A stretch of 63,165 nucleotides of DNA, counting the filler. It is 15 parts of 15 records of this genome, joined end to end, with 100 filler letters (N's around TTAATTAATTAA, not from the genome) between each part and the next. Parts side by side here need not be neighbours in the genome. Positions count along the whole stretch, not along the records: positions 24,624 to 30,082 come from SRR7504441_89217; 14 more parts are not named here. One strand, written 5' to 3'. The position numbers and the translations under genes were made by a program. Shown one piece after another: positions 1 through 63,165 of this stretch (position 1 is its first letter; each line of letters starts with the position of its first letter). The notes beneath the pieces were generated by a model, which saw only the letters and a program-made list of their open reading frames with translations, ran no database searches and had not been told where the DNA came from.

Positions 1-446
1 AGTGTCGATGTCTTCATCGTCTACGTCATCTGAATCTTGCCGTGGGTTGGAGCTTGCTGTGTCCTGGACCGACCGGACGCAGCTGCGGTGCTGTTCACGA
101 TTTCGTGATGGCGCATCGATGTTCCCCGGCCGCTTGCGTCACGTCGTGGTCCAGAACAGGACGCTGTGGATCGGCGACCACAACGTGACCGATGTACGAC
201 AACGGGCACATTCGCAGCGACAATTCTCGTCATGAAATTTCCTGTGTGGACTATCAAGACCGAAGATATCAAGACACTTTCCTCGGTCATCTTTGGTTCA
301 CACTTCAATGATTGTGTCGGATACGATCCACATGTTTCGATGTTTACGTACATGTGCTCTACAGTACAGCTCTTGGTACCGTGACATGGTCTGAGCTGGC
401 GAGACGTATGTCATGACAACAACAGCGAGACGTTGGGCCAGCTGCA

Positions 447-1158
447 ATGGAAGACGACAATCAGCTCAAGGAGGTGCGCTACCCCAGCGGGGGCGCCGGG
501 GAGCGGGGGACAGCTCTACATCGAAGCAGCCCGGCGGAAGCGGCAGCAGCGCCGCCGCCGGACCGAGGGCCTCCTCCGGCTGGAGACCGGATGGCGGCCT
601 GAAGTGCAGGCAGCGCTCGGAGAGTTGCACCGTCGGGTCTGCAGGCGGCCGTGGCGGGAGCTGCAAGCCTCAATCGCCATCGCGCAGGTGCTCAGGCCGC
701 GGGCCCAGCAGCGGCCAGCGGGCGGGCAGACGCGGTTTCCAGAGCCGTTGGAAGAGTGCGCGGCGGCAGGCCGCTGGTTAGATCGGGCCGACTGGATCAG
801 CTGTTTCGAGCGGCACTATCGGCTGTCGCACCGGCTGAGCCTGGAGGCGATCGCGCTGTTTGAGGACGAGCTTGGGCTAGAGGGAGGCAACTGCAGCCAG
901 CCGGAGGGCAAGCTGGATCCGCTGGATGCGTCGGACAACGAGCTTAGGGCGGCTTCGGGGCTGGAGCGGGTGGGCGGGGCCCGGGAGAGGGGCCAGGCGG
1001 TGGAGATGTGCGGGGTGCCAGTGCTGGGGGAGGATCCGGGCTGGGGGGATAGGGTTCAGAGGGAGGGGTGCGCGGGGGAGGATCCGGGGCCATTATGTCG
1101 GGCGGTGGGGCCTGAGGGGCCGAGACGGAGCGGCTGGGACAACAGCAACCGGATGTGA
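447..1158 (+). CDS. Hypothetical protein, 2 exons (intron 474-513)
   Basis: ATG at 447 (MEDDNQLKE) joins the 433..1158 ORF frame (LYIEAARR...) via a 40-nt GT-AG intron. No family recognised. Confidence 0.5.
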
Positions 1159-1612
1159 CCTCTTAGTACTACTTAGTACATGTACACATACCTCTTGAAC
1201 TGGCATTACGCACATTCAACGAAGCTGTTGAACTATAATTGTCTAGAGCGAGCCACGATTGATCATTATTAATATTAATTACATGTAACCGCCAGCACCT
1301 GCTCTAGCGAGCTGCTTGGCGACAGCCTAGAGTTTGAGTTGTATTATGAGGTTTCTGAATTGGGCGTACACGCAAACCTACCGTATTTCAAATAATCATG
1401 ATAATGTGCTTCATCTAACCTTTATTGAGGAACTTATACCACTAAAAAAAGCACAAGTACATACATATAGAATTACGAGTAGGAAAAGTGAACATTAACT
1501 CAAACAAGGCCGCTTGGGGTGTGCAGGGCGAGGTCCATCCTACAGGTACACAACGGAGAAATCATGTGCACATCAGCTACTTTTGCACGTAGAAGATGAT
1601 ATCATGCATCCT

Positions 1613-3119
1613 CTAGGGGACATTGGCAAGGAATGCATGATTCAAAAGCTCAACTGCATCTGCTCGATTGTTGGGATCGACGTCCAAGGCCCGCTTGATG
1701 AAGTCAGTTGCGTCAGCAGTCAAACGTCGAGTGGCCTCATCTTGGTCCAACGCATTCCGGATCTCAACATTGGTGACAAATGGCAAGGCCTTAACCGCAA
1801 ACAGCGCGAGGTGTACAATGTGCGTACCTGGAATCCGGTAGGTCTTTCCCCCGACTCTTTTCTGTGTTAATGGGAAGCACCTTCCTGTTAAGAGTTTGTA
1901 CGCAGTGGTTCCAAACCCCCAGATATCGGCGGCATACAGAGGGAACGGATCAGTTGGATTGTTATGATTGTTATTACCTTCATTTCGTGGTAACTCGGGT
2001 GGCATGTGAACGTTATAAGGCATTCTGCGTTTCTGTCCAATGAGAACCTTGTCTCCCTCTTCGGGTGGTGATGTTACTGCCGAGAGACCGGTCAATTTCC
2101 ACTGACGGTCAGGGACTGGATAGTCAACTGAACCGGTTCGAGGTGAACGTCTGCCAATACCGAAGTACTGACAATGTACTGACAGTGGATTGTTGCACAC
2201 TGATCGAGCCATACCGAAGTCGATTAGTTTGACCGCATCCAGCTGAGCCGTAGTGAACATCCAGTTCTTGAGGTGCCCGTCCAAATGGGCGATCCCTGCT
2301 TTATGCAGATTTTTGAGCGCCTCGAGCATCTGCTTAAGAATCGGGGCGGCCTGCTGCACATTCCAGAACACCGGCCAAATCTGTGCACGGTTGTTCTCGA
2401 CAACACAGGGAGCCGTTCCCTCCACTGCCCAGATCGCTTCCGCAAGGTCTTTGTGCAGCTTCTCCAAGACAATGTGCTTTGCCGGTGGCAGCTTGCCTGA
2501 GGGGATGGCCAATTCATCCTCAACAAGCGCACCAATAGCCTGCTGCCTGGACCTGAGCTTGGCTACCATTTCTCTTTGCACGGCCTTAAAATCTTCTGTT
2601 TTTCCCTCAACCATTTTTTCCAAACTCCTCTGAACCATTGTAGACCTGACGACGTTTGGCACCGCTTTCTCGTTCAGATAATTTAAGATGGATGCCTCCC
2701 ACCACAAGCTCCAAATGTCGGACCGCTTCTTGAGAATTGCACGAGCAGGGTTGTCTGGCCTGTACCGCCTGTGTTCGTAGACGTATACGCCTACCTTGTA
2801 TACCCAGGTGGTAGGTAGACCAATCAATCCATTGTCAAAGAGCTTGTCATTGTTTTTGTCATATTTAACCATGTAGTTGCAGCCGAGCTTCCTACCTCCC
2901 TCTTCGAATTTGCACATCTGAGAGACACCCATGTGCACTTGGAGCAGCTCCGATGACTGGACCAGCGCACTCTCGAATGGACCCACCTGCGCCATCCGCC
3001 CTGATTCAGGGGCAATGTGGTCTGCTCTACGCACCTGGGCGGGCAGCAGCCGATTCTCTAGCGGTGCCCCCCGCCGGGTGGGCACTTGGACCAGCTTGAC
3101 CCCGGCTGGGGCACGACGA
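1613..3119 (-). CDS. Ser/Thr protein kinase-like protein (intronless, possibly 5'-truncated)
   Basis: Kinase subdomains IVLE, HLDGHLKN, KLIDFG, HMPPE, ADIWGFG and R..A.ELLNHAFL. The frame stays open to the contig edge. Confidence 0.85.
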
Positions 3120-3219
3120 NNNNNNNNNNNNNNNNNNNNNNNNNNNNNNNNNNNNNNNNNNNNTTAATTAATTAANNNNNNNNNNNNNNNNNNNNNNNNN
3201 NNNNNNNNNNNNNNNNNNN
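3120..3219. other. Artificial contig spacer N-TTAATTAATTAA-N, 100 nt. Also at 6511, 10298, 14081, 18184, 24524, 30083, 34810, 38331, 43048, 48021, 52816, 56394, 59701
   Basis: Identical layout 14 times. TTAATTAATTAA puts stop codons in all six frames. Confidence 0.98.
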
Positions 3220-3628
3220 GCCACCGCCCGGTCCCGGCAGCTCTGAATCAGCGCCCTGATCTGCTCATTCTGCCCATCCGCCGCGCCGCTCCAAGCCGCC
3301 AGCAAGCTATTCATTAGACCCATGGACTGGGAGGACGAGCCGAGCACGAACTGGTGCGGGGCGTAGCCCACCTTGCCCAGACTGCGGCCAGCCATCACAG
3401 TCTCAGACACCCACCAGCTTGGGCGGCGCACCAGTACATCTCGGATCCCATCAGGCTGGAGGCTTTGGCTTTGCGCCACCAATTCTGGTCGTCGTCGATG
3501 CTCACGGCACCGGACGAGAGCCCGCGGCTCCTGGCCACAGCACCGCACCGCACGATGCGCAGCATTTCTGAGTCCGTTATAAATCCGGCGGCGTGCCGAG
3601 AGCGCAGCCGAGCACAGCCACTGCCGAG

Positions 3629-6307
3629 ATGGCGGCAGTCTGGGCGGCGCTGGCGGCGCTGTCGGTGGCGGCCTCGTCACCCGACCTGGTGCAGCACGCG
3701 CGGAGCGTGAGCGGGACGGCCTCACGGTTCGACTTTGGGACCGGCTCACTGCTGCCGGTGGTGGCTCGGCCGTGGGGGATGAACAACTGGGCGGCCCAGA
3801 CCAACAACTACCAGGGGGCCAGGCTGGGGCCGCTAAGCCACTGGTGGTTCCACCCGGAGGACCGCGAGTTCTACGGCTTCCGCTGCACCCACCAGGCTTC
3901 GCCCTGGATATACGATTATGGCGAGTTCCTCATTACCCCCAGCGTCGGGAAGCTAGAGCAGCGCTGGCCGGACAAGGCCAGTGCCTGGAACCGGAGCTCG
4001 GCCCAGTTCGGCCCGGACCTCACCAACCTCACCCTGCAGAGCTACTGCACTGGCCCCGAGGCCGACGGCGGCTGCCTCACCGCTGCGCTCACGGCCACTG
4101 AGCGGGCGGCCATGCTGTCGCTCCGATTCCCGCCGGAGGACCGCGCGTCCGGCTGGGAGCAGACCCGGCACCTGCGCGTGCTGGTCGGCCGGAGCGGGGC
4201 CTGGCTGTTTGACAAAATCGCCGTGGGCGACGACCGCATGTCGTTCTCCGGATATACTCGAGCAAACAGCGGCGGCGTGCCTTCGGTTCTCACGCCTGTG
4301 CCCGCAGAGATCTTGGAGCAGATGGGATCGTACCAGGCAAGCTGCAACTCAGCCGCGTCCGGGTTCAACATGTCGCATACGGTCCAGCTGCAAGGACACG
4401 ACCTGAACAGCGTGAATGTGACTCGAGGCCAGGACCCGATCGCAGCCTGCGTGTCGAGCTGTGCCGAGCAGCCGGGCTGTGCGGCATTTGTGGTTCAAAT
4501 GCGTCGACCCACCGATCCGTTGGACACGCTTGACGTGTGCATGCTCAAGTCTGCTGCCGAGATGGCCTCAGATCCGGAGGCACTCGATGGTACAACAGTC
4601 TCTGCATGGAATGCGAGCTCACCAATGCTGGCACAGCGGCCCAAGTTCGCGCACTATTTCTACGCCGAGGTGGACGCTCCAATCGCGGGCCACCAAGTCA
4701 AACAGGTGAGCGACAGTATGTATGTGCTCGGGCTGGAAGGCGTATTCTCCTTCAATGCTTCAGTGACTAACCTGAATCTGAAGATTGGAACTTCGTTCAT
4801 TTCGATAGAGCAAGCCAAACAAAATCTGCACAGAGAGGTGCCGCCAGGTTGCACGTTCGAGCAGCTGAGAAGCGAGAACCGTGAGAGCTGGAACAGCCTG
4901 TTTCGTAAGTCCCAACTGGTCGACAGCGGGAACCGCACAACGGAGGGCGGGCTGAGAGATCTCGGAACCTGGTACACGAACTTGTACCGCTCGAGCATAT
5001 TTCCTCGGATGCTGTATGAGCTCGACAGCCAGCAGCAGCCGATTCATTACTCTCCGTACACGGGCGAAATCCATCCAGGTAGGCTGTCATCCGACTCTGG
5101 CTTTTGGGATGCTTACAGGACGGTTTATCCCTTGAATTCTGTGATCCGAGCCGATCAGATGGCAATTCAGATGGAAGGTTGGATGAACGCCTACAAGGAG
5201 AGCGGCAATATACCTGGCTGGGCGTCACCTGGCAGCCGAGGCGCAATGACCGGACAGATGCAGGACGCATCGGTTGCTGACGCCATCGTTAAGGGCTTGC
5301 CCGGCTTTGAGCCTCCAGAGCTGGCATACCAAGCTATCTTGCAAGACGCGCAGGACACAGCCCGTACCGGCCGCAAGGGCCTTTCAGACTACTTGAGGCT
5401 CGGGTACTTGCCCACTGGGAAAGGCTACCAGGACGAGGTATCGGCCACTCTGAATTACGCGCTTGCAGACTACAGCATGTCGCTCGCCGCTAGCCACCTC
5501 GGAGACACTGCGAACGCCTCCGTGCTGGCTGCTCGGGCTGCTACGGCTTGGAGTTTGCTTTGGGATGGGAGCGTGCGGGGTGGCTTCTTCCGGTCCAAAA
5601 GCGAGAGCGGACAGTTCGACGAGCCATTCGACGAGTTTGCATGGGCCGGGCCGTACACAGAAGCCGCTGCATGGCAATACCGCTTCTACGTGCCCTTTGA
5701 TCCAATCGGCCTATCCAAAGCGTACCAATCAGCTGGTGGATCGATGTGTGAATACCTCCATCAGACCATGACTGGGAAGCGATCCAACGGAACAGGCGGG
5801 CCCGGGAGCACCTTCCATAACGGCGCGTGGGGGCTTCATCACGAGCAGACAGAGATGGTCGAGAGCTGCTTCGGGCAGTACGAGCACAATAACCAACCGG
5901 TTTGGCATATCCCGTGGATGTTCGCACCTGCAGGCTGTTCTTCGGCGGGACAATACTGGCTGCGGCAGATCACAAGCCGGCTCTACTCGCCAGTATTCTT
6001 TTCGGGCGACGAGGACAACGGCTCGATGAGCAGCTGGTTCCTGCTCTCAGCGATGGGGATTTACCAGCTGGTGCCTGGCAACACTAGCTACTCGATTGGC
6101 AGCCCGCTGTACCGTCACTTGAAGCTGCAGCTGGACAACGGTAAGCTACTTGAGATCAGAGCTGTGAACAACAGCGAGAGCACTCCCTATGTGGAGAGCG
6201 TGCACTTTAATGGTGTCAAGCTAGGCGCGTTAGCCATCGAGTATGAGCAACTTCGAGCAGGTGGCATCCTCGATTTTCAGATGAGCTCCGTGCCTCATGG
6301 GCCTTGA
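3629..6307 (+). CDS. Secreted GH92 alpha-mannosidase with an inserted PAN/Apple-like module
   Basis: Signal peptide; GH92 motifs PWGMNNW, GFRCTHQASPWIYDYG, DSGFWDAYRT, YTEAAAWQY, QYEHNNQP and GDEDNGSMSSW. The Cys-rich insert CVSSCAEQPGCAAFV...CMLKS is PAN-like. Intronless. Confidence 0.92.
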   Translation: MAAVWAALAALSVAASSPDLVQHARSVSGTASRFDFGTGSLLPVVARPWGMNNWAAQTNNYQGARLGPLSHWWFHPEDREFYGFRCTHQASPWIYDYGEFLITPSVGKLEQRWPDKASAWNRSSAQFGPDLTNLTLQSYCTGPEADGGCLTAALTATERAAMLSLRFPPEDRASGWEQTRHLRVLVGRSGAWLFDKIAVGDDRMSFSGYTRANSGGVPSVLTPVPAEILEQMGSYQASCNSAASGFNMSHTVQLQGHDLNSVNVTRGQDPIAACVSSCAEQPGCAAFVVQMRRPTDPLDTLDVCMLKSAAEMASDPEALDGTTVSAWNASSPMLAQRPKFAHYFYAEVDAPIAGHQVKQVSDSMYVLGLEGVFSFNASVTNLNLKIGTSFISIEQAKQNLHREVPPGCTFEQLRSENRESWNSLFRKSQLVDSGNRTTEGGLRDLGTWYTNLYRSSIFPRMLYELDSQQQPIHYSPYTGEIHPGRLSSDSGFWDAYRTVYPLNSVIRADQMAIQMEGWMNAYKESGNIPGWASPGSRGAMTGQMQDASVADAIVKGLPGFEPPELAYQAILQDAQDTARTGRKGLSDYLRLGYLPTGKGYQDEVSATLNYALADYSMSLAASHLGDTANASVLAARAATAWSLLWDGSVRGGFFRSKSESGQFDEPFDEFAWAGPYTEAAAWQYRFYVPFDPIGLSKAYQSAGGSMCEYLHQTMTGKRSNGTGGPGSTFHNGAWGLHHEQTEMVESCFGQYEHNNQPVWHIPWMFAPAGCSSAGQYWLRQITSRLYSPVFFSGDEDNGSMSSWFLLSAMGIYQLVPGNTSYSIGSPLYRHLKLQLDNGKLLEIRAVNNSESTPYVESVHFNGVKLGALAIEYEQLRAGGILDFQMSSVPHGP

Positions 6308-6780
6308 AGTACAGTACCTCTTACTTAGTATACCGCTTGTACCTCAAGTGAAGTGATTGATTTAGTTGTGCAATCAAGATATATGTATAGACATGCGTAC
6401 AGTTGGCCCTCCCTGGTGGAAGAATTAAACCCCATATGTGTGTGATCCGACCGCGCTACAACGGACAACCGCGCTACAAAGACGACAGGCAGCTCGCGCT
6501 CATCGTGCGTNNNNNNNNNNNNNNNNNNNNNNNNNNNNNNNNNNNNNNNNNNNNTTAATTAATTAANNNNNNNNNNNNNNNNNNNNNNNNNNNNNNNNNN
6601 NNNNNNNNNNGATTTGCGTGCAATGGCAAGGCGGCCTGCGGAGCAGATGGCGTGGTAGGGCAGGTGCCGGCCTGATCTGGGGATGCCGGGGATGGAAATC
6701 GTGTAGATCAAGCATGATATGAACCTAGCATGGTACTTATGAATACTTTAGCCGGTAGTATTATCAAGTACCTTAAGGTA

Positions 6781-8697
6781 TCATTTGGGACGTAATGCAT
6801 ACAACAGCCGCTTCACGTGTCCGCGCTTGACACCAATCTGGACCAATTCCTCTTTGGACAATTGAGCCAGTGCTTCAAGATCGTCGAAGCCGTTCTGGAT
6901 CAACAGCGTGTGGTAGCCTTTGGAAACCATTTTGGGTCCGATCAATTTCTTGAGCTGAGCTTGAAACGTCTTTGGCGCGCCTTGCGTACTTGAACTGCTA
7001 GCACCCGCTTCATCGGCCGGCATGCCCCATCCCCACATCTCCTGGAAGTGCTTTGGCTGTGTCTTTAACCGATATTCCTCCGGCTCCATCCGCACAGCTC
7101 GGTCAGTGTTGACCCCCGAGCCGCCGCATTTGTACTCTCGATACCGCAGGGCAGCATTGTTTATTCGAGGCACCAGGTTGCAAAATAGCCACGAGTTGGT
7201 GGCCGGTATTCCGTGCTGAGGCTGCGTCTTCCAGTCCAGACCGCCGAGGAAGTCTGCTGGGGGCTCTGCGAGCAGAGGCTTGTCGCACTCCAGGAGTGTG
7301 CCGAGCACAGGATCCTTTTTGTTCCAGTACCAGCGGTCCCTCATATAGTAGATCTGGCAATAGTGGAGGAAGACTGGAGGGGCGTCACTCCGCACCAAAA
7401 AGTCTTGCAGATGGCAGGCGCCTTTGTGCGAGAGTGTTGTGCTGCTTTTAGACTTTGACTCGAACATCCCGTTATTCGACAGCAATCGTTGAATCAGAGG
7501 CCAGCCCTCGCCCGAAATGTCGCCACGGGACACCATGTAATGATCGAGCCGCGTGGCGCTAATTTTATGATAGAGAGCAGCGGTCGAGTAGGAGAGCTGT
7601 TCGGCAAGCAAGTCACCCATCTTGCGCTTGTGGTCATAGGTCCTCTGATACTCTTTCACAGTGAACAGAAACCATGTCGGCACCATCATCCGAAGGTCCT
7701 CCCTGTGTATAAACCAGGGAGGCCCGAGCGAGTACTTGCCCCATGCATCCTTAAAGCTGAGCTGATCACACGCCTCCGGATCGCCGCTGTCCGGACCATG
7801 CTGGCAGATCCCCGAGTGCGCGGACAGGTACACCAGCCGGCCAATCCCGTAGTACTGCCCGACCATCTTGCCGCGCGCGACTGTGTCCGAGTCCGGGCCG
7901 AGCGGCGGCCTCTTTGCCCGATATTCCTCTGGCGGAACATGAAACCTTTCAGCCAGCTCGTGGAAAGCGGGTTCCAGATCGTACTCAGTCTGTAGCCTGG
8001 GCAGATCCTGCACCTCCCGCTTGGGCCCGATGCTCGTGCTCAGCGGCCGGAGGAATACAAAGTCGGGGTCCAAGATCGCCACCACGTCCTCGTCCACCTG
8101 CGCCTGCTCCAGCCAGTGCCGGATCCCGAGCGGCCGGTTGAGCACCCGATACCTGTCCGGAGTATCCTTCTGGATCAGGATCTTATCGTAAAACCCGAAA
8201 TCGTCCGGGTCATCATACGGATCCGGTGCGAAGTGCGCCCTGGCGTTAGGGTACATGTGGTTGAGCTCCTGCCGCACTTGGGCGCGATAAGCCGGCTCCT
8301 GCTTGCAGCCGCACACGATCTGGGTGATCGGGGCGGTCTCGCCCACCTCGCGGGCAGAGTTGAGCAGCACTTTGGCCTGCCAGTTGTTCCGCAGCTCGCA
8401 GTCGGTGGTGAAGATGATGTGCATCTCATCGTTCGCCGCCGCTGTCGGTTTGTCCGACGACAGCACCGCCGCTGTTGGTTTGTCTGACAGCGCCGCGGCT
8501 GATTCCTGCTTGGCTGCGACTGCCTCCCATGCCGCGACCGCGGGCGCGTGTGCGCTCTGAGAGATGACCGCGGGCGGCCGGCAGCTGCTGAGCAGGAAGA
8601 CCACCAGCCCCCCGAAGCATCCGCCGGCCACGAATATCACCGGTCGGGTCGCCTGCCGGGCGAGCCCGCGGAGGCTCCTGCCCGCCAGCGACTTCAT
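6781..8697 (-). CDS. Peptidyl-serine galactosyltransferase / Hyp-arabinosyltransferase-like glycosyltransferase with C-terminal SAM domain
   Basis: Type II TM anchor; IIFTTDC...WQ, NRPLGIRHWL, ILDPDFVFLRP (DxD), FLHYCQ. The C-terminal NGFDDLEALAQLSKEELVQIGVKRGHVKRLL is SAM-like. Confidence 0.8.
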   Translation of the reverse strand: MKSLAGRSLRGLARQATRPVIFVAGGCFGGLVVFLLSSCRPPAVISQSAHAPAVAAWEAVAAKQESAAALSDKPTAAVLSSDKPTAAANDEMHIIFTTDCELRNNWQAKVLLNSAREVGETAPITQIVCGCKQEPAYRAQVRQELNHMYPNARAHFAPDPYDDPDDFGFYDKILIQKDTPDRYRVLNRPLGIRHWLEQAQVDEDVVAILDPDFVFLRPLSTSIGPKREVQDLPRLQTEYDLEPAFHELAERFHVPPEEYRAKRPPLGPDSDTVARGKMVGQYYGIGRLVYLSAHSGICQHGPDSGDPEACDQLSFKDAWGKYSLGPPWFIHREDLRMMVPTWFLFTVKEYQRTYDHKRKMGDLLAEQLSYSTAALYHKISATRLDHYMVSRGDISGEGWPLIQRLLSNNGMFESKSKSSTTLSHKGACHLQDFLVRSDAPPVFLHYCQIYYMRDRWYWNKKDPVLGTLLECDKPLLAEPPADFLGGLDWKTQPQHGIPATNSWLFCNLVPRINNAALRYREYKCGGSGVNTDRAVRMEPEEYRLKTQPKHFQEMWGWGMPADEAGASSSSTQGAPKTFQAQLKKLIGPKMVSKGYHTLLIQNGFDDLEALAQLSKEELVQIGVKRGHVKRLLYALRPK

Positions 8698-8781
8698 CGG
8701 CCCTGCCCGACTGCCCGGCTCCGAATGAAAGCTTCGGCGACGAGCCGGAGATCAAACGGAATCAGCTCATCATAGCGAAAC

Positions 8782-9720
8782 ATGCGGCATCGGCTGAGCC
8801 ACCAGGCGGGATCGTTGGCGAGGCTTGGGCGCCGGTGGCTGCACGACGAGTTCCGGTACGACCTCAACGCGGCGGAGGAGGTGAGCCGTGTGTCGGCGGC
8901 GGCGGAGGGGATGGCTCGGGATGGGTTCTGGATTGAGCGCGGTCTGCTGAGCTCCGCCGAGGTGCAGTTAGTCCAGCAGGCGCTCGAGCAGGACACGGCG
9001 CTCACCGAGCACCAGTACGACCTGAACGACGCGGCGGGCGGGAGCACCAAGCTCACGCTGTGGAGCAACCCCGGGGAAGGCACCCTGGGCAACTTCACTC
9101 AGAGCCGGCGGGTTTTGAGTCGGATGCGGGCGATGCTGGGCGGAGAGGTGGCGCACTACCACTCGAAGGTGCTGATGAAGCCGCCGGGCCAGGGCGGGGT
9201 GTGGAACTGGCACCAGGACTACGGATACTGGTACAAAGACAATTTCCTGCTCCCGAGCATGGCTACGATCTTCCTGGCGGTCGACCGATGCACCCAGCAG
9301 AACGGATGCCTGCAGGTGCTCAAGGGCTCGCACCAGCTGGGCCGGCTGGAGCACTGGTCCAAGGGCGACCAGCAGGGGGCCGACTTGGAGCGTGTGGAGC
9401 TTGCGATTGAAAGATTCGAGAGAGTCCAGTGCGAGCTCGAGCCGGGCGATGCGGTCTTCTTCAGCGCGCTCACGCTGCACTCGAGCCAAGGAAACCACTC
9501 GGAGCACCGGCGGCTGGCGCTGGCCTCGTGCTTCACCCGGGCAGACAACAAGCAATTCCGAGACCCTTACATCCCGTGCTTTGAAGTGTCGGAGGTGCCG
9601 GACGAGGCCCTGCTCAGGGACGGGCTCAAGCTGAGTGCGCACAAGTGCCTGCTCGACCCGGGCGTGGGCAAGGAGGCGGCCCGGAAGGACGAGGGCGGCC
9701 AGTACGATCTGCGCACTTGA
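8782..9720 (+). CDS. PhyH-family Fe(II)/2OG dioxygenase (L-proline hydroxylase/ectoine hydroxylase-like)
   Basis: WNWHQDYGYW (HxD), NGCLQVLKGSH, LEPGDAVFF..TLHSS..N.S..RR. The Arg-rich N-terminus resembles a mitochondrial presequence. Confidence 0.88.
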   Translation: MRHRLSHQAGSLARLGRRWLHDEFRYDLNAAEEVSRVSAAAEGMARDGFWIERGLLSSAEVQLVQQALEQDTALTEHQYDLNDAAGGSTKLTLWSNPGEGTLGNFTQSRRVLSRMRAMLGGEVAHYHSKVLMKPPGQGGVWNWHQDYGYWYKDNFLLPSMATIFLAVDRCTQQNGCLQVLKGSHQLGRLEHWSKGDQQGADLERVELAIERFERVQCELEPGDAVFFSALTLHSSQGNHSEHRRLALASCFTRADNKQFRDPYIPCFEVSEVPDEALLRDGLKLSAHKCLLDPGVGKEAARKDEGGQYDLRT

Positions 9721-10397
9721 GCCGGGATGTGCGCACGGCGTGATTTGCACTGTAGAGCTACGTATACAATTACTGATGTACAATACCTGCGAGGGTCCGG
9801 CTATACACGCCGCAGAGCCGACTCAGCGACCGACTAATCTTAAGCTAATGTGTCGATCAAACAATTTCTTTGCCATATAGTAAGTAAGTTATTTAATAAG
9901 TAGTAACATACGTGCAACAGTATGCGGCCGGCAGACCCGCAGTTGGGCTGCTGCTGTGTCGGGGGAGGGCCCGAGGAGGGCCGGCTACAGCCCATCGTCG
10001 TTCCTCTGGAACAGCCGGTGCGCCCGGCTAGCGTCGCAGATGCCAAACGCGACGGCCCGGACGCAGCGCTCTATCCTGGCCCTGGGGCTCTCCCAGAACT
10101 CGACACAGCAGGCAGCGATCTGCTCGGCCGCATAGCCCGGGCACCGGCACCGGGTCTCGTTCACCAGCGACTCGACCACCGAGCTCACCCCTGTGCAGCA
10201 CTCGAGCCACCAGCGGGCCGGCAGCGGGAGCGAGCCTGACCGGTCGGTCCGGTCAAGCGTCTCGTATTGGTCCGGCCGGGCGCGGAGCTGGACCCACNNN
10301 NNNNNNNNNNNNNNNNNNNNNNNNNNNNNNNNNNNNNNNNNTTAATTAATTAANNNNNNNNNNNNNNNNNNNNNNNNNNNNNNNNNNNNNNNNNNNN

Positions 10398-10924
10398 ATG
10401 CATCATCGATGCGTGTGGCTCAAAGAGCTACATCTGCACGGGCTCCAAGCACCACTCTGTCCAAAATCGAATCCAAAACATACTTCCAGATCAACCCCAA
10501 GAGGGCAGAAAACTCGCAACGTTTGCATGAGCTAATTCAGCGCAGGCCTATACTTGGAGAGAATATTACACTGAACAAGCCTCTGCCTGCCCCTGCATCG
10601 CATCTCTTGGCCGAAAGTCTACGGAGACGCGCACCTAAGTTGCCAACTGCTAAGTTGCTCCCCACAACCTCTCAAAGAGCTGCTCTGGCTTCCACTACAT
10701 GTAGTGACTCGGAGATGCTTGGTTGGCACATTCCTCCAGAGTTAATACCTGTAAAGGACGGGCGCAGAAGAAGTGTAGACACAGGATTTTCACAGTCATT
10801 CGTGCGTAGCTCTTCTTCTGTGCATATAGCGTCGGGCTTACAACGTGACATCCTTAACACTGCATTCAAACACCGAGCGTCAGACTCAGGGCCCAAAGAG
10901 TTCCTTTCATTTTGCAATCCCTAG
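10398..10924 (+). CDS. Hypothetical protein, 3' part
   Basis: 171-aa ORF from near the contig edge, followed by AT-rich convergent intergenic DNA. Confidence 0.4.
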
Positions 10925-11149
10925 CTATTATAGTTACAAGAGATCGATTGATTAAACGCACATCCATGAGCGACAACATGCAAGTGGACTCTAATCGTCT
11001 ATAGCTATAATCACTTATATTTGAAATTGGCCAGCAAGGACGTTGACCAAGCTTCGGTATGGGTCCAGATAATTATTGATACATGCCTAGTATCCAGCAA
11101 ATTGCGGCTGTCGACTACCATTTCCGGACTGTCGACTGTTGTTGCTTCA

Positions 11150-14080
11150 TTGTCGATTACCGCGGCTGGTTGCGGAATGCCCGTTCCTGACTGTCGACTG
11201 CTGTTTTTCCATTGTCGACAGCCGTTCCAGATTGTCGACTGTCACTTCCTACCTCGTGTTGCGTGCTAGTTAGCTGCATGACACCAGCAAGTACGTCGTG
11301 AAACCAATGAGTCTCAACTGCAATCTGGCACACTCTCATGTTAGCCTCAGTTTGAATCAGCGGACTCACTCGCTCTTGTGTCATCATGACAGAGGACAAA
11401 ACGCTGTCCGCATGCTTAGCCAACGCATCAGCGACAGCCTCGGGCGTGCCAGACTGGATCTTATCTTGGAACCAGGCAGACAGCGCCTGTGACGCGCTTA
11501 GGGCAGCCACTCGGCGTGTCAGACACCTCTGCCTGGTCCAGGTGCTCCGATTCTGGCATCTGCCCGCGCATTGCTTGCATGTGCGCGCTCCTAATGAGTT
11601 GATTGAACGCCTCGCACTGCCCCCCGCGCTCACATTGCCAGCCGACATAAGTCATTGAGCTAATAACGCCACCAAACCGCACCTTCTCTTTCAACTTGGA
11701 GGCATCAAGTGGCGCTGTGTCGCGGACCACTCGCGTGGTGGGCCTTGTCTTGGCTGGCTGCTGTCCCTGACTGGCTGCTGGCCTCACTGGCTGCTCTGCC
11801 TGCTGCGAGGGCTTCTGCCCGTTGCGCACCACAGCTCGACTGGCGTCGACATCTACGCCGGCCTCTATCGCCGCCATGCATGCATTGTACTCCCGGCCAC
11901 ACAGCTCTCGCCACTCGGCCGGGCTCAATTGATTGGGGTCATCTATCGGCTCAGCGCTTGGCTCTTCCCGGCTTGGAGTCTCTGATCCAGCATGCTGCGT
12001 AACTGGCTCAGTGGCTGGCTCGGTGGCTGCCGGCGGCTGCTCGCGCCCTCCCTCGAACCAACGCTCACCCTTGTTCTCCTTCTGCGGCTCATCGCCCCCT
12101 TTGAACCAGCCCGTATCCCCCTGCTGCGGGGTGTTGTCTCCTTTGGCCTGCGGCTGCGGCTCATTACGCCCCTCGAACCAGCCCTTGTCCTCCTTATGTG
12201 GCTTGTCGGCTCCCTTAAACCAGCCCTCATCCTGCTGCTCCGGTTCATCGCGCCCCCTGAACCACCCTTCCTTCTGTTCCTCCGACTGCTCGACAGCTGC
12301 ACCATCTGCACCGCTCCCACTGACTTGCGCTTGGTCGGTGGGCTGATCCGGCTGATCTTCGGTCTGTTCGACCGGCTGGCTCGGAGGTTCAGGCTTGAAC
12401 TTCCAGCCCACCGGCCGGACCCACTGTTCGGCCGCGGCTCGCCTGAGCACCCGCTTGATTGTCTCGCTGGGCAGCGTCCGGAAGAGCACCAGAGCGTCCA
12501 TTAGCGGCCAGTTGGGCAGCTCTGGCTCCACCTGCACCTCAGTCAGCGCACGGGCATGCACGAGCACACCTCGACTACGAACACGAGCGGCTGGAGGATG
12601 CTCCATTTCCACGGCTGGGCCGCGCACAGCTCTAGCGGCACCAACGGTTCCATCGCCAGCACGTCCTCGTCCGAACTGTCGCTCGGCCCTGTAATGAGCT
12701 CTGCCACAGGCACCATCACGATCTTGTCCCCATTCACCACCGGCACGGCCGGCTGGAGCGCCGGCCAATCCTCCCGCTTGGCTTTGAGCCTCCGGAGCGG
12801 AACCAGCGGCTTGTACTGAGCCCAGTTGCACATCTCGGTACCGGCCGCCACCGCCACGGGCACCATCGGCGCGTGCGCACACCACTGATCTGGTTCGAGC
12901 TCGCTGTCCAGCAGTGGCAGGCTGGTGCCGGCCTCCCTCCTGAACTTTGGCAGCCCGGGCGCGTACATGGACCGGTCAGCAAGCATCTCGGCGCCTTCCC
13001 GTGGGGGTGGGCCATTCTGCTCGAGCTTGCGCATCGAGTCGCCTTCGGGCCGCTGGAGCAGCGCGTCGACCAAGTGGACCATCACTTCAGGCCCGGCGCT
13101 GCTCTCACCTCGGGCGCTCGGAGCGTCACACAGCGCAGCGTGAAGGTAAGTCCAGGCGAGCAGCTGCTGTCGCTCCCAGGCCACCTTGGGCAGCGGCTGT
13201 CCGATCGCGTTCCGGGCGAGCCTCCCCTCCTCGGGATAGGTCGACAGCAGCTCGGACAGCCGGTCCAGCTCGCCGCGGGCCGCGCACCCGAACATGTGCT
13301 GCTGGACCACAGAGCAGGCGGCCGGGCGCGGCCGGGCGCGCAGCCGGGCAGGAGATTTCTCGCGGAGCTCTTTGGCCCACATGCGCAGGTCGCCGCCCGC
13401 CAAGGCCGGCGGGGCTCCCGGGCTGTCCTGATCGTTCGAGGGTAGCCTGTCGGACTGTTGTCCTGCCTGCTGGCTGGGTGTTGTGTGCAGAGACCGGAGG
13501 GGCTGACGCTTGGGAACGACGTGGAGCATCGCGAAGTGCAGGAAGGCCAGGATGCTCTGCCGTTGGGCTGGAGTCTCCTGCTGACAGAAGGCCTCCACCG
13601 GGAACTGCGGCCCTGCCCACTCCGGGACCCCGTGCTCCCAGGCTGAGCGGCACTGGATCAGGTTGTCAGTCCAAATGGCCTCGCTCCGACTGACCATCTT
13701 GTTGACGCGCACCGGCTGGTCGATGATCGCCCCGATGAACTCCGCCAGCACCAGTCCGTCGCGCAGCTGGGCCAGCGACTCGATCGGGCTCGCAATGTGC
13801 GAGCAGATCCACTCGAGCACTCGCTGCTCCACCTCGCCGTCGCTCCCACTGGGGTGGCTCGGCCTGGGCTGCTGGGCGGCGGGTGCCCGGCGGTCTTGCT
13901 GGCCGGGGGGTGGGCCTTGGAACCAGCGGGCTTGGCGGATCTCCTGGCAGAAGAGTATGAACTCGCGCTCATCGATCTGCTTGTTGTGGTCGATATCCAT
14001 CTTCTGGAAGACCTCTTCAAACATGCCCTGCGTCTCCTGCCCGATCGTGGTGCTGATCTTGCTCGGGAGCTCCAGCAGCG
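11150..14080 (-). CDS. Multidomain protein (EF-hand, calponin-homology-like, ankyrin-like, GWFxG repeats); multi-exon, 5'-partial, 3' end approximate
   Basis: EF-hand DIDHNKQIDERE; CH-like VLEWI...LRDGLVLAEFI; ankyrin-like AARGELDRLSELL. A 38-nt intron near 12532-12569 joins the 12543..14024 and 11461..12885 frames. Confidence 0.7.
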
Positions 14081-14214
14081 NNNNNNNNNNNNNNNNNNNN
14101 NNNNNNNNNNNNNNNNNNNNNNNNTTAATTAATTAANNNNNNNNNNNNNNNNNNNNNNNNNNNNNNNNNNNNNNNNNNNNCCAGCTCATTTCGCAACGGA
14201 AGTCGATAACCGAC

Positions 14215-15990
14215 ATGAGGAGAGCAGGCCTCAGGTGGGCTGTTCGGTGGCTGGGCGGGCCGCCGCGCAGGCTCGGGTCGGCGCACAACAGGCGGCCACC
14301 ACACAGGCCGTTCCGTGGGACGTGCCCCACCGCCAAGCGGAGCCACGGCCTGGAGGTGGGCGAGGTGGGCGGCCGGGGGCTAGGGCCGGCCGAGCGGCGG
14401 TGGCAGCTGCTTGCCCGGCGGTCGGTGGCCGACTGCATCCGTTGGGTCGGGCTGGGCGGGCAAGCGTTCCAGCTCAGCCGGGCGGCCACTGTGCGAGAGG
14501 CGCTGGCCCAGCTCGACCAGCAGGGCGTGGACTTGCTGCTGGTGTGCGACCCAAGCCCGTCCGCCGCCGCGGTGCCCCCGGCCCGGGGGCGGGGCCAGCG
14601 CGGGCAGGTGCACGGGTACATCGTGCGGCGGGACCTGCTCCACTCCATAACGGAGCTCGATCGTCCGTTGGATCAGCCGGTCACAGCCGTGATGACAGAC
14701 CGCGAGAAGATGGTCTCCGTCGGGCCGGTGCGGCAGCTCTCTGCGGCCCAGCCCAGCCCGGACAGGCCGAGACGCTGGACGTGTGCGGGATGATCATGTC
14801 CGAGACCAGCTTGACCGCGCTCCCTGTGATCGGAGACGGGCAACTCCTGGGGGTCGTCTCTCTTGAGGTGAGTGGCTGGCTGGCTGGGCTGACCAAAGGC
14901 TGCAGAGCATCAACAGGTACATCTGGGGCTCGATCGTGGGCGGCAAGAGCAACTTTGTGCGGCACGTGCTCCCGCGCCGGGGCGGGGTGCGCGAGGTGAC
15001 GCTCCCGTCCAGCTTCTGGCAGCACCTGGTCCTCGACATCGGCGTGCACGCCACGCCGCACCCGAACAAGCAGGTGTCCGAGGACGCATGGTTTGTTACT
15101 TCGCGATCGTACGACGCCATGTACGGCCCGCGCGAGAGGGTGAGCTACGTGGGGATCGCGGACGGCGTCGGTAGCTGGGCGGAGGTGCGGTGCCGGGTTG
15201 AGCCCAGTTGAGCGGGATGCGGCAGTTGGACTTGGACCCTGCCGCCTATTCAACACAACTGATGGCTGCGGCCGAGCACACCGTGAATCAGGCGCTCGCC
15301 GAGGCCAGTCAGCCGGACGGCCAGCCGCGAGCTTACCCATCGCCGCTGGGGGTCCTGGAGCAGGCGTGGAAGCACGTAAGTGAGCAGCGGGTGGCTGGGA
15401 GCGCGACCGCGTGCATCGCGGCGCTCGATTCGCATTCCGAGATGCTGCAAGCAATTAACATCGGGGACAGCGGGCTGTATGTGTTCTCGGCCGGGCAGAA
15501 TATAGAGAAGACTGGGACAATGAAATCTGGGCTGCCACGGGCCGACAGGCTACACATCGTGTACCGCTCGAGGCAGCAACTGCACAGCTTCAATCGTCCG
15601 TTCCAGCTTGGGTGGTTTGAGCGGCATTTGGACAAGTTTGACCAGCCGGAGGACGCCACCGTGATGAATATCCCCGTGTCGGCCGGTGATTTGGTGATTC
15701 TTGCTACCGACGGGCTGTTTGATAACATGGATGAGGAGGTGATGCTTAGTCTGATTCATGAGTGGCACGCCCGCAAGGATGACCGGCACCGGCCTGCCAG
15801 CAGCGAGGAGCTGGCCCGCGTGCTGGTGGAGAAGGCGCAAGAGCTCTCGATGGACAAGAGCGTCGACTCGCCGTTCGCCAGGCTGGCCAAGGAGAATGAT
15901 ATAATGTGGAGTGGAGGGATGCCTGACGATATCACAGTGATATGCATGCAGGTCGTCCAGTCGGCCCCGACCTCGCTGGCCACCCCTTGA
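14215..15990 (+). CDS. CBS-domain + PTC7-type PP2C phosphatase fusion, probably organelle-targeted; at least 3 introns
   Basis: CBS pair (TVREALAQL...GYIVRRDLL...VTAVMT; LPVIGDGQLLGVVS), then PTC7 motifs EDAWF, GIADGVGSW, GSATAC, NIGDSG, HSFNRPFQL, ATDGLFDN, GGMPDDITV. 38-41 nt GT-AG introns join the frames. Confidence 0.85.
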
Positions 15991-16254
15991 TCCACCCTTG
16001 ATCGCACTTTTTAAACATGATGACACGTGATTCATTAGTGATTCATCACATCGCATGAATCAAATAATTATTGTGCACATGTAAAAAACAATTGAGCAAA
16101 GGGTAAGCTCATGATTATATCATGATTAGATGTGACGCTTGGAAGGCACTAGCATGCACTAGATACTAGTATCACTTGATATCTATAGCTGTGGATTTAT
16201 GAATTTGTTCAAAGAGTTAACAAAAGTTTTGAAAGCATTACTTCAGCCATGTAG

Positions 16255-18156
16255 CTAAGGATTCTCGGCCTCCCACTTGGCTTGAAACTCAGCTGCTTCT
16301 TCCTCTTTCCTACGGGCTGTGTCCTTTTGCGTCCAATCCATTGCCTTGGTTACTTTCTGATTCCATGGAGTTGCATACTGCGACATATCAAGTGGCTCAA
16401 AACTCGGAGGTGAATCCTTTGCAACCTCTGCATCAACAATCTTCTTCACCTGCCCACATTCAGACCTGTAGAAAGAGTTAACAACAATACCTGCTTCGCG
16501 TCCTTTGCCAGCCGTTTCATTTTTTCAATACGCACAGACATCTCCTCCTTTGCTTTCTTCCTCCGTCCAAGTGAGGTAATCTGATCTTCATCGTTTGTTT
16601 TCTGTTCAATCGCAAGATCAGAGACGCGTGCCTGGAGCATTGTGCTCTTTTCCTTCGCCTTATCCCTTGCCGCCCTCATATCCGCAAGACTCTGATCTAG
16701 ACTCTCTCCCTCCTCCTTATTTTTCTGCTTTTTCGCCATTGCCTTTGCTATCTCCTCAGGATCTTCTGCTTCCGGAGCTGCTGCGGCGTCCTCGCGCTCT
16801 TTTTGTATCTTCTCATTGTGCCTGTTTAGCTTGTCTGCAGCCAATACCACATCATTCTCTGCTTTAGAAAGATCTCCTTTTGACTCTGTGAATGCTCCTT
16901 GTGCGTTCCGCAGAGCGTCCACAAGACTTGAAGCCCGTCGCTTCGCATCTGAAGCTTTAGCATCGAATCGTGCTATAGTTGTCTTGTCTGCACGTAGCTT
17001 TTGCTCTGTCCCTTGAGCCTCCTTCTTGATCTTGTCTGCATTTTGTGCTAATTTTACGATTTTACCCATGTCTCTGTGATTGTACTCGTATTCTCCCCAG
17101 AACTGTTCAAACTTTTTATTCAGTTTGTCTTGCTCCCGATGCAGCGATATATCTCCGGGGTCGCCATTCTCGTGCGTGCGGGCAGGCTTCTCAAAGTAGT
17201 TCCATTTGTCATCATAATCCAGCTTGATGAATGTTCGGGCGCATTCGCCAGTAGCTTCCTTGAAGGAATAGCCTCTGCACTGGGAGACTGCCACAGAAGT
17301 GAGCGCAAAACACTAGGGAGTGTCACCCTGACTACAAGACAGCTCGCACTCTTCTTTAGTCTGATCCAAGGCCCGCAGGCCAGCAGATGCATCTTGATAC
17401 AGGCCAGGATACATCGCATATTTCACCGCGCCATCTGCACCGATGCTCAGAAGCTATCACAGCTCTAGGGACTCACGATGGTTTTGACCGGTCTTTGCAT
17501 AAAAAGTCGAGTCCGAGCTGTACTTCAGCGATTTCTTAGAAATCAGACAGATCTGCTCCGCTTCGTTGTAACTGAAGGACCGGCATTCACGATCTGCACC
17601 CGGTAGTTCAGCGACCGCACACAGATCGGCGTCTGTAAAGCACCTATGGAGCAGCTGATCTGGCAGGCGTCGGCGTTGTGCATGTTGGAGAGAGTCCGGG
17701 TTTCCTCCCGGAGCACCAGGCCCCTCACTTTAGAGAATTCCATGAGCTCCTCTGCACGACACAGCCAAGCGCCTCAGCGAGCCCAACCCCGGCCCATGCA
17801 CCTTCAGTCGGCGCCTCTGACAACTTCTTGATCAGGAACCGGTTGCGGGTCCGCAGCTTTTCGTGCAGCTCCTGGAAGGCCGCCATGATCCGCTTGGCTT
17901 CCCGGTTCAGATCAGACCGCGTGGTCGTGCTCCGATCGGCCGACGGGGGCTCGATTTTGGGCAGGGAGGAGGCCACGTCCTTGGCCAGGGTGCTAATCTC
18001 GTCCGAGGCGACCTGCTGGGCGCCGTCGTCAACAGGGGCCCCGGTTTGGATGAGGGCGAGGGTCTCGTGCAGCTCCGTCTCCCGCGCCGCGTACCCGGAC
18101 GGCACCCCCAGACTGAGCAGCACCGCGACGAGCGCCGGGCTGAACGAGACTCCCAT
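16255..18156 (-). CDS. Secreted protein with two PAN/Apple-like modules and a long coiled coil; about 5 introns
   Basis: Signal peptide. Spliced CQISCSIDRECRSFSYNE...C and CELSCSQVSQCRGYSF...C. Heptad-rich C-terminal half. Confidence 0.7.
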
Positions 18157-18283
18157 CTCGCTCTTGTGATTCAGCTCACCAACNNNNNNNNNNNNNNNNN
18201 NNNNNNNNNNNNNNNNNNNNNNNNNNNTTAATTAATTAANNNNNNNNNNNNNNNNNNNNNNNNNNNNNNNNNNNNNNNNNNNN

Positions 18284-18709
18284 CAGACCGTCAGCAGGCG
18301 AACACAAACGGAGACGTAGTAGGTGTGATGGCACCAGAAGCGGAGGACGAAGAAGTGACGTCGGTACACCTTCAGGCCAGAGCGGCACGTCTGACTGGCT
18401 ACAGGTGCTCTCTCCACACCAAGAAGAGCACGCCGAACTAAAGTTCAACGACCTGGATAAGGACGGAAGCGGATTCATAGAGGTGCCTGCCCAATCCAGG
18501 TGCTGAACTGAACTCTGTATTGGCAGTTCAAGGAGCTGAAGCCTGTGCTCAAAGACCTAGGACTTGATGTAAAAAAACTGCAGCCCGTGCTCAAGAAGCG
18601 CTTCAAGGAAGTGGACGTTGACGGGGATAAACGTCTCGACTACGACGAATTCCTCAAACTGTACAACTATTTATACGTGCATAACCTCTCGGAAGACGAC
18701 ATAGCATAG
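18284..18709 (+). CDS. EF-hand protein, 3' fragment (44-nt intron at about 18483-18526)
   Basis: DLDKDGSGFIE|FKEL and DVDGDKRLDYDEF EF loops after splicing; stop at 18707-18709. Confidence 0.75.
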
Positions 18710-18940
18710 GTGCAATTATATCTAGTCCTGTCTACGGAGTATCTACGGAGCTGATAGAGCTGATACGGAGCTGACAACCATAGATCTAGGTGAGCCCAGT
18801 AGGTATTAGGTAGGTATGAATTATCATGTAGATGAAAGAAACTAAAAGAATTCACCGTAAAATGCTGCTCGAAATGAAACAAGTCATGGTCTAGAATGCA
18901 TTCTATAGTAAACCATAGCGGATCGATGCGCTTCCAACTG

Positions 18941-21435
18941 CTAATCCAGCTTGATTTCAGAGTAAATCTTGTGAAGAAACATCAGCGTAGCTTGATAGCC
19001 AATTGTACCGGTCAGAATGAAGAAGACAAACGATATGATCAGATTGTAACCAAAGTACAGGAACATGCTAAGCGTCTTCGATATGTCCAGCTGCGAATGG
19101 TAGTAGAAAATCGAATAGAGGAACACATGTACAGCACACGAGCCAGATGTCAGGAAGGAGCGCCACCACCAGTGGTAGTCGCCGTGGCATAGATGCAGAT
19201 AGCACAGCACGATGCACACCTGTGTGCTGGGTGAGCGGGCACACTCAGAGAATGTGCACCTCTGCGCAGGTCACAGTGAGAATTACAAACACCAGAAGCA
19301 TGAAACCAAACACATAGTAGTAGTGCCTGCCGCAATTGAGCTGCAATCGAGCCAGCCTGCCACCTGAGCCAGATAGAGGAGAGCACGAAGTAGAGTTCAA
19401 TAAATATCGCCCCAAACGGGAGGATACCTCCACAGAAGATCGTAAAGAGAGGGTGGAAGTACCACGCCTACACGGCTCAGTCAGTCAGCGCCGGGGCAGG
19501 GGGGGTACATTCTCTGGGACGATCCTTGGGATGTTGTTGACGCGGCACGGGTGGTCGACCTTCTCCCTCTTGGACGCAAAGTAACCCCCGAGGTATGCTA
19601 GCGGCGCATGAATGCCCAAGTACATCAGCAACATCTTGCACATCGCTGAGATCGGCACAGAGCCAGACGAGCCCTGGGAGAGCAGGGCTAGGTCCAGCAG
19701 GAAGAACATGCCGAAGACAATTGAAGGGGACAGGAAGGCCGCCCATAAAGTGTTCTGCTGCCAGTCCTTCCCGCCCACCATCTTGTAGTTCCGTACTGAG
19801 AAGTACCTGGCCGCCGGCTCAGTGGACCGCCTGATGGCCTGGGCACCCTGAGGATGTGCCCATCAGCACGAAGGTGAGCATCATGGCCGTCATCAAACCA
19901 CCGCGATGCGCCGGCGATACAAACCCTGCCCAACCTCACGCTAGCTCGACTCCAGGCAGCACCGAGTGTTGCAAAGACCAGCATTGTAGACAGCGTGAGG
20001 AACAGCTGCGTGCCAGTGCCCACCAGCGCCGAGAGCAAATTGGCGAACTCGGGCGGCCTGAACACGTCGGCGTGCACGAGCTTCCAACCAGTCTCCTCGC
20101 GGCCCTCTTCCTCGAAATCAATCTGCGCCGGCGTCACGCAAAGGCACGGCGCAGGCGCGCCTCGTTGTACGCCGTGATGTCGCTGTTAAGGGTGCGCAGC
20201 ATGATCACGCCCACCATACCTGCCGCACTTTTTGAGTGTCGGAGCACCGGCTGCGGCACCCGATAGGAAGAAGACAGTGACGAGCGAATTGAAGACAGAG
20301 AACCAGTGGACTTGGTCATCAGTGACCAGCAGGTACATGTCCCACCGGGAGGTCCAGCGGGTCTCACTCTCGACCCAAACGATATCGTAAGTCCACACCT
20401 ACCCCTCGATAATCGGCCACTGCACAGAGTCTGGACTCGCACCACTTCTGTGCTCCCCTGGCTTACGGCGCTGGCCTTCTGTGGGGGCATTCCATGCCGG
20501 ACTGGGCTGAGCGGCCGGCAGGTGCTCAGCACGTTGTTGGTGTTGTCGTCGCCGCCGTGCCACCTGTGGCAGAGTGTCAGGCGACTGGGCTTCAGCTGCA
20601 GCTTGCCTCTTATACTCATGCTTGATACTAAACGGCTCAGCTTCAAAGGCCACGATCCTCGCCCCGGGCTTCCCCTGCTGTTTGTGGTACCGCACCTGGC
20701 CGCTGATCAGACCGGCCCTCCCCCCGCCGGCACCGTCAGTCGCACGTGATTGTTGATCACAGCTTCGCCTCCGGTAGTGCTGGGCAGACCGTTGTGTTTG
20801 TGTGTTCCGACCATGTTTCCAATGTCGTACCCGCGCTCGTAGGCGTACGTGCCGCCCTCCGGGCTCGTAGGCTCGCTGTCGTAGGCTGTCGTAGAGCCGG
20901 TGCCTTCCACCTCGACGCGAGTGGCCACCGGTAGATTGTCCAGCACCCAGTACGCTCGGTACGACTCCTTTATCTGCACCGGCGCCGTCGGCCGCCGGCC
21001 TGGCGGCCAGCGGGGCACCATCTCCTCGAATCGGGCCATCTCAGCGGTCGAGTACCTGAGAGATGCCTCAGCGGACCGGCGCGGGGGTGGCGCACGATCG
21101 CTTGCACAGGATCTGGCAGGCGATGTCTTTCTCAAAGAAGAGTTCGTACGGCGACTCCTCGATCCGGTCGCCGCGCAGCGAGGCGCCGAGGTGCTGGGTG
21201 ATTGCCCGGGACGTCTTGGGCTGGCAGAAGGGCAGCTCGTAGTAGGGGTAGGGGATCTGGCCCTGGGTGAGCTGTGCCGGGCCGGGCCGGTCGCCTGGGT
21301 TCTGACCGAGTCCATCCGGGCCACGTTGAGCGGCACCTTGTCGCCCACCTCCCAGTTGCGCGGGAGCACCCCCGGCAGCGCGTAGAATCCAGCCTGGACT
21401 GTCCAGGGCAGCAGCAGCGCGGCCGTAAGCTTCAT
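18941..21435 (-). CDS. TM9SF: Transmembrane 9 superfamily (nonaspanin/EMP70) protein; about 13 introns
   Basis: Spliced motifs [65 protein letters not shown] and C-terminal IYSEIKLD. Confidence 0.95.
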
Positions 21436-21533
21436 TGTCGAAGAGTCCGGACTTTGCAGTGTTTTCTTTTTCTTTTCTCCAGTCAGTCCAGACCAGCTGG
21501 CACTGGTTGGCAGTGCCCGAGGCCGCTGTCGGG

Positions 21534-22587
21534 ATGAATCCGATCGAGAAGGAGAGGCTGGCCGCGCTGGAGAAGCAGCGCAAGTTCGAGCAGCGCAAGC
21601 GGGTGCCCGCCCTGGGGTGCAGGCGGGCAGCGGGTAGCAGGAGCGGGAGGGTCTTGCCGCGTATAGCGCCTCCCAGGCCACTAAGGCGAAGCACGCCGCA
21701 AACGCCAAGGCGCCCCGCACCGGCCCGGGGGAGCTGCTCAGCCGGGCGGGGCAGAAGCCCAAGAATTCCCTGGTGAAGCAGGTGGTCGACTGGCTCCGGC
21801 AGGTGGGGCCGGCCCGGAGCCTGCAGGCCAGCCCCAGGGACAGCAATATGACACTAGCGCCCGGGAATACATGAGCTTGAGCGCCTCGAGGATCCGGGAC
21901 GAGACCATTGACCAGATCGACATCGAGGCGCTGGGGATTTTCGGCACGCTGAGCAAACACGAGCGAGTGCAGTTCGACGCGGGAAGCTTCGCGTATAAAG
22001 TGCGCCCGGGACGGGGCCAGCGGCCAACTGGGGCGCAGCCGCGGTTCGGAGGGGTGGGGACGGCGGGTGAGATCCTGACGTTGCTCAAGGAGAACAGGGA
22101 TGGCTTGTTCCAGCAGGACATCGAGACCTGCTACCCAGCCGCTCAAGTCAAAGAAGACATTGAGGGGCTATTAGAGGCGCGTGAGGTACACAAGGAGGAC
22201 AACAAGGAGCTCAAGCAGGCCAGTCCGCCGGCCGATTGGGTCCGAGCGGCCGGAGCAGGTTGTGCTGTTTCGGACCGAGGCTGGGGATAGGAGGCCGGAT
22301 CACGTGTCTGAGGATATTAAAAGCTTGTGGTTTGACGTAACAACCGAGCCTTCACTGCGGCGGCTGACGGGTGGGACAGCTGGGCGGCCAGATGCCCAAG
22401 ACGGAGAAGGACTTGACCAACGAGCTGTTGAGGGCCAAGATAAGACCCATCAAGGTCACAGGGCCTCCCTGCCAGGCTGAGCCGGGATCGGCAGCAAAAG
22501 CAATTAGCCCCGACAACGGTAGAGCGCGGCCGTGGGAAGGGGAGGGGGCGCAAGAGGGGCAGGGGTAGCCGTGGGGCCTATTTGTGA
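21534..22587 (+). CDS. GTF2E2: General transcription factor TFIIE beta subunit; about 7 introns
   Basis: Spliced KQVVDWLR, L..HERV.FD..FAYK|P, GLF..DIETCY, VSEDIKSLW and a basic C-terminal tail match the TFIIE-beta layout. Confidence 0.75.
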
Positions 22588-22786
22588 CAAACAGTGATGC
22601 TTTACTTGTGTCAGTGCTTTCATCCTAGCTTTATTTAGAACTAACGATCGATTACATCAGTACTAATGATCATGAAACTTCAGTGGTCCTGTAATGTTAC
22701 TGATCATGACTGCGCGTCGGGCGTCGACGCGGGTATCACTGATTTGTCAGTACCGTACTACCGTACTATCCTAGTATAGCTTACTC

Positions 22787-24523
22787 CTAGGCGCCCCGGC
22801 TGATATTGAGCATGTACACTAGCTCGTTCGGCCGAGACGGTGGGGCGTCTGCAAAGAAGCGCATGGTGAGACTCTCGGCACCCGACACCTCGATGCTTGA
22901 GTAGCCGAACGAGTCAAAGCGCCATCGTGACCATGCTGGTGGGTAGCCAACTGGGTATGGCTCAGTCGGGAATTTGGTGAGACTCTGGCCGCCGTTGCCA
23001 ACTACAGCGTGGATGGGAGCTCCGTAGCCACCAGCAGCAGGCACAACGCACGAGCCATTGATCAGAGGGCAAGTCACTTCGGCGTTGTGCACGTGGCCCC
23101 AGAGACATAGATCCACCTCGTGCTGCACCAGCACATTCTCCACGTCAGGCCACCACGACCCGTCAGCGAGATCGTATCCGCTGGCGTTCGATGTCGACGA
23201 GTACATCGGGCGATGTCCCATCACGATCACCCACGGTGTCAACGAGCGCTGCACCGCCTGCAAATCCTTCTGGATGAAGCTCAGCTGCGCCGAGCCGGCC
23301 GCCGCGCTCATCTCTGTGTCCATCATGAGAAAATGGACGGGGCCTTGCTCGAATGAGAACCAGCCTGCATCTTGCCTGTGCGACGGCGTCGGCATCCGAA
23401 ATCGGGCCTGAGTGGGGATGCCGCACTCCCCACCACTGTCGCTGCCTCCGATGGCGTTCCCGCTTCCGGGGTAATCCCTCTCGTGGTTTCCTTGGCCTAT
23501 CATATACGGCGTGGAGCTGGCGAGCGGCTCGATCTGGCTCATGAAGAAGTCCCACTCCGTCTCATATCCAGTGGCGTAGGCCAGATCGCCGATGTGCACC
23601 ACAACGTCGCTCTCAGTAGCGGGGGAGGCTGCTGCGAGTCGGGCTAGCGTGTGTGCCCCAGGTGGCGAGGATTTGCCTGTGTGTACCTCCCCGTCGCGTG
23701 GGCTGAGCGCCACTGGGACACTCCCTGGGCAGCCCCACGGATGTACTGCGCCGGTGTAGGTATCTATCGCAAAAGGCTCCATCCAATGATACTGCGCACC
23801 GTCGGTATAACTTTCCCCAACATCAGCCAGCACTGTTACACGCAGCTTCGCTGTTGCAGAGGGCGGGATCGGCGCACTGAAGGAGTGCTCCATGGACCAA
23901 CCCATGCTGTGCGAGCCTACGACATAGTACACTGTGCTGCCGGGGGCGAGGCCGTTGATGACCGCATTGTAGAACCATGGGGTATCCCACCAACCATGTG
24001 ATGTAGCTGGCGGCCCACACAGGTCTTCCTTGCTGTAGCTGGCCGGCGTGGCGGAGGCATTGCCAGTGTACTGCCCTGCCCTCGGGCCCCAGCGCACAAC
24101 TGCCTCAGCAGTGAGCAGAAACGATTCGAATTGTACACGCATCTCACTGTGTGAGCCAGTAAGCGCCAGATGCAGATGCCGTGGCGCGTTCGGGCTGCGC
24201 ACCTGTGTTGGTGCCGAACTGGTGAGATGGATTGGGTAGCTGGTTCCATTAGAGAACAGCGCAAAGATGAGTGGCTGACGGACTGCCTCGAGCCTGAACT
24301 TGGTCGAGCCGGACTGCTGGGTGATCGGCTTCCACTTGATCGGAGAGCTGGCCAGCCACGGCGGGTTGGCGCAAGGCCACGCCTGCGGCCCGATGGGAGT
24401 CAGGTCCGAGGAAGCCGCGAACACCCCGACCCAGGCCGACAAGTGCTGAGCTTGCTCGCAGTGGCTGTCCTGAGTGCAAATGTACTCGCTGGTATTGCGG
24501 GCGAGCTCCTCGGGTGGGATACC
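22787..24523 (-). CDS. Purple acid phosphatase (nucleotide pyrophosphatase/phosphodiesterase type), 5'-partial
   Basis: Metal ligand blocks ADVG, HIGDLAY, GNHE, GHRPMY and GHVH, plus DSGGECG and an FN3-like N-terminal domain. Confidence 0.93.
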   Translation of the reverse strand, partial: GIPPEELARNTSEYICTQDSHCEQAQHLSAWVGVFAASSDLTPIGPQAWPCANPPWLASSPIKWKPITQQSGSTKFRLEAVRQPLIFALFSNGTSYPIHLTSSAPTQVRSPNAPRHLHLALTGSHSEMRVQFESFLLTAEAVVRWGPRAGQYTGNASATPASYSKEDLCGPPATSHGWWDTPWFYNAVINGLAPGSTVYYVVGSHSMGWSMEHSFSAPIPPSATAKLRVTVLADVGESYTDGAQYHWMEPFAIDTYTGAVHPWGCPGSVPVALSPRDGEVHTGKSSPPGAHTLARLAAASPATESDVVVHIGDLAYATGYETEWDFFMSQIEPLASSTPYMIGQGNHERDYPGSGNAIGGSDSGGECGIPTQARFRMPTPSHRQDAGWFSFEQGPVHFLMMDTEMSAAAGSAQLSFIQKDLQAVQRSLTPWVIVMGHRPMYSSTSNASGYDLADGSWWPDVENVLVQHEVDLCLWGHVHNAEVTCPLINGSCVVPAAGGYGAPIHAVVGNGGQSLTKFPTEPYPVGYPPAWSRWRFDSFGYSSIEVSGAESLTMRFFADAPPSRPNELVYMLNISRGA

Positions 24524-24757
24524 NNNNNNNNNNNNNNNNNNNNNNNNNNNNNNNNNNNNNNNNNNNNTTAATTAATTAANNNNNNNNNNNNNNNNNNNNN
24601 NNNNNNNNNNNNNNNNNNNNNNNCCCCCCCCCCCCCTGACCCACTAAAGTCTTACAAAGATCATGAAGGAATTACTTGTACAACTTAGTATCATATGTAA
24701 TAATTAACCACCAGTTCCAAGCGCTATTGACCGGTGACCAGCACCACTTACAAGTAG

Positions 24758-27700
24758 CTAGAAGCAGCCGCTGTTGTACTGGTCCCAGTTCCACTCCAGC
24801 GCCTCCCTCATCGGACTCTCGCGCTCATCGAGCTTTGGCAGGAAATAAACGTTCATTCTCTCAAGAAACCTTCGAGCGTAAAACCCGGGAGGAGCAGACG
24901 AAATGCTCTTCTTATCCGCTCGCATCACAAACGTCTGTAACCCACCGGTTAATTAACGGAAAATAACGGCCAGCCAAAGCGTGCTGTGCGGGCGGTTATT
25001 TTTAAGCTACTGGTAAGCACCTTGAAGAAGCGTTCTGCGCTCTTATTCCAGTTGTATCTGTACCCCAACAGTCAGCCCTACTAAGGGGTAGTGCTATGGA
25101 GCACTTTTGTGAAATGTCTATGATCCCGAAACAATAATAATGCTGCTCCTCCCCCAGCTGCGGGTGCCGCCCTTTGAAACAAGGATACCTGCACCCATTG
25201 TCACCCCGCCCCCGGCGGCAACCGACCTATCCCTCCGGCCTGCTAGCTTCTCCTGATACAGCGATTCCAGCTGCGGCGTGTACCCAAATCTGAGGCCAGA
25301 TCTCTCAACTGATGATTACAACGGACTAAAAGCGTGTCACCGGGCCACTAGCATGCTGTAATCCATGACGCCATGCTGCGCCAGAAACCTACGCGCTCAC
25401 TCAGCCCCGCGCCCGATGCTCGGCTGGATCACCTCACATCCTCAAAGCACTGCGTCATCAACTCCTCCTTGTCCTCCCGACCAAGCACCACAGCGCAATT
25501 ACTCATCGCCTCACCCGAGAAAGACTCATCTTCCGTTGGCGTGCTCCCATAATCGTCCCAGTAGTCTGCGTCGAGCAACGTACCGTGCCGCTCCCCTGGG
25601 CTGTGTCTTTCCCTACGATTGAACGTCGAGCCCTGCCACCAGTCAAACCCCGCCGGTTGGAATCGGTGCCTTTAAGTCATATTTCTGTAGCAGTCCGACG
25701 CTCGTCGGCGTGACGTTGCCCATCACAATAAAACCAAATTCTTTCTGGGCGTCCCGCATCTTAATTGTGTAAAGTCTGACTCAGCAACTCATCAGCTGAG
25801 GTTGTTATCATTACGAATGCTGTTACCCGTAGATCTTGAGTAAAAGTGAGTGCGGATGAGCTAGCATGAACTCAGTGTAGGAGCTGTACCCCGGGCAGTC
25901 AGCAATTTTGCCGTTATATTAACGATAATTGAAAGAAGAAGATGACTAATAATAAGGCGGCACCTGGCGAAAGAGGCCACGAAATCGAACTCCGAGTCTG
26001 TCATCAGCTTCACCTTGCCGCCCCCTCAACCCCCTGAACCGCCAGCCGCCCACACCAGGTGCCGCGAGTCGTGCGTGATGTACAACGGCATCCCCGACTT
26101 GCCTCCAAGATTAAACCGCTCGACCATCTGAATCACTTGCGACTGAGTTGTCCGGAACGACGACAAATACATCTGCTCACCGAATCAATTAACATATTAT
26201 CTATCCCGCGCACCTGATCCGCCGGCTCGATCCCGCGGACGTCGTTCAGTGTCGCCTTGCCGCCCGGGAGGGTCTCGACTTCAGACCACCGAAGCTCCTC
26301 GGTTGTGCGCTCAATTGGCGTTTGGTTAGAGGAATCTGCGAGGAAGTGCATTCGAAGGTTGTAGAACTTAGTGGCCTGGACGGCGGCGAACATGTACATT
26401 GGGCGGTACCTGCACACTCCCGATTAGGCAGGTGTTAAGCTATGGCATTTCCTTATTCGGCAGGTGTTAAGCTATGGCATGCCCTAATGAGGAAAGGTGT
26501 GTTACATCTCCTTGAGTGAGTAGAGCTTCTGCAGCTCCACGTGCAACCCCTCCTCATCCAGCCTATCCCCCACACTCTTCAGCACCCCGCCTCCTGCCAC
26601 TAACTCACTGCATCGTCAGCCGCTGGTTGCTCATCTCTTCCGATCCCAAGCTGCTACTCAGGAGAGCCGGATGAGACCCGGTGCTTTCTCCTATCTCGGC
26701 AATCTCTTCCGTGAGGCGGTCGATTTGCATCTGCAGATGCTGCAAAACGCCTCAGCCACAATATCGCTTAATTAACACATTTGTCCTAATCAGGCAACAG
26801 TCTATAGCTTAACAGCGCCTTCCTAATCGGGAACGCACCTGGCACAGCTTCTTCTGCGGATGCTCCGCGTCGCCGTCCTCCGGCCAATACAACCGCTGCC
26901 CGTCGTTATTGCCTAATTAGGAAGGTGGGACGTCACCTGCATCGCCGGGTGCAAGTGCTCAAGACTCGTAAAGTACTGACAAAACGGCAACGCGTCGCGC
27001 AGCGAGCAAAACTTGCTGTACCACAGCGCTCATTGCGTGCTGCCATACACACGCACCTGCAGCGGCCGGCGCGCTGGCCTTGGGTTTGGTCAAAGAGGGT
27101 CATGTCCCGTAGCCGACACACTTTCTCTATCCCATCGCCCACCTGCCCAGACCGGAGGCTTAATAAAATGGTGACACCATATTACAGAGGAACTCACCAG
27201 TCTGACCACTTCGGCTCTGAGAAAATAATCATTTGTCTGTTGGTAGCTCTCATTCTCAAGCCGAGATTTGAACCTGCAGAGGCCCGTTGCCTAATTAGGC
27301 AATTAGGGACGTCACATGTGCCCCTCCAGCCGTTTCCTTGCCCGAGTGGTCGGCGGGCTGTTGAGTGGAGCTCCCAAAGACATCCCAGTCACCCGCCGCG
27401 ATGACTGACTGCACAAACCCCCCGTGAGCTCAAATGATTCGAATTAAATGATGCTTATCATTATCGTAGCAGCCACCTGGCGCGGCCAATGAAAGGCTCA
27501 GATAGCCCTCTCTCCGGATCTGTGTCGGGGTCTTCTGGGCCGGGGCAGCAAAGCTCGACCACTCGCTCGTGCGCTACTAAGTACGCATACCTGGGTGGGC
27601 ACTCATCAGATAAAATATAATTGATGAGCAATACTTGAATCTTGTGAGCACACCAGGAGCGTAGGGGATCCACAAGAGCATGTGCAGCAGCGAACGCGTC

Positions 27701-30020
27701 ACCTGCGGATTAATTGAGTGTTAAGCTGGGATTTCCGTTATTCTAACGGACCATCATGAGTGAGACGATAATGTATATTGAGGGCACGGTGCATGCCGAG
27801 TAATCCAGCGCCAACGCCATGGCCATAACTCCGATACTCACCTGTTGGACGCTCAGCGCTCGAGCAATCAATTAGTGATTAGATCACCCAAAAGACGCCG
27901 TGAATCACCACAAATTTCTTTGAAAAGTCAAGCGTCTGCAAACCGTTAATTAATCAATAAATAATCCGTAATTAAATTGCCTGGACACGTGAGCTCTGAG
28001 AGAACTGGAAGCCTGCAACCGACATTCAGTCCGTTAAAGTCCGTTATTAATTGAGAGCTACCGAGGTCCAGCACAGCAACGGAGTGCTGCCAGACCCACA
28101 GCGAGTAGAGTACAATCGCCACCACCGGGAAATAAATAAAAAATGCGTTGGTGTAATTGAAAGTCCCAAAGAACGAGCCCTGTCCGCCCTCAAATCTCCC
28201 GAATCCGAATTCAAATCACCGTGACAAACTCGCCCGTGCTGGTGTCAAAATCCCTGTCGCTCAGCGTCCGAGCGTACCTGCCAGTTCCGTTGTTTTCGGT
28301 TGGCCAACGGATTTTCACCAGCAAAACATGAATTGTGAGAGCCCTTCGAGAGGCGAATTTGAGGTCCGAAACTCACCAAAAGTCTCTCCGACCTGTCAAA
28401 GTCGCTCCCAACGGCTGGCGGTTGGGGATAGGCACCATGCTGTAGAGCAGCAGGAAGCTGTAGGACCCGGCCACCCATAGCGCCACGCTCACATAGTACG
28501 GAGTCGAATTCTTGGGCCGAAACGGATTCCGAACATCCGAGATCAGAGCATGCGACACACTGAAATAAAAGCCCAGAGACGCCACCCATCCGCAGTGAAA
28601 GAACGACGAGTAGACGAAGCAATCGTTGGAGTGCCCGGTGAGGTACCATACCACGATCGTCAGGTACATAATCGTCTCACTTCCGATCATCCCGCAACAC
28701 ATGTCGAAACAGACCCGACGCTGCTCCTTCTTGGACAGAAACCAGGAGAAAAGTAACGGCAAATTGATCACCAGCGCGATGAAACAGGCGATACAGTACC
28801 ATCGTGCCGCGTTGTGCGCGTGGTCGGCGAATATGTCGTTGGTGATTTGAAACGCAAACGCTGCTGTTGGTTGGGCGTCGCAGTCAGAGCAATTTAGAAT
28901 AGACTCCGGCAAAGCTCGGGCGTTGAACGTGACAGTGCTCGGGCCTGCCGCCGCAACGGTCAGTCCGTTGGCAGTCGGTTGGGATGATTAAATGAGAGTT
29001 AACCTGTGTACGGGCACGTCTGGAAAGTCCCCGACATCGCCGTCATATCCACAAGCACCTGTCGGTTGGATTCTATTTATAGCCAATGTCCGTTGGGGCG
29101 CACCGCGGTCGGGTGCAGCCCGGTGTAGTAGTCGCACCAGAACGCCGGCTGGTCCTCGCCGGGTTTCACAAACTTCCTCCGCGACGGAGTCGACGACAAA
29201 TCGGAGCTCGAGACATTCCCGTAAACGTCGGTTGAATACGGCCGGACCACAACGTTCTCGCTGCCCCAACCGTCAGCCCTCTCCCAACGGATTTCCGTTA
29301 CCGGGCGAACCCCCAACCGCCCACGTGCTCGGCCCAGCTTGCCCAGTAATTATCGGGTGAGTCCCGCTGCTCAAAGAACAGCGCTCCCGTCATATCCGAG
29401 CCGCCCACCTCGATCTGCCCAAACAGCGCCGAGATTGCGGTTATGCACTCAACGTCCTGCAGGTTTCCGTTGTACGCGCTCCCGTCCGTCAAAACCCAAT
29501 CGGCCGTCCCATTCTGGGCCGTCTGCGCCCGCCGGAGCGACAGCCCCAGCGCGCTCAGCCTGTCCGTTGCCGTTACGCCGATTGCCGTTACCCGGGCGGA
29601 CCGCTCGGGGTAGCTGAGTCCGTTGGGGTCCGGCAGGTTGGCGCACGGGTTACAAACTGACAGCTCGAATCCCGCCCCGCCGGCCAGCTCGAGCTGCCGT
29701 TGGCGATCAACGGCCGTGGCCGCCGGTTGGGGATTGCCTGGAAGACCACGTCCGACCACTGGTCCCGCATCCGCGTGATCCGCCAGGCCTCCCCGCACCC
29801 CAGCCCCCACGGGTTCACATGCGCACTGCTCCCTCCACTGGCCACCGAGTACCTGCCTCAACGGTCAACGCCCCATCCCCGGCCGGCCGCGCCTGGGCCC
29901 GGCGGCCGCGGTGGCCGCGTTGTTGAGCCCCGGGCAATCCGGGGCCACCGTGCCCCCCGCGCTGGTCGGCCAGAGCGCCAACAGCACGACCACCGCCGCC
30001 AGCCGCTGCTGTGGCCACAT
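24758..30020 (-). CDS. GPCR-PIPK: signal peptide + ectodomain + 7TM receptor + phosphatidylinositol phosphate kinase; about 31 introns
   Basis: Hand-spliced: MWPQQRLAAVVVLLAL signal; TM helices from 28912 down; linker LRAEVVRL|VGDGI; PIPK motifs GGKSG, HL|VKLM, LLLKIYG|LY, FIVMGNV, YDLK|GS, FLAQHGVMDYSML, FGIIDISQ|KYNWNKSAERFFK, ISSAPPGFYARRFL; stop at 24758-24760. Confidence 0.88.
26418..26492. repeat. Intronic tandem repeat GGCAGGTGTTAAGCTATGGCAT x2 (period 32) interleaved with CArG-like boxes
   Basis: Identical 22-mers at 26427-26448 and 26459-26480, next to CCCGATTAGG, CCTTATTCGG and CCTAATGAGG. Confidence 0.9.
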
Positions 30021-30303
30021 TTCGCACCAACGTTAAAACCAACGGACGGATGTGAAGAGCGATGGCGCCGAGGACGAGGAAGNNNNNNNNNNNNNNNNNN
30101 NNNNNNNNNNNNNNNNNNNNNNNNNNTTAATTAATTAANNNNNNNNNNNNNNNNNNNNNNNNNNNNNNNNNNNNNNNNNNNNCCCCGACCCGGCGCGCTC
30201 CCAACCCAGAGCCGAGTGCCGCGGCTCAGGCCAAGCTCCGCCCGGGGCTGATTCCGTTGCCAGCGAGCGATTGCCCAGTGGTGACGCGCGGGTCGCGGGG
30301 CAG

Positions 30304-33300
30304 ATGAACACCACCCAGCTGACCCAGGAGACGCTTCCGTCGCAGACCCAGTCGCAACAGCCCACCCAGCAGCCGGATGAGCGGGGGGGCGATGGCGGGT
30401 TCGGCGGGCCGGAGGGGCAAGAGCTGCAGTTTATGGAGTTCAACACGCAGGCGTCGCAGGGGTACGAGGCCTACTCTGGGTTCACGCAGCCGATCGGGGG
30501 CGAGTCCCAGCCGGCCAACTGGGCGCCGTCGCAGGGCACCGCCCACCAGATGGTCTCGTCGGCGATGGCGCCGATGGGCAACTACAACTTTATGGAGTAT
30601 CCGAGCAGCGGGCAGCCCGGCGGCGACGACGGCTGGGGGCCGCAGGACTCGGATACGATGCAGGCCGATCTGAGCGGGATCGACGACATCTTTGACGACG
30701 AGGCTGACAACAACGACGACGACCAGGGGCCGTACCGGTACGAAGAGCTACCCGAGTGGGCCTGCCGGTACTGCGGAGTGCACTCGCCGGCCTCATGTGT
30801 GCGGTGCGGCGACGGGATGTGGTTCTGCAACGGCAAACTCTCGGCCTCCTCGTCCATCTCGTGCATCGTCAACCACCTGGTTCGGAGCAAGCAGAAGGAG
30901 GTCTGCATGCGGCTGCGGGCTGCAGGCTGAGCTGGGGGCAGGTGACTCTGCACCAAGACTCACCGCTGGGCGAGACGGTGCTCGAATGCTACCAGTGCGG
31001 GACCAAGAACTCATTCCTGCTCGGGTTCATCCCGGCTAAGACCGACTCTGTGGTGGTGCTGCTCTGCCGGGTGTGTCTGGACTCCGGCAACCTGGCCGAT
31101 ATGAACTGGGACCTGAGCCAGTGGCTGCCGCTGATAGAGAACCGCTCGTTCCTGCCCTGGCTGGTCAAGCCGCCCACGGAGGCCGAGACCCGCCGGGCGT
31201 GGCACCCTTCGATCCAGCAGATCAATAAGCTCGAGGAGCTCTGGAAGAGCAACCCGAACGCTAAAATCGAGGACTTGGACCGTCCAGGGGTGGACACCGA
31301 GCCCGAGCCGGTGCTGATGCGGTACGAGGACGCGTACCACTACCAGAACGTGCTCGGGCCGCTCACCAAGCTGGAGGCAGACTATGACAAGCGGATGAAG
31401 GAGGCGCAGACCAGGGACGGAATCACTGTGCGGTGCGCTGGCTGGCTGGGCGCGGGGCGACCGGCAGGCCAGGTGGGACATGGCCCTGAACAAGAAGCAC
31501 GTGGCCTATTTCCTGATGCCCACAGCCGACAACGAGCTGCGGCTTGTGCCAGGCGACGAGCTCAAGCTGAGGTACCCTGGCGACCAGCACAGGGCTCCGT
31601 GGGAGAGCCTGGGGCACGTGACAAAGCTCAACATGAACGACGAGGTCTGCCTGGAGCTGCGCGACAGGCATTGCCCGACAGAATGCAACCACGGGTTTGT
31701 TGTGGACTTTGTTTGGAAGTCGACATCATTCGACCGAATGCAGACCGCCATGTGCACGTTTGCCACGCAGGAGACCTCAGTGTCCGGCTACTTGTACCAC
31801 AGGCTGCTCGGGCACGACGTGGAGCAGCAGACTGTGCGCGGCAACCTGCCCAAGCGATACTCGGTCCCTGGGCTGCCGGAGCTCAACCACTCGCAGGTGT
31901 CGGCGATCAAATCCGTGCTCCAGCGAGGCATGAGTCTGATCCAGGGCCCGCCCGGCACCGGCAAGACTGTCACCTCCGCCTCGATCGTGTACCATCTGGC
32001 CAAGATGGGCCAGGGCCAAGTGCTGGTGTGCGCTCCGAGTAACGTGGCTGTCGACCAGTTGGCCGAGAAGATCCACTCGGCTGGGATCAAGGTCGTGCGG
32101 CTTTGCGCCAAGTCGAGGGAGTCTGTGGGCTCGAGCGTGGAGTTCCTCACGCTTCACTATCTGGTGAGGCACCTGGACAAGCTGGTCGAGAGAGGCGAGC
32201 TGCACAAGCTCCAATTGCTCAAGGACGAGCAAGGCGAGCTGTCAGCATCGGACGAGAAGAAATACAAGAAGCTCAAGCGCCAGACTGAGGAGGAGATCCT
32301 CCACTCGGCAGAAGTGATCTGCTGCACCTGTGTCGGGGCGGGCGACTCCAGGTTGGCACAGCTCAGGTTCAGACAAGTTTTGATCGACGAGTCCACCCAG
32401 GCCACTGAGCCTGAGTGCCTTATTCCGATAGTGCTTGGGGCCAAACAGCTGGTGCTGGTGGGCGACCACTGCCAGCTCGGCCCAGTGGTCATGTCCAAGC
32501 AGGCGGCTCGGGCGGGCCTGTCCCAGTCGCTGTTTGAGCGGCTCGTGCTGCTCGGCGTCCGGCCGATCCGGCTCCAAGTGCAGTACCGGATGCATCCAGC
32601 CCTCTCCGAGTGGCCTTCCAACACATTCTACGAGGGCTCCCTCCAGAACGGGGTCACAGCCAGTGAGCGGATCCAGCACTTTGTCGACTTCCAGTGGCCA
32701 GTTCCGGACCGGCCGCACTTTTTCTACAACTCATTAGGCCAGGAGGAAATGTCAGCTACAGGCACTTCATATCTGAACCGGACAGAGGCAGCTAATGTCG
32801 AGAAAGTGGTGACTCAGCTGCTGCGGTGCGGCGCCGTGCCCGCGCAGGTGGGCGTGATTACACCCTACGAGGGCCAGCGTGCGTACATTGTGTCGTATAT
32901 GGCCCGGAACGCGGCGCTTCGGCAAGCGCTTTACCAGGAGATCGAGGTGGCCTCTGTCGACTCGTTCCAGGGCCGCGAGAAGGATTACATCGTCGTGTCG
33001 TGTGTGAGGTCGAACGAGCACCAAGGAATCGGCTTTTTGAGCGATCCACGCCGGCTGAACGTGGCCCTCACCCGTGCCAAGTATGGTGTTGTAATCCTGG
33101 GCAACCCAAAGGTGCTCTCCAAGCACCCGCTGTGGAACAACCTGCTCACCCACCTGAAAGACGGCGACTGCGTGGTCGAAGGCCCTCTCAATGACCTCCA
33201 GACCTCAAAAGTCCAATTCCACAGGCCGCGCTCGAATTATTACGCGCGGCGCTTCTTGCCAGGGGGTAACATGGACAGGCCGTCCAACTCGGATGACCAG

Positions 33301-33834
33301 AACGGCCCATCGCGCTCCACGCGCGAGAGTTCGAGCTACTACGACACCATGTCTCAGGGTTCACTCCCACCCCCCGGACCCAATTCCTTTGTGCCTGAGA
33401 CTGAGGTGTCGCGGCCTTCGTATGGATACCACCAGCGGCAGCAGCCTCGGGATCACGTGCATGCGAATGCAACAGCGCTCGGGTTTGTTGCGCCCGGCCA
33501 CTTTGAGGGCGTGCAGCCACCTCAGTATGGCGAGGGAGCATCCAAGCCGGAGTCGCAGAGGCAGCGGAAGAAGACTGCACAGGAGCAGAAGGAGTCACAG
33601 CAAGAGGAGCTGCGGCAGCAAGTCTCGCAGACAGAGGGTTACAGTCCGATGGACGGTTCTCTCATGTCGGGTGAGATGGACAACCTGACGCTCTCTGGGC
33701 TGAGCCAAGATTCATTCGACTTTAAGAGCCAACCGATGACTTTTGACTTCAAATCGCAGGATACGGCGGACGAGCTGATTGCGGCTGGGATGGGCAGCCA
33801 GCAGCTGGGCGACCTGGACCCGCCTGAGTTGTGA
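30304..33834 (+). CDS. UPF1: Regulator of nonsense transcripts 1 (UPF1 RNA helicase); introns 30901-30941 and 31433-31472
   Basis: CH zinc domain ([32 protein letters not shown]), [30 protein letters not shown] and [11 protein letters not shown]. Confidence 0.98.
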
Positions 33835-35249
33835 AGAGTCTGAACCCATTGGTGCATCTGCAACCTGTGAGCTTAGGGCTTGCACTGATTTAAGGAGGCT
33901 GCCAAGGTGTGAGATTGCTACCGCCACGTTTGCAGTAGACGAGGCTAACTAGGCCTCCGGCAGCACTTGTCTGAGGTTCATGCATCAGCTGTGTGGTGAG
34001 ACGTCCTGGTGAGGCGTGGCTGGTCACACTGATTCTAAGCTCACCTAGACGGGGCACAACCACAGATGCTCAGAGATGCTCATGACGGGGGCCGCCTGCC
34101 TTTGGCTTGATCAAGACCGACAACAGTTCGGTGGCCTCAGCATGCGGATCCTTGGTTCCGATTGAAGTCAAATGTGAATCATTTAGTTGTGCGAAGTTCG
34201 GTATAAATACAATACTCGACTAATACGGGCGACTGAATACTAAGTTTTGCTTCATGACTGACTACTGTATATCGGCATTACCGGTACTTTAGTGGTCTTG
34301 GCTCGTATACGTATGACATTGTTATGACATTGTGTGACTCGGCGTCACTCGGGCATCGATCGAGATATGAATAGACTCGAAACAAGAGGCTGTTTTGTAC
34401 TGGTACTGTCGTAGTATCGCTGTGGCTGTGGATGCTGCTCGAAGTGTACGAACAGTTAACTTTTCGCAACGGCCGTTAGTGCGTGAGGGGCTTGTCCTTG
34501 TTCGCCTCGTAGCTCTTTGAACGCGGGTCCCGATGGCTGCGGTGCCGCCGAGCTTCTCGGTGCGGCCGCAGGATCCGCCCTATTATTAACAACCGGAGTT
34601 CCTGCTGGTAATGGTCGAGCCGGGAATCGCCGTGTAGAAGGGCCAAGCTCGCAGCACATGGCACTACAGCACTACATGTACATGTCCTCATGGCAACCAG
34701 GGTACCGTATTATGTTAACTACACCTAGCCTCGTGATGAAAACGCTTCTTTCTTTCTTTTCTTTCTCTCTCCTGCATATCCTGCAGGGCGGCGGTTGAGT
34801 GCCCCGCACNNNNNNNNNNNNNNNNNNNNNNNNNNNNNNNNNNNNNNNNNNNNTTAATTAATTAANNNNNNNNNNNNNNNNNNNNNNNNNNNNNNNNNNN
34901 NNNNNNNNNATTCTCCGGTTCTGGCCACCGGTACATGTAGCCGCCGCGGATCTCTATCGGATCTCCGACCCAACCCGGCCTCTGCAGATGGTCAGAATTA
35001 AGAGGGAGCCGGGCTCACAACGACTCCAAGACGATCGCGCCTATTTGGATACGCGCAGATACGCGCATGCACAATGACTGTATACATGTACTTATATGAT
35101 TGTATTTAGTTTTGTTAATTATTAATAAAAGATGTAAGTACTCAGCAATCTAAACCTGATTCCGAGGCCAACCTTAATTATTAGACCAGGACGTAATTCA
35201 TTCTAGGTATAACATCATATTGGCATTGAAATCGTGTACATGTAGATCA

Positions 35250-38200
35250 CTAATTGGCCCCGTGGCTTCCGATTCGAGTGTTTACATGATTGATGAACTT
35301 GATTGCCTGAGCCCGCATGGCACAATTCCAGGGCCGAGCTTGCATGTCCAACAGCAGATGTCGGGATCCAGCTTCCATCACAACATCAATCTCATCAACA
35401 AACTCGCCAAGTCGAATCAGTACACCACAGCCCTCCTCCTGAATATTTGCGCTGCTTGGATACGCCCACATTGCGCGTAGCACTGCAGTAAAGCCTCCTA
35501 ATTTCGCGACTGAAAGCGCATTGTTCTTGCGCTTTGCTGCGATTTGTCGCAGTGCAGCACAGCCTCTCTGTTGAGCCCTCCCATCGAGCATCAGTGTCTT
35601 CATTCCATGAACGATCCTCAGAATCTCGTTGTACGGCACCAGCAGATCAACTGTAGTGCTCATTGGCACGAACCGACTTGCATCACCCTCACCTTCACTG
35701 CAGGTAGCAGAGATGGAGAATTGATAGGTGGTCTCAGTGGTCAGGCCCTCCACCAAGTGTTGCCGGGCCTCAGGGCCCAAGGTGGTGACCTCCTGCAGAT
35801 TGCCGATTTCATCTTTCCGCCGCAAAATCATGTTGGTGACCTCCAGACCTCTCAGCTTGGGTGCTGACCAAGCGATAATGAGGCTCTCCTCAGTTGCCTT
35901 GATGAGGTAGGGCGGCCCTTGAATGCACTGCGGAGGAAGCTCAGCTGGTAGACTGACATCGAGCCGTTCAGTTCCACCGCCCGTCCCTTTGACGCTGGAA
36001 GCAGCCACATACATTTGATGGATCCTTATCGGAGGCACGTCCACGAAACTGTAGCTCACATGATCCGGAGGAAGCTGAACTTGAACCTCGTCAGCATATC
36101 CGGCATCAAATTCGTGCTCGACTCTATATGTCAGCGTCACACTCGTCAGAGGCATGCCACCGTCGTCCTTGGGCAGCTTCCATTGCACAACAAAGTCGGT
36201 CTTCCCTTGCGAAACGAGCACCAGCTCTGTGCATGGGCCCGGAACATTTGCTGCCAGTGTCTTCGCAACACACACTTCGGAGTACGGGGATGTGCCGACT
36301 TTGTTGTAGCAGTCTACACGGAATCTGAAAGCAGAGTCTTCGGGCAGATCGGTGATCTTGTGCCTGGTATTTGCCCAGTCCCATGTCTCCAGCTTTGACC
36401 ATCCTTGAGGCGACTCCAACTCCAGAGTGTACCCGAGGATGGGCGATCCGCACTCGTCATCCTGCAAAACACAGTCTGTTAGCCTGGCTCGCAGCACAAG
36501 AGGCACCTGGACGAGGCTCCACTGCACGCCTACTGTATGTATCCCAGCCTCCTGCTCCATACTTACTAGCGTGCTGGGAGCAATAGTTGGCGCGATCGGA
36601 GGATCTGTTTGGAAGACTGCCGTCTCGCTCCATTCTCCAGGACCTACCATGTTGATAGCTTGAACTCGGAACGAATAATCAGTCGCGGGCTTAAGTTTTC
36701 GGAGTTCAGGACCCGCCATCGCACCCTCGCCAAGTGTGTGGGTGACAAACCGCTCTGGCCATTGCACTGGCTCCCATTGTGACCCGTCTTCACTAAGCAT
36801 CTCAATGTTCCACAACTTAATCGGTCGCCCATTGCACGCCACCGTGTGCCAACCCAGAGCACCGAGTGCAAACCGTTCGGTGGATGCACACTCCACTGGT
36901 CCTGGCTTGTCAGGACAGCGCGCATCCAATGTGGCAAACTCGCTATCACTACTGGTGCAAATCCCCACAGAGTTAGTTGCTTCAACCTTGAAGCAATATT
37001 TCGTCTGTGCCTCGAGTCCTTCGACTGTGTGGCTGAACAGATGCTTGTTGTCTACTATCGTCTCCCAGCCGCCAGCGCTGATTGCGGGGCGGTAATGCAA
37101 GAAATACCCTGTTACAGGAGCACCGTTGTGGCACTCTGGAGCCTCCCAGATTATCTTCAGACTGTACAGCTCTCGGTGGTCCAGCTTTGGCGGCGGCAGC
37201 CCACTCGGTGCTTCCGGGTCACGGGTACAGAAGACGGAAGCTTCCGACCAGTCGCCGTACAGCTCGTGCCTTTGGCCACCAGCCAAAACGCTCCCGATGC
37301 ACTCGGCACGCACCGCAAACCTGTACTCGGTGCCTGCCTCGAGCCCCTCACACAGCCACCGCAGCGCCTTGGTCCCCGCCACGAGCGTCTCCCAGCCATC
37401 CTCCGGCCCATCCTCTGGCCGCATCCGGAGAGAATACCCCGAGACTTCGAGCCCGTTCGGCTTCCCGTGCTGCCACGTGACCGTAAGGCTATCCCGCTGG
37501 CTCTCAATTAGTGAGACAGCGGCCATCACATCGGGCGGGTCCGGCGCAGAGGTGGCAGCGTCCAAGAAGCAGGCGTCGCCGAGCCCTTTAGCGTTGGCCG
37601 CTCGGACCTCAAACTTGTAAGGCGTGTCTGCGGTGACAGGGAAGATCTCGCTCGGCCGCAGCTCAAACTGCACCCCTGTGTGCCCTTTGGCCACCGTCGT
37701 CCAAGGCGTGTCCATCTCCCGCCGGCACCGCACCTGATAACTCTCCACCTTGGCGCCATTCTCCACGCTGGGTGGCTTCCACTCGACATAGAGCACGTGG
37801 AACTCATCAGCAACACACAGCAGGTCTAACACGGGACCCGGCGTCGACGCCATTTTAGTTTGGAATTCAAACACGTCCGACACTGCGCTCGGGCCTGCCC
37901 TCGCTGTCAGAGCCAGCCTGCCTGCGGAGCACCGGCAGAGGAGAGGGCTTGCATAGTAAAGCAGTACTTGAGTCCAGGCTGCAGCTGTTCAACTTTGTAT
38001 CTATCGAGCTCTTTTGGGATCTTGATCTTGTTGTCTAGCGTGATATTGTGAAGCACATAGCCCTCAAGCGGGCAGCCGCGCTCCTCGGGCGGGTCCCACA
38101 ACACATCCAGCCAAGTATAATCGTGCCCACCTTGTGTCAGCTCCAGCGCGCATCGCACTTCCACCTGCGGCTGTGGGGCTGCAGCCGCTGCAGTCCCGCC

Positions 38201-38330
38201 CGTCTCAGCACTGGCTGCAGTCCCGCCCGTCTCAGCACTGCTGGTGACAGCCGGCGGCTCCCATCTCGGCGGCTCCGGCACCCCGGCACTCATGACCTGG
38301 CCCGCCGTCACCACTAAGATTCCGGCCGCA
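35250..38330 (-). CDS. Protein with multiple FN3 domains and C-terminal armadillo-like repeats; 5'-partial; intron 37895-37932 and probably one in-frame intron
   Basis: About 8 FN3 units (W..P...G..I.GY; L...T.Y.F.V.A.N..G); C-terminal QQRGCAALRQI...VLRAM...IQEEGC ARM pattern. Confidence 0.85.
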
Positions 38331-38430
38331 NNNNNNNNNNNNNNNNNNNNNNNNNNNNNNNNNNNNNNNNNNNNTTAATTAATTAANNNNNNNNNNNNNN
38401 NNNNNNNNNNNNNNNNNNNNNNNNNNNNNN

Positions 38431-40402
38431 CGCTTCCTGAAGCCGCAGCGCGGCACGGCGATCCCGACGCAGCGGCCGAGCGCAAGCCCCGCGGACAGCG
38501 AGCGGATCCAGTCGCTGCTGCGCGAGGCGATGGCGGAGGAGGCGCAGGAGAAGGACCAGCTGCTGACCGCGCTGGCGCAGGAGAAGGTCCGGTGCCAGCA
38601 GCTGGAAGACCAGACGGCCGAGGCCGACCGGCGGCACGCGCGGGTGGTCGGGCAGCGGGACGCGCTGGTCAAGCAGCTGGCCGCTGCCCAGTACGACAGG
38701 AGCAGTGCCGAGAAGGCGGAGGGCGAGCTGGCGCGGCTGCGGGGGGGCAGCACCGGGATGGAGCGGGAGCTGGAGCAGGCCAGGGCCGGCGAGCAGCGGG
38801 AGGCTGAGCGGGCGGGGAGGCTGGAGCGGCAGCTGCGGCAGCTGCAGGAGGAGACGGAGCACATGGAGCAGGACCTCGCGGACGCGATGGCCATGTTCGA
38901 TGGGGAGAAGGCCAGCGCGGCCAAGCTGGACAAAGACACGGCCCAGCTGAGCGCCGACCTGGCCGATGCGGTGCAAGTGTTGGACAAGGAGCAGGCGGCC
39001 GGGCGGCGGCTCAAGAGCGAGCGTGAGCGGGCGCATGAGGCAGTGGCAGGGCTCCAGGCTGAGAACGAGCTACTCCGAGGGGTGCAGAGGTCGGCCGGGG
39101 AGGAGAACGAGCGGCTGCAGGCCCGGTGCAACGCCATGGGCCAGGAGCTGCGCGAGCTGCGGCAGGGGCTGGTCCGAGCAGAGAGCAGGAATGGACAGCT
39201 TGAAGCGGATGTGGAGGAGCTGCTGGAAGCTGCCGACAGGGCAAGCCAGGACAACAGGAGACTGGGGCGCGAACTGCACGAGGTGAGTGGGCAGCGGCGC
39301 GCAATGACGGAGGCGGCGGCCAAGCGGTCGCGCGAGCACAAAAAAGTTGTGGCGGAGCTGGAGGAGGCCCGGCGGTCTGATGTGGCGGCGGCTGAGCAGC
39401 TCGAGCGGGCCAAGGCGGTGCCGTTGCAGCAAATGTTTGAGACGGTGGTGCTCAAGCAGAGCGCGGTGCAGAACCAGTTTGAGCAGCTGAGCGAGACGCA
39501 CGCAGTGGCCGAGGCAGAGAGGACACGGCTGGAGAAGGTGAACGGCCAACTGCAGGAGCAGGCAGACTCGCTGCTGCGGCACCAAGTGGAGCTGCTAGCC
39601 GAGCTCGAGGCGGCCAGGCAGGCGCAGGCCGATGAGGCCGGGCGGACCCGGGCCGCACGGGCAGAAACTGTCGAGCTGCAAGAGGAGGTTGATAGGCTTG
39701 AGAGCCAGATGCTCAAGCAGGCCGATGATATGACTGAAGACAGAGTGAAGCTGCAGGCGGAGGCCAGCGCCCAAGAGTCCCATGCCGATTCACAGCAGGC
39801 AGAGCTGGATAGAGCGACCGCCGAGATCCGGACCCTCAGGGAGCAGGTGGCAACAGCTGCGCCTGAACAATTCGAAATGCTCGCGCAAGCGGCGGAGAAG
39901 GCCGCAGCTGCACCGTTAGGTCTCTCTGTGTTCTGGGAAGTCGAGCGAGGGAGGGATGGGTGAGCTGACCAGCTTGAGCGCGGCCGCTAGCCAGTGCAGG
40001 TGGACAGCGCTGCCCCCTGAGATGAGTCTGTGCCTCGAAGTGGGGATCAAGCAAGGCCTGGCCAAGCTGGAGCTCGTGCAAGCGGGCGCGCTGTTTTTGT
40101 TCTGGCTGGCAGGCCGCAAGCAGGTGGGCCGCGTCCGGTGCGCTGGCCATACTTGTTGCTAGGTAAGGGTATCTGATGGCGAAACGCATAACCTTCGGAG
40201 GCGACAGCCGCAGATCACTCACGTATCATTGCAGGCACGGTCTGCTGGCTGTGCGCAGCTCATTTTGTGGCAGCACACTGAGCCTGTCGAGCCGCCTGAT
40301 CGACCAAGCCAACCAGGCAGCGAGGCGAAGATTGTGCAGTTTTTAAAAGAAGCGCACCCAGACAATCAACGCAGTGGACTGAACATGCGCCGCATCGAGT
40401 AG
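38431..40402 (+). CDS. Long coiled-coil protein with C-terminal WWE-like domain; 5'-partial
   Basis: Heptad-rich ORF 38530..39963. Removing intron 39960-39999 and a second intron gives VFWEVERGRDGWTALPPEMSLCLE...FLFWLAGRKQ|VRVSDGETHNLRR, which fits the WWE pattern. Confidence 0.65.
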
Positions 40403-40434
40403 ATGGCGATGTTGAGTCCACTGCGTTGATTGTC
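40361..40434. repeat. Perfect 20-bp inverted repeat (hairpin)
   Basis: GACAATCAACGCAGTGGACT (40361-40380) and AGTCCACTGCGTTGATTGTC (40415-40434), with further imperfect pairing inside. Confidence 0.95.
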
Positions 40435-40679
40435 AAGGTGGACGATTCATGATTGATACAGTAGGATAATCACTTTACGATTGCATATACATCATTACGA
40501 GATTATATTCATTATACATCAAGTTACATCAAGTGATTGTACTGGTAGATCATCAGTACTGACAATTCATCAATCTAAGAATTAGATCCAGTGCATGATC
40601 GTGCGTTATCATTTACCAATATACGTACTCGTATAACCCAAGCGGCCCACGGGGTGCTCGCAAGCTGAGAGAGACACGG

Positions 40680-42256
40680 TCACACCATTAGCTTAAGCCC
40701 CTCGCACTTCCGTGTGATCTGATTCAGCCTGGCAGTCGGCGCTGGCCCCACCACCACCACCGTCTTGCCGGTCCGGCCTGCCTCCACTGCCGAGAGCTCC
40801 GCGTCGCTCACGCTGTGGCTGAACAGCCCAAGCTCCTTCGCCTTATCCTCTGCATCTAGCATAGCTTGCTCGGAGCCTGCCGACAGTGAGACCTGCCCAG
40901 CCCCGTCAGCCGAGCCCGCACCGGCCCAATACCTTGGCGTGACCCCAGAGCTCCCACTGTGTGAGAGCATGCCTTGCTGCGGGCTCGTCACTCAACCGCT
41001 TGTACAACCCGAGCAGTCCCTGGCTGCACTGGGCCGCCAGCCGGGCCGGCGTGAGCCCGATGTCCCCCCGCGCAATCAGCAGCACCTGGTGCCGCTCCTC
41101 GCGTGTCGCGACCGGCGGCTCAGGCGGCTCCTCGTCCCAAAGCTGCTCGGGCTGCAGCAGCCCCTCGGAAAACCGGTTGGCACTCCAGGGCCGCTCGGCG
41201 CTAAAGTCCTCCGAGCCGGCCTCCAGCCAGTCTATTATTCGGCCGAGGCAGCCGTACCTTCCTGCTGGCGGCAGTAGGCTGTGATAGCCCCGCCAAAGCC
41301 ACACTGGGGCCGCGATCCCGAAAACGACCTCAATCGTGTAATGCTGGTGCGCCATCAGTACAAACGCCCAGCCGAGCCCGGCCGCCGCCCAGACCAGCAG
41401 CTTTGCAGTGGTGCACCTGCCCCACGCTCGCCCGCGCTGCACCCGGGGAGGACCTCAGAGGGTCGCCTGCGCCGGTCGACTGGTTGGGATTGTCGTCGCG
41501 GTACCAGATCACGCCAAGCTGATCGATCGAGCTGAGCGGGACCAGGTGCGAGTAACGGTGCCAGACCAGCGCCAGCAGCGTGATCGAGCCCACTCTGTTG
41601 GCATAGTACAGCTCGGCGCATTCGGCCCTCGAGTCTACCATAATTTGAAACGCCTCGCTCGATTTGGCGTAGCTAGTGGCCGGTTCGCTCAGCTCGCACT
41701 GTAGCGACGGGTTGGGCAGCGCGGTGGCCGCACTCCAGAGCCCCTGCAGCGCGAAGGCGGCCCCGGCTATACTCATCAGCCGGCGGAGGATGGTGGCCCG
41801 CATCCCAGTGATCGCGAACCTCACCAACGTCCCAGCGGCCAGCAGTACAATCCAGACGTCCGGCAGGCCCGGGGCCGACCGGGTGATATCCGGCAGGCTG
41901 GAAAATCCCACGTCGGGCAGAATAAGCTCGAGGAGGGGCCGCTGGCCGGTGGCGGTGCCGTTCCCCGGCAGATCGAGGAAGACGTTGGCGGCCAGCGAGG
42001 CGTGCAGGTTGAGCACGATGTTGACGTAGACGCAGAGCACCAGCCAGACGAAGGCGGCCGCCAGCGTGATGAACCTCCGATCCTGCCAGAGCGTACCCAT
42101 AGGCCGCAGGAGCTGCCCGGCCCATTGCTCCTCCTCCGCCGGCTCCTCAGGGGGTGGCGGCCCGCCCAGCCGGGAGTACGTGTCCACCTTGACCTCGGGC
42201 GGATCGTCCGCCAGCTCGGGCCGGCCGGCTGGCGGCTGGAGCAGCGATTCCATCAT
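40680..42256 (-). CDS. Sphingomyelin/IPC synthase-like membrane domain fused to a PTH2-like domain; 2 introns
   Basis: LPDVGF, RRL...F.L.......T.LP.P, C.E and HYTIEV with TM helices, then VLLIARGDIG...LAAQCS, W...GHAK|V.L, V.DA, TVVVVGP and LKL. Introns of 37 and 40 nt join three ORF frames. Confidence 0.75.
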
Positions 42257-42321
42257 TGCTCCCGCCTGCCGCGTTCGGGAATAACGGCACTCCGCGGCCG
42301 CGGCCGGACGACGACGAGCCG

Positions 42322-43047
42322 ATGGAGGTGCCCACCGTGCGGGGCGACGAGCGAGGCTTCGAGGTTGCCGCCGAGGCGCTGTATCGCCGTCACCAAGCGG
42401 TGCTGATTCTGCCGCCGGTCCCTGGGCACCCTGCAGCCAGCGATGCTGTGCTGGCGGCGGTGCGGCGCGCCGACCTCTTGCCTTCGCGTCTCGCCACGCT
42501 GGAGCAATCCAGCGGGACAGCCCACTACGAGTCGTATGTGCTGCACCAATCCTCAGAGCCAGCCAGCTACGACAAGCTCATCTCGCTTTTGCCGCCGGCG
42601 CTCGTCCGTTGGGACTGCGACCCTGTATGCTGGGTGTTCTCTGGCTCCAATCCCGACCCGGCGCCGATGACTGGACGGCCCGAGCACCTAGACGCTGTCG
42701 AGGCCTGCGGCACCATGCACTGGCAGGCCTCCGGGAGCAAGTGCTGGCGGCTCCGGCCGGCAGTCGACGCTGAATGGCCTGCTGGGTCGGTGCCGGTGGC
42801 GCCCTGGGGCTCAGTGGTGTGCTGCCCGGCTGGGTCGGTTATAATGCTGAACACGGCGCTCTATCTGCACCAGACTGAAATCCCGTGCACTGCAGCCGCT
42901 CCAGACCAGCGCTCGCTCTCTGTAGCGCGCGAGTTCTATCTAGATGGCCGGACAGCTGACACTGCGACCAGGTCGAGCTCGGAATTAGTCAAGGTGCAGC
43001 TGTGCGGATGGTGCGGCACGCCAACGGGGCTTTCTGCCACGCTCGCG
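42322..43047 (+). CDS. JmjC/cupin-like protein, 3'-partial
   Basis: WVFSG, GRPEHLD (HxD), HWQASGSKCWRL, GSVIMLNT..YLHQT. Confidence 0.6.
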
Positions 43048-43147
43048 NNNNNNNNNNNNNNNNNNNNNNNNNNNNNNNNNNNNNNNNNNNNTTAATTAAT
43101 TAANNNNNNNNNNNNNNNNNNNNNNNNNNNNNNNNNNNNNNNNNNNN

Positions 43148-46100
43148 ACATTGCAGCTCCATGTAGTCACGCCTGGCTGCTGTGCAAACTCTCGGACTCC
43201 CTGCTGCAACTTCTGCGACGCTCTGCTTAAGGCCTTCATTGGTGCTGTCGAATCGTGACCTTTCACTGTTTGCATACGTGAGGTGGCGCGGGTAATACCC
43301 AGCTGAGCCAGCCACAAATGTTGCTGCTTGGCAAAAGCAGGTGTTTGAAGAGTCTGGATCGGAACTGGGGCCACAGAAGATAGTTGCGGGCAGTATGCAA
43401 TTGAATCCGACACTCTCTCGAGGCGATCGGCCATCAATTGCGCCGCTGCAGCCTGAAACCCTCTTAAACAGCCTAAATCCTTCTCGAGACTGCTGGACGG
43501 ACGAGCTTCGAAAGACATTCTAGGGTCGCATGCAGCCTCTGGAGCAATGCATGACTGGAGCGTGCCTTGTAAATTTGGCTTCGAGGGACACGTCCATGTC
43601 GACGCATTAGTGCACTTGCCTAGAGCTTGCCGCGCCTTCTGCTCAGTCATGTTCGCTTTCCTCAGCCTATAGTGTGTGTGGACCACTTGAGCCTCCAGCC
43701 CAGAGACCCACTCCTGCAGCTGGTCTACTGTTTGTTCAGCAGCTTTAAGTTTGACTGCCATGGCTCTGGGTGTCATCTGGCCACTTTGAATGTGGAGGCG
43801 ATTCTTTCTCATGATCCAGGCGTTGATGTCGCGCTGCTCCATGCGCAGGTCCAGCGTGCGAACAGCAACTTCAAAGTTGTACAAAGGCTCCTCCACGGCT
43901 GCGCCCTGGTAGATGTCGGGTTGATAAACGACCTCATCATCGCCAAGAGCCTCAGATGCTTGCTTGGCAAAGCTGGCATACCGTTGAAGTAAGTCAGCAA
44001 ACCGTGCTGATGAGTCTTCAAACAGCTGCTGCGAGCATTGGGCAGATAGACTCACTGAAGGGATTGCCGCGAAGTGAAGTACCATTGGGCTTGAGCCTTT
44101 CATATCAGATGTTGCCAGTAGCGATTTCATGGCTACTTGCTGGGTTTGGTCCTCCCGGCACGTCCAAGAGGAAGCATTCAGCTCAAAAACCCTCTCTGGT
44201 CCAGGATAGGTTTCAGCCTTTCCGATCGACGAAGTGTTTTTAAGCCAGGCGCCAGCTTCTTTGATGGACAAAATAGCTCCATCGACGTGCTTGCCAGCCC
44301 GGCCCTGCAAGTCTGCCATTGCGCTGGACACAAGCGATTGCCGCTCTGCCGCATCTGTTTGGTTCTTCTCAAATAATTCGATTGCCGCCTTTGCGCGATT
44401 CATCGACAGAATGACCTCGTTAACTACTTCAGTGGGCGGCGCAGCAGCGAGAGCTTCGGACTGTTTTGCAGCAATCGCTAACACTTGCTGTGCATACAAG
44501 CGTGCAGCCTCAGCCTCCAGCTCCAGTGCACACTTGGGTGTCAGGCCTGGCAGCTTGGCTCGCACCCTGGCAGCGCTGGGAGCATACATAGCTGTAACAC
44601 CCTTGCCATCACCGATCAACACCCCGCGATTCAGGCCACGTTTGCCATGAATTGGAGGTGTCGATTCGAACCCGAGGATATGTCCGGATTGAAGCATGAC
44701 TGACATCTGTGCTTGTATCGCTGGCTTAGAGGTGCAAGTCCAACCAGCCTTGTCAGCGCGCCATGTCAATTTCTCGGACCATGGTGCCCACCCATCAGTG
44801 CGCTTCCCTCGTAGCCTAACTTCATACAGCTCGCCTGGCATCAATCCTGAGATTTCCTCATCAACAACCGTGACGCTGATGTTTTTGTCCTGAAAGGTAC
44901 GTGTGCTCAGGGAACTTCCATCAATCCGCTGCCACTCAATCTGATGCTGGGTGTAGTCCTTCTGGCTGACGTTCCAAGCCAGCCTGATTGACCCTGGCTT
45001 GACAGGCGGTAGCTGGTTAGGTAGTGGAATAGTGTTGGTATCATCTGGTTTGCTTGGATGAAACCCTTTTAGCTTGTCGATCTCCCGGTTGAGGGCCTGC
45101 TTGACTACACTCTGGCTGCCCAAGAGGGAGTCCTTATCTCTGCGCAATGCCTCAAGCTGCTCATCTTGGTCGGCCTGATTCTGCTTAGCTTGCTTGACCC
45201 TCAAGCTCGCGACCATTTCGGCCCTGCGTGCGTCTTGGAGGTGCTCGTCGGCAACATCAAACGCAGCCTGCAGGTCGTCGACCTTGAGACCAGTCGCAGT
45301 GTACTTAATGAGCTTGCTGTGGTACTTGGCCTGCCGCTCCTTCTGCAACAAATCCGATTCTATGCGCCCCTCTTCTACTCGCCGATTCACTAGATTATTG
45401 ATCTGCTGTGTCACTACCTGCTGCTTTAGACGCAGCTGCTCGACCTCTTCTCGTTCGTAATCAACTTCCAAGTTTATTCGTGCCAGCTCAGGGCCAAGAG
45501 CATCCATGCCGGGAGTTGAAGGTGTGTTGGATCCAATCAAGTATCCAGCTTTGATCTGAATCTCGGCAGCCTTTGATTTCACTTGTTGGGCCTGCACAGT
45601 ATGTTTTCTACTTTGAAGGAAAGATATCTTTCGAGAGGTATTCTTGATGCGCTGAACCAAGTCAGCCAATTGCTCGCTCAGCACTGCCTCTTGGCCCTCC
45701 GCCTCGCCTTGCTTGCGGACAGCTGTGGCCACCTCTTGCTGCTCAGGCTCGTCACTGACCAGCTGTGCCGTCCTCTGGAGTGCAGATGCTGTGATTGCAC
45801 TTTGGTTTTGCGCTGCAGTAAATTTGTCCTCGAGACCACGGTAGTGCTCTTGTAGTTGCTGCCTCTTTTGGGTAGCATCTTCAAACTTTGTGCGGCGCTC
45901 AGCTAGCATCATAGCCTTCCAGTCCAATTGCTCGGTCACAGCTTTGCTTGAGTTGCGAACAACCTGATGCTGTGTTTCTAATACCCTTTTTACCTTTGCT
46001 GCCTTGGCTTCCCACGCAGCTTGGACTGTCTCAGCGTCTGCAAGGACAGCCTTGGCCTTATGTACCACACTCTCCTGCAGCTGTAATTCCTCTTTGAGCT

Positions 46101-48020
46101 GGTCCAGCCGGTCAAGATTTGCGGAGGCAGTGTTGTGAATAGCTACGTGTAAGTTATCCAAGGCCTTGAAGAGATTGGAACCTTTTGATAGTTGGAGGTT
46201 GCCCACTTTCTCCCCAAACTCGAGCCGAACAGCAAGCTGATCAAGTGAAGCTGCAAACTTGTCTGCTGCCGCTAATCCAAGGTCCAAGCGACAGCTGGCG
46301 TCCAGGAGTGCCCTATCCTCGGCTCTAAGCCAGACCACACCGTTCCTCTGACGAAGCACACTAATATCTGCCACTTGGCTACTATCAGTAGCACAAGTCC
46401 AGACGCTAGCAGCTGAGATGGTGCCTGAGGCAGGCGGGTAAAGTTTCTTGCGGACGGTTGCAGACGCCTGTGCGGCAGTATTGACGGCTTCCTGCAGAGT
46501 CTTATCAGTAGAGCTCCGGATTGCCCATGTCTCAGTCATCCTAGAGGTCTTCGCAATGATGGAGACTGCTTTCCTTGTCGCGTTGGTGGTACCTCCACTC
46601 TGACGCAACGCCCGAGTCACACCGCGTAGGCCTGCTTGCATCTTAATATTTGCAAGCACAGTAATACGACAGGCCGACATGTGGGTCCTCAGTCCTCGCA
46701 AAGCCTTGGCAAAGCTTCGTGCTGATACCGCCTGGAATTCGTTTTCACATGTCTGTGTTGCAGGAGCATTCAGTTGCGACTCCATCACAATTCCACCACT
46801 GCAGTCATTTTCGATCCTGAATTTGATGACACCTTTATGTGCCTTGTCTTTACTGCATGCCCAGTGATTGACCTCAGACCATGGTGCTGGCGTGCCATGT
46901 GCCTTCACCACTTGCCACTTATGACTCCGCAGCTGCTGTTGTCTCTGGTGGAGTGCCTCAAGGGATTGGATCATTTGGGAGGTTGCTGTCTGCATCATCT
47001 GGGCTTCTTTGAGCTCAACCATGCGATCAGACCGACTGGCGTTCAGGCCCTGCGTCAACTGGCGCACAGTGTCAGCTGCCGCATCGCAGATTGCGACTTG
47101 GACAGGAGCTCCTACCTTGTGGGCCACTTCTGTCGCAAGATCAGACAGGCGGGTCTTTGGCAGACCAACTGATTGGCAGGCCCTTCCTGAGATGGTATCA
47201 AGGCTGTTACTGAACCGCTTGGCAGCAGCCTTCATGAAATCTACTTTGCAGCCATTGCTCATTGGAGTACTAGCAAGGCTCTTGTTTCCCGAAAGCTGTG
47301 CCAATGTGTTCATCCGGGTGCTTCCATCGCAGCCTTGAGACATTGTTACAATGGGGAACCCACAGGTTTTGTTTTCTGTCCACTGCTCGTAGGATTGCTT
47401 TGGTGTTGCTCGCATCACCAGCGATGCTGCCTTCCCAGCGCTAGCAACAGCATCCTTTTGCCAGGTCGATTCCTGTAGATCGTCTGCTACAGCGTTGGCC
47501 TCGTCTCTTGCTGATGATGCTATTGCATGAAGAGTTTCTGCATAGTTTAGATCTGTGGTAATCTCGCTGACAAGGGCCCTAACCTTGGTTGTTGAGGATA
47601 AAGAAAAGAGGCGAGGACAGTCCACCTGCTGGTATTCGTTGAGTGCTCTTTTTAGTTTTGATGCGGCCTCTTTGCCCAACTCGCGCTGGCACTGCGACGG
47701 AGATGCAGCCTGAGTCGGACCAAACACGGCTGATGCATGGCCAGTTGCAGGATCGACAGAGAATGAGCCCACCCACCATGCCACACTGCTGAGTCCTATC
47801 TTGGCTATCCCTCTAGCCTCGACGTGCACTGAGCTACAAAACGCACCACTTAGCCGGATCTCAGCCGCAAAAGCACTATTGGTGCTACAATTCCATACCA
47901 ATGGTGGCATCTGGACACCAACTGAACTGATCTGAAGGGCAGGCACATCCACGTGACGGAGCAGCTGCTCGTCGATCTCATTGAGGCCGGGTTGTGCGGC
48001 TGTGCTGTTCGTCTCTGGTG
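43148..48020 (-). CDS. Very large intronless protein (>1600 aa, partial at both ends): repeated W-x-C domain, coiled coils, one FN3 domain
   Basis: Frame open across the whole contig. FN3-like IRLAW...GLMPGELYEVRLRG...WS; about 8 W-x-C...C modules. Confidence 0.8.
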
Positions 48021-48134
48021 NNNNNNNNNNNNNNNNNNNNNNNNNNNNNNNNNNNNNNNNNNNNTTAATTAATTAANNNNNNNNNNNNNNNNNNNNNNNN
48101 NNNNNNNNNNNNNNNNNNNNCCAAATTAAGCCAT

Positions 48135-48295
48135 CCAACCGACACCCAACGGACACCCAACCGCAGACGATCCCTTCTTCATGCGTTGCCATGTGCCGAA
48201 ACCGAATATCCCAATATTCTAAGCCCTAGGCACACAAACCGAATATCCAATATCCCAAGACGATAAAAACCGAATATCCAATATTCCCAATATTC
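48135..48295. repeat. Short degenerate repeats upstream of the PP2A B'' gene: CCAAC(C/G)G x3 and AACCGAATATC(C)CAATAT x3
   Basis: Read directly at about 48135-48166, 48200-48219, 48237-48254 and 48268-48295. Confidence 0.75.
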
Positions 48296-48520
48296 AGTGC
48301 CTTATTACTACGACTCAGCTGATCAGCGAGAGGGTTGGTTGCACGATTCAAAGAGACGGTCATAAAAAAAAAGCCAAAGAAAATCAGCCCGGCTGAGTGT
48401 CTTTGAAACGCGCCCATTGCTGTCGGCCTCGCCTGGCGTTACCAGCGCCGCGGCGGCAGGGGCGGTTCAGGAGGTCGGCCTTCCCAGCAGGATCGAGCCC
48501 GATGAGCGGAGCAAGCCATC

Positions 48521-50669
48521 ATGCTAGACTCCAAATCTAAGCGGCCTCTCGGTGGATCGGATCAGCAGTCCAGAAAGATGCAAAGGGTGCCGTGGCTGCA
48601 GCCCCTCCCGGCTCACACAGGGGCAAAGGTCGAACTCGAGGGGTTTGCGCACTCGAAAGTCAAGCTGAATGAGGTGCGGCCACCCCCCGCCCGCTCTGCT
48701 CGCCCTGGGATGGCCACCCTCCATAGCCCGCGCCCCGTGTGGCCCCCCCCCCCCGGCACCAGCCGCTGTAATTGACCGACGGCGGCTGCAGCTCTTCTTG
48801 CACTGGCTCTCACTTCGTTCGTCGCAAGAGCTGATCGCAGGGCTATTAAGCGACGTGGCCCAAGGTCGATCACTGCCCTCTGCGGCCAACGCGCCCTCGT
48901 CGCCCAATGCCAGCTCACCGACCACTTCCCCGAGGTTTGCCCACCCCCAGGCCGGCTCAGCCAGGCGGCTTGCAGGTCGCTGCAGGGCGCGCAGTGCTCC
49001 CCGCCCCCCCGGTCTCCTAAAAATTTCCGCACAGCCAGCAGGCAAGAGCACGAGCTTATGCAGCTGGGCGCAGACCAGCAGCCGCGCTCGCCGCCACTCA
49101 GCCCGTCTGCGCTACAGCGGCAGCCGGCGTCACGGTGGGCCCGACCGCTGGGGGCTCGGTCGACAGTGTGATCCAGGCACCCAGCCAAGCCAAGCCAGCC
49201 GGAGCTCCAGAGAGGGCGATACGCAACTGAGATTCCTTCGTTCTTTGTGCCCAAAGCCACCACAATCAGCCACAGCCAGGTGCTGGCTCGGCAGCTGGCG
49301 AGGAGGAGCCGGGGCAGGCGGAGGCCGAGCTGGTCCAGCTGCGCCAGGTGATGGCGGCACACGTCCAGGGGATGGACTTAGCAGCATTCGGGAAGATTGC
49401 GCAGGTGCGCCCTCCTTTGCCAAGCCCTGACAGGGGCGCAGAGCCTATGGCACTTCCCCAAGTTTTTCAACAAGCCGGTGTTCGAGCGGATCTCCCAGGG
49501 CGCTGGTAGCATAAGCGAGTCGCAGATCGTGAGCTACTGGAGGGATTTGCTCCAGCACCCAAACCCTGCGGCGCGAGCATTCAACGCGATCAAAGCGGCC
49601 GGGAGCAGCGTGGTGAGTAAGGACGACTTCGCACCGTTCGTTGAGGCGCTGATGGACGAGCACCCGGGTCTGCAGTTCCTGAGAGATACTCCGGAGTTCC
49701 AGGCACAGCTATTTGGCTGATGCTATATTGCTAATGGGGCACACAGGAGAGGTACGGACAGACAGTGGTGGCCCGGATATTCTACTCGGTAAATCTGCAC
49801 GGCAATGGCAAGATGACCCAAGAGGAGATGATGTCTAGCGAGCTGCTAGAGTGCATGATAGGAGTGGACGAGCAGCCGGACATCAACCTGGTCAGCCAGC
49901 AATAGCATGATCAACGGCTCAGTGGGCGTCCAGGTGAACGACTTCTTCTCGTACGAGCACTTTTATGTAATATATTGCAAATTCTGGGAGCTGGACACAG
50001 ACCACGACTTTCTGCTCAGCCGAGAAGATCTGCTCCGGTAATAATGATAATAATAATAATCCGGCACACACCTGATCCAGCGGACACAGGTACACCAACC
50101 ACTCGCTCACCTACCGGGTGGTCGAACGGATCTTTGGCGGCGCGCCGCGGGCCCTCACAAGTGGGTCGGCCGACCGGATGGGCTATGAGGACTTCATCTG
50201 GTTCCTGCTCTCAGAGGAGGAGAAGGGAAGCTCGCAGGCAATAGACTACTGGTTCCGGTGCTTAGACATGGACGGGGACGGCAAGCTGTCTCCGCCGGAT
50301 ATGCTCCACTTTTACACGGAGCAGCTGCACCGGATGGAGTGCATGTCTCAGGAGATAGTATCATTTGAGGATATCTTGTGCCAACTGACCGACATGATAT
50401 GTCCAGCCGTGCAAGGCGAGATAACAGTCAAAGACATCAAGGCCAGCCAGATGGCCGGCTGCTTCTTCAACACGCTGTTCAATCTGAACAAGTTCCTCGC
50501 GTTCGAGCAGCGGGATCCGTTCACCGCCCGACAGGAACAGGCGGACGGGATGAGCGATTGGGAGAGGTTTGCGCGGCATGAGTATCTGAGGTTGACCGCA
50601 GACGAGGAGGAGGGCGAGGATCTTATGGACGATCTGGGCGGCGAGCTTGATTATAGCCTATATAAGTAA
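48521..50669 (+). CDS. PP2A regulatory subunit B'' (PR72/PR130 family, EF-hand); about 8-9 introns
   Basis: Spliced [73 protein letters not shown] and SDWERFA..EY. Confidence 0.95.
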
Positions 50670-51049
50670 CCCACTCCAGTTGGCTCAGCGCAACTGTAGG
50701 TCCACTGGTGGGAAATGCTACACAGTAGTCCCATCATGTAATTAATCAAACTCCTTGAAAAATGTAAAAACGATATGATGTCAGCTTGGAATTATTACGA
50801 TCTTGTACGTGTGCATTTTAATGCTACATTGATCAACGCTATGCTGTAGGTACTATATAGGCACGAGTAATGTATAACTATATCAGATTGCAAGACTTGA
50901 GCTTGCCGTCACGTCACCGTGTACGTTACCGTGTACGCCATGATAACCTGGGCAGGATAATTGGAGGGCTCCGGTGCATGCACTGATCAACACTTTCTCA
51001 CACAAGCACTTTCGTCCAACCCTGCAATGCCACAACCTCATGCCAGCGC

Positions 51050-52771
51050 TTAGGTCGGTGCTCGAGGATTTCTGGCCCAGAGCTCGACACAGCTGACGGT
51101 GGAGCATTCCTTGGTTCCTGGGATCCCAAGCTGCCGAGTAAACGGGTTGAGCCACGGCTTGAACAGCCCGACGCAATAGAACCACTTAGTCTTGCTCCTG
51201 GCGCTCCCATGCATCAGGCAGCGCCGCCGGTCGTCCTTCTTCAGACCGCCCCATTCAAACCCGTCGTAAGGCACCGCCACGGGTTGATATCTTGTGACTG
51301 AGTTGCTGGTGCTAGGGTCTGAGCCCTGCCTCCAGAGCTGATCCTCTAGCCCGCTCCCCGGCCAGCTCAGTTTGAATTCAAACTCGCCGCCTGCACTCCT
51401 GTACTGCTCCAGCTGGTCCAGCGCCGCGTAGCACCCGGCGGTTGGGTCGTGCCGGTTCCGGCTCAGCTCGCCAGGCTCAAAGTAGTGCTCAGGCCGCCGC
51501 TCTTGGCCCTCGGGGATGGTCTGTCGCAGCACAAGCACCCAGCTCGGTGACGGCTCCACAATCGCCAGCGCCTGACTGGCCTCCTGCGGGAGCATTATCT
51601 CCAGCTCAGTCGGTGGCGGCACCGGCCAGCCCTGTGCTGCGCTATGCGACCAGCCCTCCGCCGGCCATGGCTGCTCCCACCCGGCCTGCAGCTGCCGCAC
51701 CTGGTCGGCTGCCTGCGCTAGCTCGCCAGTCATCTGCTGCAGCCGCAGCTCGCACGCCTCCCGCCGCCTGCGCTCCTCCCGTCCACCGGCCGCGTCTGCC
51801 AGCAACCGCTCGACCGCCTGCAGCAGCGAGTCCTCCCGCCCGCCTGCCGCCGCCACCAGCTCCATTGCCCGCCCGCGCTCCTCCTGCATGGCACCCACTG
51901 TCTGCACAGCCCGGTCCCGCTCGACCCGATCGGCCGCCGCGGTTGCTTGCAGCTTGAGCAGCTGTCCTGCCCTCCGGCGGAGCCTCTCTATCTCCTCTAA
52001 ACCCGGTTGGCGGCAACCAGACCGCAGCTCAGACACAGCCCCAGCAAGCCGGGCCAGCCGCAATCGCCCAAATAACACCCGGAGCGCCAGCCCTCGAGCC
52101 CGGGCCAGCTGGTCAACCGGCTGACCCGCCGGCTGTGCCGCCTCCGGTAACACGTCCACAGGCCGGGCCGCCTCCGGCAGCGCGTCGAGCGGGCGGCTGT
52201 CGGTGAAGTCAAAGGCGGTCGCGACGAAGTTGCGGCAGAGCGGGCACCTGGCCGGGCAGTTAGCTCGCGTTGGGTCGGAGGGGGAGCACTTGAACAGCGT
52301 GTCTGACTTGTACACAAGGCCTCGCCGGATGTTCCTCAGGCACTCTCGGCAAAACTTGTGCCCACAGTCAATCAGCACGATGGCCATCGCCTCTTGGCAG
52401 ACGGCACACTCGGTCTGCTCCAGATCCAGCGGCGGATTCAGATACACCTCGTCCATTGCCGACACCGGCGCCCCGGGGGCGAAGCTGTACGCCTGAACCG
52501 AGACCGCTGGGCGCAGCTCGGCGCAGAACCGAGCCCGGTCAACTTGGCAGGGCTCGTCGCCCACCAGCCGGGCCCAGAAGTCGACCGAGCTTTCGCCCAT
52601 CGGGTCCGGCGCGCACCCGGCCCGCACCCGGCCGATCAGCGCCTCTCGACTCAGCATGGCGGGTTCGGCCAATAGGCTCTCGGCTTGTCTGGGCCGTGAA
52701 GGAGCGGATTCAGCGGAATGGGACTGCGCCAGGGCAGGGCCGTCGGCCTGATTCTCTAGGCCGCTCGCCAC
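51050..52771 (-). CDS. RING-HC finger + coiled coil + C-terminal fibrinogen-like domain; 5' end uncertain
   Basis: CAVC...CGHKFCRECL...CPLCR; heptad segment; WVLVLRQT...FEFKLSWP...WRQ.S.P...WGGL...WFYCVG...VELW. Confidence 0.7.
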   Translation of the reverse strand: MASGLENQADGPALAQSHSAESAPSRPRQAESLLAEPAMLSREALIGRVRAGCAPDPMGESSVDFWARLVGDEPCQVDRARFCAELRPAVSVQAYSFAPGAPVSAMDEVYLNPPLDLEQTECAVCQEAMAIVLIDCGHKFCRECLRNIRRGLVYKSDTLFKCSPSDPTRANCPARCPLCRNFVATAFDFTDSRPLDALPEAARPVDVLPEAAQPAGQPVDQLARARGLALRVLFGRLRLARLAGAVSELRSGCRQPGLEEIERLRRRAGQLLKLQATAAADRVERDRAVQTVGAMQEERGRAMELVAAAGGREDSLLQAVERLLADAAGGREERRRREACELRLQQMTGELAQAADQVRQLQAGWEQPWPAEGWSHSAAQGWPVPPPTELEIMLPQEASQALAIVEPSPSWVLVLRQTIPEGQERRPEHYFEPGELSRNRHDPTAGCYAALDQLEQYRSAGGEFEFKLSWPGSGLEDQLWRQGSDPSTSNSVTRYQPVAVPYDGFEWGGLKKDDRRRCLMHGSARSKTKWFYCVGLFKPWLNPFTRQLGIPGTKECSTVSCVELWARNPRAPT

Positions 52772-52971
52772 TGCTACCTGTCGTCAGGGAGCTCTGACCG
52801 GCTCGGGTGGCCGCTNNNNNNNNNNNNNNNNNNNNNNNNNNNNNNNNNNNNNNNNNNNNTTAATTAATTAANNNNNNNNNNNNNNNNNNNNNNNNNNNNN
52901 NNNNNNNNNNNNNNNAAAAGCCTCCTTTTTCAAAAAAAAAAACTCCATTCGCCGATACAGTCAAATCCGTC

Positions 52972-55900
52972 ATGACAGTAGATCCCCAGACTCTACAGCG
53001 TACATCGTGGGTGGAATGCTCAGACCGGGTGACGAAGATCGGAGAGGCGGCTGAGGGCTTGCTGCTAACGATGGGTGATGACCTGGCCAGCCGATATGCC
53101 ACCGAGCTCCCACGGGCGATCCGAGGCAGGCATGAATTCGCCGCGCTCTCTGAGTCTCAGTACTGTTCGGCGCTCCGCTCCCAGGTGGACCAGCTGGAGC
53201 ACCGGATCGACGCCGACGCCCGGGCGCACGCCACCGAGCAAGACAAGCTCAGGGAGGACGTACGATTGGCTACCACCAGCGCCGCCGCCTCGCACGGTGT
53301 GGAGGTGGCGCGGAACCAGCAACTGGAGCGGACTGCAGAGGCGCTGCGTGCAGTCCAGCGGGAGCGGGACACCGCAGAGGGTGCGCTAGTACACTGTCAG
53401 CAGAGGGCCAATGTGATGGTCAAGATAGAGCGACAGAAAGCGGCCGATGCTCTGCAGCAGGCCCATGTGCGATTGGAACAGTCGGAAGCTGAAGCGACCA
53501 CGCTGCGTCGCGAGGTGGGAGTGCTGCAGGCCCGAATGACGCGAGCAGAGGAATCTTTCAACGAGCAATTGCTCGTTACCAAGGAGCACGCCGATGCAAT
53601 GGAGGAGGACAATTCTCGGCTAACAGCCACTGCAGACGAGCAAATGAGAGGGTACAAGGCTGAGCTGCAGCAGCTGCGAGCAGCACTGCAGGCAGAGTCC
53701 AAAAGGCGGGGGCACGTGGAATTGGCGCTGAGTGCGGCGTCGCCCGTGCAGAGTGCAATTTCTTTAGCCACAGCTTCTCGCGAAGCTGCGCTGACTGAGG
53801 AGCTGCGGGTAACACAAGACGCACTTGAGGTGGCGAGGCTGGCGCATGAGTCCCAGTACAAGATGTTGCAGCATTCGTATGAGAGCCAGTTTAAGAGCAT
53901 CAATGGCGAGATTGAAGCTTCAAAGGTCGAGACAGGTATGCTTCGGGGAGAGCTTGCCAGAACACGGCATGAGTTGAGTGAGCTGAATGAGCAACGGACA
54001 GCCTCTGAGCAACAGTGGGCAGCCAAACTTCACCAGGAGATGGAGCAGGCTGCAAATGAAGTCCAGTCTCTCACAACCGAGGCTGCAGATACCAAGGCGA
54101 CCCACGATGGCTTGGAGAGGAGGGCCGTACTAGCAGAGGAAGAGCTTGAGTCTGAATTGAGTAACTGGAGTGCAAGACTAAAGAAACAGAGCTTAGAAGT
54201 GCAAGACGCGAATTATGAAGCTGCCGCGATGAGGCTGTTTGCAGAAGAGACGGAGGCCAAGTCCGCTGAAGCCTTGAACCATGCTGAGCAACTGGCAGCA
54301 GAACGAGAAATGGAACTCCTGGCAAAAGTCGAAAACTTAAGTGTGTGGAAAGCTGCCAATTATGCTGCAGCTATTGAGATAATGCTACGAGCGCTCCGGG
54401 TTGAAAGGGGACAATTGCACCTGCTGTTAGTGACCTGGCATTCTAACGTGTATCAGGGTCGTGTGGCTATCCGAATCCTAGATCACGTGTACCAAGCTTA
54501 TCTCGATAAACCAACTCTGGCCTCGTGCGTTGGGAACATCAAGACGCACTATCTTGCAGATCTCATGAAAAAACAGGTGTTAGAAACTCAGGAGCAAAAT
54601 TTAATCCTTCAAGTAAAGGCAGACGATTTGCTCACAGATAAATCCGGTCTCGAGAAGCAGCTTGGAAAGCTCTCAAAGGAAAGTGCAGAGGCGTTGAAAA
54701 CGCTAGCAGAGGAGATTACGCAAGAGACCACGGTGCGAGAGAGAAAGAATCAAACCGTCCAGCGACTGCGCTTATGCATAGAAGCAACTCAACACTGGTC
54801 CTTAAGTCAATGTGTTGCATCCATCGAGAGAGGAGCTGCTATTGCACGCGAGGAGGCTAGAGTCACAAAGCTTGAGAGACTTTATGAGAGAGCCATGGAA
54901 GAAAGAACTTCTCTCCAGAGTACCGTCGAAGCTCTCAATTCAGCAGGGGGCGCAGACGAGATAATTATGAAGTTTCAGCAGCAGACCAAGCAGTTCTTGA
55001 CGATGCAGCATCAGCTCGCTGATGCCCTGGAAGAGGCCAGGAGATATCAGGCAGAAAGCGAGAATGCCCAGAAACGCGAAGAACAAGGTATTCGGGACGC
55101 CGAGATTCGAGCTGAAAATGCCATCAAGGAGATTCAAACAGAGCTCGACGAGAGAAATGCGCATATTGCTATGTTAGAAGCCAACTTAACTGAGATGCAA
55201 GAAGAAGCAAATCAGATGAGTGCTCAGATTACCGAGCTGATGGACACGACAGACCGAGACCGGCTTGCGGCAGTCATGACAGGAGCTCTTGGAGACGCTC
55301 TTACGGAGTTGGAGAGTGTGGTTGGGCCAATTGAAGCAAGTCCTCAGGCTCACCGCCTATCGCTGCAACTGAAAGTCGCCAAGTGTGCTCTATCTCAGGA
55401 CACAGAAACGGAGAGGGAAAGGCTTGAATCTCTTCAAGTTGCTCTCTCAAACACTGTGCACGCGGCTGATGAAGAGGAGTCAAGGGCCTCAGCCACTTGG
55501 GATGTGCCACAAAATCTTCTATGGTTCGTGAACCCAATCAAGCTGCAGCGGGCCAAGCAGGAGCATGTGATGCAGTCATTAGAGGCTGCAGGGAATGATG
55601 GTTTGGCCATGGTGCCACATTATGATTCACTGTCACAAGCAAATGCCATTGACCGAGTCCTGTCATTCGCAGAGGGCCTGGATCACTTGGAAGGATCCAC
55701 ACTGCGTCCGGAGCTGCTGCTGCTGGAGCAACTTGATCATCTGGCCGACGTACGGGCTGAATTGCAGGCGGCGCTCTGTTCCTCGGCTTTAGCTAATGAC
55801 CTGGCATCGTCAATCAGTGGGGTTGCGCAAGCCTTAGAAGGACTCAGCCCAGCTATGGCGCGGACCGAGGGCGCAAGTGGTGCAATCATTGCATTTGGTC

Positions 55901-56208
55901 TGCTGAGTGAGCTTGGAGAGGCAAGACACAAGTTTGACACATTAGTTTCGCAGTACTTGCATGGCTGCTTCAGTAAGGAGCAGATTAGCAATCGTGTAAT
56001 TGCACAGGACCTTTCCAATGCTCAACGAGACGCAGATTCTTTACGTGCAGGGATTGACACAGAAGTGGAAAGGGGCCTAAATTCGATGAAAAAGCAACTC
56101 GAGGCGTCTGCGATGCAGCGAGCTGAGGCTCAGATTCGACAACTCAGAGTCGAGATTACTAGAAAAAATGATCATATCAAGCAACTCATAGGTGCAAGCA
56201 ACTCATAA
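52972..56208 (+). CDS. 1078-aa intronless coiled-coil protein
   Basis: Long ORF rich in E/Q/A/L heptads. No catalytic motif seen. Confidence 0.8.
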   Translation: MTVDPQTLQRTSWVECSDRVTKIGEAAEGLLLTMGDDLASRYATELPRAIRGRHEFAALSESQYCSALRSQVDQLEHRIDADARAHATEQDKLREDVRLATTSAAASHGVEVARNQQLERTAEALRAVQRERDTAEGALVHCQQRANVMVKIERQKAADALQQAHVRLEQSEAEATTLRREVGVLQARMTRAEESFNEQLLVTKEHADAMEEDNSRLTATADEQMRGYKAELQQLRAALQAESKRRGHVELALSAASPVQSAISLATASREAALTEELRVTQDALEVARLAHESQYKMLQHSYESQFKSINGEIEASKVETGMLRGELARTRHELSELNEQRTASEQQWAAKLHQEMEQAANEVQSLTTEAADTKATHDGLERRAVLAEEELESELSNWSARLKKQSLEVQDANYEAAAMRLFAEETEAKSAEALNHAEQLAAEREMELLAKVENLSVWKAANYAAAIEIMLRALRVERGQLHLLLVTWHSNVYQGRVAIRILDHVYQAYLDKPTLASCVGNIKTHYLADLMKKQVLETQEQNLILQVKADDLLTDKSGLEKQLGKLSKESAEALKTLAEEITQETTVRERKNQTVQRLRLCIEATQHWSLSQCVASIERGAAIAREEARVTKLERLYERAMEERTSLQSTVEALNSAGGADEIIMKFQQQTKQFLTMQHQLADALEEARRYQAESENAQKREEQGIRDAEIRAENAIKEIQTELDERNAHIAMLEANLTEMQEEANQMSAQITELMDTTDRDRLAAVMTGALGDALTELESVVGPIEASPQAHRLSLQLKVAKCALSQDTETERERLESLQVALSNTVHAADEEESRASATWDVPQNLLWFVNPIKLQRAKQEHVMQSLEAAGNDGLAMVPHYDSLSQANAIDRVLSFAEGLDHLEGSTLRPELLLLEQLDHLADVRAELQAALCSSALANDLASSISGVAQALEGLSPAMARTEGASGAIIAFGLLSELGEARHKFDTLVSQYLHGCFSKEQISNRVIAQDLSNAQRDADSLRAGIDTEVERGLNSMKKQLEASAMQRAEAQIRQLRVEITRKNDHIKQLIGASNS

Positions 56209-56493
56209 GTGCTTGATTTAGGCCTCATATAAGCCACTTTCGTGAAAGCCAAGGGTTTCACTGCTATTTGGAACCACTTAGAACCACGCGACTCTAACTC
56301 GACTCTGTGATTGCATGTTCGCTACTTTCTTGTTACATAAATTTACACGGGCATAACACTTAAATAACACTGGTACAGAACTTTCCTACCCCCNNNNNNN
56401 NNNNNNNNNNNNNNNNNNNNNNNNNNNNNNNNNNNNNTTAATTAATTAANNNNNNNNNNNNNNNNNNNNNNNNNNNNNNNNNNNNNNNNNNNN

Positions 56494-58459
56494 GTAGGGG
56501 AGCAGGGCGCTGCTGGAGCACGCAGGCCCAGCGATTGGGCTGCTCCGGACCAAAGGAGAGGGCACCAGTCCGCTCCACCTGGCGGCCGGCGGAGGGCACC
56601 TGAACTGCGTGCGGGTGCTGCTCCGGGCGGTGGGCACCGAGGGGCTGGTCAACACGCAGGACAACGAGGGCGCCACCGCGCTCGACTATGCGGCTGCGGC
56701 CGGGCATTCAGCGGTCGTGGGTCTGCTGCTCAGGGAGGGCCGGGCTGAGCCCAACGCCAAGGATCAGATGGGTAGCACACCGCTCCACCTGGCCTCAGCC
56801 CACGGGCACACCCGGGCGATCAGGCAGCTGCTGGTTGGCCGGGCAGACGTGGCGGCTGAGGACGACAAAGGCTGGATCCCGTTGCTGTACGCAGACTTCA
56901 AGGGCGAGAAGCAGTGCGTGCTTGAGCTGCTCGGGGCCAGCACCGGGGCCCAGCTCGGGGCGCTCGGACGGCTGCTGCTCCACCAGAACACGGCGCAGAG
57001 CCGCGACCGGGTGTGCTCTGTGCTCCGGCAGATAGCGAGCGAACCCGCCTACTTTGCTGCGGTCAACAAGTTTGTATCCGACTACCCTGAGTGTCTGGAC
57101 AGCGTGTGCACCTTCCTGGTCAACGAGACTCAGTACAGCCGCACGCTGCTCGACTTCGAGAACAAGCGCGCCTGGCTCGGGCGGCAGCTGCCTGACACCC
57201 GGCCGCAGCCGGTGCAGCTCGAGGTCTCCAGGCACGACACGCTCACAGACGTCTCTGTCCAGCTGGCGCTCGGGCAGGAGCTGGCCGGCGGGCTGCGCGC
57301 CCAGTTCAGGGGCGAGCCGGGTGTGGGCTCTGGGGTGACCCGCGAGTTTTGGAGCGCGGTGTGCGCCGATGCCACCAGGCCGGAGCGCGGGCTGTTCTGC
57401 CGGCTGGCCGAGGCGAGCCCGCTGTATAGAATCCAAGAGAAGACCCGTTGGTCTGAGCCGGAGCTGGCGCTGCTCGAGAGCCTTGGCACGCTGGTGGGGC
57501 TGGCGATCAAGACGGGCCAGCTGCTCCCGCTCCCAGTGCCGGCCCGGATGCTCGCCATGATGGCCCAGGAGGCCGGCTGGGTGCTTGGGATGGAGGAGCT
57601 GCCCGATCTGGACCCGGCGCTGCACCGGTCGCTCCAGTTTGTGCTCGAGTGCAGCCCGGAGGAGCTCGAGTCGATGGAGCTTACCTTCGCACTAGACATC
57701 CAGGCCGAGCTCGGCCAAGTTGAGCAGACGCTGCTCTGCCAACACGGGGCCGAGAGGCGAGTCGAGCTCGGGAACAGGCAAGAGTACGTGGAGCTCCTGC
57801 TCGCGAGCAAGCTGTCTCGATGGCAGCCGGCCCTGGGCGCGATCCGGTCGGCGGTGCGAGAGACTGGTGCAGCGCTCAATGTGAGGCAGGTGCACAGGAT
57901 CCTGCCGGATGAGCTGCTGGCGCCGTTCTCGCCGACTGAACTCGAGCTGCTGCTAGCCGGACTGCCAAACATAGGTGCCAGCTCAGCCAGCCGGCCCCAG
58001 CCTGCCGGCAGATACCGACGACTGGCGGACGCACACCGAGTATCGCGGCTGCTCGGCCGACGACCCGGAGTGTGGCTGGTTTTGGCAGATTTTGGGTCGG
58101 ATGAGCCAGGAGCAGCGGGCCCTGGTGCTCCAGTTCGCCACCGGTGCCCAGCCCGGGCGCAAGCCGCTGACAGCCGGTGCAGGCACCTCCCGGGTGCCTT
58201 TGGGTGGCTTCTCCCAGCTATTCGGGTACAGTGGTCCCCAGCTCTTCACACTCACTCTGCAGCAAGCCTCGAACGGACCGCAGAGCGTAATCTCAGCTCG
58301 CCTGCGGTGGCTGCTGAGGCTCGGGCTCAGGTGGCGCTCCCGATGGCTTCAACGTGCTTCAACATGCTCAAGCTGCCCCGGTGCACGTCCTGTGACGACC
58401 TCGAGGGCCGGCTCCATGTGGTAGTCCGCCATGGTTGCGAAGGATTCTCTTTTAGCTAA
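56494..58459 (+). CDS. Ankyrin-repeat HECT E3 ubiquitin ligase (HACE1-like layout); 5'-partial; about 4 introns
   Basis: Ankyrin TPLHLA repeats; HECT F.GEPG.G.GVTREFW, ELELLLAGLP, LQFATG|TSRVPLGGF and LPMASTCFNMLKLP (catalytic Cys). Confidence 0.92.
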
Positions 58460-59939
58460 ATTGTTTGATTCTTGGACGTACAGTAGTACAGTTTATTGAC
58501 CGTACACGCGTGCTGTGCCTCAACTCCTCTGCTCTCTGAGCTTTGGTCGAAAAAGAGTTTCTATCTTTAGCTTGGTTGGACGGTGGTTGCGTTGAGAGAC
58601 CACTCATCATCATCTCCGCCGCACACATGGGTAGGGGTGTGCGCGACTGGATGGGGATGGGAGCCGCCCTGGGTCGACGGGCACGCACTCCACACCCTTG
58701 CACTCTGCCCTCGGCGGCACGCCGTCCCGGCTCTCCCAGCCCACGGCCCCCCTGATTCTAGAGGCCGCACGCACCTTCTTCGCTTGGTCTTGAGTTCCAT
58801 GCCCCCCTTCTCAGTCTCGGCGGGCGGGCCTTGAGTACACCTCTCCAATAAGCGCTCAGGTGCCGCCCTTGCCCTCCTCCCTCGCTTCTGATCGGTTGCT
58901 GCTCCAGGTCTCTCACGCAGTCTTCCCCCGCAATCCTGGCACTAATGTCTTGCCCCATCCGAAGACATGTCTGTGGTTGGCATCACCGGAGTTCTTCATG
59001 TTCGTCGCTCTTCATCCTTCACATCACTGGCACTAAGGGCGGTCTGTTCCCGGCCGATCTGCAGATGACTTCCATATCCTGGGCCAGCAGTCTGGGGCAG
59101 CCGTGGGGGGAAGCCTGGCCTCTGGGTGGTGATAGCGCATGTACCCACCCCAAGCCCACGCCGGTGCCTGTTCGAGTTGTCTTCTTCTTCTTCTTCTTCT
59201 TGCTTCTTCTTGCTTCGTACCTCAAAACCTGCTTGATGTGTTCTATACCTCAGTTCTCTGCTTGACGTGTGTGGTTTCGATTAGTGTGACATTCTTCCTG
59301 CTTCCCAGATGAGCTGGAGCGCTTCGGTCAATTAAAGCTCTTCCCATCACCAACCTTCTCCTGCTTCTTCCCGGCTCATCCTGCTGATCCTGCCCATTGT
59401 TACATTTGTCATCCTCTGCCGCGGCCGCCAAACTTTGATCCAAGCCTGTCAATCTGTGGGCGATCCCCCAATGTTCCTCCATCTCCGCGGCCTCTCTGCA
59501 CGTTCCTGTTCCCCATCTTGCCCATGCTTTGTGCTGTTCATCCCATTCGTGGTTTTCGTCTCCAACGTCGGAACATAGGCATCCTGCTACCAAGCGGCTG
59601 GGCGGGATAGGTTCAGCCGTCAATGCGATTCGCCCTCTCGCTTGTCTTCCAAGTCTTCCGAGTCTTCCTTCCTGCGGCCTGGTGAAGTAGTGTACCTTGT
59701 NNNNNNNNNNNNNNNNNNNNNNNNNNNNNNNNNNNNNNNNNNNNTTAATTAATTAANNNNNNNNNNNNNNNNNNNNNNNNNNNNNNNNNNNNNNNNNNNN
59801 ATGCAACCCTAACCTTCACCCTAAAATGTGAAGTTTTGTGTGGATATTGTGTGGACATGTGCGCCCCAAGGGGGCGCTCAACAAGCTAGTATTACATAGA
59901 TATGTTTCAGACATGTTTGCTTTACCGAGTCGGCCAGTC

Positions 59940-61010
59940 TCATGTCACCAGCCTCTCTACACAGACTCGCTGGCCACCTTGCGCACCTGACTCTAGGCAG
60001 GCACTAATGAACGCCACGTCATCAAAGGCTTGCTCGGGACTATTGCAGTCTTGACTCTCTGGGTCCGCACAGCCCAACGCCCAGGCCCGAAATTCTGCAG
60101 GTACCCCACCGAACGGATAGTGTTCGATCTCCTCGCTCACGAGCTTGTTATCCTTCTCAGGCTCAAACTTCCGCGTGCTTACCACGTAGCCGTGCTTGCT
60201 ATCAACCACCGCCCGTTCAATCTCGACTGTCCCTTCGCTCCCGACCACCTCCAGCAGAAACTTACGGTGGGCGCTCGCAAAGCTGATATTCAGCGTGCCG
60301 TGGAGTCCGCTCTCAAACTCGACCACTGCTGCTAGCGTGTCTGGGCCCGGCAGCCAGTTTGCACGGTGACTCATCAGTGCGCTCACTGCCACTACCGCGG
60401 AGCCTGCAGCCATCCGCATCGCAGCCACAAAGTGCACTCCGCTGTCCAGGAACAGGCCGCCTTGCCAGGATGGGCTGCTCCGCCACGCAGTGTGGAAATA
60501 CTTATTCTCGGGGCTCATCGGGCTCTGCACCGTCATCTGGAGACTACCGAGCTTGCCCACCCGTTTGGCCGCCAGCGCCCCAGCCTGCAGCCCGGGCTCG
60601 TACCGGTAGTTCTCAGCTACGCTCCAGCGCAGCCCGGCATGTCCCGAGGCGTGCAACTGGGCCATATGGCGCGCTGTGCCCACGTCCGCCGCCACGGGCT
60701 TCTCGGAGAGAACGTGCTTGCCCGCCTCGAGCGCCCGGAGAACAAACAGAGGCTGCACGTCGAGCGGCAGACAGACAACCACCGCGTCCAGCTCGGCCGA
60801 GTCGAGCAGTGCCTGCAGGCCCGCCTCCCCGTCCAGGGCTGGGCATCCGGCCTGCGCGGCCAGCGGCGCGGCGGACTGGGCTGATCGGGACCAAACGCCA
60901 GCCAGCTGGAACAAGCCGGGCTCCGCCAGCAGTGCGGGCAGGTGCGCCGAGCCTGCGAACAGCCCGGCCCCCAGCAGGGCAACGGTCAGTGGAGCATCTG
61001 GGGAGGACAT
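59940..61010 (-). CDS. Gfo/Idh/MocA-family NAD(P)-dependent oxidoreductase
   Basis: ALLGAG, AGKHVLSEKPVA, VAENYRY, WR.....GG..LD.GVH. ATG at 61008-61010. Confidence 0.92.
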   Translation of the reverse strand: MSSPDAPLTVALLGAGLFAGSAHLPALLAEPGLFQLAGVWSRSAQSAAPLAAQAGCPALDGEAGLQALLDSAELDAVVVCLPLDVQPLFVLRALEAGKHVLSEKPVAADVGTARHMAQLHASGHAGLRWSVAENYRYEPGLQAGALAAKRVGKLGSLQMTVQSPMSPENKYFHTAWRSSPSWQGGLFLDSGVHFVAAMRMAAGSAVVAVSALMSHRANWLPGPDTLAAVVEFESGLHGTLNISFASAHRKFLLEVVGSEGTVEIERAVVDSKHGYVVSTRKFEPEKDNKLVSEEIEHYPFGGVPAEFRAWALGCADPESQDCNSPEQAFDDVAFISACLESGAQGGQRVCVERLVT

Positions 61011-61126
61011 CGGCCGCTGATGTGCAAGACCAGCACGCCGAGCTCCAGGTTGCGTCTCTACTCTCGAGTGGTGTTCCGTTACTGACGGGGCACTGCGCCG
61101 CCGAGACTTGACTGACTTGGACGCAG

Positions 61127-62716
61127 ATGGCGGCATACAAGATGCTGATCAACGGTCGGCTGGTGGGGTCCGAGGCCAGCTTCCCAGTGATCAACCCGGC
61201 CACCGGCCGCGCCTTCGCGCAGGCGCCGCTCTGCTCCAAGACCCAGCTGGAGGCGGCGGTTGACGCGGCCAACCTGGCCTTCAGATCCTGGAGCGGGCTG
61301 GCCCAGCCGGAGCGGAGCCGGATGATGATGGAGGCCGCAGCCAAGCTGAGCGACCAGGCCGGGCCGATCTCTCGGGTGCTCACCCAGGAGCAGGGCAAGC
61401 CGATCCGGGCGGCCTGGGGTGAGATCCAGGCCGCTGTGGCCTACATGAAGCACTTTGCCCAGGCAGAGTACCAGTTCGAGAAATTGATCGTGGACTCCAA
61501 AAAGGAGCGGGTGCTGCAGAGGCGCGTGCCGCTCGGGGTGGTGGGCGGGATCTGCCCCTGGAACTTCCCGCCGCTCATGGCTGCGTGGAAGCTGTCCGAA
61601 GCACTGATGACGGGCAACACGATCGTGATCAAACCATCCCCGTACACCCCACTCTCCACCCTGATGCTCGGTGCCGCAATGCACGACGCTTTCCCTCCGG
61701 GCGTTCTAAATATCGTCTCAGGCGACGACGAGCTAGGTGCGTGCCGTCTCGATAATGCCTCAATCGACCTCAATCGCATACTGACCGCAACCGCCAGGGA
61801 AATGGATCACTGAGTCGCCGGGGGTGGCCAAGATCTCGTTTACTGGCTCCACGCGCACAGGCAAAGCGATACAGGCCAGCACGAGCGGCACGTTGAAGCG
61901 TCTGACGTTGGAGCTCGGGGGCAACGACCCAGCGATTGTGCTGCCTGATGCAGATCCGGCTAAGATCGCGGTGCGTATGTGGCGAGGCCTGCCAAGCGGG
62001 GGCAGGGCAAGCTGTTCGGGGGAGCGATGGGCAACTCAGGCCAGATCTGTGTGGCGATCAAGCGCCTGTATGTGCAGTGAGTCCCCCCCCGCCCCCTCCA
62101 TTGCCGCATCCGACGAGCTGACCGGTGTCCACTCAGTGAGAGCAAATTTGACCAGACGGTCGCGTTGCTGGCCGAGGCAGCGGGCAAGGCACGCGTCGGG
62201 GACGGACTGGATGAGAGCAGCGAAATGGGGCCAATCAACAATCAAATGCAGTTCGACAGAGTCAACCAGCTAGTGCAAGAGGCCAAGCAGCGTGGGGCTA
62301 CTGTGCATGCCGGCGGTGAGCCGACCGGAGGGGATGGCTATTTCTTCCCGCCCACAATATTGTCAGGCCTGGCAGAGGGCACGCGGATTGTGGACGAAGA
62401 GCAGTTCGGCCCTGTCCTTCCCGTGATCAAGTTCACCGACACAGAGGATGTAGTGAGTCGTGCGAATGCGTCCGAGTTCGGGCTTGGGGCGAGCGTATGG
62501 GGGAGCGACTTGGATGCAGCGGCCGAGGTGGCGAGCAGGTTAGACGCGGGCAGTGTGTGGATAAACGCGCATGGAACTCTGACCCCCGATGTGCCGTTCG
62601 GAGGGATGAAACAGAGCGGGATCGGCCGGCAAATGGGAGAGGGCACGCTCGAAGGCTATACTCAACTGAAGATCATCCGCATTCCCAAACCAAAGCCGGC
62701 TTCTGCGAAGCTGTGA
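61127..62716 (+). CDS. Aldehyde dehydrogenase; introns 61737-61797, 61971-62005, 62077-62136
   Basis: [23 protein letters not shown] (catalytic Cys), EEQFGP and [10 protein letters not shown]-terminal AKL is a possible PTS1 peroxisomal signal. Confidence 0.96.
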
Positions 62717-62868
62717 GATTCTAGACTTCAATTTAGATCTATAGCTAAAGCTTTAGTCGAACCGATCGTGTTAGACTCATTTAATTAAAGCACTAGCTTC
62801 TCCCTTGCTCTTACTCTCCCAAAGTTTGATGGATCCAGGGGCTTTCAATCAAACCTTTGCGACTCCCC

Positions 62869-63165
62869 TTATATATAATAGTTAAAGGAACTGGCTTCTT
62901 CATCTGCTTTTGGCTTTGGGGGCTCACCGTCATCTGGATCAATCTTGATACTTACTCCATCAGCAGGCACAGCAGCACTGCTCTCGTTTTTCTCCTTAAG
63001 ACCTCGGAACCAAGGTTGACCAGAAGGATGTGTCGTAGTGACCGATTCCGAGCTCTGATCAGCTACTACTGCCATCGAAAGTGGATTCAGTTGCTCGTCA
63101 ACAGTTTTCAATTCGATGGACTCAATGCCATCACCCATGTGCGGCACAGGCTCCAGGTCGGAAGA
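62869..63165 (-). CDS. C-terminal fragment of an unknown protein
   Basis: ORF entering from near the window edge, ending convergent to ALDH. Confidence 0.45.
   Translation of the reverse strand, partial: SSDLEPVPHMGDGIESIELKTVDEQLNPLSMAVVADQSSESVTTTHPSGQPWFRGLKEKNESSAAVPADGVSIKIDPDDGEPPKPKADEEASSFNYYI

Follow-up and report, generated by a model that had tools for sequence, protein, structure and literature searches.

Locus and gene model

The window, the whole stretch of 63,165 nucleotides analysed here, consists of 15 short contigs with artificial spacers between them. Nearly the whole of one contig (24624–30082) is occupied by a genuine eukaryotic gene on the minus strand, which is cut by mini-introns into 34 small exons (Table 1). 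A preliminary description of the locus had seen that the ORF track over 24758–30020 contains fragments only, and that removal of GT-AG and GC-AG introns leaves one continuous frame. This holds for the curated model, in which a single frame of 1196 aa begins with the ATG at 30020 and ends with the stop codon at 24760–24758. About 31 introns, mostly of 37–60 nt, had been described; mini-introns they are, with a median of 46 nt, but their number is 33 (30 GT-AG and 3 GC-AG) and their lengths range from 33 to 99 nt.

Mechanical splice searches yielded several differing stop-free paths, and a stop-free path alone is no proof of a gene model. For codon usage, the scoring model was trained without the gene's own contig, on the remaining ones only. 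The in-frame log-odds are positive in 33 of the 34 exons, those of the ectodomain included, and in each of E01–E06 the in-frame score is above zero and above both shifted frames. For 12 of the 33 splice junctions there is an ungapped, well-scoring alignment with contiguous homologues, namely a metagenomic PIPK of 320 aa, with 67% identity, and a transcript from Telonema subtile, and the C-terminal end of the model falls a few residues from the ends of both. That GC-AG introns do occur here is shown by I28, which is backed by three contiguous homologues, among them the 40-aa ORF P0004, which is continuous over the junction. Junctions I01–I05 in the ectodomain lie outside the homologue coverage of these alignments and are based on frame logic and codon usage. 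I03 and I08 are in frame and stop-free, and are therefore beyond proof by frame logic. Placing I31 at 25204–25158 was ruled out, because P0003 shows part of that stretch to be coding.

Table 1. Features of the gene, with the basis of each assignment
Feature	Coordinates	Strand	Basis and remarks
Coding span, 34 exons, 33 introns, 1196 aa	24758–30020	-	curated model
Signal-peptide-like N-terminus, residues 1–23	29952–30020	-	hydropathy
Ectodomain region, residues 24–312, E01–E07 with I01–I06 between	28799–29951	-	codon log-odds
Seven-helix domain, residues 313–575, E07–E15	27658–28798	-	hydropathy and homologue alignment
Cytoplasmic linker, residues 576–814, E15–E23	26410–27657	-	
LR(x)9GI (LR + AEVVRLVGD + GI)	27128–27221	-	split by I18
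PIP5K catalytic domain, residues 815–1196, E24–E34	24761–26409	-	Pfam and homologues
I01, 46 nt, GC-AG	29853–29898	-	frame logic; exon-1 frame otherwise meets a stop; sole simple route to the exon-2 coding frame
I02, 44 nt, GC-AG	29694–29737	-	frame logic; alternative GT donor at 29746 gives 53 nt and loss of 3 codons
I03, 42 nt, GT-AG, optional	29560–29601	-	in frame, stop-free
I04, 50 nt, GT-AG	29261–29310	-	frame logic; alternative boundaries give 32 or 41 nt
I05, 45 nt, GT-AG	29059–29103	-	frame logic; joins main ectodomain to exon 6; carries in-frame stops
I06, 59 nt, GT-AG	28945–29003	-	ungapped against Telonema homologue, score 23, 4/10 identical
I07, 43 nt, GT-AG	28393–28435	-	frame logic; unspliced reading meets a stop
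I08, 33 nt, GT-AG, optional	28344–28376	-	in frame, stop-free; 2-residue gap in homologue alignment
I09, 41 nt, GT-AG	28278–28318	-	confirmed; 7/10 identical over FCW, Telonema homologue
I10, 40 nt, GT-AG	28180–28219	-	frame logic
I11, 49 nt, GT-AG	28013–28061	-	Telonema homologue, score 14
I12, 51 nt, GT-AG, 31% G+C	27936–27986	-	frame logic with stops; adjoining 2-residue gap in homologue alignment
I13, 46 nt, GT-AG	27842–27887	-	Telonema homologue, score 22
I14, 49 nt, GT-AG	27703–27751	-	frame logic
I15, 69 nt, GT-AG	27566–27634	-	frame logic; tried alternatives met stops
I16, 48 nt, GT-AG	27429–27476	-	frame logic
I17, 37 nt, GT-AG	27274–27310	-	frame logic
I18, 55 nt, GT-AG, inside LR(x)9GI	27143–27197	-	6/10 identical, Telonema homologue; one gap at edge of compared residues
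I19, 41 nt, GT-AG	27016–27056	-	frame logic
I20, 41 nt, GT-AG	26896–26936	-	frame logic
I21, 99 nt, GT-AG	26740–26838	-	better donor and acceptor consensus only; alternative 26834–26751 (84 nt) likewise in frame
I22, 46 nt, GT-AG	26563–26608	-	alternative acceptor 26575 gives 34 nt
I23, 96 nt, GT-AG	26410–26505	-	
I24, 38 nt, GT-AG	26176–26213	-	alternative acceptor 3 nt downstream
I25, 42 nt, GT-AG	26014–26055	-	confirmed; P0003 8/10 identical, and P0005
I26, 80 nt, GT-AG	25884–25963	-	confirmed; P0003 6/10 identical, and P0005
I27, 51 nt, GT-AG	25776–25826	-	confirmed; P0003 10/10 identical, and P0005
I28, 37 nt, GC-AG, inside YDLK/GS	25633–25669	-	confirmed; P0003 8/10, P0005 6/10
I29, 44 nt, GT-AG	25389–25432	-	confirmed; P0003 7/10 identical, and P0005
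I30, 39 nt, GT-AG	25302–25340	-	frame logic; adjoining 4-residue gap in both homologues, within a variable insert
I31, 38 nt, GT-AG	25189–25226	-	P0003, 7/10 identical at junction
I32, 47 nt, GT-AG	25058–25104	-	confirmed; P0003 7/10, P0005 5/10 identical
I33, 86 nt, GT-AG	24935–25020	-	confirmed; P0003 5/10, score 25; P0005 score 10

Domains of the predicted product

The N-terminal 23 residues contain one Arg, a hydrophobic core of 11 residues and small residues after it, with a hydropathy peak of 1.77 over residues 7–25, and would probably be cleaved as a signal peptide. The region that follows comprises about 290 aa, close to the Cys-containing ectodomain of roughly 300 aa described earlier, and 9 Cys and 3 N-glycosylation sequons precede the first helix. 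Its summed codon log-odds are +49.9 in frame as opposed to −85.2 and −26.7 in the shifted frames. That it had been called unrecognised agrees with our searches: the ectodomain gave no Pfam match, and the ORF holding E03 and E04 found no relative among 1.84 billion representatives. Comparison with the Atlas gave a weak lead to PLL-like beta-propeller lectins.

Hydropathy resolves the multi-TM region of the preliminary description into seven hydrophobic segments, spanning residues 309–574; basic residues lie in the predicted inner loops. TM3 is preceded by a Cys and followed by RNPF, and the second outer loop contains FCW; the same motifs are visible in Table S2 of PMC5784254. Alignment of this domain with the Telonema homologue scores 206 (z 25.8), which none of 300 shuffles reaches. 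In hhalign it matches six GPCR-PIPK membrane domains at 98.8% (E 4.4e-17, 242 columns); Pfam GPCR families match four of the six and a precomputed listing adds one more. A search of Pfam PIP5K and 7TM profiles had been proposed as a check, and it succeeded for the kinase, but the Pfam GPCR models gave no direct match to the window's seven-helix domain. Its neighbours in the Atlas are 7tm_2, Dicty_CAR and Frizzled (0.92–0.94). Homology of the seven-helix domain across the GPCR-PIPK family is described in PMC12716839.

The LR(x)9GI motif lies in the linker at exactly the coordinates first reported, its halves (27221–27198 and 27142–27128) separated by a 55-nt intron. This motif is regarded as diagnostic of GPCR-PIPKs (PMC5784254; PMC12716839). 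Conservation between the linker and its Telonema counterpart is confined to the surroundings of the motif (score 52, reached by 2 of 300 shuffles).

The kinase domain matches Pfam PF01504 (PIP5K) in one read-through frame with 46.9 bits (cut-off 27, E 2.8e-12), and scores 421 bits against the contiguous PIPK P0003 and 123.6 bits against P0005. The G-loop GGKSG, the Lys of VKLM, YDLKGS, LLDAD, MDYSML, GIID, PPGFYARRF and the activation-loop AER are all present, among them every motif on which the domain had been called complete, and the catalytic motifs are intact. LLDAD had been noted in place of the usual LKDxD. In an alignment of 11 PIPK domains, LLDxD occurs in all three members of the clade of closest relatives, and K occupies that position in all eight other PIPKs; by this comparison the substitution reads as a trait of the clade, not a defect. 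The basic pair of the activation loop is NK in the window and KK or KR in the 10 other aligned PIPKs, and the activation-loop Glu is conserved in 11 of 11. This Glu marks PI4P 5-kinases, and from it the kinase is predicted to belong to that substrate class.

A receptor kinase with a probable ectodomain

Identification of the product as a GPCR-PIPK, as first suggested, is well supported at the level of sequence by the PIP5K match above the Pfam cut-off, the LR(x)9GI motif, the seven helices and the hhalign match. The family, with its distribution and LRxGI motif, is described in PMC5784254, and its presence in Telonemida in PMC12716839. While the receptor-kinase family is already known, the longer form bearing an ectodomain is unusual. 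Among the GPCR-PIPKs examined from Table S2 of PMC5784254 the helix bundle starts within roughly the first 20–215 residues, and the combination of signal peptide and ectodomain is not found there. In RpkA, the PIPK construct starts near residue 370 of 828.

The closest full-length relative, the longer isoform P0126 of Telonema subtile, has the same layout. Its single ORF of 1229 aa encodes a signal peptide, an ectodomain of about 340 aa with 13 Cys, the seven helices, a DYFLRAEVV linker and the PIPK, in that order. The gene appears to belong to a divergent subfamily that it shares with Telonema and that would be set apart by an ectodomain at the N-terminus, a long spacer from TM7 to LR, and LLDxD instead of LKDxD. 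A phylogeny had also been proposed as a check. In our PIPK tree the window's clade does adjoin eight other multi-TM PIPKs, but a single clade of both is not shown (2 label changes, weak branch support of 65).

The best explanation, to which we give a probability of about 0.8, is one nuclear gene of a GC-rich eukaryote with introns of about 40 nt, encoding a type-IV phosphatidylinositol-phosphate kinase (GPCR-PIPK) with an ectodomain. Its product would consist of a cleavable signal peptide, a Cys-containing and probably glycosylated ectodomain, a seven-helix domain of cAMP-receptor/secretin-like type carrying the usual TM3–ECL2 cysteine pair, a long cytoplasmic linker bearing the LR(x)9GI helix, and an intact PIP5K domain on the cytosolic side. 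An external cue may be sensed via the ectodomain, the helix bundle or both. The resulting conformational change in bundle and linker would alter the activity or the membrane access of the tethered kinase, and with it local PI(4,5)P2.

Alternative readings and intron crowding

It is unlikely, yet deserves consideration, that two neighbours on the same strand are present: a Cys-containing secreted product, encoded from 30020 to about 29080 and ending at the stop in I05, and a conventional GPCR-PIPK starting at the exon-6 ATG (29046) with an outer tail of about 60 aa, short as in most described members of the family. The early helix bundles of Table S2 and the RpkA construct would suit this arrangement. 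Intron I05 is the decisive junction. If its donor is read unspliced, a stop follows after 9 codons; an TATAAATA octamer within I05 lies about 30 nt upstream of the in-frame ATG in exon 6, as would suit a separate promoter. The junction is without a match in the homologue alignments, and the window and Telonema ectodomains are not significantly alike (score reached in 450 of 1000 shuffles with standard gap costs, and in 39 of 1000 with lenient ones). Against two genes, the distance from the I05 stop to the first exon-6 ATG would be no more than about 35 nt, and past exon 6 the frame has no Met ahead of the first helix. I05 also forms a clean GT-AG intron whose removal preserves the frame, and some of its motifs recur in I06 and further introns of the gene; CCAACGGAC/CCAACCGAC are common to I05 and I06. 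The layout of P0126 on one transcript backs a single fused gene in the window. Codon usage and this layout together lend indirect support to the ectodomain being part of the gene.

Somewhat less likely still, the gene is a GPCR-PIPK with an extended N-terminus, but some of E01–E05 or their boundaries are modelled incorrectly, or a further 5′ exon lies past the contig end, only 62 nt of contig sequence being present upstream of the ATG. Stop-free paths in this region, which lacks homologue coverage, vary with search settings; I01 and I02 have GC donors (with a GT alternative for I02), I03 is optional and I04 has three possible boundaries. Nevertheless, E01–E06 are all codon-positive with the chosen frame best in each, the start resembles a signal peptide with an in-frame stop 5 codons upstream, and the GC-AG class is confirmed at I28. 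Very improbable is a gene that is decaying or unexpressed, or a contig from an organism other than that of the rest of the window, in which case the intron crowding would be uninformative on this genome. The assembly does consist of contigs of 3–6 kb each that may not share one origin, and the gene's contig departs in motif content from the other 14. However, a frame of 1196 codons is intact with all catalytic motifs retained, its codon usage fits the model trained on other contigs, and a UPF1 gene on the next contig likewise contains introns in this size range (41 and 40 nt), one of which begins with GTGCGC as in the GPCR-PIPK gene.

The crowding of tiny introns in the GPCR-PIPK gene is unusual. 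Neighbouring contigs carry uninterrupted exons of 500–900 aa, and the gene is therefore an outlier in intron density. Its introns have YAACGG/CCGTTR and palindromic motifs in common. For instance, the palindrome CCTAATTAGG is present in both I17 and I20, which have 13 nt in common. A stretch of 26 nt is common to I14 and I23 and one of 12 nt to I14 and I04, the 5′ part of I03 is similar to that of I04, and I23 contains a 32-nt tandem duplication.

Gene model and splice junctions

The receptor kinase gene, on the minus strand, takes up nearly the whole of one contig of the window (24624–30082). The preliminary description had noted that the ORF track contains only fragments of it, which is confirmed by the list of minus-strand stop-to-stop ORFs. 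The continuous frame that it had obtained by removing GT/GC-AG introns also holds, at 1196 codons, but the number of introns is 33 rather than about 31. In the final model 34 exons (E01–E34) are separated by 30 GT-AG and 3 GC-AG introns (I01–I33) of 33–99 nt, with a median of 46 nt and a total of 1672 nt. A stop-free path through GT/GC...AG sites is weak evidence alone, since the first dynamic-programming searches yielded several different paths. These mechanical models were mutually inconsistent and skipped real exons, and nothing but their candidate splice sites was used. The model was curated frame by frame, assembled by coordinates, and then tested independently.

Codon log-odds, from a table trained only on the long ORFs of the other contigs, are positive in frame for 33 of the 34 exons. 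Their sum over the ectodomain exons is +49.9 in frame versus −85.2 and −26.7 after shifts of +1 and +2, and over the exons of the phosphatidylinositol-phosphate kinase (PIPK) domain +75.6 versus −141.4 and −107.8. A junction was counted as supported when its 10 flanking residues aligned without a gap at a score of at least 10. By this rule P0003, a 320-aa metagenomic PIPK, or P0005, a Telonema subtile isoform, supports 12 of the 33 junctions (I06, I09, I11, I13, I25–I29, I31–I33), and no homologue supports any of I01–I05. At the junction of I18, which interrupts the linker motif, 6 of 10 residues are identical and one gap lies at the edge. The GC-AG intron between YDLK and GS is confirmed by three contiguous sequences. 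An intron at 25204–25158 was rejected, as it would skip sequence that is coding according to P0003; placing it at 25226–25189 gives a junction with 7 of 10 residues identical. I03 and I08 keep the frame and contain no stop, and these stretches may be coding; I02, I04, I21, I22 and I24 have alternative sites. P0003 and P0004, a 40-aa ORF, were found by searching with a region of the read-through frame that bears the PIP5K domain. That ORF-based annotation detects mere fragments of genes like this one is a practical warning.

Kinase, membrane domain and linker

The gene model encodes, in this order, a signal peptide, an ectodomain, a seven-helix (7TM) region, a linker and a C-terminal PIPK, with a predicted topology in which the N-terminal domain is extracellular and the kinase cytosolic. 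Before splicing, Pfam PF01504 (PIP5K) matches one read-through frame, with X at stops, at 46.9 bits (cut-off 27, E 2.8e-12), and the other two unspliced read-through frames give no match. Pfam searches of 21 raw ORF pieces and of 20 exact exons returned only two PIP5K fragments each time; matches to DUF2070 (E 0.53) and YhdX (E 0.32) were at chance level and were discarded. In a PDB sequence search a 66-aa kinase exon had no match, and a 40-aa kinase exon matched only a ribosomal protein at E 0.94. The spliced kinase domain aligns with P0003 at 421 bits and 67% identity over 266 columns of the tree alignment. A search with P0003 brought up 335 PIPKs, and the best 120 of these were considered; all 122 proteins compared, nearly all of them PIPKs, have E values of 1e-3 or below against the spliced kinase domain. 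Among the matches listed, only four of the 122 (P0005, P0007, P0008 and P0016) also match upstream of the kinase, in every case within the membrane region and colinearly.

Alignment with ten other PIPKs shows all the catalytic elements: the G-loop, the Lys of VKLM, YDLKGS, MDYSML, GIID and the activation-loop Glu. The motifs YDLKGS, MDYSML and GIID had been read earlier from the sequence alone, and the observation that the usual LKDxD reads LLDAD here is borne out by the same alignment. This K-to-L change is found in the window protein, P0003 and the Telonema protein (3/3) and in none of eight other PIPKs; Dictyostelium RpkA and the Phytophthora proteins keep LKDxD with Lys. LLDxD is a subfamily trait and not decay, because it is common to all three clade members and absent from the eight others. 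The basic pair of the activation loop is NK in the window protein and KK or KR in the ten others aligned. The substrate class of the kinase is presumably that of PI4P 5-kinases, to which the conserved activation-loop Glu would point.

A kinase-domain tree of 57 rows, for which 61 of the 118 prepared rows were omitted and which holds no named type II or III sequences, unites the window protein, P0003 and the Telonema protein in a clade with support 99, and P0003 is sister to the window protein, again with support 99. The clade falls outside a 45-row group of soluble, MORN or EF-hand PIPKs (support 93). The branches are long, and the clade, which lies beside the other eight multi-TM PIPKs, may or may not unite with them.

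Where a multi-TM region had been proposed, hydropathy gives seven hydrophobic segments at residues 309–574, with basic residues in the predicted inner loops. On the Kyte-Doolittle scale with a 19-residue window, four segments score at least 1.6 and three score 1.2–1.55. All seven fall inside the 242 columns aligned to the membrane domains of the GPCR-PIPKs (type-IV phosphatidylinositol-phosphate kinases), and a borderline eighth peak (1.20, residues 605–623) lies outside them. The local alignment of the 7TM region with the Telonema protein scores 206 versus 40.5 ± 6.4 for shuffles, a score reached by 0 of 300 (z 25.8), and phmmer of the same region against P0005 gives 46.9 bits. By hhalign, the 7TM profile of the window and Telonema proteins matches the membrane domains of six GPCR-PIPKs (P0007, P0008, P0016, P0039, P0044 and P0102) at 98.8% and E 4.4e-17 over 242 columns; scores of this kind can be inflated by the composition of helices, although the columns of conserved Cys, RNPF and CW do align. 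The window protein has a Cys before TM3, RNPF after TM3 and FCW in the second outer loop, as RpkA and the Phytophthora GPCR-PIPKs have Cys, (R/N)NPF and CW at these places, and the same motifs also occur in GPCR-PIPKs listed in Table S2 of PMC5784254.

Direct matches of Pfam GPCR models to the window exons and frames were not found. Four of the six comparison proteins (P0007, P0008, P0044 and P0102) match 7tm_2, Dicty_CAR or Frizzled; the precomputed listing for P0016 shows the PIP5K family only, and P0039 has no Pfam GPCR-family match. The tie of the window 7TM region to 7tm_2, Dicty_CAR and Frizzled is indirect, running through relatives. An Atlas feature search placed exon 7 beside 7tm_2, Dicty_CAR and Frizzled clusters at 0.92–0.94, which serves as a lead. 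A homologue search for longer proteins with the 204-aa membrane ORF returned none of 2192 candidates at E 0.001 or better, and no relative came from scanning metagenome loci with the membrane exon or with P0003.

The linker LR-AEVVRLVGD-GI, described before as split by an intron, is indeed interrupted by one of 55 nt (Table). LR(x)9GI has one exact match in the window protein, at residue 670, and is exact in three of the 12 relatives checked (P0007, P0039 and P0044). In the available text of PMC5784254 this motif is reported to retrieve GPCR-PIPKs only, and that of PMC12716839 calls it diagnostic. TM7 and LR are about 30 aa apart in the GPCR-PIPK examples compared and about 95 aa apart in the window protein. 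LLDxD and the long spacer may serve as subfamily marks in database searches.

The ectodomain and the unity of the gene

The signal peptide and Cys-containing ectodomain of the preliminary description are retained in the spliced protein: residues 1–23 are signal-peptide-like, and residues 24–312 hold 9 Cys and 3 sequons. The ectodomain matches no Pfam family, even at E 10. An exhaustive HMMER search of 1.84 billion representatives was made with a 188-aa ORF that contains exons 3 and 4 in frame and exon 2 out of frame, thus leaving exon 2 uncovered; it returned only P0001. This repeat protein, with five matched stretches, was rejected, as it aligns mostly with out-of-frame or intronic parts of the query. 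Also rejected was the best PDB match of exon 4, an unrelated transaldolase at E 0.029. The Atlas search with exon 4 gave a lead to PLL-like beta-propeller lectins (score 0.95) with a recognition of 2118, below the 2300 mark, and no PF26607, PF03984 or PF07938 match for a PLL-like or fucose-lectin beta-propeller was found by Pfam.

Signal peptide, ectodomain, 7TM region and kinase are, with a probability of about 0.8 judged from sequence, parts of one fused gene. The fused model is weakest at I05, where the stretch might instead be divided into two genes. Reading through the I05 donor leads to a stop after 9 codons, the octamer TATAAATA inside I05 precedes an in-frame ATG of exon 6 by about 30 nt, and the N-termini of GPCR-PIPKs are short in the descriptions available. 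However, the two putative genes would be only about 35 nt apart, no Met occurs between exon 6 and helix 1, and I05 has motifs in common with neighbouring introns. The most telling point is P0126, the 1229-aa Telonema isoform from the cluster of P0005, whose single transcript ORF encodes a signal peptide, a 13-Cys ectodomain of about 340 aa, the 7TM region, the DYFLRAEVV linker and the kinase. Division into two genes at I05 is accordingly regarded as very unlikely. The octamer may be a chance occurrence in an AT-richer intron, or may be an internal promoter for a shorter receptor isoform.

The support that Telonema gives to the fused gene concerns architecture and not common descent of the outer domain, because the similarity of the two ectodomains is not significant: their alignment score is reached by 450 of 1000 shuffles, and with lenient gap costs by 39 of 1000. 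A match of RDSP...YWAS in exon 4 to the start of P0005 was rejected, as it involves an artefact prefix that the full isoform does not have, and shuffle tests gave it no significance. P0005 and a further isoform, P0125, both start with the six residues MCIRDS and then continue from different internal positions of P0126; this start has the look of a prefix that arose as an artefact in truncated transcript ORFs.

The Telonema protein (EukProt EP00656 P038809) resembles the window protein in its series of parts, including DYFLRAEVV.LV in the linker, in LLDxD, in total length and in the end of the C-terminus, and the PIPK domains align at 123.6 bits. Overall identity is nevertheless only 32%, and the Telonema linker has GT in place of the GI of LR(x)9GI. 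The sequence is a transcript and hence uninformative on introns. In the available text of PMC12716839, where the GPCR-PIPK family is described as widespread and as including Telonemida, this receptor is merely listed as a member without description. RpkA and the Phytophthora type-IV proteins (PiGK/D1–D12) share with the window protein the 7TM region, LR(x)9GI and the C-terminal PIPK. They are about 630–1000 aa long with the PIPK starting at residues 260–512 (among the rows compared in Table S2 of PMC5784254), versus a start near residue 815 here, and no signal peptide and ectodomain are described for them in that source. In the GPCR-PIPK literature as far as it was available, no member is described with a signal peptide and a large ectodomain, a statement on which figure and PDF supplements may bear. 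The layout is therefore a variant of a known family, shared with an undescribed public transcript, and the window gene and this Telonema transcript are so far the two members of the subfamily with a large ectodomain of secreted type.

Adhesion, glutamate and Frizzled receptors also combine a signal peptide and a ligand-binding ectodomain with seven helices, and the general logic of the window protein is like theirs. However, no sequence or domain relation of its ectodomain was found, and its output would be a fused lipid kinase, in place of a G protein or in addition to one. An outside cue might act through the ectodomain, the helix bundle or both on the tethered kinase, which would then produce PI(4,5)P2 at the membrane. 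For the family as a whole, G-protein coupling is unproven and direct drive of the fused kinase by ligand binding is still a question, as stated in the available text of PMC5784254, and Table 1 of PMC12716839 gives no known ligand for any GPCR-PIPK. The ectodomain could be expressed alone for binding-partner screens, a handle that is absent in short-tailed members, and chimeras could show whether an outside signal alters PIP2 synthesis.

Introns and neighbouring genes

With 33 introns over 3.6 kb of coding sequence, the receptor gene reaches a density of 9.2 per kb, and the other genes sampled in the window, ordinary eukaryotic ones, have exons of 500–900 codons (Table). Mini-introns as such, though not in this number, are normal for this organism, because the gene for a UPF1-type RNA helicase contains GC-rich introns of 41 and 40 nt; neither of these has the AACGG or TAATTA motif seen in introns of the receptor gene. 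G+C in the receptor gene is 0.52 in introns versus 0.57 in exons. The density of AACGG/CCGTT in the introns is 14.35 per kb (24 sites, in 15 of the 33), compared with 2.5 for the exons and 1.35 for the other 14 contigs, and palindromes CCTAATTAGG or TTAATTAA lie in some of the introns. Blocks of 10–28 nt are common to pairs of introns, 13 of 528 pairs scoring at least 10 versus 1–4 in controls of non-overlapping exon pieces. Intron folding is slightly better than that of exon windows (mean z −0.66 vs 0.07, Mann-Whitney p 0.0015). I23 consists in part of a 32-nt unit tandemly duplicated at 88% identity, and I14 holds a 25-nt copy related to this unit. Downstream exons start with GT in 12 of 33 cases, the GT dinucleotide frequency being 0.056. 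Rfam has no match over the window.

Introners are intron families spread by transposition, found in Micromonas, Aureococcus and fungi. They share with the receptor gene introns the presence of sequence blocks and motifs common to many introns. Unlike introners, however, the introns here have short blocks only and no whole-length copies, are far shorter, and show no excess of target-site duplications, the repeats at intron ends being no longer than in a mismatched-pair control (mean 2.52 vs 2.51). The intron motifs are absent from the other 14 contigs of the window. Near-identical full-length copies, target-site duplications and many genomic copies, by which introners are defined, were not found among the 15 contigs. 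This pattern could reflect local intron gain, a branch-site-like motif common to the introns, or the two together. That mini-introns arose in this gene, as a local hotspot, through the spread of very short hairpin or palindrome units (YAACGG...CCGTTR, CCGTTAATTAACGG-like, CCTAATTAGG) is unlikely; if it were true, these would be the smallest introner-like elements known. The extreme intron density beside intron-poor neighbours is in any case useful for work on intron origin.

Relatives of the kinase part offer a comparison. P0003 covers the kinase only, as one contiguous ORF in a 1004-nt record (genomic or transcript-derived), where the window gene has nine introns. The ORF of P0004, from a 2103-nt ENA record, crosses the site of I28 and ends 9 codons later. 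As far as an ORF call can indicate, this suggests that the genomic copy of the nearest relative is without the intron between YDLK and GS and has another 9 codons on, so that positions would differ.

Positions of features in the window
Feature	Position	Strand	Remark
Receptor gene, ATG to stop	30020-24758	-	
Linker motif, first part	27221-27198	-	
Linker motif, second part	27142-27128	-	
Intron I28	25633-25669	-	
Tandem duplication in I23	26418-26481	-	
Related copy in I14	27703-27727	-	
Octamer in I05	29074-29081	-	coding strand of the gene
In-frame ATG of exon 6	29046	-	
188-aa ORF used as query	29301-29864		
Protein kinase gene	1616-3118	-	long intron-free stretch
GH92 gene	3572-6304	+	uninterrupted ORF of 911 aa
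HPAT-like glycosyltransferase with SAM domain	6784-8751	-	long intron-free stretch
Purple acid phosphatase	22790-24523	-	uninterrupted ORF of 578 aa, cut by contig end
UPF1 gene	30184-33831	+	contains uninterrupted ORF of 811 aa
UPF1 intron	~30905-30945	+	41 nt
UPF1 intron	~31433-31472	+	40 nt
Fibronectin type III repeat frame	35253-37988	-	912 aa
Fibronectin type III repeat frame	43150-48018	-	1623 aa, whole contig
Ankyrin-HECT ubiquitin ligase	56498-58456	+	uninterrupted ORF of 653 aa
Run of 13 C	24624-24636		contig end, beside spacer
Spacers	3120-3219, 6511-6610, 10298-10397, 14081-14180, 18184-18283, 24524-24623, 30083-30182		and seven more

The 15 contigs, of 3.1–6.2 kb, are joined by artificial 100-nt spacers (N around TTAATTAATTAA), and gene order across the spacers is therefore uninformative on linkage. 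The run of C that ends the receptor gene contig is probably an artefact of assembly or sequencing. Two very long open frames contain fibronectin type III repeats, and the longer of them has a third-position G+C of 0.54, below most other genes of the window.

What the first reader, a model, noticed from the sequence alone, without database searches (positions are those of the whole stretch)
24945..29714. Introns of the GPCR-PIPK gene repeatedly carry inverted YAACGG/CCGTTR pairs
Seen: otherwise unrelated introns contain the same motif as an inverted pair. Examples are GCCGTTG-gcgat-CAACGGC (29696-29714), CAACGG-attt-CCGTTA (29285-29300), CAACGG-tcagt-CCGTTG (28954-28970, enclosing the putative branch point), TCCGTTG...CAACGGA (28286-28311) and TCCGTTA-ttc-TAACGGA (27734-27750). 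Direct copies occur at 28028-28046 and 24945-24970. The motif is not prominent in introns of TM9SF, TFIIE-beta, UPF1 or ALDH. Established: YAACGG is the MYB/MSA element. Inference: this is either an intragenic array of MYB sites, RNA hairpins that aid splicing, or relics of an intron-generating element.
Basis: partly seen in the sequence, partly recalled or inferred. Interest (0 to 1): 0.75.

Follow-up and report, generated by a model that had tools for sequence, protein, structure and literature searches.

The report
Sibling mini-introns sharing palindromic words
One gene of an otherwise intron-poor microbe is cut by about thirty tiny introns that share short mirror-image DNA words, which look more like leftovers of a small intron-making repeat than like gene switches or splicing aids.

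Summary
All seven listed word pairs are at the stated coordinates. The window is 15 small contigs joined by N linkers, and the finding fills one of them, 24624-30082. YAACGG occurs there 31 times against 5.5±2.2 in shuffles. In my 30-intron model it occurs 19 times against 1.6±1.3. Non-coding DNA and 21 control introns of the other contigs show no excess.

Three points need correcting. The introns are not "otherwise unrelated": they share further 8-10-letter words far beyond shuffles, in both orientations. Inverted pairs are no commoner than direct ones, 5 against 4, although spacing prefers 9-11 nt. YAACCG is enriched as well.

The gene also stands out. It has about 30 introns of 37-99 nt, while neighbouring genes have 0-4.

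My best reading, at about 0.45, is a DNA-level family of short tandem or fold-back repeat modules carried by sibling mini-introns, that is, introner-like relics. MYB sites and splicing hairpins are less likely. Formal introner criteria (BLAST similarity, target-site duplications) are not met. No RNA data, genome or relatives could be reached. The scan noted sibling introns before on other DNA (note e1-645247).

The parts
24624..30082 (.). One assembly contig between two N44-linker-N44 joints. It holds the whole finding.
   Evidence: N runs and per-contig motif density.
24758..30020 (-). Coding region of a 7TM plus PIPK-like gene. My hand model has 31 exons, 30 introns of 37-99 nt (median 47) and 1210 codons with no internal stop. 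The N-terminal part (30020-29300) and the linker (27600-27270) have alternative models.
   Evidence: Pfam PIP5K matched two exons: 25670-25774 (E 1.7e-5, profile 66-99) and 24761-24934 (E 0.01, profile 262-286). Hydrophobic segments.
29694..29749 (-). Candidate 56-nt intron holding the inverted pair 29696-29714. It lies in the uncertain N-terminal region, and my 30-intron model counts it as exon E2.
   Evidence: A longer imperfect inverted repeat, 29668-29686 with 29717-29735, surrounds it.
29560..29601 (-). Candidate in-frame 42-nt intron (GT..CAG) with three sense YAACGG copies. It could equally be coding.
29261..29301 (-). Intron I2, 41 nt, with the inverted pair 29285-29300. Its 3' end closely matches that of I29, and a 9-nt direct repeat matches the upstream exon.
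   Evidence: (17 nt, 94%, to I29).
28945..29003 (-). Intron I4, 59 nt. The inverted pair 28954-28970 encloses a CTGAC branch-like word. There are two tandem copies of an 11-nt unit at 28961-28982.
   Evidence: (fold z -2.7).
28278..28318 (-). Intron I6, 41 nt, with the inverted pair 28286-28311 and a YAACCG copy between the arms.
27703..27751 (-). Intron I11, 49 nt. The inverted pair 27734-27750 starts one base after the first letter of the 5' splice site.
   Evidence: (z -2.2).
28013..28061 (-). Intron I8, 49 nt, with a direct doublet of a 10-nt unit at 28028-28046.
24935..25020 (-). Intron I30, 86 nt, with a direct doublet (antisense to the gene) at 24954-24969.
27274..27315 (-). Intron I14. 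It shares its first ten letters and a 13-14-nt word built on a 10-nt perfect palindrome with intron I17 (26896-26936).
   Evidence: 14 nt, 100%, E 0.006.
26410..26505 (-). Intron I20, 96 nt. It contains a tandem duplication of a 32-nt unit (26418-26449 and 26450-26481, 88% identical).
26740..26838 (-). Intron I18, 99 nt. It carries an inverted 15-nt copy (26818-26832, 93% complementary) of the I20 unit.
48135..48163 (+). On another contig, 15 nt from its start: 2.6 tandem copies of an 11-nt unit. This is nearly the same unit as in I4, and the array ends in ..CAG.

Best explanation
YAACGG and CCGTTR are the conserved core of a small family of short DNA repeat modules. The unit is about 10-11 nt and also occurs with C in place of the first G of GG (YAACCG). 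It is found as tandem doublets or triplets and as fold-back (inverted) doublets with 3-5-nt loops.

The mini-introns of this one gene share these and at least two other modules, in either orientation. They are therefore sibling introns at the DNA level.

The most likely origin is a miniature palindromic, intron-forming (introner-like) element, or a few such elements. It multiplied locally and gave one gene about 30 introns in an intron-poor genome. Slippage and fold-back copying then made the tandem and inverted doublets. On this reading the inverted pairs are repeat arms. They are not selected MYB sites or splicing hairpins.

Shown here: the enrichment, its restriction to this gene's introns, strand symmetry, shared modules, and local tandem and inverted duplications.
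Inferred: that the modules arrived together with the introns, and that the element was mobile.
For: 1. The word is about 12-fold enriched in this gene's introns only. Counts are 19 against 1.64±1.33 in the introns, 4 against 2.5 in exons outside the uncertain E2, 2 in 928 nt of control introns, and 0.97 per kb in ORF-free DNA of the other contigs.
2. Strand symmetry. There are 10 sense and 9 antisense copies in introns. Shared 8-mers are 51 in the same orientation and 55 inverted. This speaks for DNA and against an RNA signal.
3. The introns share words beyond shuffles. For k=8, 50 intron pairs against 16.4±3.9 (largest 30). For k=10, 9 against 1.1±1.0 (largest 4).
4. Alignment A1 shows a common box in I3, I4, I5, I6, I25, the 56-nt candidate intron and the contig-12 end.
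5. Local duplication is visible. There are 10- and 11-nt tandem doublets, a 32-nt tandem duplication in I20 and its inverted copy in I18.
6. Perfect 6-nt inverted repeats number 19 against 5.4±2.8, and direct repeats 15 against 5.9±3.3. Control introns have 2 against 3.1.
7. In the 41-nt introns I2 and I6 the modules take 16 and 24 nt. Without them the introns would be 25 and 17 nt. The shortest of the 51 introns seen is 35 nt. Late insertion into working introns is therefore unlikely (inference).
8. Intron density is about 8.3 per kb of coding sequence here. Other contigs carry uninterrupted ORFs of 800-1650 codons.
9. Codon use fits the other contigs, so the contig is not foreign.
10. The same 11-nt unit in tandem lies at a second locus, at a contig edge. 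Close YAACSG pairs elsewhere number 6 against 2.3±1.4, with a shuffle fraction of 0.015. By my reading, five of the six lie in non-coding flanks.
11. Published introner families have median lengths as short as 30 nt, and many lack TSDs or TIRs (Gozashti et al. preprint, passages).
Against: 1. No target-site duplications. Only 1 of 30 introns has a flank repeat of 7 nt or more, and mismatched controls reach that in 5.4% of cases.
2. Intron-to-intron BLAST matches are only 11-17 nt, with a best E of 0.006 in a 63-kb database. About as many equally good hits fall on unrelated DNA. The published introner criterion of E ≤ 1e-5 fails.
3. The inverted repeats are internal and adjacent, not terminal.
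4. Word sharing is not significantly concentrated among neighbouring introns (permutation p 0.23), so local hopping is not shown.
5. There are at least three different module sets, so one element cannot explain all 30 introns. Seventeen of the 30 lack YAACGG.
6. Nothing shows that the introns are young. No orthologue was found.
7. The gene model has no RNA support.
8. The second-locus copy is not significant by BLAST alone (E 0.15).
Confidence: 0.45

Rival explanations
1. The introns are old and were retained, and small repeats spread among them later. On this reading the gene sits in a low-recombination or otherwise special region where introns were not lost. Slippage, template switching and ectopic repair then seeded and copied short tandem and inverted words between pre-existing introns. 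The words have no function and did not create the introns.
For: - Tandem and inverted local duplications are directly visible.
- There are no TSDs.
- Several unrelated palindromes occur besides the YAACGG ones. Eleven of 30 introns have a 6-nt inverted repeat, and only 5 of these use this word family.
- Published parallels: genes in low-GC regions of Mamiellophyceae and Pelagomonas carry many more and shorter introns, and the Pelagomonas authors suggest retention (passages).
Against: - The modules occupy 16-24 nt of 41-nt introns that are already near the 35-nt minimum, so they cannot simply have been added.
- The same word in 13 of 30 introns needs an efficient copying route.
- The contig is not clearly low in GC. 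It is 0.555, and the other contigs range from 0.527 to 0.652. Exon GC3 is 0.715.
- Sharing is not concentrated among neighbours.
Confidence: 0.22
2. The words form an intragenic array of binding sites for a MYB-type or other sequence-specific DNA-binding protein. They were placed in introns because the exons are constrained, and they regulate this gene.
For: - YAACGG matches the MYB core (recalled knowledge).
- Orientation is free.
- Neighbour spacing of 9-11 nt, about one helical turn, holds in 6 of 9 cases against 1.57 expected, P 0.0011.
- One copy lies 20-30 nt upstream of the ATG.
- Paired copies lie in non-coding flanks of four other contigs.
Against: - YAACCG is enriched about 5-fold as well and alternates with YAACGG inside the same tandem arrays. 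From recall, MYB consensus sites need G or T at that position.
- ORF-free DNA of the other contigs shows no excess, at 0.97 per kb.
- Upstream regions show no consistent motif. Five of the 15 upstream stretches printed carry one.
- The 9-11-nt spacing is equally what minimal hairpin loops and 10-11-nt tandem units give.
- Other palindromic words that are not MYB-like are shared by the same introns.
Confidence: 0.12
3. The signal acts at the RNA level. The sense copies are branch-point-like words (YAAC, near the CTGAC used elsewhere). The antisense copies pair with them in small hairpins that present or mask the branch point and so tune the splicing of very short introns.
For: - In I4 the loop holds CTGAC.
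- TAAC fits the TRAC core of the branch words seen in control introns.
- Gene-7 introns fold slightly better than shuffles, with mean z -0.71, p 0.002.
- I4 and I11 have z below -2.
Against: - Only 4 of the 13 motif-bearing modelled introns have both orientations.
- Copies show no preferred place in the intron.
- Stems are 6-7 bp. In I2 the longest stem leaves a 2-nt loop.
- The difference from control introns is not significant (p 0.12).
- Direct doublets are about as common as inverted ones.
- Twenty-one control introns of the same size do without such words.
- Pairing would cover part of the branch word in I4 (inference).
Confidence: 0.1
4. The pattern is due to chance, base composition, or an assembly or contamination artefact.
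For: The assembly is very fragmented, and the contig starts with a run of 13 C.
Against: - None of 500 or 1000 dinucleotide shuffles comes near the observed counts.
- Codon use fits the other contigs.
- Thirty GT/GC..AG interruptions restore one 1210-codon frame.
Confidence: 0.02

Closest known systems
Introner elements and introner-like elements (Micromonas IE-A and the 67-nt IE-C; survey of 548 families by Gozashti et al.)
   Same: Both are introns that resemble one another at unrelated positions and raise intron number sharply. Short families are known: median length 30-654 nt in the survey, and IE-C averages 67 nt with a conserved GACTGACG branch box. Many families lack TSDs or TIRs. Opposite-orientation similarity is known (passages).
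   Different: Here the similarity is only modular, 11-17 nt, and fails the E ≤ 1e-5 rule. There are no TSDs. Copies are concentrated in one gene. There are several module sets. Genome-wide copy number is unknown.
BOC1 introns of Mamiellophyceae, and intron-rich genes of low-GC regions in Pelagomonas
   Same: In both, the genome is compact and intron-poor, yet particular genes are split by many small introns of 40-65 nt (passages; Pelagomonas).
   Different: BOC1 introns are AT-rich (below 43% GC) and are described as having no conserved motifs or folds. Here intron GC is 0.53, only 5 of 30 introns are at or below 0.43, and motifs are shared. The ordinary introns of this genome are just as short, 35-60 nt. 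The taxon and the chromosomal context are unknown.
Hairpin introners of Amoebophrya
   Same: Both are short repeated introns with inverted repeats that can form hairpins, and both are likened to MITEs (passages).
   Different: In Amoebophrya, 8-20-nt repeats pair the two intron ends, 3-5-nt direct repeats sit at the boundaries, and many splice sites are non-canonical. Here the arms are adjacent and internal, boundaries are GT/GC-AG, and there are no boundary repeats.
MYB binding site / plant MSA element (YAACGG core)
   Same: The hexamer is identical, and copies occur in free orientation and in clusters.
   Different: Here the words sit in introns of one gene and not in promoters. The YAACCG variant is co-enriched. 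Other non-coding DNA shows no excess. The MYB consensus is recalled, not taken from a call.
Sibling introns noted earlier in this scan (Naegleria contig, note e1-645247)
   Same: In both, short introns of one gene are copies of each other and a core fragment lies outside the gene. Genome-wide mobility could not be shown in either case.
   Different: That case concerned two introns with a longer shared core. Here there are about 13-15 introns with short words and about 30 introns in all. I did not re-examine that note.

Membership tests
Introner family (operational definition of Gozashti et al.) | Intron-to-intron BLAST similarity at E ≤ 1e-5 reaching the intron ends | tested here: not met
   The best hit between introns is 14 nt at 100% identity, E 0.006. 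Matches are 11-17 nt long. Criterion taken from passages.
Introner family (operational definition of Gozashti et al.) | At least 4 similar introns at non-homologous positions | tested here: inconclusive
   Word sharing exceeds shuffles, and 6-7 sequences share one box. This is short-word similarity and lies almost entirely within one gene.
Introner family (DNA-transposon type) | Target-site duplications and terminal inverted repeats | tested here: not met
   One of 30 introns has a flank repeat of 7 nt or more, against 5.4% in mismatched controls. The inverted repeats are internal, not terminal. According, many published families lack both features.
Introner family | Many copies genome-wide, intergenic copies, and presence/absence between strains | not testable with these tools
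   No genome is held. One candidate copy lies at 48135-48163.
MYB / MSA cis-element | YAACGG core with G or T (not C) at the fifth position | tested here: inconclusive
   The contig has 31 YAACGG but also 16 YAACCG, 2.9 per kb against 0.55 per kb elsewhere, and both occur in the same arrays. The consensus is recalled.
MYB / MSA cis-element | Bound by a MYB protein and acting on transcription | not testable with these tools
   No binding or expression data. No RNA run was listed.
BOC1-type introns (Mamiellophyceae) | Many introns shorter than 75 nt in single genes of an intron-poor genome | tested here: met
   The gene has 30 introns with a median of 47 nt, and 25 of the 30 are shorter than 75 nt. 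Neighbouring genes have 0-4 introns.
BOC1-type introns (Mamiellophyceae) | AT-rich (below 43% GC) and located in the low-GC part of an outlier chromosome | tested here: not met
   Intron GC is 0.528, and 5 of 30 introns are at or below 0.43. Chromosome context is unknown. Definition.
GPCR-PIPK | C-terminal PIPK catalytic domain | tested here: inconclusive
   Two exons hit Pfam PIP5K in the right order, at 24.7 and 15.6 bits. Each is below the 27-bit whole-protein cut-off. The spliced protein could not be handed to the tool.
GPCR-PIPK | N-terminal seven-helix receptor domain | tested here: inconclusive
   A hydropathy scan (threshold 1.5) found clear hydrophobic segments at residues 330-348, 432-450 and 504-529, then a continuous hydrophobic block at 548-598, after a signal-peptide-like start. 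I read two weaker segments between 370 and 420 by eye, which gives about seven. There was no Pfam hit. There were no named relatives: 0 hits, and 6 weak hits, of which I scanned 5 against Pfam and found no GPCR or PIPK family.
GPCR-PIPK | Central LRxGI motif (van den Hoogen et al. 2018) | tested here: not met
   The modelled protein has no exact LRxGI. Motif from passages. The linker model is uncertain.

The most novel reading that the evidence does not exclude
The introns are ultra-short (about 40-60 nt) introners derived from a Tourist-like (PIF/Harbinger-type) miniature element. The repeated YAACGG words would be the subterminal binding sites of the element's own Myb-like helper protein. 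Local hopping would have loaded one gene with about 30 introns in an otherwise intron-poor genome. If so, these would be among the shortest transposon-made introns known, with a recognisable protein-binding code.
Probability: 0.08. Interest if true: 0.85.

Novelty: new variant of a known kind. Interest (0 to 1): 0.5.

Why it matters
How introns are gained is an open question, and introners are the one mechanism seen at genomic scale. Here a single gene has about 18 times the intron density of its neighbours. Its minimum-length introns are built from shared palindromic and tandem modules.

If the reading holds, this would be a compact test case for three things:
- intron birth by very small elements;
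- local proliferation within one gene;
- the lower size limit of a transposon-made intron.

It would also warn that MYB-like words in introns can be repeat relics. If instead the introns are old and the words spread later, the locus shows how slippage and fold-back copying shape minimal introns. Either outcome can be decided once a genome and RNA-seq of the organism are at hand.

Tried and rejected
External data
- Whole genome: none is held.
- Sequencing runs: none was listed and no RNA holder was listed, so I could make no statement on expression or splicing.
- Earlier findings: nothing on this genome and nothing by sequence. The word search gave only parallels.
- Relatives of the 7TM exon: 0 hits by the word-indexed search among longer proteins. 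There were 0 related loci in metagenome contigs. The all-against-library search gave 6 weak hits, E 1e-10 to 4e-4. I scanned 5 of the 6 against Pfam and found no informative family.
- DNA pattern of the 11-nt doublet in metagenome contigs: 14 loci. All 14 share only the 20-25-nt pattern, and none has further likeness to the window. I treat them as chance.
- Rfam on the contig: 0 matches at E ≤ 1.

Taxon
- UPF1's best hits are land plants at 61-77% identity, with nothing closer.
- The protein atlas was uninformative.
- Chloropicon (introns 152 nt) and Pelagomonas (about 210 nt) do not fit the roughly 40-nt introns.
- The taxon is left unresolved.

Gene models
- My ab initio gene finder was too noisy on the other contigs.
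- Of 82 introns it predicted, I kept 21 by eye. These lay on the strand of the long ORF, were 35-80 nt long, and were needed to keep the frame. I dropped the other 61. The control set is therefore subjective.

Hypotheses tested and dropped
- Target-site duplications: no signal.
- Neighbour bias of word sharing: not significant.
- A general promoter motif: no excess in ORF-free DNA and no consistent upstream site.
- U12-type or mirtron readings: rejected by inspection, because the 5' splice sites are ordinary and the stems are only 6-7 bp.

Literature
- The searches 'CAACGG' + 'introns' (listing only) and 'introner' + 'palindrom' + 'short introns' turned up no description of this motif in intron arrays.
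- Supplements of the introner papers were not opened and may list short families that bear on this.

Full report
WHAT THE WINDOW IS
The 63,165 bases are 15 contigs of 3.1-6.2 kb. They are joined by a 44-N run, a 12-letter linker and another 44-N run. The finding lies entirely in the seventh contig, 24624-30082 (5459 nt, GC 0.555). No whole genome is held and no sequencing run was listed. Everything below therefore rests on the window, on searches of public collections, and on papers.

THE GENE
On the minus strand an ATG at 30020 opens a signal-peptide-like start, and the frame ends at 24758. I read the three frames, used a small splice-aware dynamic program of my own as a guide, and curated by hand. 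The model has 31 exons and 30 introns. Twenty-nine are GT-AG and one is GC-AG, lengths are 37-99 nt with median 47, and the model translates into 1210 codons without a stop.
- Two exons match Pfam PIP5K in the right order: 25670-25774 at E 1.7e-5 (profile 66-99) and 24761-24934 at E 0.01 (profile 262-286).
- Upstream lie several hydrophobic segments, about seven by my reading.
- The 7TM exon has no named relatives, and an exact LRxGI motif is missing.
- "GPCR-PIPK-like" is therefore reasonable but not proven.
- The model has no RNA support. The N-terminal 700 nt and the linker have alternative models.
- Two further stretches look like introns: 29694-29749 (56 nt) and 29560-29601 (42 nt, in frame).

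CONTRAST WITH THE NEIGHBOURS
The other contigs carry uninterrupted reading frames of 800-1650 codons and only a few introns. My gene finder was noisy on them. From its 82 predicted introns I kept by eye 21 credible ones, of 35-78 nt, median 40, GC 0.66. This gene has about 8.3 introns per kb of coding sequence. Its exon codon use correlates 0.70-0.83 with 11 of 14 long ORFs elsewhere, where the mean among those ORFs is 0.66. The contig therefore belongs to the same genome as most of the others.

CHECK OF THE OBSERVATION
All seven listed pairs are at the stated coordinates.

| Region | YAACGG observed | Shuffle expectation |
|---|---|---|
| Whole window | 74 | 43.7±6.4, largest 57 of 100 |
| Contig 24624-30082 | 31 | 5.5±2.2, largest 13 of 500 |
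| 30 modelled introns | 19 | 1.64±1.33, largest 8 of 1000 |
| All exons | 11 | 3.0±1.7 |
| Exons other than E2 | 4 | 2.5 |

- Thirty-one of the 74 window hits lie in this contig.
- Seven of the 11 exon hits lie in the uncertain 'exon' 29302-29852. Five of those seven fall into the two extra candidate introns.
- Thirteen of the 30 introns carry the word, against 2 of 21 control introns (Fisher p 0.012).
- Nine of the first 11 introns carry it, against 4 of the last 19 (p 0.002).
- ORF-free DNA of the other contigs has 0.97 per kb, which is the expected level.

1. Orientation is random. In introns there are 10 sense and 9 antisense copies. Among pairs no more than 30 nt apart, 5 are inverted and 4 direct.
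2. Spacing is not random. Six of 9 neighbour distances are 9-11 nt, against 1.57 expected, P 0.0011. That distance matches both a minimal hairpin loop of 3-5 nt and the 10-11-nt tandem units that Tandem Repeats Finder reports at 28028-28046 and 28961-28982.
3. YAACCG is enriched too, with 16 copies in this contig against 32 in the other 57.7 kb. It alternates with YAACGG inside the same arrays.
4. The introns are not otherwise unrelated.
   - They share 8-mers in 50 intron pairs against 16.4±3.9, and 10-mers in 9 pairs against 1.1±1.0.
   - Shared 8-mers are about equally often in the same orientation (51) and inverted (55).
   - I14 and I17 share their first ten letters and a 13-14-nt word around a perfect 10-nt palindrome.
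   - I2 and I29 share 16 of 17 letters around the branch word.
   - I20 holds a 32-nt tandem duplication, and I18 an inverted copy of that unit.
   - I3, I4, I5, I6, I25, the 56-nt candidate and the start of contig 12 share one box upstream of the word.

RNA STRUCTURE
- Gene-7 introns fold slightly better than dinucleotide shuffles, with mean z -0.71, p 0.002. Three or four of the 30 fall below -2.
- Control introns give mean z -0.22. The difference between the two sets is not significant, p 0.12.
- Perfect 6-nt inverted repeats with loops of 0-12 nt number 19 against 5.4±2.8 (largest 18 of 500). Direct repeats number 15 against 5.9±3.3. Control introns have 2 against 3.1.
- Eleven of the 30 introns have such an inverted repeat, and only 5 of these use the AACGG/CCAAC words.
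- Palindromy and local duplication are thus general traits of this gene's introns, not of one word.

TESTS FOR A TRANSPOSON ORIGIN
- Flank repeats of 7 nt or more occur in 1 of 30 introns (I2, 9 nt). Mismatched 5'/3' pairs reach that in 5.4% of cases, so there is no target-site-duplication signal.
- BLAST between introns gives only 11-17-nt matches with a best E of 0.006. Equally good hits fall on unrelated DNA.
- Word sharing is not significantly biased towards neighbouring introns (p 0.23).

OUTSIDE THE GENE
- At 48135-48163, 15 nt from the start of another contig, lie 2.6 tandem copies of nearly the same 11-nt unit as in I4. The array ends in ..CAG.
- Close pairs of YAACSG elsewhere number 6 against 2.3±1.4, with a shuffle fraction of 0.015. 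By my reading, five of the six lie in non-coding flanks.
- In contig 7 there are 17 such pairs against 0.5±0.8.
- A scan of metagenome contigs with the doublet pattern gave 14 loci. All 14 share nothing beyond the pattern.

INTERPRETATION
Three observations point to a DNA-level repeat family rather than a strand-specific RNA signal:
- the strand symmetry;
- the sharing of several unrelated modules in both orientations;
- the visible tandem and inverted duplications.

In the 41-nt introns I2 and I6 the modules fill 16 and 24 nt. Without them the introns would be far below the 35-nt minimum seen among 51 introns. The modules were therefore most likely part of these introns from the start (inference). 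Together with the roughly 18-fold excess of introns in this one gene, this favours sibling introns made by, or from, a miniature palindromic element. I put this reading at about 0.45.

The main rival, at about 0.22, is that the introns are old and were kept in a special region, as proposed for Pelagomonas low-GC regions and seen in the BOC1 regions of Mamiellophyceae (passages). On that reading, slippage, template switching and ectopic repair spread the words later.

A MYB-type site array gets about 0.12. The helical spacing and free orientation speak for it. The co-enriched YAACCG, the lack of any excess in other non-coding DNA, and the company of other palindromic words speak against it. That MYB sites require G or T at that position is recalled knowledge, not taken from a call.

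Splicing hairpins get about 0.10. They fit I4 and I11, but not the nine of 13 motif-bearing modelled introns that have only one orientation.

COMPARISON WITH WHAT IS KNOWN
- Introners. The closest kind is the introner or introner-like element. Published families reach median lengths as low as 30 nt, and only 49 of 130 families show TSDs and 72 of 177 show TIRs (Gozashti et al. preprint, passages). Micromonas IE-C averages 67 nt (Verhelst et al. 2013, passages). Membership is not established here, because the E ≤ 1e-5 similarity rule and the TSD test both fail, and copy number cannot be counted.
- BOC1 introns. The many-small-introns feature is met. The AT-richness is not, and BOC1 introns are described as motif-free.
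- Amoebophrya introners. These pair the two intron ends and carry boundary repeats, which these introns do not.
- PIF/Harbinger. The Harbinger3_DR Myb-like protein binds a 9-bp subterminal motif (passage). This makes the boldest reading conceivable, namely that the words are binding sites of a transposon's own Myb-like protein. Nothing here tests it.
- Huff et al. 2016 on the introner mechanism is recalled only and was not seen.

VERDICT
The feature is real, strongly non-random and specific to one gene. It is best filed as a new variant of introner-like sibling introns, with the origin unproven. The taxon is unresolved: UPF1's best hits are land plants at 61-77% identity and nothing is closer. 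A genome plus RNA-seq of the organism would decide between the readings.

Noticed in passing
window 1-63165 (joints at 3120-3219, 6511-6610 and so on): The window is not one locus. It is 15 contigs of 3-6 kb joined by N44, a 12-letter all-frame stop linker, and N44. Neighbourhood arguments across joints are therefore meaningless.
   Followed up: yes
24624-30082 compared with all other contigs: This gene has about 30 introns in 3.6 kb of coding sequence. Other contigs hold uninterrupted ORFs of 800-1650 codons and 0-4 introns per gene. The intron-density contrast is at least as striking as the motif.
   Followed up: partly
25633-25669 (-): A 37-nt GC-AG intron (I25) is needed to join the two halves of the conserved YDLK|GS stretch of the PIPK domain. 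It shares an 11-nt word with the 56-nt candidate intron at 29720-29730.
   Followed up: partly
control introns, e.g. 12532-12569, 30901-30941, 61971-62005: The ordinary introns of this genome are extremely short (35-60 nt, median 40) and GC-rich (0.66). About half have a CTGAC-like branch word starting 15-21 nt before the 3' end.
   Followed up: partly
contigs 1-3119, 43148-48020, 52916-56393: The long ORFs on these three contigs have much lower GC3 (0.55-0.58) than the others (0.62-0.87). Their codon-use correlation with the gene studied is only 0.41-0.47. They may come from another genome compartment or another organism.
   Followed up: no
48190-48300: Just downstream of the 11-nt array there are several copies of a roughly 20-nt AT-richer repeat and a 9-nt tandem doublet (48278-48295) in apparently non-coding DNA.
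   Followed up: no
8697 (-) and 8782 (+): Two divergent genes have their first ATGs only about 85 nt apart, which points to a very compact genome.
   Followed up: no
24624-24636 and 48745-48756: There are runs of 12-13 C, one at the contig start and one inside contig 12. These may be sequencing or assembly artefacts.
   Followed up: no
29668-29735: An imperfect 19-nt inverted repeat (79% complementary, 30 nt between the arms) spans the candidate intron end and the first 27 nt of the next modelled exon. It encloses the 29696-29714 hairpin and an 8-nt palindrome.
   Followed up: partly
ORF-free segments of the other contigs: TTAATT/AATTAA is the most over-represented 6-mer in non-coding DNA throughout the window, with 8 copies in 4.1 kb ORF-free against 2 in the ORF-covered part. 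The AT-rich palindromes in this gene's introns are therefore partly a genome-wide trait.
   Followed up: partly
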